A stretch of DNA of 49,389 nucleotides from Minisyncoccota bacterium (GTDB taxonomy: Bacteria; Patescibacteriota; Minisyncoccia; UBA6257). The notes beneath the pieces were generated by a model. It made no database searches and was not told where the DNA came from. It worked only from the letters and a program-made list of their open reading frames with translations. Positions within the stretch are counted from its first letter, which is position 1. Every line of letters begins with the position of its first letter. Shown here in pieces: positions 1 through 49,389 of the stretch. Location of the stretch: assembly GCA_028695015.1 (NCBI GenBank), contig JAQVJR010000002.1, positions 66,706 to 116,094 on the forward strand, written 5' to 3'. Made by a program: the position numbers and the translations under genes.

Positions 1-700
1 TTACCCAGGCAATAACATCTTGAAAATATTGCCATAACTCTTCAGCATTTCTATCATGCTGATGTTTTGCCATATAATCCTCAATCTTGCCATTATTAAT
101 CCATGAAAGCGCAGTTTCTAAATATTCTTGTCGAATTGGTGAACCTCTCACTAATGATCCTCCATCATTAGCTAATAAATATGCTGCGCAATTAGATTTG
201 CTAAATTTTAATTTAGCATCAGAAAGCCACGGTCCAGTATAAACTGCATTACGAATCTCTTGATCAGTTAATTTTTCTCCAGCTATATTAATAATCCTAA
301 ACCAATCTAATCGTTCTTTATCAGTCCCTTCACAAAAATAAATCATTAATTCATAATCTAAAATTTTATCCTGCTCCTCTTTAGTTAAATTATGGAAAAA
401 ACGATTATCTAATGAAAAATCTCCATTTATATATTGCCCAATGCTAATAGTTCGCTGCTGGCCATCTAAAACTTCATAACCACCATCTTCTCTAATCATC
501 CAATACATTACATTCAACGGAAAATTGTTTTTAATAGTTTCTATAACAGCATTCCGTTGTTTTTCTTTATAGACAAATTCACGCTGGTATTTAGGACGAA
601 TATTTAATTTTCCATTATATGCTGCTACACCTTCTTCAGCACTATCTTTATATCCAGCTATTACTTTCCGAATTGTGATTTTATGTAAATCAATTTTCAT
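1..700 (-). CDS. DUF262 (GmrSD N-terminal-like) restriction nuclease candidate; 3' end runs off the window; absent from the ORF track
   Basis: Manual translation from ATG at 700: MKIDLHKITIRKVIAGYKDSAEEGVAAYNGKLNIRPKYQREFVY...EVLDGQQRT...INIAGEKLT. It carries the DUF262 motifs P-x-YQR, DGQQR and N-x-x-G-x-x-L. It starts 1 nt after the methyltransferase stop. A C-terminal HNH domain is usual in this family but cannot be seen here. Confidence 0.8.
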   Translation of the reverse strand, partial: MKIDLHKITIRKVIAGYKDSAEEGVAAYNGKLNIRPKYQREFVYKEKQRNAVIETIKNNFPLNVMYWMIREDGGYEVLDGQQRTISIGQYINGDFSLDNRFFHNLTKEEQDKILDYELMIYFCEGTDKERLDWFRIINIAGEKLTDQEIRNAVYTGPWLSDAKLKFSKSNCAAYLLANDGGSLVRGSPIRQEYLETALSWINNGKIEDYMAKHQHDRNAEELWQYFQDVIAWV

Positions 701-701
701 A

Positions 702-1841
702 TTATTTTTTAATTTTTTTGTTTCTTATAACTATTCTCATGTAAGGAATTACAGGTTTATTATTATCATCATAATATCCTAAAACTGGATGGTTTTCTTT
801 AATAAATCCAGTTTGGCCAGATTTATAATAATCTTCTACGAATTTCTTGCTTAGCCCAAAAGAAGTTAGCTCCCTATATAAATTACCTTGCCCCTGCCCT
901 ATAATTTCAAATTGCTCAGGATTATATTTATTAAGAAAAGTAATTGGCACGCCCATTGCTCCTTTATAATCAACAGGGATTTCCGTCACTTTATCTACAT
1001 TTATAGCATTGTAATTATCATACTTGGGATATTCTTTAGAAGAATATTTTTTATATAAAACTAATTTTTCATGGCGCTTTATATTATCAAAATTGGTATA
1101 CCAAATACAACCCTTAACAAATAGATATTTTTCACCATTTATAATTTTTGAATTTGCTACATTTTCATTTATAGGATAATCATCAGGAACTCTAAACCAA
1201 ATATTTCTTCCATCCATTGTAACCCCTAGCCAAAGATCATTATTTTTAATTAATTTAAAAATCTCTTTATAAGTAATAGCATTTACATTACCAATTATTA
1301 AAAACTTCTTTTTGTATTCTATTAGTTGTGCAACATACTCACGAAATAATGAAAAAGGAGGATTAGTCACAACTATATCTGCTTGTTTGAGTAATTCAAT
1401 GCACTCATCACTACGAAAATCACCATTGCCCTTTAAAGGAGTAGCGATGTTTTTATCTTGCTTAAGTAAATACTTAACATCTTCAAGACTTATGGTACCA
1501 TCTTTGTTCATATCAGGTACTTTTGTAATCTCAATTTTAAGTGGCTGTTTTCCTTTTGACCCTGCTACCTGAAATAATGGTAATTGACCCCCAATAATTG
1601 GTGATCCGTTATAACTTGTAGTGATAAGCTTTTTTAATTTAAATTCATTAAAATTAGCAGCAAAATATTTAAAAAAATTACTTTCATAAGGGTCATCACA
1701 ATTACAATAAACTATTTTGCCACGAAATTGGTTTTTATAATACTTAAGCTCTTTTTCTATATCGACTAATTGTGTGTAAAACTCATCCTTTTTCGCTTTG
1801 CTAGCTTTATGCAAGTTTTTATTTGTAGTTTTTCTTTTCAT
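702..1841 (-). CDS. Adenine-specific DNA methyltransferase, EcoRI family
   Basis: Family-typical N-terminus (KKDEFYTQLVDIEKEL, VYCNCDDP) and catalytic VVTNPPFSLFREY (NPPF) motif. Confidence 0.88.
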   Translation of the reverse strand: MKRKTTNKNLHKASKAKKDEFYTQLVDIEKELKYYKNQFRGKIVYCNCDDPYESNFFKYFAANFNEFKLKKLITTSYNGSPIIGGQLPLFQVAGSKGKQPLKIEITKVPDMNKDGTISLEDVKYLLKQDKNIATPLKGNGDFRSDECIELLKQADIVVTNPPFSLFREYVAQLIEYKKKFLIIGNVNAITYKEIFKLIKNNDLWLGVTMDGRNIWFRVPDDYPINENVANSKIINGEKYLFVKGCIWYTNFDNIKRHEKLVLYKKYSSKEYPKYDNYNAINVDKVTEIPVDYKGAMGVPITFLNKYNPEQFEIIGQGQGNLYRELTSFGLSKKFVEDYYKSGQTGFIKENHPVLGYYDDNNKPVIPYMRIVIRNKKIKK

Positions 1842-2144
1842 ATTTATTCTATTGTTTATAACATCATTTTAGCAAAAAATGCCCAGTGGGGCATTTATCC
1901 AAATATTCAATTTATTTCAAATAATGAGTAGCATTAAAACTATTATATAATAATAAAATCAATATGTCCATATATTGAATTTAGAAAAAGATAATAATTA
2001 AATAGCTTTTGTCTTATTTTTTCATTCTTTATTAATTATTTTCTATGATCCAAGTAAAAAAATTTAGTTTTTTAGGGTATAACTATATACCATGTTTCTC
2101 TAATTCATGATAGAATACCAAATAGCTATTCTGTATTTTTATCA

Positions 2145-2150
2145 TATAAT
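2145..2150 (+). promoter_or_regulatory. Putative -10 box (TATAAT) for the GH26 gene
   Basis: TATAAT 18 nt upstream of the ATG at 2169; no clear -35. The background is AT-rich. Confidence 0.35.
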
Positions 2151-2168
2151 AAGAGTATTCCAAAAATC

Positions 2169-3293
2169 ATGAATTTCACAAAAACAATCTTTTCTTTCTT
2201 AATTCTTGTTTTAATAACAACAGGAATGGTTTTTTTATTAAATAATTCTATGAATACATATAGAACTTATTCATATTTAGCAAATAATGAAATAGAAGAA
2301 AAAAATAATCTAATACTATTACCATCAGAAAATGGACTATATTTAGGAGCTTTTGCTGATTTTGGACCACATGAAAATGAAGTCACTGAAGAAAAAATAA
2401 ATGATTTTCAAGAATTAATTGGGAAAAAGATAACCTGGGCTTATTTCTCAGATAATTGGTTTGAGGGAATAAATTTTCCAAAAGAACAAGTAGAGATTTT
2501 ACAAGAACTTAATATTATCCCTTATATCCGCTTAATGCCCAGAACAAACTTTAGCAATCAACCTGAGGAACAAAAATATACATTAGAAAGTATTATTAAT
2601 AGTGACTTTGATTTAGAAATAGAAAATTGGGCTAAAATGGCTAAGCAAACCAATATTCCTTTAATTTTAGAATTTGGCACAGAAGTAAATGGAGATTGGT
2701 TTCCCTGGAATGGTAGATGGAATGGACAAGGTCAAACAGATCCTTATGGAGATCCAACATTACCTGATGGACCAGAGAAATTCATTGATGCTTATCAACA
2801 TATAATAGATATTTTTCATAATCTAGAAGTAAATAATATAACCTGGGTCTATCATATCAACACTCTCAGTCAACCAAAAGAACCTTGGAATGATATTATG
2901 TCTTATTATCCAGGGGATTCATATATAGATTGGATAGGAGTTAGTGTTTATGGAGCTCAAAATCTTAATGAAAAATGGATAGAATTCAATGATTTATTTG
3001 ATAAAACATATGAAAAAATAACCAAAACCACTAATAAACCTATTGCTATTGTTGAATTTGGAGCAGCAGAACAAAATGAACAAAATAAAAAAGCCGAATG
3101 GCTTAATAAATCATTATCTCTTATTTGTGAAAACAATTATCCTAATCTTAAAGGATTATCTTTCTGGCATTCTTCTTGGGTAAATAAAGATGGAACAAAA
3201 TCAAATCTTTTTATTGATTCTTCTCCAAAAGCCTTAGAAGCATTAAGAGAATTCTCTTCTAGTGATTGTTTTACCTCTGATCCAGCATTCTAA
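2169..3293 (+). CDS. Membrane-anchored glycoside hydrolase family 26 (beta-mannanase-like)
   Basis: N-terminal hydrophobic anchor; acid/base region EFGTEVNGDWFPW (GH26 E-x-NG-x-W); YYPGDSYIDWIGVSVY; nucleophile region IVEFG. Confidence 0.8.
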   Translation: MNFTKTIFSFLILVLITTGMVFLLNNSMNTYRTYSYLANNEIEEKNNLILLPSENGLYLGAFADFGPHENEVTEEKINDFQELIGKKITWAYFSDNWFEGINFPKEQVEILQELNIIPYIRLMPRTNFSNQPEEQKYTLESIINSDFDLEIENWAKMAKQTNIPLILEFGTEVNGDWFPWNGRWNGQGQTDPYGDPTLPDGPEKFIDAYQHIIDIFHNLEVNNITWVYHINTLSQPKEPWNDIMSYYPGDSYIDWIGVSVYGAQNLNEKWIEFNDLFDKTYEKITKTTNKPIAIVEFGAAEQNEQNKKAEWLNKSLSLICENNYPNLKGLSFWHSSWVNKDGTKSNLFIDSSPKALEALREFSSSDCFTSDPAF

Positions 3294-4399
3294 TCCTTGT
3301 AATTATTAATTGCCTTTATTATTCTTTGTGAAGCCTTGCCGTCACCAAAAGGATTTTTCCAATTTCTCTTTGAATTAAGCATTCTATTAACTGCTTTCAT
3401 AATATCCTTGGGATTATTTCCTGCTAGGATATTAGCTTTCACAGAAACACTTTCTGGTCTTTCTGTATTATATCTTAAAGTAACACAAGGAACTTTTAAA
3501 ATACAAGCTTCCTCTTGAATACCTCCAGAATCAGTTATTATTAATTTACTTTTTGATTGAAGAATTAACATATCAAAAAACCCAACTGGCTCTATTAATA
3601 TTAAATCTTTTATCTTTTTAAGACGATTAGATAAGTTAAAATGCTCAATCTGTTTTTTAGTTCTTGGGTGAATAGGCCAAATTATTGGCATTTTGTATTT
3701 TAAAGAGATTCCTCCTAAAGCATCTATAATATTAGATAAATTTAATTTTGAATCTGTATTATCAGGACGATGGACTGTTGTTAATATAAAATCTTTTTTC
3801 TCTATCTTAAGTTTTTTAAGAATTTTTGACTTTTTCTGAGCAATTTTCAAACTTTGAAATAAAGCATCAACTACAGTATTTCCTGTGACAAAAATCTTAG
3901 ATTTCTCAATTCCTTCTTTTAATAAATTCTTTTTAGCATTAATAGTTGGTGCAAAATGTAAAGTAGCAACAGAACCTGTTAAAACACGGTTAACCTCTTC
4001 TGGCATTGTTCGGTCATAACTTCTTAATCCTGCTTCTATATGAGCTATGGGTATTTGTAATTTTGCAGCTACCAAGGCTCCAGCTAGTACAGAATTAGTA
4101 TCACCCTGAACCAAAACAAATCGAGGTTTTTTTCTCATTAATATCTTCTCAATCCCTTCCATCATTTTTAAGGCTTGAGCTACATGAGTGCCAGATCCAG
4201 TATGTAAATTATAATCTAAAGCAGGAAGATTTAATTCTTTCCAAAAAATAGCATCCATATTTTTAGAATAATGTTGCCCAGTATGTAAGGTAATAAAAGG
4301 TGTTTTTGTTCGAACACATTCTCTAATCACTGAAGAGATTTTTATTATCTCTGGTCGAGTACCAAAGACAAAACATATTGGTTTAATTTGTTTTTTCAT
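3290..4399 (-). CDS. wecB: UDP-N-acetylglucosamine 2-epimerase (non-hydrolysing)
   Basis: FGTRPEIIK, HTGQHY, VQGDT, HIEAGLRS, PEEVNR, TDSGGIQEEA and TERPE motifs. Confidence 0.95.
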   Translation of the reverse strand: MKKQIKPICFVFGTRPEIIKISSVIRECVRTKTPFITLHTGQHYSKNMDAIFWKELNLPALDYNLHTGSGTHVAQALKMMEGIEKILMRKKPRFVLVQGDTNSVLAGALVAAKLQIPIAHIEAGLRSYDRTMPEEVNRVLTGSVATLHFAPTINAKKNLLKEGIEKSKIFVTGNTVVDALFQSLKIAQKKSKILKKLKIEKKDFILTTVHRPDNTDSKLNLSNIIDALGGISLKYKMPIIWPIHPRTKKQIEHFNLSNRLKKIKDLILIEPVGFFDMLILQSKSKLIITDSGGIQEEACILKVPCVTLRYNTERPESVSVKANILAGNNPKDIMKAVNRMLNSKRNWKNPFGDGKASQRIIKAINNYKD

Positions 4400-4416
4400 A
4401 GAAATTAATTTAAGAT

Positions 4417-7317
4417 TTATGCTTCCATGGCTATTTCAGCTGTCCGTTCTGTCTTATACCACATTTGATTACTTGAACGGAAAATTGAATTAAAAATTGC
4501 TTCAATCCTAGGAATGGCTTGCACAATAATAAATATAGGAATAAATAAGAATAATTTTATTGATTGCAATAAATTATCTTTCAATTTTAAGTTAGGATCA
4601 ATATAGCTTGAAAGGCTTCTATAAATAAACCCATAAGTATCCCAAATTAAAAAAGACATAATAAAAAGAATGATTGATAGGAAGCCAAAAAAAGGACTTA
4701 AATATATAAAAGCACCAACATACATAAAATAAATTGATAAAATTGGTAATCCAACATCAAATAAGAATCTAAATTGAGATATAAATATCTTACTATAAAA
4801 ATAGAATTTACTTGAACAAGGTAAAGAAGATCTATGTACTTGACTAAGAAGATCAAGATGACCTCGAACCCATCTTTCCCTTTGTCTTCGATAAATTGAG
4901 AAATTAGCGGGTGTTTGTTCTAATTCTGGAGAATTTAACCATTCCCCTACTGTTCCATCTAAAAGATATAAGCGAAGAGCAAGTTCTGCATCCTCAACCA
5001 AAGCATTTTGATTCCATCCCCCAGCCTTAATAATACTCATTCTATCTATAAAATAATTTGTCCCTGCTAAAAATTGTAAAGCATTCTTTTTCATTAAACG
5101 AGTAGGTAACTCAGTTAAATGATGCAAGGCAAGTTCTAAGCCAGCAGCCACCCCAATAATAGAAACATTTTTAAAATTATTTACCTGAAAAACAGGTCCT
5201 TGCAAAACCTTACTATTCCATTGCAATCGTTTCATTGCCACTTCTTTTAATACATTTGGGTGCAAGCGACCATCAGCATCTAAAATCCCAATCATATCAA
5301 TGCTATCTTTTTCTATCTTTTGTAAGCAATAATTTAAAGCCCGACCTTTTGTAGACCTAGCATATGATTTTGTATTGTCTTGGAAAACCCCACTATACCA
5401 TTTAGGAACCTCAATAACCTTTATGAATTTTTGATTGTATTCAAGATGTAATTTTTGTAAAGTCTCTTGAGCTACTTCTTTAGTTATTCTTTCTACTTTA
5501 TCTTCTAATTCTCGCTCATCAACTATTATATAGACTTTAAATTTATCTTTTGGATAATCAATTTTAGATATTCGTTTTAATGTATTAGCAATCACTAATC
5601 CTTCATTTCTAGCTGGAATAAATATTCCTAATTTAGGTAAAGGAACATTTTTTAGTTTAGCAAAATCCTCAAGTTGCTCTAATGATAAATCATATTTATT
5701 TATCATGTTTAGATGTTTTCTAACCTTCATCACGTTTCTAATATAGATAATACTCCCACCAATAAAAGAGAAGAATAAGAAATAAAGAGTAATATCTCCA
5801 AAATCTATTCCCTTAGTAATTCCTGTCACCGGGTGAATAACTGATACCTCTTCAACCTTTTCTAGCAAATCATATACAGAAACAAATTCAAAACCATAAT
5901 CTTCTACTAATGTTGTATACATTTTCAATTCACGAATATCACGCCAAGGATGCCAGAAGAAAGAAGCTATTGGATCTTCAAATGTATTTAATTGTTCAAG
6001 CAATGCTTTCTTGTCTTCTAATTCATCAATCCCAGATTCTATAAAACCAAGGTTTTCTGGCATAAAAATAGTTTTATCAACACTGATTGCAAAAGGAAGA
6101 GAACCAATATGTGCTATATGTTCATATCGGATAGGATAATTATCATTAAAAATACCATCGTCAATATCGCTCTGAGCGTAATGAGGTGTTTCCCAAATAT
6201 CCGGCTCTATTAAACCAGATTGAACCATTAATTTCCGAGCTTCTAAAATTCTTTGTTGAACAAACTCCACAGAATCCTCAGCTAAAGGTTCTTCTGTTTC
6301 AGGATTCCAAAACTCATAATCAATACCACTAACCCCATCTCCTGTTTGATGTGTATAGCCATGCTGAACTAAATACCCATGTTCATGATATATGATCTGT
6401 TTCAAGGTATTAAGGAATTTTTTAGACGAACTAACATCTAAATCAATCCCTTCTTTTGGATTAAGATATCTTGCAATCAAAGCAATATGAAAAGGAATAT
6501 TTTCTTTTTTAAGATATTGATAAGCCCTAATTAATTTTCTTGGATTTCTATATGTATGCGCATTAACATCCTCTAAGCGAACTAATGCGTAATTTTTCTC
6601 ATTCTCATGATGTCCAAGAAGATAATGAAAAGTATCTAAGAAAGGCAATGTATAGGAATATATTTCATAATAATTAGGTAAACTAAAAGGCATTAATATA
6701 TTCCTTTCATTATAGATACTGATTAAGGGCAAAACCGTGCCATCTTTTTTAGTATAGGTTGCTAAGGTTTGAAACTTTTCCTGTTCCTTAGGCAAAGATC
6801 CAAAAACAGCAAAAGATTTATCTATATCAAAATCTACATCTTTGTAAGTTATATGACTTATAGATTCATGATTTATATTTTCTGAAAATATTTGCCCAAC
6901 TCCCCAGCCAATCCATATAGTTTTTATATCAGGTTTTTCTGTAATCTTAAAAAAATAATCTATTGCCTCTTTTTCACGATTCAATTCAATCAAGATATAA
7001 TATGAATAATTATTTAAATTCATATTTCTTGCTTCTTTATAATCCTTAACCTGAATATTAACATTCCAGTGAGATTCTAATATTTTGACAAGGTTATTTA
7101 TGTCCTGAAGATAACCTTTAAGCACAGCAGAATCCTTTTCTGGTATTGAATAAATTAAAATAGCAGAGCGCATTACATCTGCCTCACTTGAATGTTTTTT
7201 AATTACATAAGGGTTTTCTCCATTATAAGCAACCACTGATCTTCCTGTAGCCATTAATAAAACAAGTAAAATCAGAGAAAACAAAACAACATTTTTCCAG
7301 AAATTCTTACTAAACAT
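4417..7317 (-). CDS. Fusion of a DUF2334 (YdaL-like) polysaccharide deacetylase domain and a processive GT2 glycosyltransferase
   Basis: Signal/TM at the N-terminus; RLEDV, QHGYTH, WETPHY and FFWHPW (DUF2334/NodB-like); central TM helix; GT2 motifs IPARNE, KGRALN, DADG, LVED and RQRERW (QxxRW); C-terminal TM helices ending WYKTER. Confidence 0.85.
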   Translation of the reverse strand: MFSKNFWKNVVLFSLILLVLLMATGRSVVAYNGENPYVIKKHSSEADVMRSAILIYSIPEKDSAVLKGYLQDINNLVKILESHWNVNIQVKDYKEARNMNLNNYSYYILIELNREKEAIDYFFKITEKPDIKTIWIGWGVGQIFSENINHESISHITYKDVDFDIDKSFAVFGSLPKEQEKFQTLATYTKKDGTVLPLISIYNERNILMPFSLPNYYEIYSYTLPFLDTFHYLLGHHENEKNYALVRLEDVNAHTYRNPRKLIRAYQYLKKENIPFHIALIARYLNPKEGIDLDVSSSKKFLNTLKQIIYHEHGYLVQHGYTHQTGDGVSGIDYEFWNPETEEPLAEDSVEFVQQRILEARKLMVQSGLIEPDIWETPHYAQSDIDDGIFNDNYPIRYEHIAHIGSLPFAISVDKTIFMPENLGFIESGIDELEDKKALLEQLNTFEDPIASFFWHPWRDIRELKMYTTLVEDYGFEFVSVYDLLEKVEEVSVIHPVTGITKGIDFGDITLYFLFFSFIGGSIIYIRNVMKVRKHLNMINKYDLSLEQLEDFAKLKNVPLPKLGIFIPARNEGLVIANTLKRISKIDYPKDKFKVYIIVDERELEDKVERITKEVAQETLQKLHLEYNQKFIKVIEVPKWYSGVFQDNTKSYARSTKGRALNYCLQKIEKDSIDMIGILDADGRLHPNVLKEVAMKRLQWNSKVLQGPVFQVNNFKNVSIIGVAAGLELALHHLTELPTRLMKKNALQFLAGTNYFIDRMSIIKAGGWNQNALVEDAELALRLYLLDGTVGEWLNSPELEQTPANFSIYRRQRERWVRGHLDLLSQVHRSSLPCSSKFYFYSKIFISQFRFLFDVGLPILSIYFMYVGAFIYLSPFFGFLSIILFIMSFLIWDTYGFIYRSLSSYIDPNLKLKDNLLQSIKLFLFIPIFIIVQAIPRIEAIFNSIFRSSNQMWYKTERTAEIAMEA

Positions 7318-7418
7318 ATCTATTCTTTTAACTAATAAAATAAGTATTAGTTTTATCTCTTTAAAACCAATACTTGGGTTTAAGTATTGAAAATAAAATA
7401 TTACTGGTTAGGCATGTT

Positions 7419-7447
7419 ATTATACATGTTTGTTAATAATTTGTCAA
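7419..7447 (-). promoter_or_regulatory. Consensus sigma70 promoter for the synthase-wecB unit
   Basis: Minus strand reads TTGACA (7447-7442), a 17-nt spacer, then TATAAT (7424-7419), about 100 nt upstream of the start at 7317. Confidence 0.8.
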
Positions 7448-7566
7448 TATTGACATGGACTTATTTAAAAAAGCTTTAATCAATAAAAACCTTTGAAATT
7501 CTTTTAAAGCATGCTCTAATTTTTCTCCTCCCTGACTCACATAATAGATCAACAGTTGAAGATAAT

Positions 7567-7849
7567 ATGGTGCTTTCTGACCATACTTCAAAATGGAATA
7601 TGGATATCTATTTGCCAGTAGATAAAGAGATCCCCCGTTTAAGAAATACTGTGCTTTCTGGAAAATTCTTCAGTAAGGTATATGAAGGTGATTTAAAAGA
7701 AACAGGAAAATGGTGTAAGGATTTTGAAGAAAATACTAATAGTAAAGGAATGGGTATAAAAAAAATGGTATATGTGGTATACTACTTATCCTAAATGCGC
7801 TAAGGAATATGGCAAGAATTATGTAGTAATCATTGGAGAAGTAAGATAA
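7567..7849 (+). pseudogene. Truncated, frameshifted remnant of a small putative hydrolase/GyrI-like family gene
   Basis: The ORF reads ...GKFFSKVYEGD..., then a frameshift at the A8 tract near 7759-7766 restores YMWYTT(Y)PKCAKEYGKNYVVI to a stop at 7847-7849. The N-terminal half is missing. Family recognised from memory, not from a search. Confidence 0.6.
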
Positions 7850-7895
7850 CAATTATTAAAAGGATTTTATAAGTACAAAAAAACTATGATTTAAT

Positions 7896-7924
7896 AAAAA
7901 CAGAGACCAAAAGTCTCTGTTTTT
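7896..7924. terminator. Bidirectional intrinsic terminator
   Basis: Perfect 12-bp stem AAAAACAGAGAC-caaaa-GTCTCTGTTTTT with a T/A tract on both sides, between the remnant (+) and tRNA-Asn (-). Confidence 0.8.
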
Positions 7925-7931
7925 TTATAAG

Positions 7932-8003
7932 CTCCGCGGGTAGGATTCGAACCTACAACCATCACGTTAACAGCGTGCCGCTCTACCATTGAGCTACCGC
8001 GGA
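7932..8003 (-). tRNA. tRNA-Asn(GTT); CCA not encoded
   Basis: Acceptor TCCGCGG/CCGCGGA, D arm AGCTCAATGGTAGAGC, anticodon loop CTGTTAA, T arm GGTTCGAATCC. Confidence 0.97.
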
Positions 8004-8032
8004 ATAAATAAATTATACTATGGTTTTAGCCT

Positions 8033-8599
8033 TTAATCAAATAGATTATTAGTTTTTGCTATCTTTGGTCCTTGCGATTTAGAATAAAGGGACTTTTTCC
8101 GTTTGTTATAAGGAACTAATGCTGGAGAAGATAATTTTTCTACTGCTATTTGACAAATATACATATCTGCATACAAGGCTACTGGAAGATTAGATTGATT
8201 ACTGATTTCTAAAGTTAAAGTTCCTTCAAATCCTGGATCAACAAAACCTGCTGTATGAACTAAAATCCCCATCCTAGCTAAGGTGCTTTTACCTTCAACT
8301 TTCAAAACTATATCATCAGGCACTTTAATGTATTCTTTAGTGCTCGCTAAAACAAAATCATTTGGATGAAGGATAAATGGTTCTTTGGGCTTTACCTTTA
8401 GGGTAATAATAAAATCCTTATCTGGTAATTCTTTTTTTGTATCTAGGATACATTGTTTAGAAATATTGAATTTTTTAAAAATTGGTCCTAATTTTAAATC
8501 AATTGAAGCTGGTCCTATTTGCTTAGGATTTAATTTAGGTTTAAAGACAAGCTGATTGTTTTTAATTACTTTTTGTATGTCTCTATCTGATAAAATCAT
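8033..8599 (-). CDS. dcd: dCTP deaminase
   Basis: MILSDRDI, GPASIDLKLG, EGKSTLARMG, AGFVDPGFEGTLTLE. Confidence 0.93.
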   Translation of the reverse strand: MILSDRDIQKVIKNNQLVFKPKLNPKQIGPASIDLKLGPIFKKFNISKQCILDTKKELPDKDFIITLKVKPKEPFILHPNDFVLASTKEYIKVPDDIVLKVEGKSTLARMGILVHTAGFVDPGFEGTLTLEISNQSNLPVALYADMYICQIAVEKLSSPALVPYNKRKKSLYSKSQGPKIAKTNNLFD

Positions 8600-8619
8600 A
8601 ATGCTAAATGATTAATAAG

Positions 8620-8690
8620 CTGCCGGGCAGGGATTCGAACCCCAATTTCCACGTCCAGAGCGTGGCGTGCTACCATTACACCACCCGGCA
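8620..8690 (-). tRNA. tRNA-Gln(CTG); CCA not encoded
   Basis: Acceptor TGCCGGG/CCCGGCA (U1-A72, typical of Gln), anticodon loop CTCTGGA, T arm GGTTCGAATCC. Confidence 0.95.
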
Positions 8691-8699
8691 ATAGATTAG

Positions 8700-9791
8700 T
8701 TATAATTCTTCACTAATACCTAATTCAAAAGGCAAAGTGGGAATAGGTGTTCTTCTTAATTGAGTTTGTATCTCAATAAACCTTTTAAGTAATTTCTCTA
8801 AAAATGGTGTATCAAAGAGTTCAGCTTGTTTAAATAAAATTGTCATTTCATCACTAGTTGCCTCTTTTTCTAAAATCTTACCTAAAGAAGGAGAAATTTT
8901 CAATAAAAGAATTTTTCTTAAATAATTTAAAACTTCCCTGTTAAACACTTCCAAATCATAACCTTCATCAAAAACATTATTAATAAACTCTAAGGCTTTT
9001 TCTTTGTCTTTTTTACCAAGAAAAACAATAAACCTTCTTATTCTTTCAAAGTTTATAGCCCCAATCAAATTTTCTACTGACTTTTTAGTAATATTTTGAT
9101 TAGTAATCAAGGAAATCTGACCTAATAATGATTGAGCATCTCGCAAACCACCTTCTGAATACAAAGCAATTAACCTTAAAGCTTCTTCTTCAAACTTTAT
9201 ATCTTCTTGCTTACAAATAGATTTCAAACAACTAATAATATCATCTAAATTCAATTTTTTAAAATCATAACGCTCTACCCTAGAAAGAATAGTTGCTGGT
9301 AATTTATCAGGCTCTGTGGTTGCAAAAATAAAGACAACATATGAGGGCGGTTCCTCTAGAGTCTTCAACAAAGCATCAAAAGCATCTTTTGTCATCTGAT
9401 GAGCTTCATCAATGATAAAAATCTTGTATTTGGAACTTACAGGTGGGAATTTAATATTCTCTCTTAAAGAACGAGCATCATCTACCCTGCCACTAGAAGC
9501 AGCATCAATTTCAATTAAATCCAAAGCATTTCCCAAATTAATAGCTTTACAAGAATCACACTGGTTGCAAGGTTCAAATTGATTAGATTTTCGATTTTGG
9601 CAATTTAATGCCTTAGCTAATAAACGAGCCACTGTTGTTTTACCAGTGCCTCTTAAACCAGAAAAAAGATAAGCATGCGAAATTTGACCATGTATAAGGG
9701 CATTGGCCAAAGGCTTAATAACATTTTTTTGATTAATTACTTGGGCAAATGTTTGTGGTCGATATTTTCTGTAAAAAACTAATTGAGACAT
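8700..9791 (-). CDS. dnaX: DNA polymerase III subunit gamma/tau (short form)
   Basis: YRKYRPQTF, Walker A GLRGTGKT, C-x-x-C zinc site, DEAH, LLKTLEEPP, GGLRDA. Confidence 0.95.
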   Translation of the reverse strand: MSQLVFYRKYRPQTFAQVINQKNVIKPLANALIHGQISHAYLFSGLRGTGKTTVARLLAKALNCQNRKSNQFEPCNQCDSCKAINLGNALDLIEIDAASSGRVDDARSLRENIKFPPVSSKYKIFIIDEAHQMTKDAFDALLKTLEEPPSYVVFIFATTEPDKLPATILSRVERYDFKKLNLDDIISCLKSICKQEDIKFEEEALRLIALYSEGGLRDAQSLLGQISLITNQNITKKSVENLIGAINFERIRRFIVFLGKKDKEKALEFINNVFDEGYDLEVFNREVLNYLRKILLLKISPSLGKILEKEATSDEMTILFKQAELFDTPFLEKLLKRFIEIQTQLRRTPIPTLPFELGISEEL

Positions 9792-9804
9792 AATAAGATA
9801 AGAT

Positions 9805-9813
9805 ATTATAGCA
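9805..9813 (-). promoter_or_regulatory. Extended -10 promoter (TGnTATAAT) for dnaX
   Basis: TGCTATAAT ending 13 nt before the dnaX ATG. Confidence 0.6.
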
Positions 9814-9836
9814 AAAATAAGAATGATTATAAAGGC

Positions 9837-10244
9837 TTAAAAAACAAAGCGTTTATAACCAAAAAAATTAATTAAAGTAGTTAATCCTGTAGCCACTAAG
9901 GCACTAATATTAGCCCAAAGAACAGGAGAAATATTGCCTAAGGGACTAATAAAGTTATTGAATATAGAAAAAAACATAACATTAATTCCAAAAGCAATTA
10001 AACTAATAGTGATAAATCTTATAAATTCTTTTTTTTCAAAATCCCTGCCTTTATTAAAAGTCCATAATTTATTCAAAAAGTAACTATTAGTCACCGCTAC
10101 CATAAAAGAAATTGCTTTAAAAAAAGAACAAATAATACCAGTATTAACTCCTGTGATAAACATTAATAAATTTAAAATACCAAAGTCAATCCCAGTATTT
10201 AATAATCCAACACAAATAAATTTAATAAATTGAAAAGAAAACAC
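9837..10244 (-). CDS. GtrA family membrane protein
   Basis: QFIKFICVG...DF..., NSYFLNKLWTF and NFFGYKRFVF pattern; four TM helices. Confidence 0.85.
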   Translation of the reverse strand: MFSFQFIKFICVGLLNTGIDFGILNLLMFITGVNTGIICSFFKAISFMVAVTNSYFLNKLWTFNKGRDFEKKEFIRFITISLIAFGINVMFFSIFNNFISPLGNISPVLWANISALVATGLTTLINFFGYKRFVF

Positions 10245-10253
10245 AAGAATAGA

Positions 10254-12617
10254 TTAATAAGTTTTTCTTAATTCTTCTTCAACTTCAGCTCGAGGCCGAG
10301 TGTATTTAGAAACACTTAATTGCTTTAAAGATTCAATTCTTTCCTGATCACTTTCAGGTGGTTTATGAATTTTAATATTAAAAGCTCGTGAAGGCTGTCC
10401 TTGAATAGTTAATTTAGTATAGGCATTAAAATTATCCAAATTAATCAAATCATAAGCATTAAAAACTGGTGCAAAGTATTTTTCCAAAAACTCAGCATCT
10501 TCATTACCAACTCTAAATGAAATCAAAGTGCCCACATTGCCAAAAACTGATTTTATAATTGGTTCTTTTAATTGAGCTAAGAACTGATTTGTCACTACCA
10601 AATTAAGGCGATATTTTCTAGCCTCTGAGAATATTGTAGCAATGCTATCAGTAGTAATATTTTGAAATTCATCTATATACAGATAAAAATCTTTTCTTTG
10701 TTCTTCTGGAATATCTACCCTAGAAAAAGCAGCCATTGTTAATTTACCTACAATAAGCATACCTAAAAGATAACTGTTAATATCTCCTAATAATCCTTTG
10801 GATAAATTAATAATTAAGATTTTTCCCTCATCCATTACCTTTCTAAAATCTATAGCTGATTTTTTCTGACTAATAATCGGTCTTACTAAATCATTAGCTA
10901 AAAATGGATTAAGTTTAGAATTAACATATGGAGCAACATTTGCTAAGGCCAAATCCCCTCCTGCTTTCTCAGCTTCTTTTTCCCAAAACTCCCTTACCAT
11001 TGGATTAGGGGTTTTTTCCAATAATTTCTTACGAAAGTCTACATTAATTAAAATACGTGGTAAATCATTTAAGGTATGTATTTCTTCAGGATCATCTAAG
11101 AGCAACAACAAAGCATTACGGAAATATTGTTCAAAAACAGGACCACCAACTTGTTTTAAATCATAAAGCTTATCCAGAATCTCCAAAAGTTCATCAATAA
11201 CAAAAGTTTTTTGAAAAGGATATTGTTCATCCTTTTCTAACATATTCAAACCAAATGAATTATGAAAATCTCCAGGATTAAAATAAATAAGATCTTTAGC
11301 TCTTGATTCAGGTACTAAACCTACTAAATATTCTGCTGTATCTCCATGAGGGTCAATATAGCAAACACCTTTACCTTCCTTCATATCTTGAATAAATAAA
11401 TTCCTCATTAAAGAAGTCTTTCCAGTGCCTGTTTGACCAATAATATAAAGATGACGCCGCCTATCATCATCTAAAATCCTTACTTCTTTTTCTTCTCTTT
11501 GAAAAACATTAACCCCTAAACTAACCCCTTGTTGAGGTAAATTCAAAGGCGCAGCTGCACTACGAGCTTTTAACCATTTTATACTAGCATTATCCAAAAA
11601 AGGATGAGGAAAATGAAAAATACTAGCTATTTCTGCTGTATTCAAAAGCATTGCATTTTGTTTTCTAAAAATCCTAAAAGAAAAATCATATACTAATCTT
11701 TTTAAGCCTGATTTTGATTTAACATTAGAACAAGTAAAACTATTACCTAGAGAACGAGCAAAAGGACTAAAAGAAGCTTCTAAATGTGATAATAGCTCCT
11801 CTGCTCTTGGTTTAGTTAAGGCTGAAGTTAATATTCGAGCATTTAAATAAAAAAGAGGAAATTTTGATTTTTCATCTATTAATTTAATCAAATTTTCATC
11901 AATGATCTTTGGTTTTAATTCCTCTTCTGGTTTTTTCTCAGGCTCTCTTGTAAACATTGATGACAAAGGAGAAGCCAAGGCTTGTTTTAAATCCTTACCT
12001 TCCATTAAAGCCTTTTTAATTCCTGCAAGCTCTTTTATCTTATTAGTGGTATCTGGCTTAATAACAATTTGAAAAGCCGCTCCTTCTTCTTGTCGTGATA
12101 ATTTAGAAAAAGCATTAACAATGCTTGTTAAAGGATCTTGGCTAAAAAGGTCAAAAGTTTTCAAAGGCAAAACAAATGATTCTTTCAAATTAAGAGTAGA
12201 TCCAGCAATCTCTCCCTGGGGCAAGAAAATAGTATAGTCATTTACTAATTCTATACTGGCATAAGGAAATGAAGCTGAAAGGATTTTTTCAAAAAACTGA
12301 ATATCTTTTTTAGGACAAGCTGCGTAAAAACAAATCTCTGAAGAATCACTAGAAATTGCTATTTCAAAAACAATTTCTTTATTGTATTTACCTAAATTCT
12401 CCAAAGTCTGTATAAAAAGAGAAATAAAATCAGCAAAAACAGTTTGTTTTTCCTGACTAGAGCTCTTGCTTCCAGGATAAAAATCCCTGGGAATGGTTAT
12501 TAAAAATAATTGATAAGCTAAACTTGTTTTAATTTCCAAATTAAAAGATTTCTTTTTTAAAAGAAAAAATAAAACAGAAATAACAACAATCAATAAAATT
12601 CCTGGGAAGATATACAT
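10254..12617 (-). CDS. VirD4/TraD/HerA-like P-loop ATPase (type IV secretion DNA-binding-domain protein)
   Basis: N-terminal TM; HLYIIGQTGTGKT Walker A; IDPHGD; LYIDEFQ Walker B; SEARKY; NQFLAQL; FRVGNEDA. Confidence 0.8.
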   Translation of the reverse strand: MYIFPGILLIVVISVLFFLLKKKSFNLEIKTSLAYQLFLITIPRDFYPGSKSSSQEKQTVFADFISLFIQTLENLGKYNKEIVFEIAISSDSSEICFYAACPKKDIQFFEKILSASFPYASIELVNDYTIFLPQGEIAGSTLNLKESFVLPLKTFDLFSQDPLTSIVNAFSKLSRQEEGAAFQIVIKPDTTNKIKELAGIKKALMEGKDLKQALASPLSSMFTREPEKKPEEELKPKIIDENLIKLIDEKSKFPLFYLNARILTSALTKPRAEELLSHLEASFSPFARSLGNSFTCSNVKSKSGLKRLVYDFSFRIFRKQNAMLLNTAEIASIFHFPHPFLDNASIKWLKARSAAAPLNLPQQGVSLGVNVFQREEKEVRILDDDRRRHLYIIGQTGTGKTSLMRNLFIQDMKEGKGVCYIDPHGDTAEYLVGLVPESRAKDLIYFNPGDFHNSFGLNMLEKDEQYPFQKTFVIDELLEILDKLYDLKQVGGPVFEQYFRNALLLLLDDPEEIHTLNDLPRILINVDFRKKLLEKTPNPMVREFWEKEAEKAGGDLALANVAPYVNSKLNPFLANDLVRPIISQKKSAIDFRKVMDEGKILIINLSKGLLGDINSYLLGMLIVGKLTMAAFSRVDIPEEQRKDFYLYIDEFQNITTDSIATIFSEARKYRLNLVVTNQFLAQLKEPIIKSVFGNVGTLISFRVGNEDAEFLEKYFAPVFNAYDLINLDNFNAYTKLTIQGQPSRAFNIKIHKPPESDQERIESLKQLSVSKYTRPRAEVEEELRKTY

Positions 12618-12621
12618 TCTC

Positions 12622-13035
12622 TTAAATTAATTTTTTCTCTTTTAATTCTTGATAATACTTATCAGCTAAAGTATCTCTGAGTTTATCTATTAAAAAAGCA
12701 TTTCCTGTTTTCAGAGCGGTTTTTACTGCTTGAGGAATATTTTCTTCAAAAGCCATGGTCACTAACTCAGAAAGCTTGATCTGAGCTTCTTCAATAATAT
12801 CTTTTTCCGCTATTGTATTTTCTGCATAAAGCTCTGCTGGAAAAGGCATTTTCTTTTCTTCTGACTGAGAAAAATCCATATCTGGAAGAAAATCTTCTAA
12901 AGATTCATCCATTTTTTCCTTAATTGTTTCCTTTACTAATTCTTTTTCTTCAGGTATTTCAATCTTTTCTCGAGCCATTTGCTCTTTTTTCATCCTTATT
13001 CGGTTGCTAATAAGATTTAATTCTTCATTAATCAT
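12622..13035 (-). CDS. Hypothetical protein, charged and helical
   Basis: 137-aa ORF, co-oriented and tightly packed, with its own TGnTATACT element upstream. Confidence 0.7.
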   Translation of the reverse strand: MINEELNLISNRIRMKKEQMAREKIEIPEEKELVKETIKEKMDESLEDFLPDMDFSQSEEKKMPFPAELYAENTIAEKDIIEEAQIKLSELVTMAFEENIPQAVKTALKTGNAFLIDKLRDTLADKYYQELKEKKLI

Positions 13036-13087
13036 AATCTCTTAAGCTTATTTTCTCCTTATAGTATAGCAAAGTTTTCTTAAGATT

Positions 13088-13942
13088 TCATTGCTTAAGT
13101 CTATAATAGACCTTTGAGGGATAATATTTGCAATCTATATATTCTAAACGAATAAAATTATCTTTTAATGTTTCTTTTTTTAATTCACTAATTACTCTAA
13201 GCATTTGCTTAAAATCATTATTAATATTATAAGAGATATAAAAACCTTCTTGAGTAATAATTTTTATCTCAGAAAAACTTTCATCTTTAATTTCTAAATA
13301 ATCAATGGAAAAAGGAATATCTTCCTGATCAGAAAGAGCAAAAGCCTGCTCTAATTTTAATAAGCTTTCTGGATTAATAACTTGAGTGCCTAAGAATCTT
13401 TTCTTGGTTTCTAAAATCACTATCTTATCAAAAAAAGAACTTGAGGTTTCTAGTGCTTTTTCAAAAATAATACCGTTTTTATCTAAATAATAACATTCTT
13501 CTTCATCTCCAGAAAAAACCGAGCTTTTTTCAAGACACCATAAAAAATCAATTTCTCTTTGTTTAATTTTTAAAACTAAGTATCCAGTTTTCCAATTTAA
13601 ATCTGTTTCTATATTCTCTAGCTTTGAATTATTTTTAAGAATTGATTTTTTCAAATCAGAATAATAAAAACTAAACATACTTTTATTATTCCCTAGGTTT
13701 TTAGGGAAAAAAGCATAAACCCAAAAAGGCGCAAATCGAGTATTATTTTGCTGAAGATATAAATCAACCCATAAAGAAAAAGATGGGTGGTAGCTTTCAA
13801 TTGATATGGTATTAATTTGAAAAAAAGGAGAAACAAAAACAAACCAATAGCTAAAAATTATTACAAAAAGTATAAAAAAAATTGAAATAAATAGCTGAAG
13901 TCTAAGCCAAAAAACCCTTAAAGGGTTACGCGTTCTCCTCAT
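13088..13942 (-). CDS. ftsQ: FtsQ/DivIB-like cell division protein
   Basis: Single N-terminal TM, FFQINTISI POTRA-like start, IKIKQRE, YYLDKNG, and C-terminal EYIDCKY...KVYYR. Confidence 0.65.
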   Translation of the reverse strand: MRRTRNPLRVFWLRLQLFISIFFILFVIIFSYWFVFVSPFFQINTISIESYHPSFSLWVDLYLQQNNTRFAPFWVYAFFPKNLGNNKSMFSFYYSDLKKSILKNNSKLENIETDLNWKTGYLVLKIKQREIDFLWCLEKSSVFSGDEEECYYLDKNGIIFEKALETSSSFFDKIVILETKKRFLGTQVINPESLLKLEQAFALSDQEDIPFSIDYLEIKDESFSEIKIITQEGFYISYNINNDFKQMLRVISELKKETLKDNFIRLEYIDCKYYPSKVYYRLKQ

Positions 13943-13954
13943 AAAATTTTATTC

Positions 13955-15226
13955 CTAAGAAAATATTTTAATACCATTAGCATAACGCCAAAGAGCACGA
14001 GGCACTCTAATCTTCCCATCTTTTGTCTGGTAATTTTCCATAATGGCTAAAATCCCCCTGCCTAAGGCCAAGGCAGTGCCATTTAAAGTATGTACTAATT
14101 CATTTTTCCCTGTTTCCTTATCCTGATATTTAATATTCAAACGCCTTGACTGAAAATCACTGCAATTAGAAGTAGAATGAGTTTCTCGATATTCCCCTGC
14201 TCCATTATTCTGGCCAGGCAACCAAGCCTCAATGTCATATTTAGAAACTGCTGGATCACCTAAATCACCGGTACAGATATTTAAAACCCGATAAGGAATT
14301 TTTAAATCTTTCATTATCTCTTCTTCCATTGAGAGCAATAACTGATGTTCTTTTAAAGAATCTTCTGGCTTACAAAAAGTAAACATTTCTATCTTATCAA
14401 ATTGATGAACACGCAAAATCCCTTTAGTATCTTTTCCATAAGAGCCAGCCTCCCTTCTAAAACAAGAAGAAAAAGAAACATAACGAAGAGGCAAATCTTC
14501 TTCTTTAAAAACTTCATTCATGTGCATTGGTCCTATCATTTGTTCTGAAGTGCCAACTAAATATAAATCATCTTTGGGTAAATAATAAACCTCTTCAGCT
14601 CCTTTATCTAAATACCCCATGCCCCAAAAAGGTTTAGGTTTTATCAAAACTGGTGGTATTAAAGGAATAAACCCTTTCTTAATTAATTTATCAAAGATAA
14701 ACCCAATCAAAGCAATTTCTAATATTGCTGCCCCTCTTTTTAAAATACCAAAACGAGAACCAGATATCTTTGAAGCTCTTTTAATATCTATCATATCTAA
14801 TTGTTCTCCTAAAACAAGATAATCTTTAGGAGCAAAACTAAACTTAGGTTTTTGACCTACTTCTTTAATAACCACATTGTCTTTTTCATCTTTTCCAAAA
14901 GGAATATCATCTAAAGGTGGATTGGGAATAGAGCTCATTAATCCTTGAAACTCTTCCTCCATTGCCTTTAATTCTTTCTCTTTAGCAGAAAGAAAGTCCT
15001 TAGCTTCTTTTAAAATTTGAATTATCTTTTCCTTGTCCTTTTCTTCTATTAATTTTTTTTCTGTGGCATTTTTTTTAGCCCTGATAGTTTCTATCTCTTG
15101 TAATAAACTTCTTTTTTGTTTATCTAATTCTAAGACTTTATCTATTAAAACAGGGTCTGTGCCTTTTTTTTCAATGCCTTGTTTAATTTTATCTGGTTGT
15201 TCTCTAATGAGTTTAATATCTAACAT
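13955..15226 (-). CDS. serS: Serine--tRNA ligase
   Basis: MLDIKLIRE, N-terminal coiled coil, GTSEQ, FRREAG, RVHQFDKIE, HTLNGT. Confidence 0.97.
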   Translation of the reverse strand: MLDIKLIREQPDKIKQGIEKKGTDPVLIDKVLELDKQKRSLLQEIETIRAKKNATEKKLIEEKDKEKIIQILKEAKDFLSAKEKELKAMEEEFQGLMSSIPNPPLDDIPFGKDEKDNVVIKEVGQKPKFSFAPKDYLVLGEQLDMIDIKRASKISGSRFGILKRGAAILEIALIGFIFDKLIKKGFIPLIPPVLIKPKPFWGMGYLDKGAEEVYYLPKDDLYLVGTSEQMIGPMHMNEVFKEEDLPLRYVSFSSCFRREAGSYGKDTKGILRVHQFDKIEMFTFCKPEDSLKEHQLLLSMEEEIMKDLKIPYRVLNICTGDLGDPAVSKYDIEAWLPGQNNGAGEYRETHSTSNCSDFQSRRLNIKYQDKETGKNELVHTLNGTALALGRGILAIMENYQTKDGKIRVPRALWRYANGIKIFS

Positions 15227-15239
15227 GGTAACAATTTAA

Positions 15240-16682
15240 TTATTTTTTAGGTTTCATAAAAGGAAAGAAAATAACTTCCTTTAAGGATGGGGCTTTAGTA
15301 AAGACGGTTATTAATCTATCTATGCCAATGCCTAATCCAGCAGTTGGTGGTAAGCCATATTCTAAAGCTTCAATATAATCAATATCTAAAGGATGGGCTT
15401 CTGAATCTCCTTTTTTTCTCATTTTTACCTGGTCTAAAAATCTTTCTTTTTGATCTTGAGGATCATTTAATTCAGAAAAACCATTAATTAATTCTGAACC
15501 AGCAGCAATTAATTGAAAACGTGATGTTTTTTCTTTATCATCTTGTTTTTTCTTAGCTAAAGGTGAAATAGCTGTTGGATGGTCAATGATAAAAGTCGGG
15601 GTTATTACTTTATATCTTAATTTTTTAAAAATCGATTCAGCTATCTTTTCCTTTGAATCATTTTTATTAATCTTAATTTTCATTGATTTAGCTTTTTTCA
15701 ACCATTGCTCTTTAGTATTTTTAAAATTCAATTTGATTTCTTTTTCTAAAAAGTCTTCATAACCAATCTTAGGCCATGTTTTTGTTAAAAATATTTTACT
15801 CTCTGGGCATTCTTTTTTAAATTGCTTGGCTAAAGACTTAATTAATTCTTCAACCAAGCTCATTGCCTCTTCTCTGCTTTTATAAGCACTATAAAGCTCT
15901 AAAATTGTAAATTCTGGATTATGCTCTCTGTCCATGCCCTCATTGCGAAAACATTTTCCAATTTCATAAATATTTTCTAATCCACCAACTACTAAGCGCT
16001 TTAAATACAATTCTGGAGCTATTCTTAAATAAATCTTCATTTTTAAAGCTTCTAAGTAGCTGACAAAAGGATTAGCATTAGCCCCTCCATATAAAGGTTG
16101 TAAGATTGGGGTTTCTACTTCTAAAAAGTCTTTTTTATCTAAGAACTGCCTGATGGCCCAAATGATTTTACTTCTTAAAATGAATCTTTCTTTTACATTT
16201 TCATTTTCTATTAAATCAAGATAGCGACGACGAAAACGCTCTTCAGCATCTTCTAAGCCATACCAAGTTTTTGGTAAAGGCCTTAAGCTCTTAGATAATA
16301 TAATAAAATCTTTAACTAAAAGGGTTTTTTCTCCTTTTTTAGTAGTAAAAAGAATCCCATGAGTTTCTATAAAATCTCCTAAATCAAAAAAATCTTGGAA
16401 AAACTTTAATTTCTCTTCACCTAATTCATTTTTCTTAAATAATAACTGGATTTTATTATCTTGATCCATAATATCAGCAAAAACAGCTCCTCCATGCTCT
16501 CTAATACTTAAAATCCTTCCAGCTAAAACAATTTTCTTTTTGCTTTTAGACCAAGAAGAAAAATTATCTAAAGCCTGACTAATAGAAAATTGACGCTTGG
16601 TTTTTTCTGGATAAGCATCAATACCTAGTTTTTCTAGTTTTTTAAGTTTCTTAATCCGTTCTTTTATTATTTCATTTAACAT
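15240..16682 (-). CDS. lysS: Lysine--tRNA ligase (class II)
   Basis: OB fold, RFRRRYLDL, YLRIAPELYLKRL, FRNEG, HNPEFT, YGLPPTAGLGIGIDRL. Confidence 0.97.
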   Translation of the reverse strand: MLNEIIKERIKKLKKLEKLGIDAYPEKTKRQFSISQALDNFSSWSKSKKKIVLAGRILSIREHGGAVFADIMDQDNKIQLLFKKNELGEEKLKFFQDFFDLGDFIETHGILFTTKKGEKTLLVKDFIILSKSLRPLPKTWYGLEDAEERFRRRYLDLIENENVKERFILRSKIIWAIRQFLDKKDFLEVETPILQPLYGGANANPFVSYLEALKMKIYLRIAPELYLKRLVVGGLENIYEIGKCFRNEGMDREHNPEFTILELYSAYKSREEAMSLVEELIKSLAKQFKKECPESKIFLTKTWPKIGYEDFLEKEIKLNFKNTKEQWLKKAKSMKIKINKNDSKEKIAESIFKKLRYKVITPTFIIDHPTAISPLAKKKQDDKEKTSRFQLIAAGSELINGFSELNDPQDQKERFLDQVKMRKKGDSEAHPLDIDYIEALEYGLPPTAGLGIGIDRLITVFTKAPSLKEVIFFPFMKPKK

Positions 16683-16701
16683 AATAAAAACTTAACAAAA
16701 A

Positions 16702-17187
16702 TTATAAAATCTTTATTATCTTGTATTTTACCACACCTTTGGGTGTTTTGACAAAAACTACCTCTCCTTTTTTATGCCCTAAGAAAGCTTTGCCAAAGGG
16801 AGATTCATTAGAAACTCTACCTTCTGAAGGATTAGCTTCTTGAGAACCAACAATCGTAAAAGTTTTTTTTGTTTTTGGTTTATCAACACTTTCAGTTTCA
16901 ATCTTAGAGCCAATAACTACTTTATGATTATTAAAAGGAGAAGGTCGAATAATAGCAACATTTCTTAATAATATCTCTAATTCTAAAATTCTAGATTCTA
17001 AAACTTCTTGCGAGCTTTTAGCTTCTTCATAAGCAGCATTTTCAGCTAAATCACCCAGTTCTTTAGTTTCTTGAAGTTTTTCAGCTATTTCTTTTCTTTT
17101 TTTAGTTTTTAATTCGTGTAATTCCTCTTTGAGAGACTTAAAAGCCTCTGGAGTAACATAATTTTTATCCATATTAATTAATTTCAT
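16702..17187 (-). CDS. greA: Transcription elongation factor GreA
   Basis: GDLAENAAYEEAK, IVGSQEANP, SNESPFGKAFLG. Confidence 0.95.
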   Translation of the reverse strand: MKLINMDKNYVTPEAFKSLKEELHELKTKKRKEIAEKLQETKELGDLAENAAYEEAKSSQEVLESRILELEILLRNVAIIRPSPFNNHKVVIGSKIETESVDKPKTKKTFTIVGSQEANPSEGRVSNESPFGKAFLGHKKGEVVFVKTPKGVVKYKIIKIL

Positions 17188-19090
17188 TTTGTTGATTAAT
17201 TCTGTTTTCCCAATACCATTGTAAGACCTCAGCTACTACTGGCAAAGTGGCCACTGTTGTTGAGGGTGGGTTTTCTATAAAGACCAGTATTGTTATTTGC
17301 GGATCTTCATAAGGAGCATAGGCGCCAAAAATCGTATGATAGGTTTCTTCGCCTTTGACATAAACTTTAGGTGAGCCACTCTTTCCAGCAATATCAAAAG
17401 GTAAATATTTTAAAGTTTCTGCTGTACCTGATAAAACTACTTCTCTCATTCCTTCTTGAACAATTTTTAAATTATCCAGATTAACTCCTAAGTTTAATTT
17501 CTCTTCTGGTTTTTCACTCTTTAAAAGATGAGGCTGCATTAAAATCCCATCATTAGCAATTGTAGCTATATAACCAGCCATTTGGAACGGTGTCAAGACT
17601 AATCCCCCTTCCCCAATAGAAACATTATATGTATCTCCTAATTTCCAACTTGGATCATTGGGCCGATTTTCTGCTAGCCATTTAGCATCAGGTAAAACAG
17701 CATTAACTTCTCCTAATAAATCAATGCCTAATTTTTTATCAAGACCAAAAGCTAGCCAATATTTTTGAATTTTTTCCAAACCTAAGCCTGTAATATTTTC
17801 CCAGCCACCACCAATAGCCCAAAAATACACATTACAAGAAACCGCAATTGCCTTTCTCATATCGACCCAACCATGATTTCTCCAATCTCTAAAAACCCAT
17901 TTTTCTTGAGGATTATAAGGACTAACAATAACTATCTCGCCTTGAGTATGTAACTCAAGCTCTGGGTCTATTATTTCTTCTTCTAAGCCAGCAATAGCCA
18001 TTAATAATTTAATTAAAGAACCAGGAGGATATAGTCCGCTGATAGCTCTATTGAAAAGCGGAATTGAGGGACTTTGAAAATATTCATTTATTAAATCAAC
18101 TGGCGCTCCTTGGGTCAAAACATTAGGATCAAAACTAGGAACACTGATTAATGATAATATTTCTCCTGTTTTTGAATCTAAGATAATACCAGCGCCACCA
18201 GGGCTGCCAACATCTTCTATTCTTGTTTTCAAAGAATCGTAAAAAGTTAATTGTAAATCTTTATCTAAAGTAGTAGTAATATCAGTGCCTTTTTTAGGCT
18301 CTATTGAACCTAAGTTTTTTTGAACATTTAAACTCGCGTCAACTTCAATAATCTTCTGGCCAGTTTTCCCTTGAAGAATATTTTCATAATAAGCCTCTAA
18401 ACCATCTTTACCAATCATGCTTGTTAAAGCATAGTTTTTATATTTTTCTAAATCTTTAGTTGAAATCTTACCTATATATCCTAAAACATGAGCAAAAGCC
18501 TCACCATAGGGATAATTACGACTATAATCAGCTACAATACTAAACCCAGAATTTTCTTTTACTTTTGTTTCAAAAACCCTAACCTCATCAACAGTCAAAT
18601 TTGATTTTATTAAGATTGGTTCTAGAGAATGACGATATTGACGACTTTGAAAGAGTGTTTCTACTTCATCTTTTTCTACTTGGAAAATTTCAATTATTGT
18701 TTGTATTAATATTTGCCTCTCTCTTTCATTATTAGGCATTTCTGAAGGCACCATCATTAAGCTATAAGAAGAGCTATTAAAAACCAATGGCTCTTGGAAA
18801 CGATCATAAATTATCCCCCGAGGTGCATTAACAATATAATGATAAGTACTATTATTCTTTGCTCTAAGCTGATAACTAGCACCTTGGATAACTTGAAGAT
18901 GAAAAGTCCGCAAAAAGATTGTCAAGAAAAGGATAAAACCAATACCTAAAATTCCTTTTACTAAAGAACGAGAGATAGGTGCTTCTAAGCTTTCTAGATT
19001 CTTCTCTCTAGCTTCCTTGGCCTTACGATCTAATAAAACCTCTTCAGGATCTAATAAATGTTTTTGTCTTTTAATATAATAATTTTTCAT
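17174..19090 (-). CDS. mrdA: Penicillin-binding protein 2
   Basis: APRGIIYDR, RNYP, YPPGSLIK (SxxK), SCN (SxN), KSG (KTG-like); adjacent to mreBCD. Confidence 0.92.
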   Translation of the reverse strand: MKNYYIKRQKHLLDPEEVLLDRKAKEAREKNLESLEAPISRSLVKGILGIGFILFLTIFLRTFHLQVIQGASYQLRAKNNSTYHYIVNAPRGIIYDRFQEPLVFNSSSYSLMMVPSEMPNNERERQILIQTIIEIFQVEKDEVETLFQSRQYRHSLEPILIKSNLTVDEVRVFETKVKENSGFSIVADYSRNYPYGEAFAHVLGYIGKISTKDLEKYKNYALTSMIGKDGLEAYYENILQGKTGQKIIEVDASLNVQKNLGSIEPKKGTDITTTLDKDLQLTFYDSLKTRIEDVGSPGGAGIILDSKTGEILSLISVPSFDPNVLTQGAPVDLINEYFQSPSIPLFNRAISGLYPPGSLIKLLMAIAGLEEEIIDPELELHTQGEIVIVSPYNPQEKWVFRDWRNHGWVDMRKAIAVSCNVYFWAIGGGWENITGLGLEKIQKYWLAFGLDKKLGIDLLGEVNAVLPDAKWLAENRPNDPSWKLGDTYNVSIGEGGLVLTPFQMAGYIATIANDGILMQPHLLKSEKPEEKLNLGVNLDNLKIVQEGMREVVLSGTAETLKYLPFDIAGKSGSPKVYVKGEETYHTIFGAYAPYEDPQITILVFIENPPSTTVATLPVVAEVLQWYWENRINQQNEIN

Positions 19091-19572
19091 TATTTAATTA
19101 AAACATTTTTAACTTTAGAAAATCTCTCAATAATGATATTTACAATTATATAACCAATAAGAGTTAAGACTGCTTGCTTTATAATAAGTAAGCTAAAAGT
19201 TATCTTTTGAAAAACTGAATTTATTATTAATAATCCTGAATAATAACTAATAATTATCAAACCACCCATAACTAATCTTGAAAAGAAATAGGATTTTTCA
19301 AAGAATCTTATCAAAATACAACCCAAAAGAAAACTGATAGCAAGAATGATTAGATGAGTTCCCCATATAAAACTTGAAAAAGAATCAAAGGCAACAGCAG
19401 TAAGAAAGATTAAAAAAGACAAATAATATGGAGAAAAGTTAAAAAACGTAAAAATCAAAAAAATCAAAACAAGATTTAAAAAAACAAAAGGCAAAACACT
19501 CATTCCAAAATGTATTTGTATAAAAACAATTACTAAAAAACACAAAAAGTTAAATATGTACTGTTGCATCAT
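19090..19572 (-). CDS. mreD: Rod shape-determining protein MreD-like
   Basis: Polytopic membrane protein between mreC and mrdA; FDSFSS..WG pattern. Confidence 0.7.
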   Translation of the reverse strand: MMQQYIFNFLCFLVIVFIQIHFGMSVLPFVFLNLVLIFLIFTFFNFSPYYLSFLIFLTAVAFDSFSSFIWGTHLIILAISFLLGCILIRFFEKSYFFSRLVMGGLIIISYYSGLLIINSVFQKITFSLLIIKQAVLTLIGYIIVNIIIERFSKVKNVLIK

Positions 19573-20393
19573 AAATTAGGCGCAATGTCTTTAATAATCA
19601 AAACAGAAGAAACTTGGATATAATTCAATAAAGGCTCTAGGATAAATTCTTTCATTGCACTCATCTCAAAAGAAGAATCAACCTTTTGCACCTTAGCAAT
19701 TAAAAGTCCTTTGAGAAAATTAGAATTTTCTGCTGAGGTCACTAAAGTATCACCAATAGCAATATCTGAATCATAGGGCACTAATCTTAAACGAAAATTA
19801 CCCTTAGAATCTATTTCGGCCACTGCTAAAACAGAAGAGCGTAAATCCTCAACACTAATCTTTGTTTCTGAGCGAAAGATAGATTCACCGCGACAATAAT
19901 TGTCAAAACATTCAATAATCCTACCTATTAAAACCTTGTCTTTATTAATAACATTCATACCTTTTTTCAATCCAGATTTTGTTCCTTTATTAATCCAAAA
20001 AGACCCGGTTAAACCAGAGGAATCTTTTAAAACTATTTCTGCCATTTCTAAAGACCAACCAGTTTCATTTTTAATCTGCAAAGATTCTTTTAATAAAAGA
20101 TTTTCCTGTTGCAATTTTTTAAAATCCTGCAGTTTATTAATCAAGGTAATATTTTCTATTTGAATATCTCTAATTTTTTGCCTTAAATCATTAAAATGTA
20201 ATAAATCATCAAACCAATTTCTTAAAAGACTTAAATAATTTCCAGTAGACTTTCCAACACTTAGGGCAAAAACCATTTTTGGTTTTAAAAAACTACCTGA
20301 AATAGTATAAAATTTAATTAACAAAATACTAGTGACTATTAATATCACTAGTAAAATTAAAAAACGTAAGTTATTTGTTTTTTTAATTTTCAT
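19569..20393 (-). CDS. mreC: Rod shape-determining protein MreC
   Basis: TM plus coiled coil (ENLLLKESL), INKGTKSG, IGRI, GDTLVTS. Confidence 0.9.
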   Translation of the reverse strand: MKIKKTNNLRFLILLVILIVTSILLIKFYTISGSFLKPKMVFALSVGKSTGNYLSLLRNWFDDLLHFNDLRQKIRDIQIENITLINKLQDFKKLQQENLLLKESLQIKNETGWSLEMAEIVLKDSSGLTGSFWINKGTKSGLKKGMNVINKDKVLIGRIIECFDNYCRGESIFRSETKISVEDLRSSVLAVAEIDSKGNFRLRLVPYDSDIAIGDTLVTSAENSNFLKGLLIAKVQKVDSSFEMSAMKEFILEPLLNYIQVSSVLIIKDIAPNL

Positions 20394-20395
20394 TG

Positions 20396-21454
20396 TTAAA
20401 GAGGTGGGTTTTCTCTAATAATATTAATTAGGATATCTTTATAATCTTGTATATCTTCTAAGATAATGCCAATGCCCCTAATTACTGAGGTAATTGGATC
20501 ATCAATAAGTTTTACTGGTAAATCAATTTCCTTTTCTAATAATTTATCAAAGCCTCTTAATAAGCTTGTGCCACCAGATAATATTACTCCTGTTTCCATA
20601 ATATCACCAATAAGTTCTGGCGGAGTTAATTCAATTGTATCTTTAATCGCATCAACTATTTTATCTAAAGTCGGACTAATTGCTTCACGAATATCATCTT
20701 CCTTGATACTAATTTCCTTAGGTAATCCCCTAACCAAATCCCGACCTTTAACATTCATTTCTAATTTCGTACCTAAATCAACAGCTGAGCCAATAAAAAT
20801 CTTTATTTTCTCTGCGGTTTTCTCTCCAATGGATAATTTAAACTTATCACGGAAATAATAAATAATATCCTCATCGATTCTATCTCCGGCAACACGCAAA
20901 CTTTTAGAAACTACTACTCCACCTAAAGAAAGCACAGCCACTTCTGTACTGCCACCGCCAATATCAGCTATTAACATACCTTTAGATTCCTTAATGTTTA
21001 ATTGAGCCCCTAGGGCCACTGCGATTGGCTCTTCTACCAGATAAACTTCTTTAGCTCCAGCGCTATGGGCCACATCTTCTACAGCTCTTTTTTCTACTTC
21101 AGTGCCTCCGGTCAAAACCCCAATAACTAATCTGGGCCAATCAAAAACTTGACTTAAAATTCCCTTGGTTTTAGCTTTTTGTAAGAAATAATGAAGCATT
21201 TTTTCTGTTACCTCAAAATCTGAAATGACTCCATTATTCAATGGCTTAACAGCACTAATATGAGTTGGTGTTTTACCTAACATTTCTTCAGCTTCTCGCC
21301 CAATAGCTAGAATTTGACCAGTTTTGTTATTTGTAGCCACTACTGTTGGTTCATTAACAATAATGCCTTTGCCTTTTACATAAACCAAAGTCTTGGTCGT
21401 TCCAAGGTCAACCCCAATATTCCTAAACAAGTTTTCTTTTAAGTTTTTTGGCAT
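20396..21454 (-). CDS. mreB: Rod shape-determining protein MreB (copy 1)
   Basis: GVDLGTT, NEPTVVA, EEPIAVALGA, DIGGGSTE, GVILSGG. Confidence 0.93.
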   Translation of the reverse strand: MPKNLKENLFRNIGVDLGTTKTLVYVKGKGIIVNEPTVVATNNKTGQILAIGREAEEMLGKTPTHISAVKPLNNGVISDFEVTEKMLHYFLQKAKTKGILSQVFDWPRLVIGVLTGGTEVEKRAVEDVAHSAGAKEVYLVEEPIAVALGAQLNIKESKGMLIADIGGGSTEVAVLSLGGVVVSKSLRVAGDRIDEDIIYYFRDKFKLSIGEKTAEKIKIFIGSAVDLGTKLEMNVKGRDLVRGLPKEISIKEDDIREAISPTLDKIVDAIKDTIELTPPELIGDIMETGVILSGGTSLLRGFDKLLEKEIDLPVKLIDDPITSVIRGIGIILEDIQDYKDILINIIRENPPL

Positions 21455-21475
21455 AATTTTAATTCTTTATTTTTT

Positions 21476-22720
21476 CTAAATTATTTTACTAATATCTTTT
21501 AATTTTACAATCTTTATCCGATTGCTTTTTCTTTCTTTTAATTCAAAAGAACGGTTTTTCAATGTTTTTTCACTAATGATAATTCTTTGGGGCAAGCCTA
21601 ACAAATCCGCATCTACTAATTTTTCACCACTGGAAACACTTTCCCGATCATCATAAAAAACTTCTAGGCCTTTTTTAATTAATTGTTTATATACCAAATC
21701 TGTTTGTTTTTTAATTTCCTTATCTTCTTTTTTAATTCCTTTAAACAAACCAATTAAATGATATTGAAAAGGTGCTGTTTCTTTAGGCCAAATAATGCCC
21801 TTAGCATCATAATTTGCCTCTACAATCACGCCTAATAAACGACTAATACCAATACCATAACAACCCATCATCACTGGCTTAATCTCTCCTTTTTCATCTC
21901 TGTAATTTAAATCAAATGCTTGTGAATATTTATCTTTAAGTTTAAATATATTACCAACTTCAGAACCTTTTAATTCTTCTATCTTATGACCACATTCAGG
22001 GCATTTCTTTGTATTTTCCATAATTTCCTTGTTCCGATTCATACCACAATGAGAACAATGATAGAAAATATCTTCTCCAGCAGGGGTTAATACTTGAAAT
22101 TCATGTGAAAAACGAGAAAAAGTACCTCCTGATGCTTCAACCACATAAGCTTTTAAACCACATCTTTTGTAAATCTTTTGATAAGCTTTTTTAACTTTTT
22201 CATAATAATTTTCTAAATCTTTTTCATCTTGATGAAAACTATACAAATCTTTCATAATAAATTCTTTGCCTCTTAAGATTCCTGATTTAGAGCGAGGTTC
22301 ATCACGAAACTTATCTGATATATGAAAGAGATACAAAGGCAAATCTTTATAAGAATAGATGTAATTTTTCACCATGGGCGTGATAATCTCTTCATGAGTG
22401 GGCGCTAAAGCAAACCAACTGCCATATTTTGAACGAAGTTTGAATAAAGCCTTAAAAGAATCCCAACGTCCAGTTTGTTCCCAATTGCTGCGAGGATTTA
22501 AAAGAGCCATTAAAATCTCCTGTCCGCCAATGGCTTCCATTTCTTCTCTGACAATTTGTTCTATTTTCTTTATTACCCTTAAACCTAAAGGCAAAAAATT
22601 ATACACCCCGCTAGTTAGTTTTTCAATAAAATTTGCCTTGGTTAAAAGAACAGCGCTTATTGCCACTTCATCTTTGGATATTTCTTTTCTAGTTTTAAAA
22701 TAAAATTGAGTTGCTTTCAT
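21476..22720 (-). CDS. proS: Proline--tRNA ligase (no editing insertion)
   Basis: LAPTHEE, KFRDEPR, GILRGKEF, EVGNIFKL, MGCYGIGISR; 414 aa. Confidence 0.93.
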   Translation of the reverse strand: MKATQFYFKTRKEISKDEVAISAVLLTKANFIEKLTSGVYNFLPLGLRVIKKIEQIVREEMEAIGGQEILMALLNPRSNWEQTGRWDSFKALFKLRSKYGSWFALAPTHEEIITPMVKNYIYSYKDLPLYLFHISDKFRDEPRSKSGILRGKEFIMKDLYSFHQDEKDLENYYEKVKKAYQKIYKRCGLKAYVVEASGGTFSRFSHEFQVLTPAGEDIFYHCSHCGMNRNKEIMENTKKCPECGHKIEELKGSEVGNIFKLKDKYSQAFDLNYRDEKGEIKPVMMGCYGIGISRLLGVIVEANYDAKGIIWPKETAPFQYHLIGLFKGIKKEDKEIKKQTDLVYKQLIKKGLEVFYDDRESVSSGEKLVDADLLGLPQRIIISEKTLKNRSFELKERKSNRIKIVKLKDISKII

Positions 22721-22723
22721 AAA

Positions 22724-23794
22724 TTAATTCTTTAAGATAAATAAATTAATATCTTTGATTGTAATAACAAAAAGTAAGACAACCAATAAGATAAAAAAAA
22801 CATTATTAATTAATAACTCTGTTTTTTGAGTAATTGGACGTTTTCTTATCTTTTCAATAATCAAAAAAAGAATTCTGCCTCCATCAACAGCTGGGATTGG
22901 TAATAAATTAAAAACTGCAAATCCAAAAGATATTAAACCTAAAATGTAAAATCCATAATTCCACCCCCATTTAAATCCTTGGGTGGTTATGGCAACAATG
23001 CCTACAGGCCCAGTTAGTTCTTCTAGCTTACCATGTTTAAAAAGACTGACAAAGATTCTGCCCAGTCCTTTAAATATCTCTTGAAATAAAACCCCTAAGA
23101 ATATTATTGTTTCTTTTATAGATTCTAAGAAAGAATATTTTAAATATCCTTCTTCTGCTAAGATAACACCCAGATAACCCTTTTCAGCTTCAGCACTTTC
23201 TCTTAAAGCAACTTCTAATTCAACCTGACTGTCTTTTCTTTCAATAACTAATTGAACTTTTTTCCCTTCAAGCTCAGCTGTTTTATCTTGAACATCTTGA
23301 ACATTATTAACCACAAAACTTTCATTCAAATACTTGATAGTTTTGATAATATCCCCTTTTTCCAAGCCAGCTTTAAAAGCTGGCGAATCTTTTACTACTT
23401 CTTTAATTGCCACATAAGAAACTGCCTTGTCTTGATAAGATTCAGGCAGAGCAAAGATAGGCATGCCCACATTAAATAAAATCATAAAAATCAAAAAAGC
23501 AATTATAAGATTAGCGATAACTCCAGCAATTAAAATTGATGCTCTTTTACCTATAGATTGAGCAGCAAAACTATCTTCTGTGCCATATTCTTTTATTTTA
23601 GTAAAACCACCAAAAGGAATAGCATTTAAAGAATAAGTCACATTATTTTTCTTAAAACTAAAAACCTTAGGTGGATATCCTAGGCCAAATTCCTCTACGC
23701 CAACATTATTCTTTCTTGCCATTAAAAAATGACCTAATTCATGAAAGAATATGATAATACCTAAGCTAAGTAAACTGATGATAAAAGCTAACAT
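22724..23794 (-). CDS. rseP: RIP metalloprotease RseP (M50) with PDZ domain
   Basis: HELGH (HExxH), EFGLG, SPAFKAGL (PDZ), GPVGI, NLLPIPAVDGG. Confidence 0.93.
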   Translation of the reverse strand: MLAFIISLLSLGIIIFFHELGHFLMARKNNVGVEEFGLGYPPKVFSFKKNNVTYSLNAIPFGGFTKIKEYGTEDSFAAQSIGKRASILIAGVIANLIIAFLIFMILFNVGMPIFALPESYQDKAVSYVAIKEVVKDSPAFKAGLEKGDIIKTIKYLNESFVVNNVQDVQDKTAELEGKKVQLVIERKDSQVELEVALRESAEAEKGYLGVILAEEGYLKYSFLESIKETIIFLGVLFQEIFKGLGRIFVSLFKHGKLEELTGPVGIVAITTQGFKWGWNYGFYILGLISFGFAVFNLLPIPAVDGGRILFLIIEKIRKRPITQKTELLINNVFFILLVVLLFVITIKDINLFILKN

Positions 23795-23797
23795 AGA

Positions 23798-24346
23798 TTA
23801 TGATTCTAAAATTTCTTGTGTTTTTTGTTTTTCCTTACTATCTAATGATTTATTAGTTTCTTCAACTACTTTTTGAATCTCTTCTTTTAAACGAAATCTT
23901 TCATCTTCTGAAACCTCTTTTTCCTTATGTTTTTGTTCTATTTCTTCTATTGTTTTTTCTCTTAATTCCCTTAATTTAACTCTGTATTCTTCTTTTTTAA
24001 ATCCCATTAATCTGATTAATTCTTCTTTTCTTTCTTTACTTAACAAAGGCAAGAATAATTTCATTTGCTTACCTTCAACAGAAGGCATAATACCTAAACT
24101 AGAAGTTTCTAAAGCTTTTTTAATTGGCATTATCAAATTATCATCCCAAATCTCAATAATAATAACATTAGGAAGTTTAATAGAAATCCCAGCTAAATGC
24201 TTTAAGGGTGTTAAGGCTCCATAGCTTTCCACATTAATATCTTCTACTAAAGCAGTTGTTGGTCGTGAGGTGCGAAAAGTCAGAATTTCTTTTTGAAAAT
24301 CAGTTATTAAGGTATTTGCTTGTTCTTTGAAATTATTAATTAGCAT
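23798..24346 (-). CDS. frr: Ribosome recycling factor
   Basis: RTSRPTTALVEDINVESYG, ERKEELI, SEDE. Confidence 0.92.
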   Translation of the reverse strand: MLINNFKEQANTLITDFQKEILTFRTSRPTTALVEDINVESYGALTPLKHLAGISIKLPNVIIIEIWDDNLIMPIKKALETSSLGIMPSVEGKQMKLFLPLLSKERKEELIRLMGFKKEEYRVKLRELREKTIEEIEQKHKEKEVSEDERFRLKEEIQKVVEETNKSLDSKEKQKTQEILES

Positions 24347-24358
24347 ATAAAAACTTAT

Positions 24359-25300
24359 TTATTTTAATTGAAGGAATATATTTTCCATTAATAATTGTGT
24401 ATTAATATTAGAATCGTTTAATAAATAAATGGCTTTTAAAATATCATTGGTTAATTTAGTTTTCTTTACAGGAGTAAGGTTTAATTTTCCAGATTCTCTA
24501 TTAGATCTTAACATTCTTAACCATTCTTCTAGAGTGGCGTTTAGTTCTTTATTATCTTTAGTTAATTTTTGGAAATACACAGATCTTTGATTAAAATCTT
24601 GTGTCAAAACTTTTACTAGGTCTTTTCTTTTTTCTTCTAAAGACTTTGTATAATCTTTATCCATTAGTTTAATAGCCAAGCCTATCTTTCCTTCTGCTCT
24701 TTCAGCTATCATTTGAGATTCTTTTAAAGACAATCCATGTTCTTTTTGTAAAAAATCTATTAAGGACTTACTACTAGCTCTTTTAAATCTTAAAGAAAGA
24801 AGTCGGGAATGAATAGTCGTTGTAAGTTTTTTAGGTGCTTTAGTTACTAAGATAATTAAATTATTCTTTCGAGATTCTTCTAAAGTTTTTAAAAGAGCAT
24901 CTTGAGCATCTCTAGTTAATAATTCAGCCTGATTAATAATTAAGATCTTTAAATCAGCTATCTGAGGATGAAAAGTTAAAAACTTTATTCCTTCTCTAGC
25001 CTGCTCTATCTTTATGGATTTTCCTTCCTTGTCATCTTTATCTAATAATGGCTCTATGATCATCAAATCAGGATGATAACCTTGATCTAACATCTGACAA
25101 TTCGGACATTGATGACATAGTTCCCATTTGTCATTATTGCCACATAGCAAGGCATTACTAAAAGCTCTTGCTGTGGTCATTTTACCCACTGATTCTTCTC
25201 CCCAAAAAAGAAGGTTTTGGATTAATCTTTTTTGAGGCCTGAACATCTTTTCTAAAAAATCTGTAGCGCTCTCATTTTTAAAGAAAAACATTTTAAACAA
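24359..25300 (-). CDS. holB: DNA polymerase III subunit delta'
   Basis: GEESVGK, CHQCPNC, HPDL, AQDALLKTLEE, TIHSR. Confidence 0.85.
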   Translation of the reverse strand: MFKMFFFKNESATDFLEKMFRPQKRLIQNLLFWGEESVGKMTTARAFSNALLCGNNDKWELCHQCPNCQMLDQGYHPDLMIIEPLLDKDDKEGKSIKIEQAREGIKFLTFHPQIADLKILIINQAELLTRDAQDALLKTLEESRKNNLIILVTKAPKKLTTTIHSRLLSLRFKRASSKSLIDFLQKEHGLSLKESQMIAERAEGKIGLAIKLMDKDYTKSLEEKRKDLVKVLTQDFNQRSVYFQKLTKDNKELNATLEEWLRMLRSNRESGKLNLTPVKKTKLTNDILKAIYLLNDSNINTQLLMENIFLQLK

Positions 25301-25303
25301 TAA

Positions 25304-26317
25304 TTACCTATAAGTTGTAATGCTTTTTTTGTAAAGTTCTAAATTATCTAGAATCACTCCAGTGCCTTTGGCTACACAATAAAGAGGTTCATCAGCAATA
25401 TAGCTAGGCACACCTGTCATCTTGGTTACCAAATCATTGATATTGTTTAAAAGCGCTCCACCACCGCTGATAATCATTCCTCTTTCCATAACATCAGCAG
25501 CTAATTCTGGAGGAGTTTCTGAAAGCACAGTCTTAATAGCTTGAATAATATCTTTTAAAGGACTATTAATAGCCTCAGCTATTTCATTTGAATTCAAGAC
25601 AATGTTTTTAGGCAATCCTTCTGTTAAATCCAATCCCCTAATTTCCATTTCTGCTTTGTTTTTACTAGACATGGCTGAACCAACTTTAATCTTAACTTCT
25701 TCTGAAGTTCTTTCACCAATAGCTAGGTTGTATTTTCTCTTAACATAATCAGCAATAGCTGCATCCATTTTATTACCCGCCACTCTAACTGAAGCCCAAG
25801 AAACTATGCCTCCTAAGGAAATAACAGCCACTTCTGTTGTGCCGCCACCAATATTAACTAACATATTGCCTCCTGCTGAATTTATAGGGATGCCAGCACC
25901 AAGAGCAGCTAAAATAGGTTCCCTAGCTACATAAGCTTCTTTAGCCCCAGCTTCTCTAGCCGCACCAACTACCGCTCTTCTTTCTGTAGAAGTAATACCC
26001 ACAGGAACAGAGATAATTAATTCTGGTTTGAATAATTTCCAAGGACCAATAACCTTATTGATAAAATATTTTAACATGGCTGCAGTTACTCGATAATCTG
26101 CAATCACTCCATCTTTTAAAGGCTTGTAAGTTTTAATCACATCAGGTGTTCGACCTAACATCTCTCTAGCTTCAGCACCAATAGCTAATATTTTATTATC
26201 ATTTATAGCTACAGCGACCACTGAAGGCTCATTAATTAAAATCCCCTTATGAGGAACAAAAACTAATGTATTGGCTGTGCCTAAGTCTATCCCTATTTTA
26301 CGAACTAACATATACAA
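25304..26317 (-). CDS. mreB: Rod shape-determining protein MreB/Mbl (copy 2)
   Basis: GIDLGTANT, NEPSVVA, TSTERRAV, NIGGGTTE, SGGGALL. Confidence 0.93.
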   Translation of the reverse strand: MYMLVRKIGIDLGTANTLVFVPHKGILINEPSVVAVAINDNKILAIGAEAREMLGRTPDVIKTYKPLKDGVIADYRVTAAMLKYFINKVIGPWKLFKPELIISVPVGITSTERRAVVGAAREAGAKEAYVAREPILAALGAGIPINSAGGNMLVNIGGGTTEVAVISLGGIVSWASVRVAGNKMDAAIADYVKRKYNLAIGERTSEEVKIKVGSAMSSKNKAEMEIRGLDLTEGLPKNIVLNSNEIAEAINSPLKDIIQAIKTVLSETPPELAADVMERGMIISGGGALLNNINDLVTKMTGVPSYIADEPLYCVAKGTGVILDNLELYKKSITTYR

Positions 26318-26328
26318 TAATTTTAAAT

Positions 26329-27603
26329 TTAAACTTTTCTTTTAATATCTGCGCCTAATTTAATTAATCTTTCATCTATTGCCTCATAGCCTCTATCTAT
26401 TTGATAAGCTTCTTTAATTACAGTTTTTCCTTTTGCTAATAATGCGGCAATTAATAAACTGATTCCTGATCTAATATCCAAAGAATTTACATTTTGCGCG
26501 TACAAAGGAGTAGGTCCAGTTATTAAAGCCCGGTGCGGGTCTGCTATAATAGCATTTGCACCCATCTTTATCAACTCATCAATATACTTTAACCTACCAT
26601 CAAACATTGTGTCAAAGATAATACTAGTCCCATTAGCTTGAGTGGCTAATATCCCAAAAGGAGATTGAAGATCTGTTGGAATGCCTGGATAAGGCTGAGT
26701 TTGAATTTTAAAACCTTTGAGATTATATGAAGGCAAAATTAAAACATTGGATTGTGCTTTATTAGATTGAGAATGAATATTCATTCTCACCCCTATTTCT
26801 TTTAATTTCTTGATCACTAAATCCAAATGATCAAGTCTAATATTTTTAATTAAAATCTTGCCTCTTAAAACAGCAGCCAAGATCATAAAAGTCCCTGCCT
26901 CTATGGGATCAGGAATAACTTTATGTGAAGCTCCAGAAAGTTTCTTTTTCCCAGTAATTTCATAAATATGAGGGGAAATAACTTTGATTTTTGCTCCCAT
27001 TTTTTTTAAAAAAACAACTAAATCTTCAACATGAGGCTCTAAGGCTCCTATTTTCAATCTTGTTTTTCCAGGAATTAAAGAAGCTAACATTAATATATTT
27101 TCTGTAGCGGTAACGCTAAATTCATTTAAAATAATTTCATCTGAATAAATATTACTTCCATTGTAATAGAAATAGGTTGGAGTTTTTCTAACCTTAACTC
27201 CTAATTGAAGAATAGCATCTAAATGAGAGTCAATTGAACGCACTCCAATCAAGCAACCTCCTGGCTGAGCTAATTTGAATTTCTTAAAGCGATGTAGCAA
27301 AGGAGCAATGAGAAGAACTGAGGCTCTTAATTTCTTAACCAAAGATTGATTAAGATTTTTAAGATTCAAATTCTGAGGAGTGATTTTCACTTTTCTTTTT
27401 CCCAACCATTCTACTTTACAACCTAAACTTTCAATAATTTCTAAAAACCGACGAACATCTTCTATCAAAGGAAGATTATCAATAATTGAAGGCTCTTTTG
27501 TTAAAAGAGTAGCTGCTAAAATAGGCATGGCGGCATTTTTAGCCCCCCTGACTTCTATTTCTCCTTTTAAAGGTTTACCTCCTTGAACAATAAAAGATTC
27601 CAT
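26329..27603 (-). CDS. murA: UDP-N-acetylglucosamine 1-carboxyvinyltransferase
   Basis: GAKNAA, RAS, PGGCLIGVR (catalytic Cys), SVTATEN, PDPIEAGT, PTDLQ, IDRGYE. Confidence 0.97.
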   Translation of the reverse strand: MESFIVQGGKPLKGEIEVRGAKNAAMPILAATLLTKEPSIIDNLPLIEDVRRFLEIIESLGCKVEWLGKRKVKITPQNLNLKNLNQSLVKKLRASVLLIAPLLHRFKKFKLAQPGGCLIGVRSIDSHLDAILQLGVKVRKTPTYFYYNGSNIYSDEIILNEFSVTATENILMLASLIPGKTRLKIGALEPHVEDLVVFLKKMGAKIKVISPHIYEITGKKKLSGASHKVIPDPIEAGTFMILAAVLRGKILIKNIRLDHLDLVIKKLKEIGVRMNIHSQSNKAQSNVLILPSYNLKGFKIQTQPYPGIPTDLQSPFGILATQANGTSIIFDTMFDGRLKYIDELIKMGANAIIADPHRALITGPTPLYAQNVNSLDIRSGISLLIAALLAKGKTVIKEAYQIDRGYEAIDERLIKLGADIKRKV

Positions 27604-27605
27604 AA

Positions 27606-29198
27606 TTAATTTTTAATTGTTTGCCCGTATTTTTCTTCTGATAAAACCCCTTTGTAATAAGCTAAGCCTCCATTAATAATTACTGTTTCTATACCTTCTG
27701 GATATTGAAAAGGATTCTTAGAGGTGGATGTATCTTTAATTTTTTCAGGATTAAAAACAACAATATCAGCATCATAATCTTTTTTTATCAAGCCTTTTGT
27801 TTTTAAACCTGTTTTCTGAGCAACTTTTCCTGTAATTTTATGTATTGCTTCTTCCCAAGACATGAGTTTTTGTTCTTTTGTATAATCTTCTAGAAATTTA
27901 GGAAAACTACCAAAAGCTCTGGGATGAATCCAAGAACCTTTTCTGCCACCCTCATCATTACTAAACCCACTATTAGTACCAATAAATGAATAAGGACTTT
28001 TTATTGCCTTGATTACATTATCTTCTGATAAATCTTCTGTAAAAACAATAACTTTATCTTCACTTAATTCTATAATCTTAAAAATAGATTCTTCCAGGCT
28101 TAAGTTAAAACTCTTAGCAATTTCTTCTAAGGTTTTGCCAACAAACCACCAAGATTGACCACAATCAGCTATTCTTAATTTTTTATAAAGGTATTTTTTC
28201 CTTTTAATGTCTTCAATTAATTTAGCTTTTACAATTTCATCACGAATATTCTTCAAAAGCACTTCCCGACCTCCAACTGCTGCCCAATCAGGTAAAATCA
28301 AATAAAGAGACTGGGCATTAATGCTATAAGGAAAAACATCAAAATTAATCATTTCCTGATTATCAGAAGATTTTTTCAAAGAATCATTGAATTTTTTAAT
28401 CATTTTTAAAGCCTGATCAAAATCTGAAAAATTAGGCTCACCTTCAGCTTTAAAATGTGAAATTTGTATTGATGATTTAGATTTTTCTGCAATTTCTATT
28501 ATTTCCCTAACACTAGCTAAAAACCCATCAGCTTCATTGCGCAAATGAAAAGATAAATATTTGTTATTTTCCTTAACTATCTTGGCTATTTCTAGGATTT
28601 CCTTAATCCCTACCATGCTTTCAGAAGCATAGCCTAATCCAAAAGAAACCCCTAAGGCGCCTTCATTTAAACTCTGGCTAACTAATAATTTAAGTTTTTC
28701 TAATTCTTCTTTGGTTAAATTCCTAAATTCTCCTTTTGTAAATTGATTTCTCAAACTCCCCCAACCTATTAAAGTGGCAAAATTCACTCCTAATTTCTTA
28801 ATATCTAAAAAGCTTAAAAGGTCTTTTACCTGATGCCAATTAATATTGAGACGGTTAGCATCAGCCCATCTTTTTAAAAAATCTAAAGAACCAGTAATTA
28901 ATGGAGCTAAAGAAGCGCCGCTATTTCCGCAAACTATTGTTGTCACTCCCTGACGAATCATATTCTCTGCTCCAGGCTGAAAAAAAACATCTAAATAATG
29001 ATCTGCGTTATTATTAATATCAATAAATCCTGGACAAACAAATCTATTCTCAGCATTTATCTCTATCTTACCTGTATGATTTTTCAAATTTCCCAATTTG
29101 GCTATCTTGCCTTGATTAACACCAATATCAATATTTAAGCCAGAAATACCACTTCCATCAAATACCTGTCCATTTTTAATTAATATATCAAACACCAT
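27606..29198 (-). CDS. N-acyl-D-amino-acid deacylase-like amidohydrolase, probably catalytically degenerate
   Basis: Fold motifs DILIKNG.V.DG, PGFID, QGVTT, HPRAFGSFP, ADIVVF.P and GIETVIING are present. Expected metal ligands are substituted (INNN, GNSG, GTNS). Confidence 0.8.
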   Translation of the reverse strand: MVFDILIKNGQVFDGSGISGLNIDIGVNQGKIAKLGNLKNHTGKIEINAENRFVCPGFIDINNNADHYLDVFFQPGAENMIRQGVTTIVCGNSGASLAPLITGSLDFLKRWADANRLNINWHQVKDLLSFLDIKKLGVNFATLIGWGSLRNQFTKGEFRNLTKEELEKLKLLVSQSLNEGALGVSFGLGYASESMVGIKEILEIAKIVKENNKYLSFHLRNEADGFLASVREIIEIAEKSKSSIQISHFKAEGEPNFSDFDQALKMIKKFNDSLKKSSDNQEMINFDVFPYSINAQSLYLILPDWAAVGGREVLLKNIRDEIVKAKLIEDIKRKKYLYKKLRIADCGQSWWFVGKTLEEIAKSFNLSLEESIFKIIELSEDKVIVFTEDLSEDNVIKAIKSPYSFIGTNSGFSNDEGGRKGSWIHPRAFGSFPKFLEDYTKEQKLMSWEEAIHKITGKVAQKTGLKTKGLIKKDYDADIVVFNPEKIKDTSTSKNPFQYPEGIETVIINGGLAYYKGVLSEEKYGQTIKN

Positions 29199-29241
29199 TT
29201 AAATAATAATTAAATCTAAAGATAGTATACGCTAAAATGAC

Positions 29242-30693
29242 CTAAAAATCTATGGAGATATTCTTTTCTACAATCTTGACTCTTTTATGCATTTTCTCAA
29301 ATTCTTCAGGAAATTCAGTATGAATAGGAATAACCATTTCTGGTTCTATAGCATTAATAAATTCTGATAATTCTTTACCACCAATATGACCGGAGATATG
29401 AGCTCTTTCAAAAACTTTTTTAAAAGGATTTTCTTCATCTTTTTTTAATCCTTGCATTTTAAAATGTTCAATCCAATTAATAAATCTTTCTTCTGAAATT
29501 TCCATTTCTTCACTATGAGGTTCTGTGATCGCTCTGAGATAATAACTGTTTCTATCTGGCTTAATATCTATTAATTCTTGCACCTGATAGAAATTTAAAA
29601 CTAAAATATAACGACTTTTATTTTTCCTAATATCTTCAGCAGTACAAATCTTATGATTTTTTAATAAATCCTTTTCCCATTTTTTAAAAGTGATTTTCTT
29701 TTTAGCATAAAGAACAATATTCTGAAAATCTTTTTGCTTAATTCCCTTATTTTTTAATACCCCTTCTTGGTTTAAAACATTAAGATAATTAAAATAGTTA
29801 TAAGGCAAGGCAATCAAACGATTGGTTTTCTTAGCTATTTTTAATAAGGTTTTAAAACGAACAACATCGCCAATAGAATAATCTGCCACTACTAATTCTT
29901 TGGTTTGAAAAACATTTTGCAAAGCTTTTTTATATACTGCCTGCTCATTTAAAACTGATTGTTCTTTTACTCTAGTGCCTTCACAAAGAAAAATCTTAAT
30001 TTTAGATTTTTTAAGAAAAGAATAAATCTTTTCTTTTTCTTTTAATGTTAATTCAGATAAACGAAAATCCCCAGAATATAAGACATTGCCAATAGATGTT
30101 TTAATTAAAAACATATTAGATCCGGGCAAAGAATGGTCTATTTCAAGAGGAATAATTTCTAAATTTTTAATAAAAAAAGATTCTAAATTATTTACAACCT
30201 TAAACTTTCTTTTTCTTTTTTTTCTTTTTCTCGGATCTTCTACATCTCTTAAAGATATCTCTAAAATCTCATTTTCTAAATTCTTAGGTCGGGAAATGGA
30301 AAAAGCTTTTAAAACTGCCATTGTTTCTTTGGAGGCATAAACTGGAATTTGAGGATTTAGAAAAGACAAATACCCAGCATGATCTAAATGCCCATGTGAT
30401 AAAAGAGAACCATCAATAGCTGGTTTTTTAAAAAACTTTATCTCTTTTTCTCCTTGTTTTTGTAAGATATGAATTAAATCTTCACGATAAATCCCTTGTT
30501 TTTTAGGTAATAATCCCAAAGCTAGATAATCTTTTAACCCATGAACCACTCTGGGATTTAAAAATTCCTCAAAATATTTTGAAGCTTCATGATAACTTTT
30601 GCCAAAATCTAAAAAAATAGCGGTATTTTTATCTTCTAAAAGAATTTTATTACCGCCAATTTCCTCAATACCACCATAAAATGTTAATCTCAT
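29242..30693 (-). CDS. MBL-fold metallo-hydrolase, RNase J-like (beta-CASP)
   Basis: LTFYGGIEEIGGN, SHGHLDH (HxHxDH), DHS, YSGDFR, EGT, HISGH, PIHTE. Confidence 0.8.
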   Translation of the reverse strand: MRLTFYGGIEEIGGNKILLEDKNTAIFLDFGKSYHEASKYFEEFLNPRVVHGLKDYLALGLLPKKQGIYREDLIHILQKQGEKEIKFFKKPAIDGSLLSHGHLDHAGYLSFLNPQIPVYASKETMAVLKAFSISRPKNLENEILEISLRDVEDPRKRKKRKRKFKVVNNLESFFIKNLEIIPLEIDHSLPGSNMFLIKTSIGNVLYSGDFRLSELTLKEKEKIYSFLKKSKIKIFLCEGTRVKEQSVLNEQAVYKKALQNVFQTKELVVADYSIGDVVRFKTLLKIAKKTNRLIALPYNYFNYLNVLNQEGVLKNKGIKQKDFQNIVLYAKKKITFKKWEKDLLKNHKICTAEDIRKNKSRYILVLNFYQVQELIDIKPDRNSYYLRAITEPHSEEMEISEERFINWIEHFKMQGLKKDEENPFKKVFERAHISGHIGGKELSEFINAIEPEMVIPIHTEFPEEFEKMHKRVKIVEKNISIDF

Positions 30694-30709
30694 AAATTAA
30701 TCTTTAATT

Positions 30710-32233
30710 TCATAATGCAAGACTTAAATTAAAAGTAACTCCTTCGGTAGTCTCTACTAAACCAGAAAGAGGTAAAGAAATATCAGCAAACAAACCAGTT
30801 AATCCTAAAGAATCTTTAAAAGAAATAATTGATTCTTTAATTGAAGAATTGCCTTGAATAGTGATATTGTTAGCTGGTTCTGAACTGATAAACACCCTTT
30901 TTATATGCACTGAAGATTGATTGGCATTATCAAAAATTGCTTCTAGGACATTCTTCCAGTCTTTTTGATATTTTTCAATATTAGAGACCTGAGCTACTAA
31001 TTTATTAAATTCATTAGCCGCTTCTGTTAAATTAGCCTCTTTATCGACTGTCTTTTGTTCTAAAGGCTTGGCAATTGCTAATTGATATTGATTCTCAATA
31101 TCTAAAAAGAAAAAATTACTAATTAACCCTAAGGATAGCACCAAAGCAATTAGAACTGCAATTATTGCCTTGCTCCATAAAGAAACTAATCTTAAGAGTT
31201 GGTGTTGTTCGTAGCTTTGTTCAGTACCCACAGGAGCCAAACTAACAATTGTATCCTTATTTCGCGGAATAAGTCCTCTTAGAGCTGCACCTAGAACTCC
31301 AAACCAGTCACCACTTATTTGTTTGAGATGAGAAGGCAGCTTTGTCTCCCCAGGTACTAATTGATACTGAACTTGAATCCATCTTTTCAAAACATTGGCT
31401 AATTGATTATTAAAACTGAAAAATACAAATTTCTGAAGAACTTTCTTTCTTTTTAAAGAATAAAAATTCAACAAAACAGGTATTTCACAAGAAATATGTT
31501 TTTTTAATATGTCAAAGGTAATTTGTTTTGGAATGTCTTTGCCAAAAATCTCTTCCCAAGAATCAAAATCAAAATAAATTGTTTTTTCACCTTCAGCAAT
31601 CACAAACTCAATACCTTCAGGCCTTAAATCAATTATTAGGACCGGTTCTTCTTTTTCTATAAACTTATTGTTAAAACGAGCCAAAGAAACTGCCAATGGC
31701 TCTACAGCCACCACATTAAATCCAGATTCTTTTAAAATTTCCAAATATGGATCAATTTGTTTTTTAACTCCCAAAGCCACAAAAACCTCTTTTTCTCCAT
31801 TTCTATTTGCTACACCCCAATCTTCCCAATCAAAATAAGATTCTTCTAAAGAAAGAGGAGCCACCATTTGAGTATTAAAAACTATGGCTTCATTAAATCT
31901 TTCTTCTTCTAAATCTGGTAGATTAAAGATATGAATAAAGAAATTAGCAGAAGGCAAAGTTAAAATAGTCCAAATTGTTTTTTCTTTTGGCCAAAGTTTC
32001 TTATACAGAGAATTAAAAAAAGACTTTAAATATTCTGGCTTTTTTAAAATCCCTTCTTCTATTATCCCCTTAGGTAAAGCATATTTTCCCCACCTAGCAA
32101 TTCTTTCAATTTTTTTATCAAAACAAAAAACTCTTACCACTCTATCTTCAATGCTAATAGCATTAACTGTAAATTCAGGAACTAATAATTTATGCCAATC
32201 TTTTGAAGAAAACTTATGTTTCATATTTTTCAT
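30710..32233 (-). CDS. Type IV pilus assembly PilM-PilN-like fusion protein (probable true start 32224)
   Basis: N-terminal actin-like PilM region (LPKGIIEEG, VAVEPLAVSLAR, IIDL), one TM near aa 355-380, coiled coil, PilN-like C-terminus (ITIQG, LFADISL). Confidence 0.7.
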   Translation of the reverse strand: MKNMKHKFSSKDWHKLLVPEFTVNAISIEDRVVRVFCFDKKIERIARWGKYALPKGIIEEGILKKPEYLKSFFNSLYKKLWPKEKTIWTILTLPSANFFIHIFNLPDLEEERFNEAIVFNTQMVAPLSLEESYFDWEDWGVANRNGEKEVFVALGVKKQIDPYLEILKESGFNVVAVEPLAVSLARFNNKFIEKEEPVLIIDLRPEGIEFVIAEGEKTIYFDFDSWEEIFGKDIPKQITFDILKKHISCEIPVLLNFYSLKRKKVLQKFVFFSFNNQLANVLKRWIQVQYQLVPGETKLPSHLKQISGDWFGVLGAALRGLIPRNKDTIVSLAPVGTEQSYEQHQLLRLVSLWSKAIIAVLIALVLSLGLISNFFFLDIENQYQLAIAKPLEQKTVDKEANLTEAANEFNKLVAQVSNIEKYQKDWKNVLEAIFDNANQSSVHIKRVFISSEPANNITIQGNSSIKESIISFKDSLGLTGLFADISLPLSGLVETTEGVTFNLSLAL

Positions 32234-32240
32234 TATATCA
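32232..32240 (-). promoter_or_regulatory. Extended -10 (TGATATAAT) 7 nt upstream of ATG 32224
   Basis: The -10 overlaps the first ATG (32233); the second ATG follows after 7 nt (GAAAAAT). Confidence 0.55.
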
Positions 32241-32270
32241 TTTTGGTTTTTCTAAAACAAATGAGAATTT

Positions 32271-32929
32271 CTAATCCCTAGCTCTTAAAAGAATCTTATT
32301 GCCATCAGATGATGTATTAAAGTAATTATGGGAAGATTGTGTTAAAAAATTTTCATTTAATATATTTTTTCTCAGTTTATACGTATTACAATGTTTTATT
32401 ATGCCCAAACAAAAATTAACACTGGAAAGAAATTGTCTCATTTCTTCTTTACCAAGCCTAAATTGTCTTTTGATTATAAAAGAGTCCCAAGAATGAATCA
32501 CCTGATAAAATTTTTCTTGATTCGGTTTCTGATATAAACATAATAAAGCTTTATTGCCATACCAAGAAAACTTACGCCCTTAGAATAATACTGGAGATAG
32601 ATTTTGTTCGGATGAAGCTCTAAAAAGAGATCGTTTTGTAAATATTGCCTAAAAACTAATTTGATGTCTTTAAAATATTTCTTGCCTTGATGCATACCAT
32701 CCACATAGCGACCATAATGCTTAATTCCAAGACAGTTTTTAACAAATATGCCAAAATCATTTAAATAAACATTGCCAAATAATCATTAAGTAAGGTTTCT
32801 TATTAAGAAGCTTTTGTTATTTTCAGCAAAAAACAAACTTTTGTTTTTAAACAATCCTTCCTAAGTCTTTCGTGTGCCAAAATAAACCCGAAACAGGTCA
32901 TAAAGAAATTATTTATCAAAAGGTTTCAT
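32271..32929 (-). pseudogene. DGR-type reverse transcriptase pseudogene (large internal deletion, stops, frameshift)
   Basis: One frame from ATG 32929 reads MKPFDK*FLYDLFRVYFGTRKT*EGLFKNKSLFFAENNKSFLIRNLT**LFGNVYLNDFGIFVKNCLGIKHYGRYVDGMHQ...LELHPNKIYLQ...GVSFLG. This is a decayed LPIGNLTSQLFGNVYL / RYVDD / LHP.K / FLG series. The C-terminus (FLSSVNFCLGIIKHCNTYKLRK) is in ORF 32271-32501. Confidence 0.88.
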
Positions 32930-32936
32930 AAAAAAG

Positions 32937-33112
32937 TTAGTCCTTAAGACAGTGAACTAAGTTGCCGTTCGCATGATTATTGGTATTTATGTTAACATTA
33001 CTGCTATTGAAATTCGAGTCCTGAGTATTTGTAGTAATAACAGCAACGCTCCAATAGTTTTTATGCTCCCAATATTGTTAAGCGATCTATTGCTGTAATG
33101 CTAGTTGCCGCC
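32937..33112 (-). repeat. DGR template repeat (TR), decayed
   Basis: Non-coding 176-nt copy of the last 177 nt of gene 33656-34888. It is collinear except for one 1-nt gap and rich in AAY codons (…AAC TAT TGG AGC…AAT TTC AAT AGC AGT AAT GTT AAC ATA AAT ACC AAT AAT CAT GCG AAC GGC AAC TTA GTT CAC TGT CTT AAG GAC TAA). Confidence 0.88.
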
Positions 33113-33274
33113 TCTAGAAATTTTAAATAACCGCTTAGTTTCTCTTGCTCTCTCAAGATAGATAACAAAAAATCATTTTCACGAAAATATCTTATAAAAT
33201 TTATAAGAATATCATTACATTGACATAAAAATACACTTAACTAGAAATTTTCTCGGTTGATTCTAGTTTTAATG

Positions 33275-33615
33275 TTATTTTTGCGACCTTTGCCAAGCTG
33301 ATAACTACTTAAAAGCTTTTTCTATTTGTTTATTTGCACCAATAAACCTACGCAATCCTACTTATTTAAATTTAAAATCCCTAGCCAATATAAAAAACAT
33401 AGTTGCTTCTATTTTTTCCCGAACCTCTCCTAGGTGTGGTTTTTTATTAAATTGCTGTTAACTCAATTAGTGCAAGTTATCATTTTAATTATTTCTTTTA
33501 TCACGCTCTTTCCTAAAATATGTTTGTATTCACAATTAAATTCTTTTATCGGAATATTTTAAGAACCAAATTATAGCTTATTCTGTATATCGGAAAGTGT
33601 AAATAAGTAATTATA
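33275..33615 (-). pseudogene. avd: DGR accessory variability determinant (Avd, four-helix-bundle) pseudogene
   Basis: Frames pieced together give HFPIYRISYNLVLKIFR..KEFNCEYKHILGKSVIKEIIKMITCTN*VNSN..KPHLGEVREKIEATMFFILARDFK..LRRFIGANKQIEKAFK*LSAWQRSQK*. Length (about 113 codons), position and the LSAWQ end fit Avd. The start coordinate is approximate. Confidence 0.75.
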
Positions 33616-33655
33616 GAATTTTAATAAACAACTAAACCCAATCAAATTTTTTTTG

Positions 33656-33832
33656 TTAGTTCTTGATGCAGCGAACCGATTGGCCGTACGCACGACCAAA
33701 AGCATTCATACTAGCACTACTACTGTCGAAGCCCAAGTGCTCAGCACTAGTACCGCTAATAGTAGAGCTCCGATAACGTCCGCGGCTCCCAGCAGCGCTA
33801 ACCCCTCCCGTGCTGTAATCCCGGTAGCCGCC
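33656..33832 (-). repeat. DGR variable repeat (VR) at the 3' end of the target gene
   Basis: Aligns codon for codon with TR 32937-33112; about 55% GC (98/177, manual count) in an AT-rich window. Confidence 0.85.
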
Positions 33833-34888
33833 CATTGTCAATTTAAGAGGACTTGCATATGCTCCATTGTTATTTTTACTTACCCAAGAATTTAATTCAG
33901 TTTGCCATTCTACTGCAGTTGGAATACGCCATCCTGGGGGACAAGGGTTATTTATTCCATCAACCCCTTGCCAGAGATTATTATTTTGAGGGTTTCTCCA
34001 GTCGTTGGGGCTAGAACTATGCAGAATGAAATTACTATGCCCAGGAGTATCAGAGCTTGAACGAGTAGAAGTTGTCCCACTAGTTCTTGATTGATGTCCA
34101 TCATCTAATCTTCCCCATTGAAATAAATCTCCATAGGCATTTGTATCAGTAGATGAAATAGCTACTCTAGAAGCTCCTAAGTTTCTATCCATCCAGCATT
34201 TGCCTTGACTTTCTACTGTGCCATAGGTTACAGAAGATCCTTTGTATGTGAAAGTAACTGCGCTTTCGCCACACAAAAATGCCCCAACATTTACTGTTAC
34301 CGAGTCACTTGTTTCTCCTCCTGATCCAGCACAAGTAATTGTATAGGTTTTTGCACTAATTAAGTAATCTGTTAATTCACTACCAGAAATATCTTTTGTA
34401 CCTGACCAATTGCCAGATGCTTCACAAGAAGTAGCGTTTTCAGAAACCCAAGACAATGTAGCTACTGAGTTATACGGAACAGAAATTGGGCCATTTGAAT
34501 CATTGGCTTTAATGCTTACAGTAGGAATAAAAATTTCAATTATCAAATTCCATATTTGCCCATTGCATATTTCTAATTTTTTTTCCTGTCCACTCGAAAC
34601 ATAACGAATAGCACCTTCTGTGTCATTGCCACAAGTTGTTTCACTACCTATCTTTATAGCTCCAGCCACTTCTAATTTTGTTTTTGGAGAAGTAATGCCA
34701 ATACCCACATTTCCGTCATTATAATAAATATCTGAACCAGAAGTAATCCATTGACTAAAACTAGGTACAATATTTCCACTCGGTGGATCTTGTGTTGGAT
34801 ATGTCCAGGAAATAACATAATTTCCTGTTAAAAATATTACTAAACTCCAAGCTAAGATTGTTGAATAGATAAGATATTTTGTTTTCAT
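33656..34888 (-). CDS. Surface protein: TM/signal, GNVGIG repeat unit, Ig-like domain and FISUMP (Fib_succ_major, C-type-lectin-fold) domain; DGR target
   Basis: IYYNDGNVGIGITSPKTKLEVAG; TLSW.S.NATSC.ASG.WSG; CWMDRNLGA, YGDLFQWGR, CPPGWRIPT..EW, SVRCIKN. Confidence 0.85.
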   Translation of the reverse strand: MKTKYLIYSTILAWSLVIFLTGNYVISWTYPTQDPPSGNIVPSFSQWITSGSDIYYNDGNVGIGITSPKTKLEVAGAIKIGSETTCGNDTEGAIRYVSSGQEKKLEICNGQIWNLIIEIFIPTVSIKANDSNGPISVPYNSVATLSWVSENATSCEASGNWSGTKDISGSELTDYLISAKTYTITCAGSGGETSDSVTVNVGAFLCGESAVTFTYKGSSVTYGTVESQGKCWMDRNLGASRVAISSTDTNAYGDLFQWGRLDDGHQSRTSGTTSTRSSSDTPGHSNFILHSSSPNDWRNPQNNNLWQGVDGINNPCPPGWRIPTAVEWQTELNSWVSKNNNGAYASPLKLTMGGYRDYSTGGVSAAGSRGRYRSSTISGTSAEHLGFDSSSASMNAFGRAYGQSVRCIKN

Positions 34889-35025
34889 GATTTTAAGTAT
34901 TGATAAATTTTTTAAATTTCAAGCTGTGATTTTAAAAATCTATTAACTATATACTTTTTTATTCTCCTGCTATAAGTAATTTATTTTCTTAAATCAAATG
35001 TATCTCTTGTGACATGCCACAGAGA

Positions 35026-35390
35026 TCACTTCTTAATTCTACTGATAGTACCCACAACTTTACCATCATATCTTAATTTTGAAATCTAAATTATATTGTC
35101 TCTATTTATTTCTATTTTATCTATAGGGTCAAATATTGTATCTTGGAGTTTGTATAAATTATAATCACACCTAGCTCACTTGTGCTTCCTTACAAAAGCC
35201 AAACCACAGGCAAAATAAATTTTGGAAAACGAAATATAGTTTCAAAATACATATCGCCTGTTTTAAAATACACTACGTAATAAGAATTTTTGATAACTTT
35301 TATTTTATCTGTATATGAAAAATAAATTAAAATTATTAATAAAATTATAGCAATTGTTAAGACTATTTTAAAAGGTTTATCTTTGTTCAT
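35026..35390 (-). pseudogene. Disrupted small membrane-anchored protein
   Basis: The ORF (YYVVYFKTGDMYF) stops at 35190, but homologous-looking sequence continues after a frameshift (…DPIDKIEINRDNII*ISKL…) with a TGG-to-TAG-like stop. Confidence 0.55.
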
Positions 35391-35610
35391 GGTATTATAT
35401 AAATTATCTAAACTTTAATATTTGATTCCAGTATAGCATAAATTAAATTGCCAACATAAATACATCATGTAATTTAAATTGAGAATAATTAATTAAGCAT
35501 TTTATATATGGAAAAAGAATATTGATACTTATTTAATTCTATTTAAAAATCAAATTCAAAACTTCTCAACATTCATTATTATCTATTATTTCTTTATATT
35601 TTACATGCCA

Positions 35611-37371
35611 TTATTCATCTAGTATACAACGAATTGCCATTCCGTGTCCATTTGTATCATTAGTTTTTATTATAGCGCTGGTAGAATCAAATGCTAGCAT
35701 TTGCGCAAATCCTCCTGCCAGTGTTGTTGTCCAGTATCGCCCAACTATACCTTCACCTTCAAATATTGCACCATCTTTGCGATGACGATAATATGTTACG
35801 GGTAATTTTAATGAACTTCCAAAGGCGCCAACTGAATTCTTTGTTCCCCATGAATCTAATTCATTATCCCATTCATTTGATGTTGGCACTCGCCACCCTT
35901 CAGGACAAGGATTATTAATACCATTTACTCCTTGCCAGAGGTTGGGATTTTGAGGACTTCGCCAATCATAGGGAGACGCAGCTGGGGTTATAAAATTACT
36001 ATGACCTGGATTATCAGAACTAGAAAGTATTGCTGTCATTCCGCTTGTCCTTATTTGATGACCATCAGCTCCTCTTCCCCACTGAAAAAGATCCCCATAA
36101 GCAGAAACATCATTAGATGAGCCAGCTATTCTTGAAGCTCCTAAATTTCTATCCATCCAGCACTTATTTTTACTCAAAACCGTACCATAGATTTCAGAAG
36201 ATCCTCTGTATGTGAAAGTAATGCTATTCCCACAAGCCCAAGGAGGTAAAGTAGTTGTCGTAGTAATAGTGGTAGTGGTAGTGGCAATAGTGGTAGTGGT
36301 TGTTGTAGTGACAGGAACAAAAACTAAAGAAGATGAGCCTAAACTAAACACAAAAGTATATAAACGTGAAATATTTAATTCTGGTTTTGAAGAATTATAT
36401 TCAAGATTTAATTCTATTTTAATAGCTGAAGTCGACATTCTTAAATCCTGAACTTTATAATCTGAAACCGAACAAATGCTGTACCCAACACAACCATCTT
36501 TATTAGGTATTTCACAACCTGTTTTACAATTAAAACTAATCCACCCTATATACTCAGACCAAGCATAACCATCAAATTCCCCTGTTTCTGGATCTACAGC
36601 CACTCCATAATTCGTTGCATTGCAAATATTTCCTGAATTTGCACCACCTGTGACACAAGAAAAAGAAACCCAACCATAATTTTCAGACCACCCCCATCCT
36701 TTTAATTTTCCATCTTCATCTAATGAAACTTTATAATCCACACTTGCACAAGAATTAGTAGTTAGACAATTAAGAGCAATCCAGGACTTATCAGATAGAA
36801 TATATGCGGCTCCTTTTAATTCTCCTGTTTTTGTTGGCACTTGAACATTCCCACCAGGGTAAGTAAAATCTATCCAACCTACATTTCCTGACCAAGCGTA
36901 GTGATGAATATTTGAAACATTAGTTGTTTCTGGACCAGTAGGAGAAAACATTAAAGAAGCTACTTTCACTTTTGCTTTATTATTTAATCCTACCGAGCTT
37001 CCTTTTCCTTCTTGCAAAAAAATAGTTTCATCAATTAAACTAAATTCCGTAGGGGTTTTTTCCCCTTCATCCATTTCTAGTTTTAGAAAAGAACCACTAA
37101 TTGATTTAATCCTTTTTGCTGCTTGTATCTTCTGGCGCAAAACTTCTTCTAATATCATTGCTTGATTACTTAGCTCTTCTTCAACTCGCACTTTCTGATT
37201 CGAACGATTAACTGTATAGACAATACCAGTAATCAGTCCCGCACTGATAACCAAAATACCAGAATAAATAAGAAGTTCCATTAAGGTAAAACCCTTATTT
37301 CTATCAAGGTTTTTCTTTTTATAAATAAACATATTTAAATTATATAATTTTAAAACTTTAATAACTACCAA
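35611..37371 (-). CDS. Prepilin-type protein with WSxxxGWIxF repeats, Thr linker and C-terminal FISUMP/CLec domain (likely start about 37332)
   Basis: KG|FTLMELL class III signal (E5); YAWSGNVGWIDF, WGWSENYGWVSF and YAWSEYIGWISF repeats; poly-Thr; CWMDRNLGA...CPEGWRVPT...MAIRCI. Confidence 0.85.
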   Translation of the reverse strand: MVVIKVLKLYNLNMFIYKKKNLDRNKGFTLMELLIYSGILVISAGLITGIVYTVNRSNQKVRVEEELSNQAMILEEVLRQKIQAAKRIKSISGSFLKLEMDEGEKTPTEFSLIDETIFLQEGKGSSVGLNNKAKVKVASLMFSPTGPETTNVSNIHHYAWSGNVGWIDFTYPGGNVQVPTKTGELKGAAYILSDKSWIALNCLTTNSCASVDYKVSLDEDGKLKGWGWSENYGWVSFSCVTGGANSGNICNATNYGVAVDPETGEFDGYAWSEYIGWISFNCKTGCEIPNKDGCVGYSICSVSDYKVQDLRMSTSAIKIELNLEYNSSKPELNISRLYTFVFSLGSSSLVFVPVTTTTTTTIATTTTTITTTTTLPPWACGNSITFTYRGSSEIYGTVLSKNKCWMDRNLGASRIAGSSNDVSAYGDLFQWGRGADGHQIRTSGMTAILSSSDNPGHSNFITPAASPYDWRSPQNPNLWQGVNGINNPCPEGWRVPTSNEWDNELDSWGTKNSVGAFGSSLKLPVTYYRHRKDGAIFEGEGIVGRYWTTTLAGGFAQMLAFDSTSAIIKTNDTNGHGMAIRCILDE

Positions 37372-37383
37372 TATAGCTACAAA

Positions 37384-38343
37384 CTACGGACTCCAGTTTA
37401 TTATTATGTCTTCTACTTTTGGAGAAACTCCAATAGTAGAAAGATAAATTTTATAGCGTATATAGCGATTATTTTGAGGACTAGCTGAATTAGTTACTGG
37501 AAAAGCGTAACTAATGTTTGGATTTGGCTGATACCAGTCTTCTGTAGAGCTTGGTCCATAATATTGCCAAGGACCTGAGGGAGAATTTGAAAAAGCAATT
37601 TGAAATTTTACATCACCTCCTGAATTAAAAGCACCTAACCATAGAAAAGAATTATAACCAGCGCCACTATCTATTCCTGTATCTAAGACAGAAGAAATTA
37701 ATTCAGCATTAGAAGTAGTTGTAGCCATTGTAATTTGACCACTTGTATTAAAATCTATGTTTATAGCAGAATCAAATCGATTACCAGGATTAGGAATAGG
37801 GCCTTTTTGCCCATCTCCTTCAGACCAATCAAATTGATGAAAAGTCTGATTATTAAAAGAGCGCACTAGATAAAAAGAAAGAGAAGTTGAGTCAATATAA
37901 TCATGGCCATAATTTAGAAAAATGATTACTTTTTGTGTATTTAAATCATGCTCATCCCCTATTTCCACTATCTCACCATTAGCATCTCTAAAAACATCAT
38001 AAACCTGAAAATATCTCAAAAAAGGAATGTTGTTAATGTGGCCCTCTTCTTTCCCTGCATTAATCACCCAGTTATTTTCAGATAAGTCTATCCAATAATC
38101 TCTTTGTTTCTCTAAATCGTAAATAAAATGCCAATTATTCCTGGCTAAAGATTGAATTGCTTCGGCTTCTTGTCTCATTAAAAAATCTGCTTGTAAAAGC
38201 TGCTTCGTGCTATTATAACTATTTAATGAAGCTCCAATCAAAACTGCTGAGCCACCTACTAAAATAACTCCGACTCCAATTGCAATAAGAATCTCAATCA
38301 AGGACTGAGCTTTCATTTTATAATTCTTAATCTGTAAATTCAT
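37384..38343 (-). CDS. Minor pilin-like protein
   Basis: KA|QSLIEILIAI prepilin-like N-terminus, YFQVYDVFRD, and a C-terminal beta domain (RYIRYKIYL). Confidence 0.75.
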   Translation of the reverse strand: MNLQIKNYKMKAQSLIEILIAIGVGVILVGGSAVLIGASLNSYNSTKQLLQADFLMRQEAEAIQSLARNNWHFIYDLEKQRDYWIDLSENNWVINAGKEEGHINNIPFLRYFQVYDVFRDANGEIVEIGDEHDLNTQKVIIFLNYGHDYIDSTSLSFYLVRSFNNQTFHQFDWSEGDGQKGPIPNPGNRFDSAINIDFNTSGQITMATTTSNAELISSVLDTGIDSGAGYNSFLWLGAFNSGGDVKFQIAFSNSPSGPWQYYGPSSTEDWYQPNPNISYAFPVTNSASPQNNRYIRYKIYLSTIGVSPKVEDIIINWSP

Positions 38344-38352
38344 ATTAAAGCT

Positions 38353-39465
38353 TTATTTGCAAGAACATGTCTTGCTTACTGTTGCCTTTTTATATGCAGT
38401 TCCTGATTTACAATCATCTCCGCTTTCATAATAACAAGGACTTTTTGACGTACATGAGTCGGTACTAAAAGACTCTCCACAATTAGCTTTTGCAGCAAGA
38501 AGAGTTAAGCTACAACTTCCTCTCCAAGTCTCAGAACCACTACTGCAACTGGCAAGAGTATAGCACCTCCTTGCATTCCCTTCTTCTGCAGAATATTTAT
38601 CACAATTAGTAGACTTTGTTGTACTACCATTACAATCATAATCCCAAGAACCACAGTTATTTGGAGTTGTGTAATAGCTAGTCTGACCTGGTCTTGCTCG
38701 TGAATCTGAGTCACAACAATCAGTTCCTGATAACTGAGAAGAGGCTTGGCATTTTTTTGTTCCAGAAGAAGGTGCATAGCGATCTCCATCATTATCTACA
38801 TAGCAATAGCCTGAAATACACTCACTTCCTGAAGAGCAGGTTGACCCATTGGCTTTTTTTCTAGTGGTTGTGGTTGTTGCCTTTGTAGTAGTTGTCGTGG
38901 GCTTAGTTGTGGTAGTTGTTGTAGTAGTAGTGGTGGTGGTGGTAGTCGTTGTTGTAGTAGTTATGGTAGTAGAAGGAACTGTGGTTGTAGTGGTTGTAGT
39001 GGTTGTAGTGGTTGTAGTGGTTGTAGTGGTTGTAGTGGTTGTAGGACCTGCATAAGTCGCTATTGCTATTTCTTTAATTTTTATAGGCACTATTAATCCC
39101 GTAATCCCTATATCCACTGTAGCTTCTATTCCTTTATGCACCTGTCCTATAACCGCTTCGGAATAGATTGTAGCACTATTTCCTGTATTTAAAACTACAA
39201 TCCTGACGTCATTGACATCATTAATGCTTAAATAATATTCCTCAGAGAAGTCTTTATTTCTTTCTAATTTAATTAAAGAATCTTGAATTCCTGAAAAAGC
39301 AGCATAGTAAGCTTTTAGGTTCTTTTGATTAGTATCTAAATTTTGAATACCCCAGAAAGTTAAAGTAGCAGTTGATAAGCCAATAATAAAAACAAGAGAA
39401 CCAAGGGAAATTACTGTGATTAATGCAGCAACTCCTTTTGATAAGTATTTTTTTCTAAAAAACAT
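38353..39465 (-). CDS. PilX/PilK-like minor pilin with long Thr stalk and Cys-rich tip
   Basis: KG|VAALITVI (no E5, PilX-like), KAYYAAFSGIQD, a long Thr-rich run, Cys-rich C-terminus with DNDGDRY...DCCD...PG. Confidence 0.75.
   Translation of the reverse strand: MFFRKKYLSKGVAALITVISLGSLVFIIGLSTATLTFWGIQNLDTNQKNLKAYYAAFSGIQDSLIKLERNKDFSEEYYLSINDVNDVRIVVLNTGNSATIYSEAVIGQVHKGIEATVDIGITGLIVPIKIKEIAIATYAGPTTTTTTTTTTTTTTTTTTTTTVPSTTITTTTTTTTTTTTTTTTTTTKPTTTTTKATTTTTRKKANGSTCSSGSECISGYCYVDNDGDRYAPSSGTKKCQASSQLSGTDCCDSDSRARPGQTSYYTTPNNCGSWDYDCNGSTTKSTNCDKYSAEEGNARRCYTLASCSSGSETWRGSCSLTLLAAKANCGESFSTDSCTSKSPCYYESGDDCKSGTAYKKATVSKTCSCK
38981..39043. repeat. Perfect tandem repeat (GTGGTTGTA)x7 encoding poly-Thr
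   Basis: 63 nt of exact 9-mer copies, read directly from the sequence. Confidence 0.95.
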
Positions 39466-39494
39466 AAAGGTATTTTATAAAAATTTGCTAAAAA

Positions 39495-40118
39495 CTATGA
39501 CCCAGGATTCATCGCCTGGTTTCTTCTGATAATTTGAATGTATTTAGCTATAAATTCATCCTTGTCTTCTATATAATTTTCTACTGAAATAAATACATGA
39601 TCTCCCTCTGCAAGATCTTCAAAATGCATAAATTGTTTTTTTAGAGGCTCAATTGAATCCTCTTTTCCTGTATCTTTAAATACAAATATTTCTGTTGTTC
39701 CTAAAATTTTTACTGCTAAAACTTGTTTCCCTATTTTCTCTACAGGAAATTGTCCTAAACGATTAAGCTCTTCTAAATTTTCATCTATTTCCATTGGTTT
39801 TATCATTTCAATTTTTAGATGATTGTCCTCTATTTCAATTATATCTCCATCTATTGCTTCTAGGTTTTTTGGTAATATAGTCTCTCCTAAAATATCAAAA
39901 AATTCTTGGGTTTCAGTAAAATCATTTTGCTCCTGTTGTTGATTTTCTACAATTAAAGATGCTCTATAAGAAGTTATCATTAAAATAACTTCAACTAGGA
40001 TAAGGATAACTAAAGAAGCAGTGATAGATAGAAATATTGATTTTTTATTCATGTTGTTAAATAGTTTTATTATTAAAATAGTTTTTCCTGATTTTATTAT
40101 GGGCAAAACATAGTGCAC
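39495..40118 (-). CDS. Hypothetical membrane-anchored protein (likely start MNKKS)
   Basis: One TM and an acidic beta-rich domain; embedded in the pilin cluster. Confidence 0.65.
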   Translation of the reverse strand: MHYVLPIIKSGKTILIIKLFNNMNKKSIFLSITASLVILILVEVILMITSYRASLIVENQQQEQNDFTETQEFFDILGETILPKNLEAIDGDIIEIEDNHLKIEMIKPMEIDENLEELNRLGQFPVEKIGKQVLAVKILGTTEIFVFKDTGKEDSIEPLKKQFMHFEDLAEGDHVFISVENYIEDKDEFIAKYIQIIRRNQAMNPGS

Positions 40119-42310
40119 TTATATTGATCATAATCTGCATTCTCATAAAGCAAACCTGTTGTGTAACTAGTGGGGTAAGCTCCTGTACAAGACTGCCAAC
40201 TTCCTGGAAAGTAAGTTGTTATCACATCTCTAAATTCATATGTGCAAGGCGCAACAGGTCCCCACGACTTAATTTTAGCCTTTATTGTTTTATAATAAGT
40301 CCATCTCAAGTAACAACACTTACCTTCATGACACACATCGCAATACTCACCACATCTTGTACCGCCACCGTAATTACCGCAACTTTGACTAGAGCTATTG
40401 CATACCCGAACACCTGTACAAGGCCCACAGGTAGCTTTCGTTTGTGTGCAATAATCACTACAAGGAGGATCGGAAACGGTGCCATCTGCTAAACAAATCC
40501 TATTTTGACTACTATAATAACGATATCTACAATAATCTGTGCCCGTAGGAGAATTATCTCCATCTATATAATAATAATTATTACTAGAGCAACTTTTTAC
40601 TGACACCACTTTCCCAGGATAAATATTTTTATTATTATCATCACAATCTACCCCTGCAAGCTGCGATAGAGGCTGACATTTTTTAGTTCCTGAGGAGGGA
40701 GCATAACGATCTCCATCATTATCAACATAGCAATAATCAGATAAACATTGATCTGCTGAAGTACAAATAACTCCATTGGCTAATTTGTCTGGTTTTGTTT
40801 TTGCTGAATTAATGCTACCAATAGATATATTTCCTACTTTATCATAAGCACAGACACGATAATAATAAGTTGTTTCATCTGCTAAATCTGTATGAGTATA
40901 CGATCTTTCTGTCCCTAAGTAAATTTGAGTACCATCAGTACAATTAGCAGAAGGGGTTCCACTCATAGAATATACTAATTTATAAGTACCACTAGAAGCT
41001 AAACCTGAACCAGGGCCATCTGAAGCGGTTTCCCAAGAAAGAGATACTTTTTCCATATCAGGAATTGCTGATAAATTACCATCTATTGGTGCCTGTCTGT
41101 CTTGCCTAATCCTTTTATAATAAGCTTGACTAGTATTGCCTACTTTGTCTTTACTTTGATATCTAATATATTGAACACAGGTACTCCCAGGCTCACAAGA
41201 AATTGTAACGGGACTAGTGTAACTTATAGATGGAGAACAAGTATTTCCTGTATCCACGCAATATTTTATAGAATCTACTCCTGACCCATCATCATTACAA
41301 CCCATGCTCACATTAACTGAAGGTGCGGTAATCCAATCTTCATCTACCCAATTATCAGAGCAAGTCGGACTTTTTGCATCAACAGTTTTTATTATAGGAC
41401 TACCTATTCCTATCCCCCCTTCACTAGTAGCTCTCATATTTAAAGTTAAATTTGCCCTATCTTCAGCTACTATCCCAAGTTTACTACAAGTATACTGAGG
41501 ACCAGTACCTGATATTGTAGCTTCATGCCAATCACTTCCATTAACTGTATATTCACAAAAAGCAAGCTTTCCTTCAGGTTCATGAATAGTAGTTGATAAC
41601 TTAAAAGGGCTACTAACATAAGAACCAAAAGATGTATTAGAGGCAATAATTTCTCCTATTTCAGGAGGGGTAAAATCTAACTCCCCGCAAATCCCTATAT
41701 CCTCATTGTAAGTAATTAATCCCTGTTTGCATACAACAATATTTGCTGTTTTCCCAGTAGCATCTTCTAAGATTATTTGTTGGTAGGGTTGCTGTGGATA
41801 TGAACCCCCAAGAGATAGAAACCCAGTTAATGATTGGAACAAAACATAAACATGGTCATTATCTTCTGGAGTTTGATATTTTATACCTGAAGGCAAATAA
41901 TGCCTTTCTGTTTCTGTAATCACTCTAGCAAAGGCATAAAAAGGACGGAAAAATGACAAGATTTTATCCTTAATTATCTTAACTAAATTATAATTATCTT
42001 GAAAAGCTCCAGAATCAGGATCAAAATTCAAAGTATAAAAATTCCCTTCTTCTAAAGAATTTTCAAAACGAACTCCCCATTGCCCACCTTGTTCTTGAGC
42101 AATTGATTTTTGTTGTGCATATCTAAGAAACCCTACTATTTCCTGGACCGTATTATCTAACAACTTAACTCTTTGTTGACCTACATATGAAGAAATACCA
42201 ACTCCAGCTATTGTTGCGGTAAGAGCAATAACTATTAAAACTTCTAATAAAGTAAAACCAAAGACTCTTTTTTTAAAACTTAATCTTTGTTTTAATAATT
42301 TAAATTTCAT
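40097..42310 (-). CDS. Large prepilin-type adhesin: pilin head, Ig-like domains, FN3 and Cys-rich tip
   Basis: FG|FTLLEVL (E5); LRYAQQKS; Ig-like segments with YQSKDKVGN; FN3-like LSW...TYYYRVCAYD.VGN; Cys-rich C-terminus. Confidence 0.82.
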   Translation of the reverse strand: MKFKLLKQRLSFKKRVFGFTLLEVLIVIALTATIAGVGISSYVGQQRVKLLDNTVQEIVGFLRYAQQKSIAQEQGGQWGVRFENSLEEGNFYTLNFDPDSGAFQDNYNLVKIIKDKILSFFRPFYAFARVITETERHYLPSGIKYQTPEDNDHVYVLFQSLTGFLSLGGSYPQQPYQQIILEDATGKTANIVVCKQGLITYNEDIGICGELDFTPPEIGEIIASNTSFGSYVSSPFKLSTTIHEPEGKLAFCEYTVNGSDWHEATISGTGPQYTCSKLGIVAEDRANLTLNMRATSEGGIGIGSPIIKTVDAKSPTCSDNWVDEDWITAPSVNVSMGCNDDGSGVDSIKYCVDTGNTCSPSISYTSPVTISCEPGSTCVQYIRYQSKDKVGNTSQAYYKRIRQDRQAPIDGNLSAIPDMEKVSLSWETASDGPGSGLASSGTYKLVYSMSGTPSANCTDGTQIYLGTERSYTHTDLADETTYYYRVCAYDKVGNISIGSINSAKTKPDKLANGVICTSADQCLSDYCYVDNDGDRYAPSSGTKKCQPLSQLAGVDCDDNNKNIYPGKVVSVKSCSSNNYYYIDGDNSPTGTDYCRYRYYSSQNRICLADGTVSDPPCSDYCTQTKATCGPCTGVRVCNSSSQSCGNYGGGTRCGEYCDVCHEGKCCYLRWTYYKTIKAKIKSWGPVAPCTYEFRDVITTYFPGSWQSCTGAYPTSYTTGLLYENADYDQYKCTMFCP

Positions 42311-42320
42311 AATATTTGTT

Positions 42321-43532
42321 TTAAAATTGTCCTACTAATTGATAAACTGGCACTATTAATGAAAGAGCTATACCACCAACCACAGCTCCTAGAAAGAGCA
42401 ATAGTAAAGGCTCTAACATTGAAACTAAAGTTTTTAATGAACCTTCAATTTCTACCTCATAAAATTCAGAAAGAGTTCTTAAAATTTCTTCTGTATGTCC
42501 AGCTTTTTCACCAATGGCTAAAAGATTAGAGACCACTGCTGGAAAAATTGTTTCTTTTTTAAAAGAATCACCAATACTTAATCCTCTAGCTAAATGTTCT
42601 TTTGCAATCCTGTTTAAAGCTGATTCATATTTAGGATGACCAACCGCTCCAGCAGTAATTTCAATTGCCTGAATAATTGACATTCCAGCCCTGATTAAAC
42701 TGGATAAAACACTAGCAAATCTTTCCAAAGCCATTTTTTCCATTAAATCACGAGAAATAGGAATTTTCTCTAATAAATTCGCAAATAATTCCTTTCCTTT
42801 AGTTGTTTTTCTAAAATATAAGAACAAACCCACTGGAATACCAATAATAATTGGTAAAACCAAGAAAATATTTCTGTTTAAAAACATGCCTGCAGATAAA
42901 ACCACTTTTGTAAATGTAGGAATTGCCTGTCCAGTGCCTAAAAACATTTCTCCTAATTTAGGCACAGCAAAAGTCACTAAAAAGAGAATCATAAAAAAAG
43001 AAGCAATCATTAAAGCAATCGGGTAAACCAAAGAAGATTTTACCTTGGTTTGTAAATTCCTATCTCTTTCCATGCTCACAGAAACCTGCTCTAAAGTAGC
43101 TTCTAGATTACCAGAAGACTCCCCGGCTTTAATTAAATTAGCCACTACTGGAGAAAAATAATCTGGATGTTGAGCAAATGCCTTCCAAAAAGGCTCACCT
43201 TTTTCCAGATTAGTTCTTATCTCTAATAAAAACCTCCTAGCTAACCCTGATTCAAAATCCTGAATTAAAATATCTATGGCGCTGAATAAATCAGTACCCA
43301 CTTTTAACATCAAGGCCAAGTATTTGGTTAAGAAAACCTTATCGGTCAAACTAAGAGTTTTCTTAAAAATCGCTATCTCTTTTTTATCCTGTTCTAAGAT
43401 TAAGGGCTTGACTGAAAGAGGTTTTAATCTCTGAGCAGTCAAATATTCTAAAACCGCTTCAATGTTAGGTTGATTAATATTTCCTTCTTTGATATGGCCT
43501 TTTTGATCCTGAGCCAGATAATGAAACAACAT
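42321..43532 (-). CDS. pilC: Type IV pilus inner-membrane platform protein (GspF family)
   Basis: AGESSGNLEATL, KVKSSLVYP, AIGEKAG, EPLLLLFLG. Confidence 0.93.
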   Translation of the reverse strand: MLFHYLAQDQKGHIKEGNINQPNIEAVLEYLTAQRLKPLSVKPLILEQDKKEIAIFKKTLSLTDKVFLTKYLALMLKVGTDLFSAIDILIQDFESGLARRFLLEIRTNLEKGEPFWKAFAQHPDYFSPVVANLIKAGESSGNLEATLEQVSVSMERDRNLQTKVKSSLVYPIALMIASFFMILFLVTFAVPKLGEMFLGTGQAIPTFTKVVLSAGMFLNRNIFLVLPIIIGIPVGLFLYFRKTTKGKELFANLLEKIPISRDLMEKMALERFASVLSSLIRAGMSIIQAIEITAGAVGHPKYESALNRIAKEHLARGLSIGDSFKKETIFPAVVSNLLAIGEKAGHTEEILRTLSEFYEVEIEGSLKTLVSMLEPLLLLFLGAVVGGIALSLIVPVYQLVGQF

Positions 43533-43542
43533 AAATATGTTT

Positions 43543-45249
43543 TTATTCTTTAATAACTCTTAAAACTTCTTCAATGGTTGTTAACCCTAATTCAGCTTTT
43601 TTCAATCCATCTTCAAACATTGATTTAGTTCCTTGAGCAAAAGCTATTTGTTTTAAACCATCAAGAGAAAAATCACTTTTTTGGATATAGGCTCTTACTT
43701 GTTCAGTAATATCTAAAATCTCATAAATAGCTAAACGACCTGAATAACCAGTACCCCCACATGCTTGACACCCTTTTCCTCGATATAATTGCTTAGCATG
43801 ATATGGAGAAGCTGTTTTGCCTTTTATTAATTGCAATTGTTCATTCACTACCTTAATAACATCTTCTGGTACCTCATAGCTTTCAATGCAGCCACGACAA
43901 ATTCTCCTAACTAATCTTTGAGCAATTATCAAATTAACAGTGGCTGAAACTAAAAAAGGAGGTACATCTAAATCAAATAATCGAGGCACTGCGGTCACTG
44001 CATCATTAGTATGCAAGGTAGAGAGTAAAAGATGACCAGTTAAAGAAGCATGAACAGAAATTTCTGCTGTTTCCTTGTCTCTAATTTCTCCCACCATAAT
44101 CACATCTGGGTCTTGTCTTAAAAAAGCCCTTAAACCATTAGCAAAATCTATTCCTGCTTTAGGATTTATCTGAGTCTGATTAACATATCTCAACTCATAC
44201 TCTATTGGATCTTCAATGGTTACAATATTAACCTCAGGTTTATTAAGTTTATTCAAAATCGCATACAAAGTAGTAGTCTTTCCTGAACCAGTAGGTCCAG
44301 TAACCAAAATCATGCCAGTGGTTTTAGTAATATTATTCTCAACTATCTTTACTGTTTCTTCCATCATTCCTAATTCTTGAAAACTCATTGGTTTTGAAGA
44401 ACCTGTTAAGAGACGCATTTCTACTTTTTCACCATAAAGCGTAGGCATAATAGCCACCCTGATATCAAAAATTGTATCTGCGTATTTGTATTTAAATCTT
44501 CCGTCTTGAGGTTTATTATGCTCATCAATAAGCAAATTTGATAAAATTTTAATCCTAGCCACAATAGCTAAATGGATTTCTTTAGCTAATCTTATTATCT
44601 CCCTTAAAACCCCATCAACTCGAAAACGAATCAAAATCTCATCACCTAAGGATTCAATATGAATATCGGTGGCATTTAAAGAAGCTGCATAAGAAATAAT
44701 ATTATCAGTTAAAGAAACAATTGGAAATTCAGTGGCTGCCTTTTCTGCTTCAACCTCTTTTAATCTCAAAGAAGAACGAATACTTTCCTGAATCATTTTC
44801 TGAAAATCTTTGGAAACTTCTTTTCCATATTGAGCAAAAACAAATTTTAAATCTTCTTCTAGGCATAAATGGGGTTTAATAAAATAACCTGTATATTTAT
44901 TCAAAAAATCTAATGTTTCCAAATTGGCTGGATCAAGCATTGCTACCATAATAGAATTATCTTCTTTACCAAAAACAACCACATTTCTTGTCTGGGCTAT
45001 TTCTTCAGGTAAAATATTAAGTATTTCTGTATCAATTTGCTGACCAACTAGTTTAATCCTGGGAATATTCAAATGCTTAGATAGAATATCTGCATAAAAA
45101 TCAGTGGTAATAAAATTACGAGAAATCAACAAGTCAATAATATTTTTTTCTGTTCTTTGAGCTTCTAAAACTAATTCGTCAAAGTCTTTCTCGCAAATTA
45201 ATCCTGTTCCTAAAATCAATTTTTTAAGAGTTTGAAGAGGCAAGCGCAT
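43543..45249 (-). CDS. pilB: Type IV pilus assembly ATPase (GspE/PulE family)
   Basis: ATDIHIE, PQDGR, TGPTGSGKTTT, TIEDPIEY, RQDPDVIMVGEIRD, TGHLLLSTLH, CxxC...CxxC. Confidence 0.95.
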   Translation of the reverse strand: MRLPLQTLKKLILGTGLICEKDFDELVLEAQRTEKNIIDLLISRNFITTDFYADILSKHLNIPRIKLVGQQIDTEILNILPEEIAQTRNVVVFGKEDNSIMVAMLDPANLETLDFLNKYTGYFIKPHLCLEEDLKFVFAQYGKEVSKDFQKMIQESIRSSLRLKEVEAEKAATEFPIVSLTDNIISYAASLNATDIHIESLGDEILIRFRVDGVLREIIRLAKEIHLAIVARIKILSNLLIDEHNKPQDGRFKYKYADTIFDIRVAIMPTLYGEKVEMRLLTGSSKPMSFQELGMMEETVKIVENNITKTTGMILVTGPTGSGKTTTLYAILNKLNKPEVNIVTIEDPIEYELRYVNQTQINPKAGIDFANGLRAFLRQDPDVIMVGEIRDKETAEISVHASLTGHLLLSTLHTNDAVTAVPRLFDLDVPPFLVSATVNLIIAQRLVRRICRGCIESYEVPEDVIKVVNEQLQLIKGKTASPYHAKQLYRGKGCQACGGTGYSGRLAIYEILDITEQVRAYIQKSDFSLDGLKQIAFAQGTKSMFEDGLKKAELGLTTIEEVLRVIKE

Positions 45250-45254
45250 AAAAA

Positions 45255-45878
45255 TTAAATATTAAATATATTTATCCCTATATATGTATTTATTATATCA
45301 TTTAAAAACAAAACAAGTAAGGCACAAGGAAACCAAAGATATAAAAAGGAAAAACGAGAATCTTTTATCTCTTTAAATAAATTAAAAACAATCACTAAAA
45401 AATGAATTAATAATCCCAATAATAAAACTAAACAAAGGTAAATTAAACAATTAGGCCAACCAATAATCAAAACTCCTAAACTAGCCAAGTACTTTTCTTC
45501 ATTATAAAAAAGATTTTCTTCAAATCTTCTATTTAACCAATAAATTCCTAAAAAGACTATTGAAGCAAATAAAATACTAACAACAGGCTCAAACCAATAA
45601 TGTTGCCAAGAATATTTTAAAAAATAAGAAATTGGATTATGGGGCGGCAATAACCGATAAGAAATAGAATCCTGAGACCAAATCCAATAATTTAAACAAG
45701 TCAATACAAAAGAACGAATAACTAATATCCCTGAAAAGCCAAAACAAGAAATCTTTAAATATCTTTCTTGAGGTAATTTTTTTTTAAAAAACCAATATAT
45801 CAAAAGCCCCGCTAAGATTATTAATCCCAAAGCGGGGCGTATAATTGAAAACAGAAATTTAATAAACCAATTTATCAT
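45255..45878 (-). CDS. Polytopic membrane protein of the pilus locus (weak resemblance to the A24 prepilin peptidase C-terminus)
   Basis: About 5-6 TM helices; EKYLASLGVLIIGWP resembles A24 GDxKL..LG...GW; lies between the pilins and pilB. Confidence 0.55.
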   Translation of the reverse strand: MINWFIKFLFSIIRPALGLIILAGLLIYWFFKKKLPQERYLKISCFGFSGILVIRSFVLTCLNYWIWSQDSISYRLLPPHNPISYFLKYSWQHYWFEPVVSILFASIVFLGIYWLNRRFEENLFYNEEKYLASLGVLIIGWPNCLIYLCLVLLLGLLIHFLVIVFNLFKEIKDSRFSFLYLWFPCALLVLFLNDIINTYIGINIFNI

Positions 45879-45929
45879 TACTAGACTAAAACCTTGAGTT
45901 AAAATATATCCTTAATGTTATAGCTAAAA

Positions 45930-46517
45930 CTAGGAATTATAACAACTAACACCTTTATTTATTGGAATAGAAAGATCTGTTCCTACTTCATAAAGCTCTG
46001 TTTCCTCACCTCCGTCATTTGCTCCAACATTATTAGTTCCACTCTGATAATAAGAACTTTCCATGCGGCTTACTAGTTTAAAACCGGTTTCTTCTTGATT
46101 AACAAGATAAACATAATAACGTCCATCAGGAGCATTATAATCTGTAGAATTAGGATCTATAGGTAGAGCACTAATCGGTGAACCTCCTGGCATATCTTGA
46201 AAATTTATAGGAACCCATCCACTTCCATTTATAGCAGGTGAGGTAGAAGCTTGATTAACCATTGTATTAGCACAATTAACATTTGCTTTATGTGAATAAG
46301 TTTGACCATAGTCACCTATATATGCAACAGAGTCTTCTACCATATAAAAAGAAATAGCTGTTTTAAGAGTGTTTAAATCAGAGATTCTTTGAGAATCACG
46401 AGCTTTAGCTAATAATTCAGCAGGGTTAATAACTAATACGATGGTGGTTGAAAGAATTGCTAAGATACCAATCACAATAAGCAATTCTAATAAAGTAAAT
46501 CCTTTTTTTGTATTCAT
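45930..46517 (-). CDS. Type IV pilin (copy B)
   Basis: KKG|FTLLELLIVI, ARDSQRISDL, LPIDP. Confidence 0.9.
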   Translation of the reverse strand: MNTKKGFTLLELLIVIGILAILSTTIVLVINPAELLAKARDSQRISDLNTLKTAISFYMVEDSVAYIGDYGQTYSHKANVNCANTMVNQASTSPAINGSGWVPINFQDMPGGSPISALPIDPNSTDYNAPDGRYYVYLVNQEETGFKLVSRMESSYYQSGTNNVGANDGGEETELYEVGTDLSIPINKGVSCYNS

Positions 46518-46525
46518 GTTAATTT
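46353..46525. repeat. 173-bp perfect direct repeat, copy 1 (5' region of pilin B)
   Basis: Identical to 47001-47173 on base-by-base reading. Confidence 0.95.
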
Positions 46526-46550
46526 ATTTTTTATTAATAAACTTATTTTA

Positions 46551-47165
46551 TTAAGTAATAAGTATGTCATAGACCCAATAACACCTATTCCTAATCTTAA
46601 TAGGGATACTAAGATTGGTGCCTGTTTCATAAAGCTCTGGCTCCACACCTCCGTCATTAGTTACTACGTCCCCTGAACCACTTTGAGAATAATATTTACT
46701 TTCCATATTAGCTATTAACTTAAAGCCGTTATTTCCATCAGTCATATAAACATAGTAAAAACTTTTATCCTCATCTGATACAGGATCTATGGGCAAAGAA
46801 CTAATTGGAGAATCGCCATTGCCTATTTTCGTAAAATTTATAGGAACCCATCCATTTCCATCTATTCTTGATGGATTTGAATTAAACCCTGAATTAAAAA
46901 TCTCGTCACCATCTTCCCCACAATTAATCTCTGCTAAATGTGAATAAGTATAACCATCTTCTCCTATGCTTTCTCCTGTTGTTTCTGTTAGAAACAAAGC
47001 AATAGCTGTTTTAAGAGTGTTTAAATCAGAGATTCTTTGAGAATCACGAGCTTTAGCTAATAATTCAGCAGGGTTAATAACTAATACGATGGTGGTTGAA
47101 AGAATTGCTAAGATACCAATCACAATAAGCAATTCTAATAAAGTAAATCCTTTTTTTGTATTCAT
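46551..47165 (-). CDS. Type IV pilin (copy A, promoter-proximal)
   Basis: Same class III signal and first 55 aa as 45930-46517. Confidence 0.9.
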   Translation of the reverse strand: MNTKKGFTLLELLIVIGILAILSTTIVLVINPAELLAKARDSQRISDLNTLKTAIALFLTETTGESIGEDGYTYSHLAEINCGEDGDEIFNSGFNSNPSRIDGNGWVPINFTKIGNGDSPISSLPIDPVSDEDKSFYYVYMTDGNNGFKLIANMESKYYSQSGSGDVVTNDGGVEPELYETGTNLSIPIKIRNRCYWVYDILIT

Positions 47166-47173
47166 GTTAATTT
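47001..47173. repeat. 173-bp perfect direct repeat, copy 2 (5' region of pilin A)
   Basis: Identical to 46353-46525. Confidence 0.95.
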
Positions 47174-47252
47174 TAATTGTATTTGAAATTTCGACCTAAT
47201 ATTTTAGAAATTTCATTTTTGTTATTTAATCGACCTTGTATTTAATATGTAT

Positions 47253-47280
47253 ATTTTACTATTTAAAAAATGTTTGTCAA
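47253..47280 (-). promoter_or_regulatory. Sigma70-like promoter of the pilin operon
   Basis: TTGACA (47280-47275), a 16-nt spacer, then TAAAAT (47258-47253). Confidence 0.65.
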
Positions 47281-47291
47281 TTTTAAAAATT

Positions 47292-47678
47292 CTATTCTAT
47301 TTTTATCTCTTGCTTTACTTTATTAACCAACTCTTCTACAGAAAGCCTAGCTTTGACAAAATAGTCAATAATTCCTAAAGCCTTGCCTCTTTCAATATCA
47401 GAAGGTTGACCAAGATTAGAAATTATTATTACAGGTAGTTTTTCTAACAAAGGATCTTGGCGAATGGTTTCTAAAACTTCAAATCCATTTTTTTTAGGTA
47501 AAATCAAATCTAAAAGAATTAAATCTGGTTTAATTCCTTGTTCAGTTAAAAAATGCAAAGCTTCTTCGCCATCTGCAGCTCGAATAACCTTAAAAGATTC
47601 CTTTTCTAATTTTAATCTTAAAACACTACTTAAAAAAGGATCATCTTCAATTAATAAAATCGTTGACTTGTTATTCAT
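47292..47678 (-). CDS. Single-domain response regulator (receiver only)
   Basis: ILLIEDD, PDLILLD (phospho-Asp), P..GFEVL, IIISN, DYFVK. Confidence 0.92.
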   Translation of the reverse strand: MNNKSTILLIEDDPFLSSVLRLKLEKESFKVIRAADGEEALHFLTEQGIKPDLILLDLILPKKNGFEVLETIRQDPLLEKLPVIIISNLGQPSDIERGKALGIIDYFVKARLSVEELVNKVKQEIKIE

Positions 47679-47743
47679 AATAAAAATGGATTAATATTCC
47701 TTTTTTTCAACTCTAGTAAATAGTATAGCAACTCTTTAAAATA

Positions 47744-47776
47744 AAAACAACTTTGTCAAATAAACAAAGTTGTTTT
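47744..47776. terminator. Intrinsic terminator downstream of the 16S gene
   Basis: 13-bp stem AAAACAACTTTGT-caaataa-ACAAAGTTGTTTT. Confidence 0.7.
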
Positions 47777-48408
47777 ATCTATTCAATCCTTTCTGGTTAT
47801 CCCAAGCATGATTAATCTCTTTTTAAAGATGACAAGATTAACATCTCTCTTTGTTAAACAAAGAGACCGACACTTAAAGCTTTGATTTAAAAACCAAAGC
47901 AAATTCTATAAAAGAAAAGTTTCACCACCAGCTTCCGCTAGCAGTGCCTTGTTATGACTTAGCCCCTGTCACCGAACCTACCCTAGTTCCTGTAAACAGG
48001 ATTTTTAGGTATTCCCGGCTTCCTTGACTTGACAGGCGGTGAGTACAGAGTTCGAGAACGTATTCACCGTGGTGTGGCTGACCCACGATTACTAGCGATT
48101 CCAACTTCATGAGGTCGAGTTTCAGACCTCAATCCGGACTGGGAGATTGTTTGATGCGATTAGCTCCGCCTTACGGCTTGGCAACGCATTGTCAATCCCA
48201 TTGTAACATGAGTGTCGCCCAGGGCATCAAAGGGCCATGCTGATTTGACGTCATCCCCTCCTTCCTCCCTCCTCAAAAAGCACTTCTCAATATTTTAAAA
48301 ATGAAATGCTCTTTGAGGAGGGCGGTTTTTTGTGACACATAAAACACAAAACAGGGGTTGCGCTCGTTTCCCCACTGAAGGGAACAACTCGCGTCACGAG
48401 CTGACGGC

Positions 48409-49318
48409 CATATGCTTCCATTATTACTAATGGTATGGACTATACCATCACCCTTGGAAATTAAAATTTCAAAGGGGACCAGCGTTTTATTATTTACTAA
48501 AAATAAATAATAAAATCTTTAATATTTTTTAAAGATTAAGTCTCTACGGGGCACAAACCCTAATTTATATAACTTTACAGAATATTTACTTATATTTTTC
48601 AAAAACATACTTGCCTCTAATCTAGAAATATAAAGAGCATAAGTCCTAGCTTTCTTATATTTATATATCTTGCTGATAGAAAAACCTAATTGCTTCAATA
48701 AATCTAGATCTTTATTTGCTTCTGTCTCTGTGCTATATACAATCCGGCAATCACTTCTAAAGTCCTTGTTTATAGAACCATCTCCATCAAATCTTCCTGC
48801 AAAATAAGAATAAATATTATTTTTTTTCACTACACTTTTTATGTTTTGTCTAGATTTTATAAATAGTCTTAATAAGGGACGACTATTCACATATATATGA
48901 TAAGCAGTATGTCTAGCTTTTTTCGAAACAGAAAAAGTAGTTTTTATTCCTGAAAAATTTTCAGAAATTACTTCTCGCGTATTATTATCTCTATCCATGT
49001 TTTTATCTAACGGATAATACACTACAAGACGCAATCTTTCTTTAGGAAAATAACTTTCAAAAAACTTTTGAGAAAGTTTAATTAAATCAACATCTATATT
49101 ACTAATACCCACACTACTGCTTCTACTATAACCATCAGCACACCATAATCCCAAAATATAAGTCTCAAACTTATTTTTAGGACAGTTATATAAATTAGAG
49201 TTTGTGCTTCCCACGGTATTGCCCATTCTTTATATATTTTAACATAAAAAAAATTAGGGTTCCACCGTTATGAGCTGGTTTTTTCATTCTAAATTACTTT
49301 AGAATGGGTCGACTTTTC
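48409..49318 (-). mobile_element. Group I intron (910 nt) in 16S rRNA between E. coli-equivalent positions 1060/1061
   Basis: P1 GGUU|GA pairs with UCGACC, giving a U-G wobble at the splice site; terminal G at 48409; P3 ACCAGC/GCUGGU; P ACGGUGGAACC; Q GGCAAUACCGUGGGAAG; R GUAGAGACU; S GGUAUAGUCC; P9 CCAUU/AAUGG. Confidence 0.92.
48519..49226 (-). CDS. Intron-encoded double-motif LAGLIDADG homing endonuclease
   Basis: YILGLWCADGY and YFAGRFDGDGS motifs; uninterrupted 235-aa ORF inside the intron. Confidence 0.9.
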   Translation of the reverse strand: MGNTVGSTNSNLYNCPKNKFETYILGLWCADGYSRSSSVGISNIDVDLIKLSQKFFESYFPKERLRLVVYYPLDKNMDRDNNTREVISENFSGIKTTFSVSKKARHTAYHIYVNSRPLLRLFIKSRQNIKSVVKKNNIYSYFAGRFDGDGSINKDFRSDCRIVYSTETEANKDLDLLKQLGFSISKIYKYKKARTYALYISRLEASMFLKNISKYSVKLYKLGFVPRRDLIFKKY

Positions 49319-49389
49319 AACCATGCAGCACCTGTCCTGATGTCCTTGCAGAAGGCTCAACTTTCATTAAGCTTTCATCAGGATTTCAA

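Follow-up and report, generated by a model that had tools for sequence, protein, structure and literature searches.

A static FISUMP module on a candidate modular type IV minor pilin beside a fossil DGR in a CPR bacterium

Bacteria of the CPR live in attachment to other microbes, for which type IV pili are the best-supported device. Minor pilins that carry binding modules point to the molecules with which such bacteria choose their hosts. Modular type IV pilins have been proposed to act as tip-exposed adhesins, and Dataset S1 of the same work gives 40 proteins with the architecture IPR012902-IPR011871 (Raynaud et al. 2021, PMC8179133); the pilin-FISUMP architecture appears to have been catalogued already. 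In a cultured CPR bacterium, Nanosynbacter lyticus TM7x, lectin-like minor pilins have been implicated in host binding (PMC11623550).

Here we describe two genes, A and B, from a window of 49,389 nucleotides (the whole stretch of contig JAQVJR010000002.1 that was analysed). For this window our result is mostly corrective, in that the reading of the locus as a variable lectin-tipped pilus is inapplicable. The locus also contributes a clear and conserved candidate for a pilin-FISUMP adhesin. The features on which the analysis rests are collected in Table 1.

Table 1. Features of the A/B locus, in window coordinates
Feature	Position	Strand	Remarks
pilM-like assembly gene	30710..32233	minus	end of cluster
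DGR RT pseudogene	32271..32930	minus	about residues 196-393 left of a 397-aa reference
Decayed TR	32937..33112	minus	rich in Asn codons; compared with VR1
avd pseudogene (DGR accessory gene)	33278..33605	minus	three frame segments, internal stops; tblastn with L022 Avd
VR1, frozen variable region of gene A	33656..33832	minus	A 0.20, GC 0.55; genome GC about 30%
Gene A	33656..34888	minus	410 aa; N-terminal hydrophobic anchor or signal, fibre-like N-module, beta-rich middle, FISUMP
Small membrane-protein ORF	35190..35390	minus	66 aa; truncated copy of a 118-aa gene, intact in L007
Gene B, probable modular type IV minor pilin	35611..37371	minus	ORF of 586 aa from TTG at 37371
FISUMP tail of B, VR-equivalent position	35611..35796	minus	static; ordinary base composition; without TR partner; four beta-strands
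FISUMP core of B	35797..36234	minus	Pfam/NCBIfam profiles, BLASTP against A, model
Thr-rich linker of B (…VPVTTTTTTTIATTTTTITTTTTLPP)	36235..36342	minus	7-aa indel between strains
Globular pilin module of B	36343..37197	minus	to about residue 330; three AWSxNxGWIxF repeats; pLDDT 70-90
Prepilin (class III) signal and N-terminal alpha-1 helix of B	37198..37332	minus	read from sequence; PF07963; model
Minor-pilin-like neighbours	37384..42310	minus	319 aa; 370 aa, PilX-like; 207 aa; 737 aa with GFTLLE signal
pilC-like gene (T2SSF)	42321..43532		
pilB-like gene (T2SSE)	43543..45249		

Paralogous FISUMP domains on a fibre and a pilin scaffold

The preliminary description of this DNA had recognised paralogous FISUMP domains in genes A and B, and this holds: BLASTP aligns 205 residues at 59% identity (E 1e-78) and recovers the motif string given there. 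The sharp divergence it reported over the last 60 or so residues is equally evident, identity being 70% in the domain core (100/143) and 36% in the tail (21/59). No database protein is nearer to the B module than gene A (59% against at most 58%). Both genes exceed the Pfam gathering score of 33.9 for Fib_succ_major PF09603, A with 34.5 bits and B with 37.7; the NCBIfam profile TIGR02145 scores 34.9 for A and 37.6 for B, both under its stricter curated cut-off of 41.65, and is covered from position 9 to 174 of 176. We take IPR011871 to be the Fib_succ_major entry. As the TIGR02145 match in B spans residues 393-583 and so reaches residue 583, the tail belongs to the domain.

The scaffolds that carry the two domains differ. 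Gene A has one hydrophobic segment only, N-terminal at residues 9-27, and a fibre-like N-module that reads GNVGIGITSP…; it encodes a fibre-like protein, membrane-anchored or secreted, with a FISUMP domain paralogous to that of B, and was formerly the target of the adjacent DGR. The probable start of gene B is the ATG at 37332, also the choice of gene callers, which gives a protein of 573 residues. A class III signal fused directly to a FISUMP domain had been claimed for B, and the sequence does read MFIYKKKNLDRNKG followed by FTLME, with cleavage between G14 and F15 (F15-T-L-M-E19) and Glu at +5. The hydrophobic stretch LLIYSGILVISAGLITGIV has a Kyte-Doolittle value of 2.27, and the N_methyl profile PF07963 matches with E 7.9e-4 and 19.3 bits, just below its gathering score of 21.2, while the TIGR02532 profile gave no match to B at E ≤ 0.01. 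AlphaFold places a helix over residues 17-71 of B, and beta-sheet after it.

The homologues of B are of two kinds. Stand-alone pilins of 323-345 aa match its N-terminal 55%, and FISUMP proteins match its C-terminal 31%. The pilin module is orthologous to the stand-alone pseudopilins of relatives (identity 55-75%, query coverage 55%), and its AWSxNxGWIxF repeat is also found in L018. With a pilin module that stands alone in relatives, a Thr-rich linker and a FISUMP module, B has the make-up by which modular pilins are defined. A search of the B sequence against the PDB gave no match, and a search of the genome contigs with the pilin module returned four distant loci only, which did not help with polarity. 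Weak NCBIfam matches point to competence pilins of the ComGF/ComGE type. Besides pilB-, pilC- and pilM-like genes, the surrounding cluster contains two small N_methyl pilins as well as other pilin-like genes; the window showed no gene for a prepilin peptidase. Given that B is too bulky for the shaft and lies in a minor-pilin cluster between pilC and pilM, the tip is its most likely position.

Modelled alone, the FISUMP module of B is predicted by AlphaFold with a pLDDT of 93, the tail forming four beta-strands. In the full-length model, made with a mixed alignment, the pilin half is acceptable and the FISUMP half has a pLDDT of 30-60, and Foldseek found nothing meaningful for this full-length model. 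A Foldseek search of the module model against PDB and BFVD gave no match at E ≤ 0.001: the best, 4eps, has E 0.2 and probability 0.72 over 98 columns, and C-type lectins appear at E 3-4 (snake) and E 0.9 (viral), none of these being significant. Thus the CLec fold of the module is not confirmed.

A static tail beside a fossil DGR

At gene A, VR, avd, TR and RT follow the same order as in L022 and L084, whose cassettes are intact and to both of which the local one is homologous. In the RT pseudogene IGNLTSQ has become IRNLT followed by two stops and YVDD has become YVDG, and there are more stops and a frameshift. Between TR and VR1 the mismatch rate is 52% at adenines and 29% at other sites, which leaves a residual bias (p = 0.002), and there is a 1-nt indel; the intact relatives' own TR/VR pairs mismatch at 39-48% of adenine and 1% or less of non-adenine sites (p 1e-11 to 1e-15). 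The local DGR is a fossil, and gene A is a fossil target member rather than an active one: with avd, TR and RT decayed, the VR of gene A is frozen too. Within the window neither a further TR-like sequence nor a further RT was found, and with the RT and avd pseudogenes and the decayed TR neither gene can be diversified by anything in it.

The tail of B does lie at the VR-equivalent position and is far from the TR, as had been noted: it has no blastn match to the TR, and its gapped identity to it is at the level expected of two homologous AT-rich sequences. The preliminary description took this to mean an older or remote DGR target with variable specificity, and that inference fails, in that the tail shows no adenine bias to the TRs tested and is invariant. 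In the comparison that the same description had proposed, of the 3' end of B with the TR and with TRs of relatives, the relation was not adenine-biased: mismatches to the window TR fall on 29% of adenine and 45% of non-adenine sites (one-sided p = 0.99), and for the TRs of two relatives whose DGRs are intact the values are 34-38% and 53-55% (p ≥ 0.98). When the roles were reversed, with the tail of B as template against VR1, a spurious bias appeared (p = 0.016), which the low adenine content of VR1 explains. The bias test is thus informative only beside near-perfect non-adenine identity, and we have discounted weak biases.

Other features of the tail agree. A TR-like 3' homing end (IMH) is absent from B, with 14/45 positions identical in a stop-anchored, ungapped comparison against 41/45 in intact DGRs. 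The composition of the tail (A 0.35, GC 0.39) is that of the core of B itself and not that of VR1. At the 22 conserved columns of the family's tail framework B departs at 9 and the VR-bearing A at 3, and as DGR mutagenesis keeps framework (non-adenine) positions, this divergence speaks against a DGR. Our conclusion is that B is not DGR-diversified, its tail being an integral and constant part of the domain fold.

Comparison between strains gives the same picture. The reading frame of B is intact in all of the about 14 contigs that the two strain groups provide, and its tail is invariant across them, with pilin halves that are 6-9% different. Contigs from several independent samples carry an identical B protein (seven contigs read), and in the second strain group the last 63 residues differ by one K to R substitution only. 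The strains differ at 7/621 nucleotides in the FISUMP module and 102/990 in the pilin module (dS 0.007 against 0.39), and 6 of the 7 module differences are non-synonymous; dN/dS is not below 1, on too few changes to judge purifying selection. The FISUMP module may have been swapped or swept between strains recently. The invariance of the module is owed partly to very recent common ancestry, but an active DGR would still diversify it, as in the L088 family.

Related loci and competing explanations

The variable lectin-tipped pilus does exist in other CPR populations, where prepilin-FISUMP genes are found with DGR parts: L084 has such a gene with a hypervariable tail and a complete DGR, and in the L088 family the pilin half is constant and the tail hypervariable, with avd and TR downstream. 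Pilin-FISUMP fusions recur across many CPR lineages and are common in CPR metagenomes; most relatives are without a FISUMP module attached to the pilin. In the sister genome L013 the corresponding gene is a chimera, now a pseudogene, of the pilin and an A-type module in which the first ~55 nt are B-like and the remainder A-like. The gene with the A-type N-module is kept in L007, L018 and L020 and is missing from L013. We considered whether L013 could be the relic of an ancestral DGR-targeted pilin and judged this less likely than an A/B recombinational deletion, given that only ~55 nt are B-like and that the A-type N-module gene is missing. In L018 an RT lies beside the orthologous pilin; it is on the opposite strand, a DGR-type motif was not apparent by eye, no TR/VR repeat was found near it, and we set it aside.

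We consider it likely, with a probability of about 0.7, that B is a static modular type IV minor pilin and probably a fixed adhesin of the pilus tip. The prepilin signal and alpha-1 helix bear a pilin module of ~300 residues, and the Thr-rich linker projects the C-terminal FISUMP. Probably situated at the tip, B would bind one fixed ligand, putatively a glycan or a surface structure of the host or a partner cell. The FISUMP module appears to have been duplicated between two neighbouring surface genes, where it may move by recombination; the L013 pilin with its A-type module would have arisen in this way, by recombination between A and B, and have become a pseudogene since. That the tail of B is instead an old or remote VR, rewritten by a DGR still or until recently and lending the tip variable specificity, would suit its VR-equivalent position in a domain family targeted by DGRs (PMC5758913), the presence of a DGR cassette 2.5 kb away, the greatest variability within the FISUMP family being at tail positions (entropy 1.9 against 1.0 bits), and the DGR-diversified prepilin-FISUMP genes of other CPR populations. 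It is nevertheless very improbable and close to refuted: an adenine-biased relation to the TRs tested is absent, there is neither a shared 3' homing end nor adenine depletion nor another TR or RT in the window, the local RT, avd and TR have decayed, the tail is invariant over strains and samples, and its framework positions have diverged.

A history that we regard as possible, though unlikely, is that the module of B was copied from a DGR-diversified ancestor in the lineage of A, one selected variant being fixed on the pilin with ordinary substitution since. No database protein being closer to the module than A, its neighbour, is consistent with this, as are L013, where A/B recombination has placed a VR-bearing A-type module on the pilin, and the framework divergence of B, which is expected once a module is free of TR homogenisation. 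The tail, however, lacks residual adenine depletion, the cores of A and B are ~30% divergent in nucleotides, so that the duplication is old and its direction not polarisable, and the abundance of static FISUMP domains makes a non-DGR origin of the module equally simple. Somewhat more doubtful again is the full sequence of events in which a specificity found by the retroelement on the fibre gene A was then copied and hard-wired onto the pilus-tip pilin B; if true, module recombination would be one way for CPR bacteria to shift diversified binding heads between fibre and type IV pilus. We think it improbable that B has no adhesin role, either with its FISUMP extension decaying or functionless or as part of a non-adhesive filament such as a competence or secretion pseudopilus. 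The pseudogenisation of the pilin-borne FISUMP in L013, its absence from most relatives, the module dN/dS between strains (seven changes) and the weak competence-pilin matches would all be compatible with such a state, but the frame is intact in every one of the about 14 contigs, the module is modelled with confidence (pLDDT 93), fusions of this kind are recurrent in many CPR lineages, and the apparent recent spread or sweep of the module between strains makes it unlikely to be junk.

Comparison with known systems

On the preferred reading of B as a static minor pilin, the loci form a comparison set: B is static, A is frozen after decay of its DGR, L013 is a recombinant pseudogene, and L084 and L088 are actively diversified. 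Together they show the same binding head shuffled among pilus and surface-fibre scaffolds, with its DGR diversification gained and lost.

Among described proteins, B resembles the modular pilins (Streptococcus sanguinis PilB with its vWA and PilC with its lectin domain, and ETEC CofB; PMC8179133; Shahin et al. 2023, PMC9934059). Like them it joins a class III signal, a pilin module, a linker and a C-terminal effector, its gene lies among minor pilins, and a role as tip-exposed adhesin is proposed. It differs from them in its unusually large pilin module of ~300 aa with AWSxNxGWIxF repeats, in having FISUMP as the effector, in coming from a CPR bacterium, and in being known from sequence and model. 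PilX1 and PilX2 of the Saccharibacterium TM7x (PMC11623550) share with B a CPR type IV pilus cluster and large minor pilins with C-terminal lectin-like domains. Those domains are a beta-jelly-roll (L-type lectin-like) and a beta-propeller rather than FISUMP, however, and the proteins are unrelated in sequence to B and come from another CPR class.

Gene A fits the 'category d' CLec2 VR proteins of DGRs (DUF1566 / DUF823 / Fib_succ_major, as in Legionella LdtA; Wu et al. 2018, PMC5758913), in that it encodes a surface protein whose C-terminal FISUMP VR precedes avd, TR and RT. Unlike in those systems the cassette here is dead, and B has the domain without any feature of a DGR target. The pairing of A and B also recalls the type V tip adhesins of Bacteroides, in which paralogous heads are either static, as in BovFim1C (PDB 4EPS), or DGR-diversified, as in BunT, BfrT and BthT (bioRxiv 10.1101/2024.11.15.621889). 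Type V pili are built from lipoprotein precursors by strand exchange and not by type IV machinery, and their tip adhesins are without sequence homology to B, the structural match to 4EPS being weak (E 0.2).

Paralogous heads at the end of a type IV pilus cluster

The window has ~30% GC, and its genes lie nearly all on the minus strand. Contig JAQULI010000001.1 (MAG GCA_028718665.1) matches it, and the samples behind matching contigs are in part metagenomes of biogas plants and anaerobic digesters. The population is present in SRR8925785, SRR22315504, SRR30309619, ERZ27247361 and JGI 3300044603, and a second strain in SRR20950113. Since the nearest sister MAG carries the label Candidatus Pacebacteria, we place the window's bacterium in the CPR/Patescibacteria. 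Interspersed with housekeeping genes in the window are a LAGLIDADG-domain ORF and genes for an EcoRI-type adenine methyltransferase and for a coupling ATPase resembling VirD4/TraG.

Genes A and B are adjacent, at the end of a type IV pilus cluster that runs in the order two small N_methyl pilins, a pilB-like ATPase, a pilC-like platform protein, pilin-like proteins of 737, 207, 370 and 319 aa, B, A and a pilM-like gene. The small membrane protein encoded between B and A is intact, at 118 aa, in a second strain (L007).

Features of the window discussed in the text
Feature	Position	Strand	Description
EcoRI-type adenine methyltransferase	702-1841
VirD4/TraG-like coupling ATPase	10254-12617		weak matches
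RT remnant	about 32930..32271	minus	only ~residues 196-393 of 397 kept, N-terminal half gone (against the intact L022 cassette)
Template repeat (TR)	33112..32937	minus
avd remnant	33605..33278	minus	three frames, internal stops (against the intact L022 cassette)
Variable region (VR1)	33832..33656	minus	inside gene A
Gene A	33656..34888	minus	410 aa
66-aa ORF	35190-35390	minus	premature stop; shortened copy of the 118-aa small membrane protein
Gene B	35611..37371	minus	586 aa from TTG; 573 aa from ATG at 37332 (gene callers' choice)
370-aa PilX-like pilin	38353-39465	minus
737-aa pilin	40097-42310	minus
LAGLIDADG-domain ORF	48519-49226

The preliminary description held that A and B share a C-terminal FISUMP (Fib_succ_major) domain that diverges sharply at its end, and this is borne out. 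BLASTP aligns the two over 205 aa at 59% identity (E 1e-78), reproducing exactly the motifs described earlier, and both proteins pass the Pfam threshold for Fib_succ_major. Identity is 70% in the core (100/143) compared with 36% in the tail (21/59). Since the TIGR02145 match spans B residues 393-583, the divergent tail belongs to the domain and is no appendage. The FISUMP module of B (residues about 367-573) is complete and confidently folded in the structure model (pLDDT 93), with the tail contributing four beta-strands. Among its structural matches the type V tip pilin 4EPS ranks first, with E 0.2, and on this model assignment to the CLec fold is unproven. The match is of interest only because a study of Bacteroides DGRs places 4EPS among folds resembling those of its DGR-diversified variable proteins and sets the static head of 4EPS against the diversified head of BunT (bioRxiv 10.1101/2024.11.15.621889).

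The direct fusion of B to a prepilin is likewise confirmed. Its N-terminus, MFIYKKKNLDRNKG/FTLME…, is a class III signal of textbook form (Glu at +5), followed by a hydrophobic helix; in the model a long alpha-1 helix (residues 17-71) stands on a beta-rich globular module. Gene A encodes a single N-terminal hydrophobic segment. With this architecture and genomic context demonstrated, we propose that B would be cut by the prepilin peptidase, would prime or cap the pilus together with other minor pilins, and would use a Thr-rich stalk to present a ligand-binding head that is fixed; the paralogous head may be displayed by A as a fibre-like protein anchored in the membrane. This mode of action is suggested by the precedent of modular pilins (PMC8179133) and by a cultured CPR bacterium whose lectin-like minor pilins are implicated in binding to its host (PMC11623550).

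The DGR of gene A and the tail of gene B

Remnants of avd, TR and RT lie downstream of A in canonical order (minus strand, 32271-33605). In the RT, the motif IGNLTSQ has become IRNLT followed by two stops, and YVDD has become YVDG beside a 3-aa deletion; a further stop and a frameshift are present besides these lesions. TR and VR1 are 63% identical, with mismatches at 52% of adenines versus 29% of other sites (p = 0.002), and given this non-adenine mismatch and a 1-nt indel, in-frame rewriting of the VR from the TR is no longer possible. For the control loci L022 and L084, which carry intact DGRs, the figures are 39-48% at adenines and at most 1% elsewhere (p 1e-11 to 1e-15), and their TR/VR 3' ends, described as identical, agree at 41/45 positions. 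No second RT is encoded anywhere in the window. Judged from these sequences, the DGR of gene A is a fossil, a dead element, and the composition of VR1 (A 0.20, GC 0.55, within a gene of about 0.34-0.40 GC) reads as the scar of past mutagenesis.

Besides the window's own form, the protein collection has a single variant of gene A, P0127, with one changed residue, N395T. By our reading this is AAT to ACT at ~33703-33705, a TR-adenine position within VR1, and fits either a final DGR event or chance. Three independent assemblies (L002, L003 and L004) end within the FISUMP core of gene A (residues 225-256), breaks that may stem from strain heterogeneity or from the A/B repeat.

The tail of B, its last ~60 residues, had been read as an older or remote DGR target, giving a lectin-tipped pilus of variable specificity. 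Aligning the 3' end of B to the local TR and to those of relatives revealed no adenine-biased relation: mismatches to the local TR affect 29% of adenines and 45% of other sites (p = 0.99), and those to the TRs of L022 and L084 34-38% and 53-55%, respectively. A homing target has to agree with its TR over the last 45 nt; in a stop-anchored, ungapped alignment of B with the TR, 14/45 positions are the same. The composition of the tail (A 0.35, GC 0.39) is the same as that of the B core, and neither blastn nor tblastn found a further copy of it in the window. Departures from the family's conserved tail framework number 9/22 columns in B and 3/22 in A; as a DGR alters adenine-templated positions only, those in B point to ordinary divergence.

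Nor does the tail vary between strains. An identical 573-aa B protein occurs on contigs of several independent samples (n=7 contigs read), and in a second strain group (n~8 contigs read) the pilin half is 6-9% different while the last 63 residues show only K to R. This invariance is partly due to recent recombination or a sweep, since the FISUMP module is near-identical between strains. Between the window strain and L007 it has 7 differences in 621 nt (dS 0.007), compared with 102 differences in the pilin module (dS 0.39, dN/dS 0.13), and sliding identity is 97-100% over 36219..35472 and 81-94% in the flanks, which suggests a recombination tract or sweep limited to this module. The DGR reading is not thereby rescued, since identical flanks do not keep an active DGR from diversifying its VR, as in the L088 family described below. 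Our conclusion is that the tail of B, negative by every one of these sequence comparisons, is not a variable region, and its lack of diversification is demonstrated. Thus the earlier interpretation is partly supported: the fusion alone stands, while DGR diversification is unsupported for B and for A describes a dead element.

Module exchange at the locus

Orthologues of the B pilin module are mostly stand-alone proteins of 323-345 aa, and P0120, a B-type pilin from another population, carries a Cys-rich module in place of FISUMP. This resembles a module common to the 370-aa PilX-like and 737-aa pilins, which includes …YCYVDNDGDRYAPSSGTKKCQ…, is 61% identical between them over 64 aa (E 2e-22) and is preceded by a long poly-Thr or fn3-like region. 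Among the minor pilins, modules are exchanged. A conserved neighbour in L007, L018 and L020 is a gene whose A-like N-module is joined to other C-termini; in L007, B is intact, A ends in a different C-terminus that lacks FISUMP, and there is no DGR. Given the stand-alone B-type pilins and these neighbours with other C-termini, the FISUMP head has been grafted onto two adjacent surface scaffolds. Beside the orthologous pilin/A-like pair of L018, on the opposite strand, we noted a 382-aa RT (RVT_1 + GIIM; 8157-9305, locus minus strand); the search there turned up no TR/VR repeat.

The sister genome L013 (MAG GCA_028694995.1, 10001-11630) has a pilin that stops at a TAG after the linker, with a FISUMP pseudogene in place that is disrupted by TAG, TAA and TGA stops and a frameshift. 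The pseudogene is a mosaic, its first ~55 nt B-like, its core A-like and its tail VR-like (A 0.20), and the sequence downstream of it matches that downstream of VR1. Absent from the locus are the B tail, the intergenic region, the A N-module, avd, TR and RT. This arrangement is best explained by recombination between the paralogous A and B modules followed by decay, and it looks as though the deletion briefly gave the pilin a VR-bearing head.

Diversified pilins elsewhere and known systems

Scanning metagenomes with the B module gave 80 loci, in which many different N-terminal scaffolds carry FISUMP: canonical prepilins (L031/39/48/73/88, L036, L066, L067, L070, L075, L087 and L099), orthologues of the 370-aa PilX-like protein with a C-terminal FISUMP in related populations (L020/21/28/42/85, the top matches at 57%), 'AWSENIGWISF' proteins (L052/53/55/77) and gene-A-like N-modules (L026/41/82/83/97). 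In L020 an integrase-like gene comes next after the PilX-like-FISUMP gene.

Two cases among these loci are DGR targets. In the L088 family (L031, L039, L048, L073 and L088), from five populations, virtually identical prepilin modules carry tails that are hypervariable at discrete positions, and in L088 (86-2004) avd and a TR lie immediately downstream. L084 (1-2950) has a complete avd-TR-RT cassette whose TR/VR differences are perfectly adenine-specific; its target, truncated by the contig end, has 69% identity to the full-length prepilin-FISUMP protein of L036. On this sequence evidence, DGR-diversified prepilin-FISUMP proteins are real in CPR bacteria, though the idea does not extend to gene B. 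By-products of following up the preliminary description are the dead DGR cassette, the shuffling of modules, the recombinant in L013 and, outside this window, type IV pilins that are genuinely DGR-diversified.

We take IPR011871 to be the FISUMP entry. The pilin-FISUMP architecture looks to have been catalogued already, as IPR012902-IPR011871 in 40 proteins of Dataset S1 (PMC8179133). DGR targets of the FISUMP class are also already known (PMC5758913), and one paper makes passing mention of a VR located in a pilin domain of the GspG type (PMC11661182). Given the catalogued architecture and the known FISUMP-class targets, gene B adds one member to a known architecture.

Follow-up and report, generated by a model that had tools for sequence, protein, structure and literature searches.

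How can two adjacent genes be letter for letter the same at the front when the rest of them is so different? This question is raised by a pair of pilin genes in the window, by which we mean the whole stretch of 49,389 nucleotides analysed here (contig JAQVJR010000002.1 of assembly GCA_028695015.1). The genes, UP and DN, lie in tandem and in the same orientation, and each is full length and has its own start codon (Table 1). They are paralogous type IV major-pilin genes heading the pilus cluster of a Paceibacterota (CPR) bacterium whose lineage is found in anaerobic digesters and landfills. A sequence-only reading of this DNA had reported a perfect repeat of 173 bp, synonymous sites and 8 nt upstream of the ATG included, and two full-length genes. 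Comparison of the sequences bears this out. R1 and R2 agree at every one of their 173 positions, the identity ends on both sides, and both ORFs are intact and carry the N_methyl motif. The window holds two copies of the 173-mer only. We argue that the best explanation is recombination between the tandem copies, which would homogenise the constant module, while the same repeats permit whole modules to be lost or replaced. We think this account is probably correct, though well short of assured.

Table 1. Features of the pilin slot and its surroundings. Positions are those of the window.
Feature	Position	Strand	Basis
Pilin gene UP, 204 aa	46551-47165	minus	ORF and N_methyl motif
UP head	46551-47000	minus	part of UP after codon 55
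Pilin gene DN, 195 aa	45930-46517	minus	ORF and N_methyl motif
DN head	45930-46352	minus	ortholog of the single pilin (P0123) in the sister lineage
R2, upstream copy of the 173-nt constant module: 8 nt leader and UP codons 1-55	47001-47173	minus	exact identity with 46353-46525
R1, downstream copy of the constant module: 8 nt leader and DN codons 1-55	46353-46525	minus	exact identity with 47001-47173
648-bp gain/loss unit: constant module, UP head and 25-nt spacer	46526-47173	minus	sister loci and X4 depths
Sigma-70-like promoter candidate TTGACA-16-TAAAAT, 11/12	47253-47280	minus	consensus scan only
Stand-alone response-regulator receiver gene (RR), left flank A of the pilin slot	47292-47678	minus	Pfam Response_reg
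Conserved 207-aa polytopic membrane protein, right flank C of the pilin slot	45255-45878	minus	family not assigned by Pfam/NCBIfam
PilB assembly ATPase	43543-45249	minus	Pfam T2SSE/MshEN; T2SSE 1.9e-123
PilC platform protein	42321-43532	minus	Pfam T2SSF, 2.1e-47
PilM	30710-32233		

Both products are type IV pilins. Their N-terminus, MNTKKG/FTLLELLIVIG, has the prepilin cleavage and methylation motif G/FxxxE followed by a hydrophobic helix, and both match PF07963 N_methyl (E about 1e-7) and TIGR02532 (E about 2e-6). Codons 1-55 encode the class III signal peptide MNTKKG/FTLLE and the whole alpha-1 helix. An AF2 model (pLDDT 80.7) has helices at 9-23 and 32-61 and then beta strands; a Foldseek search with it against the PDB gave no significant match (the best, at E = 1.5, is a Shewanella pilin). 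In an alignment of 31 family sequences Cys82 is invariant and Cys192 nearly so. The genes for PilB and PilC lie directly downstream of the pair, and their products would be the assembly machinery for both pilins. Scans of 20 window ORFs with Pfam and of 4 with NCBIfam, which covered about half of the window ORFs of at least 90 aa, brought up no A24 prepilin peptidase. The RR gene that forms flank A is conserved in all related lineages (synteny in L002 and L113-L120). The membrane gene of flank C stands between pilin and PilB in every locus fetched; its product has no Pfam or NCBIfam match and 146 homologs at E<=1e-20. UP and DN are probably co-transcribed. The promoter candidate, about 88 nt upstream of the UP start codon, is the sole strong one before the pilin pair, and the consensus scan found no comparable site in the 33-nt gap between UP and DN.

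The identity of the two front ends is not what their divergence elsewhere would lead one to expect. Between UP and DN, dS is 0 in codons 1-55 versus 0.77 in the heads. After codon 55 the proteins are 47-50% identical, and 21-22 of the 65-68 codons for the same residue differ synonymously. Judged by these figures, both heads are old and very different. The same 165 coding nt that are identical between UP and DN have 10 differences between this genome and each of 2 close relatives. Chance is ruled out as the source of the identity, since the probability of 0 differences between R1 and R2 is about 4e-5. The identical tract ends where protein conservation ends.

One could suppose that purifying selection on the nucleotides themselves keeps the 173 nt unchanged, through mRNA structure, translation initiation or a regulatory RNA. 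The segment does contain the mRNA 5' end, and the protein it encodes is almost invariant in the family. However, codons 1-55 diverge between close lineages at a background dS of about 0.30. Among the window lineage, the sister lineage (L113) and L002 their dS is 0.29-0.32 with dN of 0-0.03, and the dS of the flanking genes is 0.12-0.38. Synonymous sites are about half-saturated across the family, with some 50% of the same-residue codons in codons 1-55 differing synonymously between loci in 36 family genes, and in run X5 other strains carry synonymous variants of the segment. We take the between-lineage dS to refute nucleotide selection unless the constraint is strain-specific, and we give the idea almost no credence.

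It is also worth asking if the repeat is the work of an assembler, with a single pilin gene, or two with slightly different 5' ends, misassembled into a perfect repeat. Short-read assemblers do break or collapse at repeats of 173 nt, and Logan contigs end at the repeat edges in many runs. Yet independent metagenome runs from different studies give one and the same graph. The 173-mer is a single unitig without bubbles at 1.8-2.3x the flank depth, the 535-nt unitig that separates the two copies has a depth of 1x, and either repeat copy is crossed by contigs in the expected order. Both heads also have equal depth in most samples. Repeat collapse had been named in advance as one result that would overturn the sequence-only reading, and the roughly 2x repeat unitig (our proxy for copy number per genome), the 1x piece between the copies and the crossing contigs exclude it. 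We regard an artefact as extremely improbable.

The 5' and 3' parts of these genes have discordant histories. In the N-terminal part 10 informative sites unite UP with DN and no other pattern occurs. In the head 87 sites unite DN with L112, the pilin of the sister lineage, as opposed to 44 for UP with DN and 32 for UP with L112. The topology changes at codon 55/56 (Fisher p = 3.9e-5). The DN head forms a clade with L112 at a support of 100/99, and DN shares indels with the sister-lineage pilin. It must be noted that an AU test did not reject the clade of UP and DN heads (p = 0.12), which is why our argument for the age of the heads rests on the DN and L112 clade, the site patterns and dS. A tract with a genealogy unlike the rest of its gene, in which synonymous sites are free to change between lineages, is the mark of gene conversion. 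These two properties support the sequence-only reading where it attributed the 5' identity to recombination or gene conversion. We infer conversion, not very recent duplication, behind the identity of the module. We dropped the idea that UP is orthologous to the upstream pilin of L002; its support was weak (89/93) and absent at the nucleotide level.

Concerted evolution may extend across the family, but this is only partly shown. Where the family has further tandem arrays, their longest exact match usually falls in the 5' constant part; for the L002 tandem pair it measures 113 nt, of which 35 are non-coding. For L051/L049 and L002, 5' parts from one genome are not clearly more alike than 5' parts from different genomes.

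Direct repeats should also allow the DNA between them to be lost, and a locus with a single pilin exists. We read 20 contigs of the sister lineage, taken from NCBI assemblies, from ENA assemblies with SPAdes-style and MEGAHIT-style contig names, and from Logan. The gene order is LAGLIDADG, RR, one pilin, membrane gene, PilB, PilC; at loci L113-L120 and L124-L125 the RR gene is followed by a single pilin and then the membrane gene. Compared with the window, these loci are short of precisely a single 648-bp unit, made up of a head and a repeat, and they keep the other repeat, as deletion between direct repeats would have it. The unit can be placed equivalently anywhere within the repeat, for example at 46353-47000. 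A collapsed array, which had been suggested as something to look for, is thus present in assembled form in the sister lineage. The left flank is 96.8% identical to the sister lineage; this was considered as a sign of mosaicism and set aside, because the 16S rRNA gene and its intron lie in that flank and account for the value.

The same loss seems to have taken place within the strain. In run X4, from a bioreactor, flank A has a depth of 47.2x (986 nt, 0 differences) and flank C 44.7x (7368 nt, 0 differences). The UP-head unitig (B) is at only 11.1x, and the repeat (R) is at 54.1x, which is about A+B and not 2A. These depths imply that some three quarters of the genomes in X4 would have lost the UP module. 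The case is made from Logan unitig depths; the repeat of 173 nt is longer than k=31, so neither a read nor a contig can span A-R-C unambiguously. Within the strain, then, the one-pilin form is indicated by depth, and X4 is the one sample in which it is clear. X11 and X20 likewise have too little of the UP head, which is suggestive of the deletion form there. X1 was rejected as a second deletion case (B/C = 0.64) and is ambiguous, since a second strain with the L002-type RR allele co-occurs. A 655-nt contig in X10 that appears to go back by 648 might be a three-unit array or a circle. It was not counted as evidence, since the simplest explanation is that its path circled through R and B in the de Bruijn graph at a place where junction words were missing.

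The direction of this change could be the reverse of what we have described. A one-pilin ancestor (A-R-C) may have recently gained a foreign or population-borne R-B unit within the constant region. The repeats would then be identical because they are young, and the one-pilin genomes in X4 would be ancestral. Recent insertion of the UP module could give identical repeats just as conversion can. The UP head sits on a long branch, its closest relative at no more than 46% identity among 5.8 billion proteins, and the sister lineage has one pilin. In X4 the flanks of both forms are identical over 8.3 kb, therefore the event that separated them must have been very recent. Natural transformation of CPR bacteria would provide a route for such a capture. 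One study describes CPR bacteria as naturally transformable (PMC10633639). However, about 6% of the sites of the constant module differ between lineages, so a donor would need to have had the identical module, or conversion would have to follow the integration. In L002, too, this slot is filled by a tandem pair, and the family has many arrays of 2-4. Most runs of adequate depth, for example X2, X3, X5, X7, X8, X12, X13 and X14, show the two-pilin form at full stoichiometry. Deletion between direct repeats requires no donor at all. We consider recent capture unlikely, and we infer deletion, not insertion, as the direction of change.

The scenario we prefer, recombination between the tandem copies, can be laid out as follows. 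Homologous recombination, by gene conversion or unequal exchange, would have made the module letter-perfect, leaving two ancient and strongly divergent head domains that are each attached to the same constant module. Crossing over between the 173-nt direct repeats would remove the 648-bp unit, that is the UP head and one repeat, and yield a single-pilin locus, the form fixed in the sister lineage. The recombination presumably depends on RecA. The constant module would serve both as the helix of a shared filament core and as a homology arm. By way of this arm the head modules would be homogenised at their 5' end, lost and, it seems, replaced.

Evidence on replacement comes from close lineages. 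L002 is syntenic with the window but has two unrelated heads in the same slots, and a fourth lineage has a head of the L002dn type, on contigs that break inside the constant region. Between close lineages the dN of the heads is 0.28-0.57 versus 0.005-0.03 in the flanks. Tests for mosaicism across strains had been proposed as a check; the slots of close lineages are occupied by differing heads. Within the strain the heads are near-invariant over 20 runs from 9 studies, with 0 differences in most and one SNP each (46256 T>C and 46815 G>A), a count to be read with the caveat that contigs may drop rare variants. No hybrid heads were seen. The idea of ongoing conversion or head swapping is supported in part, by the footprint of conversion in the 5' module and by the differing heads of close lineages.

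This pattern bears on the analogy with the pilE-pilS system of Neisseria gonorrhoeae and N. meningitidis, under which head segments would be exchanged frequently through conserved islands in a programmed antigenic variation and give the same pilus a second route of diversification. The likeness is a real one. Here as there one finds a constant N-terminal region, a head in which conserved and variable blocks alternate, and recombination within the pilin family. However, the analogy fails on the machinery. The locus has just two genes, both full length, and about two repeats per genome by unitig depth. The window has no promoterless 5'-truncated donors, no truncated silent copies or silent head fragments, no further head or N-terminal copies, and no G4 initiator (G3+N1-7 x4, either strand). 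Unlike in Neisseria, there is no within-population variation of the heads. The shared blocks that had been taken as islands (GWVPINF, SPIxxLPIDP, GFKL, NDGG..ELYE.GT) do exist, but they are framework motifs, invariant in a family of more than 2,700 members, and not minicassette borders. Nor does the claim that some are identical at the DNA level point to exchange. The island codons of UP and DN differ synonymously at 11/39, not clearly better than the 13-16/39 between unrelated heads. The recombination seen here involves the constant part or entire modules rather than minicassettes of the head. A Neisseria-like system is largely refuted and we judge it very improbable; the locus is better described by repeat-mediated conversion with module loss and replacement than by programmed variation. 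Switching driven by an invertase of the Moraxella Piv type was rejected as well. The copies are direct repeats on the same strand, and a Pfam scan of 20 window ORFs, including all those in or beside the pilus cluster, yielded no recombinase.

Other known systems are closer. Conserved N-termini with replaceable C-terminal domains are known from allelic pilin islands, in the pilA groups of Pseudomonas aeruginosa and the fimA serogroups of Dichelobacter nodosus. As in these, flanks and 5' segment hardly differ from one close lineage to the next, and the slot is filled by unrelated head alleles. Unlike in these, there are two tandem slots with an occupancy of 1 or 2 (as many as 4 in relatives), and the heads are not accompanied by accessory genes. 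The sharp-edged tract of identity in divergent paralogs, with discordant phylogeny across its border, is also what concerted evolution of tandem bacterial paralogs looks like, and the retention of exactly one repeat is the product of RecA-type deletion between direct repeats. What sets this case apart from the usual conversion of tandem paralogs is that the tract is a functional module, signal peptide plus alpha-1 helix, therefore homogenisation would also keep the subunits compatible in one filament.

Streptococcus sanguinis makes heteropolymeric type IV pili from PilE1 and PilE2, two tandem major pilins with identical N-termini (PMC6497953). UP and DN are likewise adjacent major-pilin genes inside a pil cluster with identical N-termini, so in both species one peptidase and one assembly machine can handle the two pilins, and the core of the filament would be uniform. 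UP and DN probably co-assemble into one filament, given that they share the same alpha-1 helix. There are differences too. PilE1 and PilE2 are about 80% identical overall, whereas the heads of UP and DN are old and 47% identical. To our knowledge, presence/absence polymorphism of one pilin gene does not belong to what is known of S. sanguinis.

None of the mechanisms we invoke is new; there are precedents for conversion of tandem paralogs, for deletion mediated by repeats and for allelic heads of pilins. What is new here is the one-pilin sister locus, the depth evidence from X4 for module loss, the differing heads in the same slots and the near-invariance of heads within the strain. Type IV pili are the best-supported tool of host attachment in the CPR/Patescibacteria (PMC11623550). 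The change of pilin repertoire in these bacteria is little studied. This locus offers a clean natural example in which recombination would keep the filament-core module of two major pilins identical, and the same repeat would allow an entire head module to be dispensed with over short periods. Both forms can be counted in public metagenomes. The number of pilins between RR and the membrane gene, one or two, is a simple marker with which pilin content in anaerobic digesters might be related to habitat or host. One can go further and imagine that the almost invariant 5' pilin module of the Paceibacterota is a universal recombination socket. Through homologous recombination in this module, population-borne heads would be plugged in, swapped and dropped at the slot between RR and pilB, possibly after uptake of DNA through the same pilus. 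The pangenome would then hold the library of silent cassettes, and the exchange would tune which host cells the epibiont binds. We offer this as a speculation that is rather doubtful in its full form. Metatranscriptome contigs match UP at 46641-46784 and 46906-47057 with 0-1 differences, a hint that UP may be transcribed.

The two pilin genes stand at the head of a minus-strand type IV pilus cluster. Its order is a stand-alone response-regulator receiver, the upstream pilin (UP), the downstream pilin (DN), a membrane protein, PilB, PilC and 4 large pilin-like proteins, with PilM farther on. Both pilins have the prepilin cleavage/methylation motif (Pfam N_methyl, TIGR02532), and their family has 2,764 matches, a large Paceibacterota/CPR group of ~195-205 aa pilins. 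The sequence-only reading claimed a perfect identity of 173 nt between the two genes. This is confirmed with sharp borders, as the match stops at once on either side. There is no third copy within the window. Beyond codon 55, in the part we call the head, protein identity is 47-50%, and 21-22 of the 65-68 same-residue codons differ synonymously.

Coordinates of features at the pilin locus
Feature	Position	Strand	Description
UP pilin ORF	46551-47165	minus	204 aa; N_methyl motif
DN pilin ORF	45930-46517	minus	195 aa; 33 nt beyond UP; N_methyl motif
Constant module (R), two copies	46353-46525; 47001-47173	minus	each 8 nt 5' of the ATG plus codons 1-55
Polytopic membrane protein	45255-45878	minus	207 aa; between the pilins and PilB
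GC-rich hairpin	45804-45840	minus	GCCCCGC ... GCGGGGC (long loop), then TTTT; found by eye

The locus is near-identical in 20 public sequencing runs from 9 studies (bioreactor, landfill, biofilm and anaerobic-digester metagenomes), and the same de Bruijn unitigs occur across runs of different studies. The repeat is a bubble-free 173-nt unitig at 1.8-2.3x flank depth, and a 535-nt unitig (B, the spacer plus the UP head) has the depth of the flanks. One further unitig ends 30 nt inside the downstream copy and another is the upstream flank. Low-coverage single contigs traverse one copy in the expected order. With A as the flank on the response-regulator side and C as the flank on the membrane-protein side, these are A-R-B (contig L001, runs X13 and X19) and B-R-C (X17). 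The unitigs and crossing contigs fit a genome in which two identical copies enclose one unit. An assembly artefact is ruled out by the bubble-free repeat unitig at this depth in independent studies together with the contigs that cross a copy. In run X10 a 655-nt Logan contig, at window 46353-47000, leads out of the UP head, across the repeat and then 648 nt back into the spacer. The likeliest cause is a path round the cycle of the graph; a three-unit array or an excised circle of 648 bp is less likely.

For comparison we took a sister lineage (L113-L120, L124-L125) and the MAG contig L002, both closely related and fully syntenic, and calculated dS and dN by Nei-Gojobori. The flanking genes of the three lineages have dS of 0.12-0.38 and dN of 0.005-0.03. 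Pilin codons 1-55 have dS of 0.29-0.32 and dN of 0-0.03 between lineages. Since this dS falls within the range of the flanking genes, the constant segment changes at the background synonymous rate between lineages, and that rules out selection at the nucleotide level for the identity. In a wider set of 36 family genes from many loci, comparisons between loci find synonymous differences at about half of the segment's same-residue codons. Between UP and DN, dS and dN are both 0 over codons 1-55, versus 0.77 and 0.43 in the heads. If both copies had evolved independently since the sister split or earlier, 10 differences would be expected; 0 are seen (P ~4e-5).

The DN head and the sister-lineage pilin are orthologs (clade support 100/99 and common indels). 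The informative sites of codons 1-55 unite UP with DN 10 times, and neither is ever united with the sister pilin (L112). Within the head the counts are 44 for UP with DN, 87 for DN with the sister and 32 for UP with the sister. The two site patterns differ (Fisher p = 3.9e-5), and therefore the genealogy switches at codon 55/56. Such a switch inside a gene is what conversion or recombination classically leaves behind. The head protein tree is indecisive by itself, because the AU test leaves a UP+DN clade unrejected (p = 0.12). The recombination that had been claimed is thus borne out by the zero dS within the genome versus that between lineages, and by the switch.

The sister locus has a LAGLIDADG ORF, the response regulator, one pilin (196 aa, DN type), the membrane gene, PilB and PilC. 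This order was found on 20 contigs from NCBI assemblies, ENA assemblies (SPAdes-style and MEGAHIT-style names) and Logan. Exactly one 648-bp period of the window is absent, made up of one repeat and the UP head. The left flank has the higher identity to the sister, 96.8% against 89.1%, because an rRNA gene sits there. A check for collapsed forms had been proposed, and this one-pilin locus is such a form. Unitig depth points to another inside the strain.

Unitig depths at the locus, by run
Run	A	C	B	R
X2	24.8	25.3	23.1	45
X5	61	58	56.2	not resolved
X7	9.4	8.3	8.2	17.1
X14	8	6.1	7.1	16.1
X4	47.2 (986 nt, 0 differences)	44.7 (7368 nt, 0 differences)	11.1	54.1

The UP-head unitig matches flank depth in most adequately covered runs. 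The repeat depth in X4 is near A+B rather than 2A, which argues for a mixture of one- and two-pilin genomes. The simplest reading of these assembler word depths (k=31) is that ~3/4 of the genomes in this sample are A-R-C with DN only and ~1/4 are A-R-B-R-C, with all other DNA the same. A UP head that is under-represented or partly uncovered also occurs in X11 and X20, two runs of another study, at low depth. X1 is ambiguous, as a second strain with an L002-type response-regulator allele co-occurs.

Homologous recombination between the tandem copies would hold the module identical, and the converted tract would stop where homology and protein constraint stop. With the copies in direct orientation, a crossover between them would delete the intervening unit. 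We give an old pilin pair with conversion and recurrent deletion about an even chance of being the right history. The rival is that the UP module was captured recently. The UP head has a long branch and no relative above 46% identity in 5.8 billion proteins; arrays of 2-4 tandem pilins are common elsewhere in the family. We consider recent capture rather unlikely.

Mosaicism across strains, for which tests had also been proposed, exists. Different heads occupy the same slot, and L002 has two pilins at this site with both heads unrelated to UP or DN. Slot heads have dN of 0.28-0.57 between lineages, while the flanks keep their low values. The conserved module and conserved flanks would permit such head replacement. 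In a fourth lineage (L121-L123, from biogas and other metagenomes) a head of the L002 downstream type adjoins the membrane gene. Its contigs (3/3, from three samples and two assemblers) all end within the pilin constant region, as expected if there is a repeat there too, and this suggests another perfect repeat. The longest exact matches in family arrays are mostly in the 5' constant part; that of L002 is 113 nt, of which 35 nt are non-coding. The metagenome contig L035 has four tandem family pilins (1436-3965). Two non-adjacent copies are identical over 179 nt (gene positions 25-203), and 3/4 heads are recent duplicates.

The closest pair of lineages changes gene by gene. For pilB and the membrane gene it is the sister lineage and L002 (dS 0.18 and 0.12; L113/L002 against 42321-47678). 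For pilC and the response regulator it is the window and the sister lineage (dS 0.21 and 0.20, same interval). The three close lineages are mosaics, which indicates that the pilus cluster recombines often along its length. One sample has a shortened sister-type pilin (L112 67-618; 183 aa, ...YEVGTIFL*) that is missing the C-terminal Cys, where other samples have 196 aa (P0123). Either the allele is truncated or the assembly is in error.

Two other ideas drawn from the sequence-only reading did not hold. The first is that the conserved islands in the heads are cassette borders. In a 31-member family alignment the 55 N-terminal residues are (near-)invariant, and so are the head blocks GW(I/V)P, GGSPI..LP.DP, YYVY, FKL, MES.YY, DGG....LYE.GT and C..CY. 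The islands are framework motifs that the family shares. In five pilins of the three lineages, 39 head columns are invariant; the codons there show 11 synonymous differences for UP against DN and 13-16 for other pairs, including those between genomes. The DNA identity of the islands is thus at the level of codon usage, with no sign of micro-conversion within the heads. The second was a likeness to Neisseria antigenic variation, which we reject for this locus. The heads match the window exactly over the 20 runs except for two SNPs, in a survey of contigs, which conceal rare variants. These are 46256 T>C in DN (N88D, fixed in runs of two studies) and 46815 G>A in UP (synonymous, one study). Such stable heads argue against high-frequency head variation, and the window has no G4 motif or silent head fragment.

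The constant module encodes the signal peptide and the alpha-1 helix that forms the filament core. Identical helices may allow one machine to assemble both subunits, possibly into one filament. The likeness is to S. sanguinis PilE1/PilE2, whose N-termini are also identical and which are both in one filament (PMC6497953). Among the known ways in which CPR bacteria attach to hosts, pili are the main one (PMC11623550); host binding may therefore depend on how many heads there are and of which kind. The locus is a fresh example, in Paceibacterota, of already known processes. In an AF2 model of DN (pLDDT 80.7) the long N-terminal helix is present as expected, and the head is rich in beta structure. 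Foldseek against the PDB gave no significant match to any solved pilin, and the head of this CPR family appears structurally uncharacterised.

A consensus scan found a strong sigma-70-like candidate site ~88 nt upstream of UP and none in the UP-DN gap, which fits co-transcription of the pair. Metatranscriptomes of two studies yielded contigs that align, with 0-1 differences, to the UP head and to its border with the repeat; none was recovered for the DN head, at very low coverage. In every related locus the conserved membrane protein separates the pilins from PilB. Its homologs number 146 at E<=1e-20, and neither Pfam nor NCBIfam has a match for it. A scan of 20 window ORFs turned up no prepilin peptidase, so this protein could be a divergent one or a pilus-specific factor. 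The hairpin is missing from the terminator-scan list. It lies just within the 5' end of the membrane-protein ORF, directly after the pilin pair, and might attenuate read-through.

What the first reader, a model, noticed from the sequence alone, without database searches (positions are those of the whole stretch)
47908..47946. 16S 3' tail lacks the anti-Shine-Dalgarno sequence
Seen: helix 45 pairs fully (CACUGCUAGC-GGAA-GCUGGUGGUG), fixing the register, but the tail reads AAACUUUUCUUUU instead of GAUCACCUCCUUU. Known: CCUCC is near-universal and its loss is documented in only a few lineages. Together with the SD-less, short-leader genes this implies a different initiation mode.
Basis: partly seen in the sequence, partly recalled or inferred. 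Interest (0 to 1): 0.6.

Follow-up and report, generated by a model that had tools for sequence, protein, structure and literature searches.

The report
16S rRNA lacking anti-Shine-Dalgarno tail
The only 16S ribosomal RNA gene of this tiny uncultured candidate-phyla-radiation (CPR, Parcubacteria/Paceibacteria-type) bacterium really has lost the sequence that normally docks ribosomes onto messenger RNAs, and its genes carry no docking sites, but this loss is already published for its lineage and has turned up many times in this scan.

Summary
Confirmed, but already known. Helix 45 (window 47946-47923, minus strand, GGAA loop) aligns to the bacterial SSU model. The last 13 model positions do not align, and the tail reads AAACUUUUCUUUU. 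There is no CCUCC before the next gene and no second 16S copy in the 99.8%-complete 0.52-Mb assembly.

The trait is lineage-wide. No 16S 3' end recovered from the order has CCUCC. Among 188 sampled classmates with a 16S 3' end, 71 keep it, family by family. Tsurumaki et al. 2022 (PMC9297842) reported this for a uL1-lacking Parcubacteria subgroup, and this genome lacks uL1. The scan has found it before on other DNA (344 notes).

Added here:
- Start regions carry no SD signal, while the same pipeline finds 76% in a positive control.
- Four classmates that keep CCUCC are equally SD-free, and Era, which binds the tail, fell below its family cut-off in 300 of 301 classmates. SD-independent initiation therefore probably came before the tail decayed by C-to-U drift.
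- Start regions are A/U-rich and unstructured. About half the genes sit close behind another gene, and a minority have leaderless-type promoters.
- RNA contigs show the 16S is expressed and its 910-nt LAGLIDADG insertion is removed.
- Unexplained: about 10-17 genes keep conserved canonical SD motifs.

The parts
47923..47946 (-). 16S helix 45: 10-bp stem with a GGAA loop, the KsgA dimethylation site
   Evidence: cmscan alignment to RF00177 positions 1498-1520. Direct reading. A KsgA gene is present in the genome.
47905..47922 (-). 16S 3' tail without CCUCC. It starts AAACUUUUCUUUU. Its 12-mer from the third base aligns without gaps to the canonical ACCUCCUUUCUA, and all five differences are transitions.
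   Evidence: Identical in G006 and near-identical in genus g2. The mature 3' end itself is not mapped.
47923..48407 (-). 3' exon of the 16S rRNA gene, about E. coli positions 1053-1529
   Evidence: RF00177 matches. Mismatch-free metatranscriptome contigs from two studies cover 47946-48167, and one more covers 48320-48407.
48408..49317 (-). 910-nt insertion in the 16S gene. It carries a 235-aa LAGLIDADG-type ORF (49226-48519) and is absent from the RNA.
   Evidence: An RNA contig joins 49318 to 48407 with no mismatch, and loose ends in a second study match the same joint. Pfam LAGLIDADG_3 scores 28.9 bits against a cut-off of 22.5.
49318..49389 (-). Upstream 16S exon fragment, cut by the contig end. 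The 5' two thirds of the gene are not in the assembly.
47804..47904 (-). 3' trailer with two or three hairpins between the tail and the processing stem
   Evidence: Sequence reading. Homologous hairpin-bearing trailers occur in family members. Function unknown.
47781..47803 (-). Probable 3' strand of the long pre-16S processing stem, 119 nt after helix 45
   Evidence: In relatives with a complete gene (L009, L010, L011) the homologous motif pairs with the leader directly upstream of the 16S 5' end, at -53 to -57 kcal/mol. Located here by motif. Inferred only, because the 5' leader is missing from this contig.
47738..47776 (-). Terminator-like hairpin after the rRNA unit, followed by a promoter (-35 at 47759, -10 at 47727) for the response-regulator gene that starts at 47678
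   Evidence: Sequence reading. The same layout is seen in genus g2.

Best explanation
This is the genuine, expressed, single 16S rRNA gene of a CPR (Patescibacteria; Parcubacteria/Paceibacteria-type) bacterium whose lineage has lost the anti-Shine-Dalgarno sequence. Shown: the tail lacks CCUCC, the trait is shared by all sampled relatives in the order and by about 60% of the class, and the genome's start regions contain no SD signal. Inferred order of events: translation initiation in this class became SD-independent first, because classmates that keep CCUCC are equally SD-free. Era, the assembly GTPase that recognises GAUCA-CCUCC, fell below its family cut-off in almost the whole class sample. 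With both constraints gone, the tail drifted by C-to-U transitions in these AT-rich genomes; intermediates such as UCUCC and UUUCC are seen in other families. Inferred mechanism of initiation: ribosomes load on A/U-rich, structure-poor start regions, probably helped by the short bS1 and by IF3. Operon-internal genes, about half of all, probably start by coupling or re-initiation. A minority of promoter-proximal genes are leaderless or have very short leaders.
For: Tail and helix 45. Single copy. Identical or related CCUCC-less tails in nine relatives from the genus, family and order. Class sample: 188 of 301 genomes have the 16S 3' marker and 71 of them have CCTCC at the canonical distance. 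The split follows families (7/7, 11/11 and 3/3 keep it; 0/7, 0/6, 0/6, 0/4 and 0/4 lack it). Graded pyrimidine-only decay in 40 CCUCC-less classmates. Published precedent with the uL1 link: PMC9297842. uL1 is absent here. No SD signal in own genes. Positive control with the same pipeline. Four CCUCC-keeping low-GC classmates are also SD-free. Era passes its cut-off in 1 of 301 classmates and not in this genome. Era's recognition of GAUCA plus CCUCC: PMC10582724. Start regions: A reaches 58% at -3, GC falls to 21%, and the mean 40-nt folding energy is -1.8 against about -3.6 kcal/mol elsewhere. 240 of 441 genes lie less than 40 nt behind a same-strand gene. -10-like hexamers at leaderless spacing occur in 28 of 144 genes against about 12 per control bin. 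Expression: mismatch-free RNA contigs from two studies.
Against: The mature 3' end is not mapped. RNA contigs stop just 5' of helix 45 (47946/47947), so the tail sequence in the ribosome is inferred from DNA only. Gene starts were predicted crudely, as the longest ORF of at least 100 aa. About 10-17 genes carry strong canonical SD motifs at canonical spacing (17 against 10 and 5 in controls at -10 kcal/mol or stronger). Several of these are conserved between genera that lack CCUCC, one of them at only 43% protein identity. A pure 'nothing reads SD' model does not explain that. The order of events rests on four sampled genomes from three families and on no explicit phylogeny.
Confidence: 0.8

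Rival explanations
1. The decayed tail is still a working but degenerate anti-SD. As an all-pyrimidine stretch it pairs through A-U, G-U and one G-C with purine-rich leaders, including the conserved AGGAGG-type motifs of a small gene set.
For: All five differences from the canonical 12-mer are transitions, so G-U wobble can replace G-C. Predicted duplexes of the genome's own tail with seven of the strong SD leaders are -4.4 to -11.3 kcal/mol, up to 12 contiguous pairs. The first ~20 nt of the tail are better conserved between genera g1 and g2 than the hairpin that follows. The orphan SDs are conserved.
Against: Genome-wide there is no energy trough for the genome's own tail upstream of starts. 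Mean energy is weaker at -9 to -18 than in the background, and the share of strong duplexes is at background. The exact complement GAAAAG lies within 15 nt of a start in only 5 genes. C-to-U drift is also what AT mutation pressure alone predicts.
Confidence: 0.12
2. A canonical anti-SD is supplied from elsewhere: an unassembled second 16S copy, an alternative or spliced 3' end, or a separate small RNA.
For: The assembly has 8 contigs, lacks any 23S gene and holds only the 3' third of the 16S, so rRNA loci are incompletely assembled. Conserved canonical SDs suggest that a reader exists.
Against: No relative in the order shows a canonical tail. The only exact 12-mer of the canonical tail in the genome is the antisense of a coding-strand SD that overlaps a Gly-Gly-Asp coding end. 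Other CACCTCCT sites are mostly in-frame GGA-GGT codons read on the opposite strand. RNA contigs show no joint or loose end at the 3' side.
Confidence: 0.04
3. The locus is a pseudogene or an assembly chimera.
For: The gene is cut by a contig end and interrupted by a 910-nt insertion.
Against: Mismatch-free RNA contigs at depths of 29-220 in two studies, with the insertion precisely removed and the universal sequence restored. Synteny with the downstream response regulator is conserved in other genera. Many independent DNA runs hold the stretch. Helices 44 and 45 are intact, and the changes in helix 44 are compensatory.
Confidence: 0.02

Closest known systems
Anti-SD-lacking, uL1-lacking subgroup of Parcubacteria (Tsurumaki, Saito, Tomita, Kanai 2022, RNA 28:1041; PMC9297842)
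   Same: The CCTCCT motif is missing at the 16S 3' end, uL1 is missing, bS1 is short, the 16S carries an insertion, and the genome is tiny. My class sample gives 38% retention; their figure for Parcubacteria is 48%.
   Different: In the passages I searched, the paper reports the rRNA motif only. It says SD helices probably do not form and calls the uL1 link unclear. The mRNA side (SD-free starts, also in CCUCC-keeping relatives), the class-wide lack of Era, the graded C-to-U decay and the orphan SDs were worked out here or in earlier notes of this scan.
Bacteroidia-type SD-independent initiation (Bacteroidetes keep the anti-SD but sequester it; from my own knowledge of Baez et al. 2019 and Jha et al. 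2021, not read here)
   Same: No SD enrichment, A-rich unstructured start regions with a strong A at -3, and bS21 present. The CCUCC-keeping classmates resemble this state.
   Different: Here the anti-SD itself is gone, not hidden.
Mammalian mitochondrial small-subunit rRNA, which lacks the anti-SD, with ERAL1 binding helix 45 (PMC10582724)
   Same: The anti-SD is lost while helix 45 and its dimethyl-adenosine loop are kept, and some mRNAs are leaderless.
   Different: Mitochondria keep an Era homologue; in this class Era fell below its family cut-off in 300 of 301 genomes. Here only a minority of genes look leaderless.
Leaderless-rich bacterial genomes (Actinobacteria, Deinococcus; GeneMarkS-2 'group C'; from my own knowledge)
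   Same: -10 boxes sit 6-8 nt before the start codon in some genes.
   Different: Those lineages keep the anti-SD and use SD on leadered genes. Here the leaderless signal is modest, about 11% of promoter-proximal genes above background.

Membership tests
Anti-SD-lacking Parcubacteria subgroup (Tsurumaki 2022) | 16S 3' end lacks the CCTCCT motif | tested here: met
   Absent at the canonical place and in the 323 nt downstream.
Anti-SD-lacking Parcubacteria subgroup (Tsurumaki 2022) | Ribosomal protein uL1 gene absent | tested here: met
   PF00687 finds nothing in the 99.84%-complete genome, while all 14 control genomes match.
Anti-SD-lacking Parcubacteria subgroup (Tsurumaki 2022) | Belongs to CPR / Parcubacteria | tested here: inconclusive
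   The genome is 0.52 Mb. The best PilB relatives are MAGs labelled Patescibacteria group and Candidatus Jorgensenbacteria. Earlier notes on this genome say Paceibacterota.
Bacterial SSU rRNA (RF00177) | Helices 44-45 and the decoding site match the model | tested here: met
   69.2 and 206.5 bits. Helix 45 and the GGAA loop are intact, and the helix 44 changes are compensatory.
Bacterial SSU rRNA (RF00177) | 3' terminal GAUCACCUCCUUU | tested here: not met
   The alignment ends at model position 1520 of 1533.
Leaderless-dominated genomes | -10 box 6-8 nt before the start codon in a large share of genes | tested here: inconclusive
   28 of 144 genes with a 90-nt or longer upstream gap, against about 12 per control bin. 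A second peak at -28..-23 points to 10-15-nt leaders. Starts were predicted crudely and there are no TSS data.
SD-independent initiation through unstructured A/U-rich start regions | No SD enrichment, with a local minimum of mRNA structure at the start codon | tested here: met

The most novel reading that the evidence does not exclude
A small, conserved set of genes keeps a canonical AGGAGGUGAU-type motif 5-9 nt before the start codon in a family whose ribosomes have no anti-SD. Examples are an exopolysaccharide-type operon at G000:C3:41.7-45 kb, a 177-aa gene at C3:177352-177885 and several lipoprotein genes. One motif is letter-perfect between genera whose proteins are only 43% identical. 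If this reflects selection, something other than the classical anti-SD reads these sites. Candidates are wobble pairing with the all-pyrimidine tail, a protein, or another RNA. That would define a second, specialised initiation or regulatory channel in CPR bacteria.
Probability: 0.3. Interest if true: 0.6.

Novelty: already known. Interest (0 to 1): 0.25.

Why it matters
The SD/anti-SD pairing is the textbook way bacterial ribosomes find start codons. A large branch of the CPR has dispensed with it entirely, which is relevant for gene calling in these MAGs, for heterologous expression, and for understanding minimal ribosomes. For this window the fact itself is not new. Two points from this work are useful. 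First, there is evidence that SD-independence and the absence of Era are class-wide and came before the tail decayed, which turns 'why was the anti-SD lost' into 'why do some relatives still keep it'. Second, it adds another well-documented case of conserved orphan SD motifs.

Tried and rejected
1. The first control genome, G213 (CCUCC-keeping), has 52% GC. Longest-ORF starts are unreliable at that GC, so its result was uninformative. I replaced it with four low-GC classmates and a phage positive control.
2. A histogram of motif-to-ATG spacing made without gene calls was swamped by codon periodicity.
3. A test for avoidance of GGA-GGN codon pairs inside genes showed no avoidance in this genome, in the CCUCC-keeping classmates or in the positive control. 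It therefore says nothing.
4. A replacement SD complementary to the new tail was not found.
5. I first read the conserved element after the 16S as the 5' end of 23S. The real 23S start in relatives is different and lies on other contigs, and Rfam finds no known family there.
6. Co-variation of Era with the anti-SD within the class cannot be tested, because Era is missing almost everywhere.
7. The RF2 frameshift could not serve as an independent reporter of anti-SD function. RF2 here is a 251-aa protein without domain 1, where the frameshift site normally lies.
8. RNA contigs give zero cover of the trailer (47601-47935), and they stop at 47946/47947 in two studies without loose ends.
9. In-window matches to the canonical tail on the plus strand (37612, 38564, 46006): the two I read (37612, 46006) are in-frame Gly-Gly codons of minus-strand genes, and 38564 lies inside the ORF 38353-39465 and was not read.

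Full report
WHAT IS THERE. The window is G000:C5:66706-116094 of a 516,567-bp, 8-contig, 30.7%-GC assembly rated 99.84% complete. Rfam finds one bacterial SSU rRNA gene on the minus strand at the window's right end. The contig end cuts it off. Infernal aligns 48041-47923 to model positions 1388-1520 with posterior probability near 1. The alignment stops at the last base of helix 45, and the final 13 model positions stay unmatched. Read directly, helix 45 is 47946-47937 / GGAA / 47932-47923. All ten pairs form, three of them G-U. The tail starts AAACUUUUCUUUU at 47922.

TESTS OF THE REFUTING CONDITIONS. No CCTCC, or even CTCC, occurs in the 323 nt between helix 45 and the next gene, a response regulator starting at 47678. 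No second SSU match exists in the assembly. The single exact 12-mer of the canonical tail in the genome (C3:42862) is the reverse complement of an SD-like site 5 nt before an ATG. It overlaps the Gly-Gly-Asp end of the preceding gene. Most other matches are in-frame GGA-GGT codons. Fourteen DNA runs hold at least 80% of the words of the stretch that spans the gene's end.

RNA EVIDENCE. Metatranscriptome contigs from two studies match the 16S body without a mismatch, so the gene is expressed. One contig joins 49318 directly to 48407, and loose ends in the second study fit the same joint. The 910-nt insertion, which encodes a 235-aa LAGLIDADG-type protein, is therefore absent from the RNA. The rejoined sequence restores the universal helix-34 motif. 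The contigs of both studies stop at 47946/47947, just 5' of helix 45, with no loose end. A reverse-transcription block at the dimethyl-adenosines made by KsgA, which the genome encodes, could explain this. It is only a weak hint, and the mature 3' end remains unmapped.

THE TRAIT IS LINEAGE-WIDE AND PUBLISHED.
- The same-genus genome has the identical tail. Three further genera of the family and five other families of the order all lack CCUCC after helix 45.
- In an even sample of 301 genomes of the class, 188 carry the conserved 16S 3' marker and 71 of these have CCTCC at the canonical distance. The split follows families cleanly.
- Tsurumaki et al. 2022 reported that the anti-SD motif is detected in only 48% of Parcubacteria, and that the lineages without it overlap the uL1-lacking group (PMC9297842). 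This genome has no uL1 gene.
- The best relatives of a window protein are Patescibacteria and Jorgensenbacteria MAGs.
- This scan has already recorded the same finding in many other genomes.

THE mRNA SIDE.
- I called ORFs of at least 100 aa, took the longest-ORF start (452 genes, 85% ATG) and examined the upstream regions. The enriched words are A/T-only (AATAAA, TAAAAT and similar).
- GGAGG lies within 15 nt of a start in 9 genes. AGGAGG is mostly the in-frame Gly-Gly codon pair.
- SD tetramers in -20..-4 occur in 7.5% of genes, against 8.8% and 7.5% in control windows. The mean duplex energy with a canonical anti-SD is weakest just upstream of the start.
- The same code run on 100 kb of Staphylococcus phage K (30.6% GC) gives 76% against 14%, and an energy trough of -7.8 kcal/mol at -16. 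The method can therefore see SDs.
- No trough appears for the genome's own tail either, and its complement is not enriched.

ORDER OF EVENTS.
- Four low-GC classmates from three families that keep a perfect GGAUCACCUCC tail were run through the same pipeline. They show no SD signal either: 0-2% of genes with GGAGG, and tetramers at or below background.
- Era recognises GAUCA plus CCUCC next to helix 45 (PMC10582724). It is not found over its cut-off in this genome, and it passes the cut-off in only 1 of 301 classmates.
- The two best-known constraints on the tail are therefore relaxed class-wide.
- The tails of 40 CCUCC-less classmates form a graded series that stays almost purely pyrimidine, including UCUCC, UUUCC and CUUCU.
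- This genome's tail aligns without gaps to the canonical 12-mer, with five transitions and no transversion.
- I infer that SD-independent initiation came first and that the tail then decayed by C-to-U drift in AT-rich lineages. This rests on a few genomes and on no tree.

HOW INITIATION PROBABLY WORKS HERE.
- Start regions are A-rich: 45-53% A from -20 to -3, and 58% at -3.
- GC drops from 30% to 21%. Mean folding energy of 40-nt windows rises from about -3.6 to -1.8 kcal/mol exactly at the start codon.
- 240 of 441 genes lie less than 40 nt behind a same-strand gene, and 23 overlap it by 1-8 nt. Coupling or re-initiation can serve these genes.
- Among 144 genes with at least 90 nt of upstream spacer, -10-like hexamers peak at -16..-11 (28 genes) and at -28..-23 (27 genes), against about 12 per other bin. 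Roughly a tenth look leaderless and another tenth short-leadered above background.
- bS21, IF3, KsgA and a short bS1-like protein (288 aa, about three S1 domains) are present.

WHAT DOES NOT FIT. Seventeen genes have a predicted duplex of -10 kcal/mol or stronger with a canonical anti-SD at the canonical place, against 10 and 5 in control windows. The top two are 10-12-nt perfect matches. Several sit in one operon-like block at C3:41.7-45 kb that encodes a GT2 synthase, a GH113 hydrolase and membrane proteins. Their motifs are kept in genus g3 although the DNA is only 70-73% identical. The motif before the 177-aa gene at C3:177352-177885 is letter-perfect in a genus-g3 genome whose protein is 43% identical. 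The genome's own pyrimidine tail could pair with these purine-rich leaders through G-U wobble, at -4.4 to -11.3 kcal/mol. Nothing genome-wide supports such pairing, however. Earlier notes of this scan describe the same orphan SDs in other genomes. I leave this unexplained.

SURROUNDINGS. The 16S gene is solitary. No 23S gene lies within 1.5 kb in any relative of the order. In genus g2 the 23S is on another contig, and none is assembled in G000 or G006. In family members with a complete gene, the leader directly upstream of the 16S 5' end pairs with a trailer segment 105-120 nt after helix 45. The homologous segment here is 47803-47781, and it encloses the tail plus two or three hairpins. A terminator-like hairpin and a promoter for the response regulator follow.

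VERDICT. The phenomenon is already published and has been seen repeatedly in this scan, so interest is low. The residual interest lies in the order-of-events inference and in the conserved orphan SD motifs.

Noticed in passing
window 48408-49317 (minus strand): A 910-nt insertion in the 16S gene, at about E. coli position 1052. It carries a 235-aa LAGLIDADG-type ORF (49226-48519). Metatranscriptome contigs join 49318 to 48407, so it is removed from the rRNA. Rfam's low-confidence alignment of 48408-48523 to model positions 925-1050 is therefore spurious.
   Followed up: yes
window 47781-47904 (minus strand); L009, L010, L011: The pre-16S processing stem closes 105-120 nt after helix 45 instead of a few tens of nucleotides. 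It encloses a trailer with two or three hairpins, and a motif of the GGUCG...GGUGUUGGUC type recurs after the 16S in many families of the class. No Rfam family matches. Whether it stays on the mature rRNA is unknown.
   Followed up: partly
G000:C3:41691-44954, C3:47398-47754, C3:177352-177885, C3:201548-201877 and others: Orphan canonical SD motifs (AGGAGGUGAU type, spacing 5-9 nt) before about 10-17 genes. Many of these genes encode secreted, lipo- or membrane proteins or a GT2/GH113 polysaccharide module. The motifs are conserved across genera that lack the anti-SD.
   Followed up: partly
G000:C3:175438-176145 (minus strand): Release factor 2 is a 251-aa protein that matches only positions 111-346 of the prfB model. 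The SPF and GGQ motifs are present, but domain 1 and the usual frameshift site are missing. The upstream gene ends 22 nt before it.
   Followed up: partly
whole genome G000 and same-genus G006: No 23S rRNA gene is assembled in either genome despite 99.8-100% marker completeness. The 16S is unlinked from the 23S in this family.
   Followed up: partly
window about 48030-47950 (helix 44, minus strand): The decoding-site helix carries two compensatory pair changes relative to the consensus. By E. coli numbering from my own knowledge they are 1404-1497 C-G to U-A and 1409-1491 C-G to A-U. The second pair lies in the aminoglycoside pocket.
   Followed up: no
class sample of 301 genomes: Era passes its family cut-off in only one of 301 genomes of the class, whether or not the 16S keeps the Era-binding GAUCACCUCC. 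KsgA is kept in this genome.
   Followed up: partly
G223:C23 (classmate): One contig carries two 16S 3' markers about 25 kb apart, one followed by the canonical tail and one not. This could be two differing rRNA genes in one genome or a chance match. I did not look.
   Followed up: no
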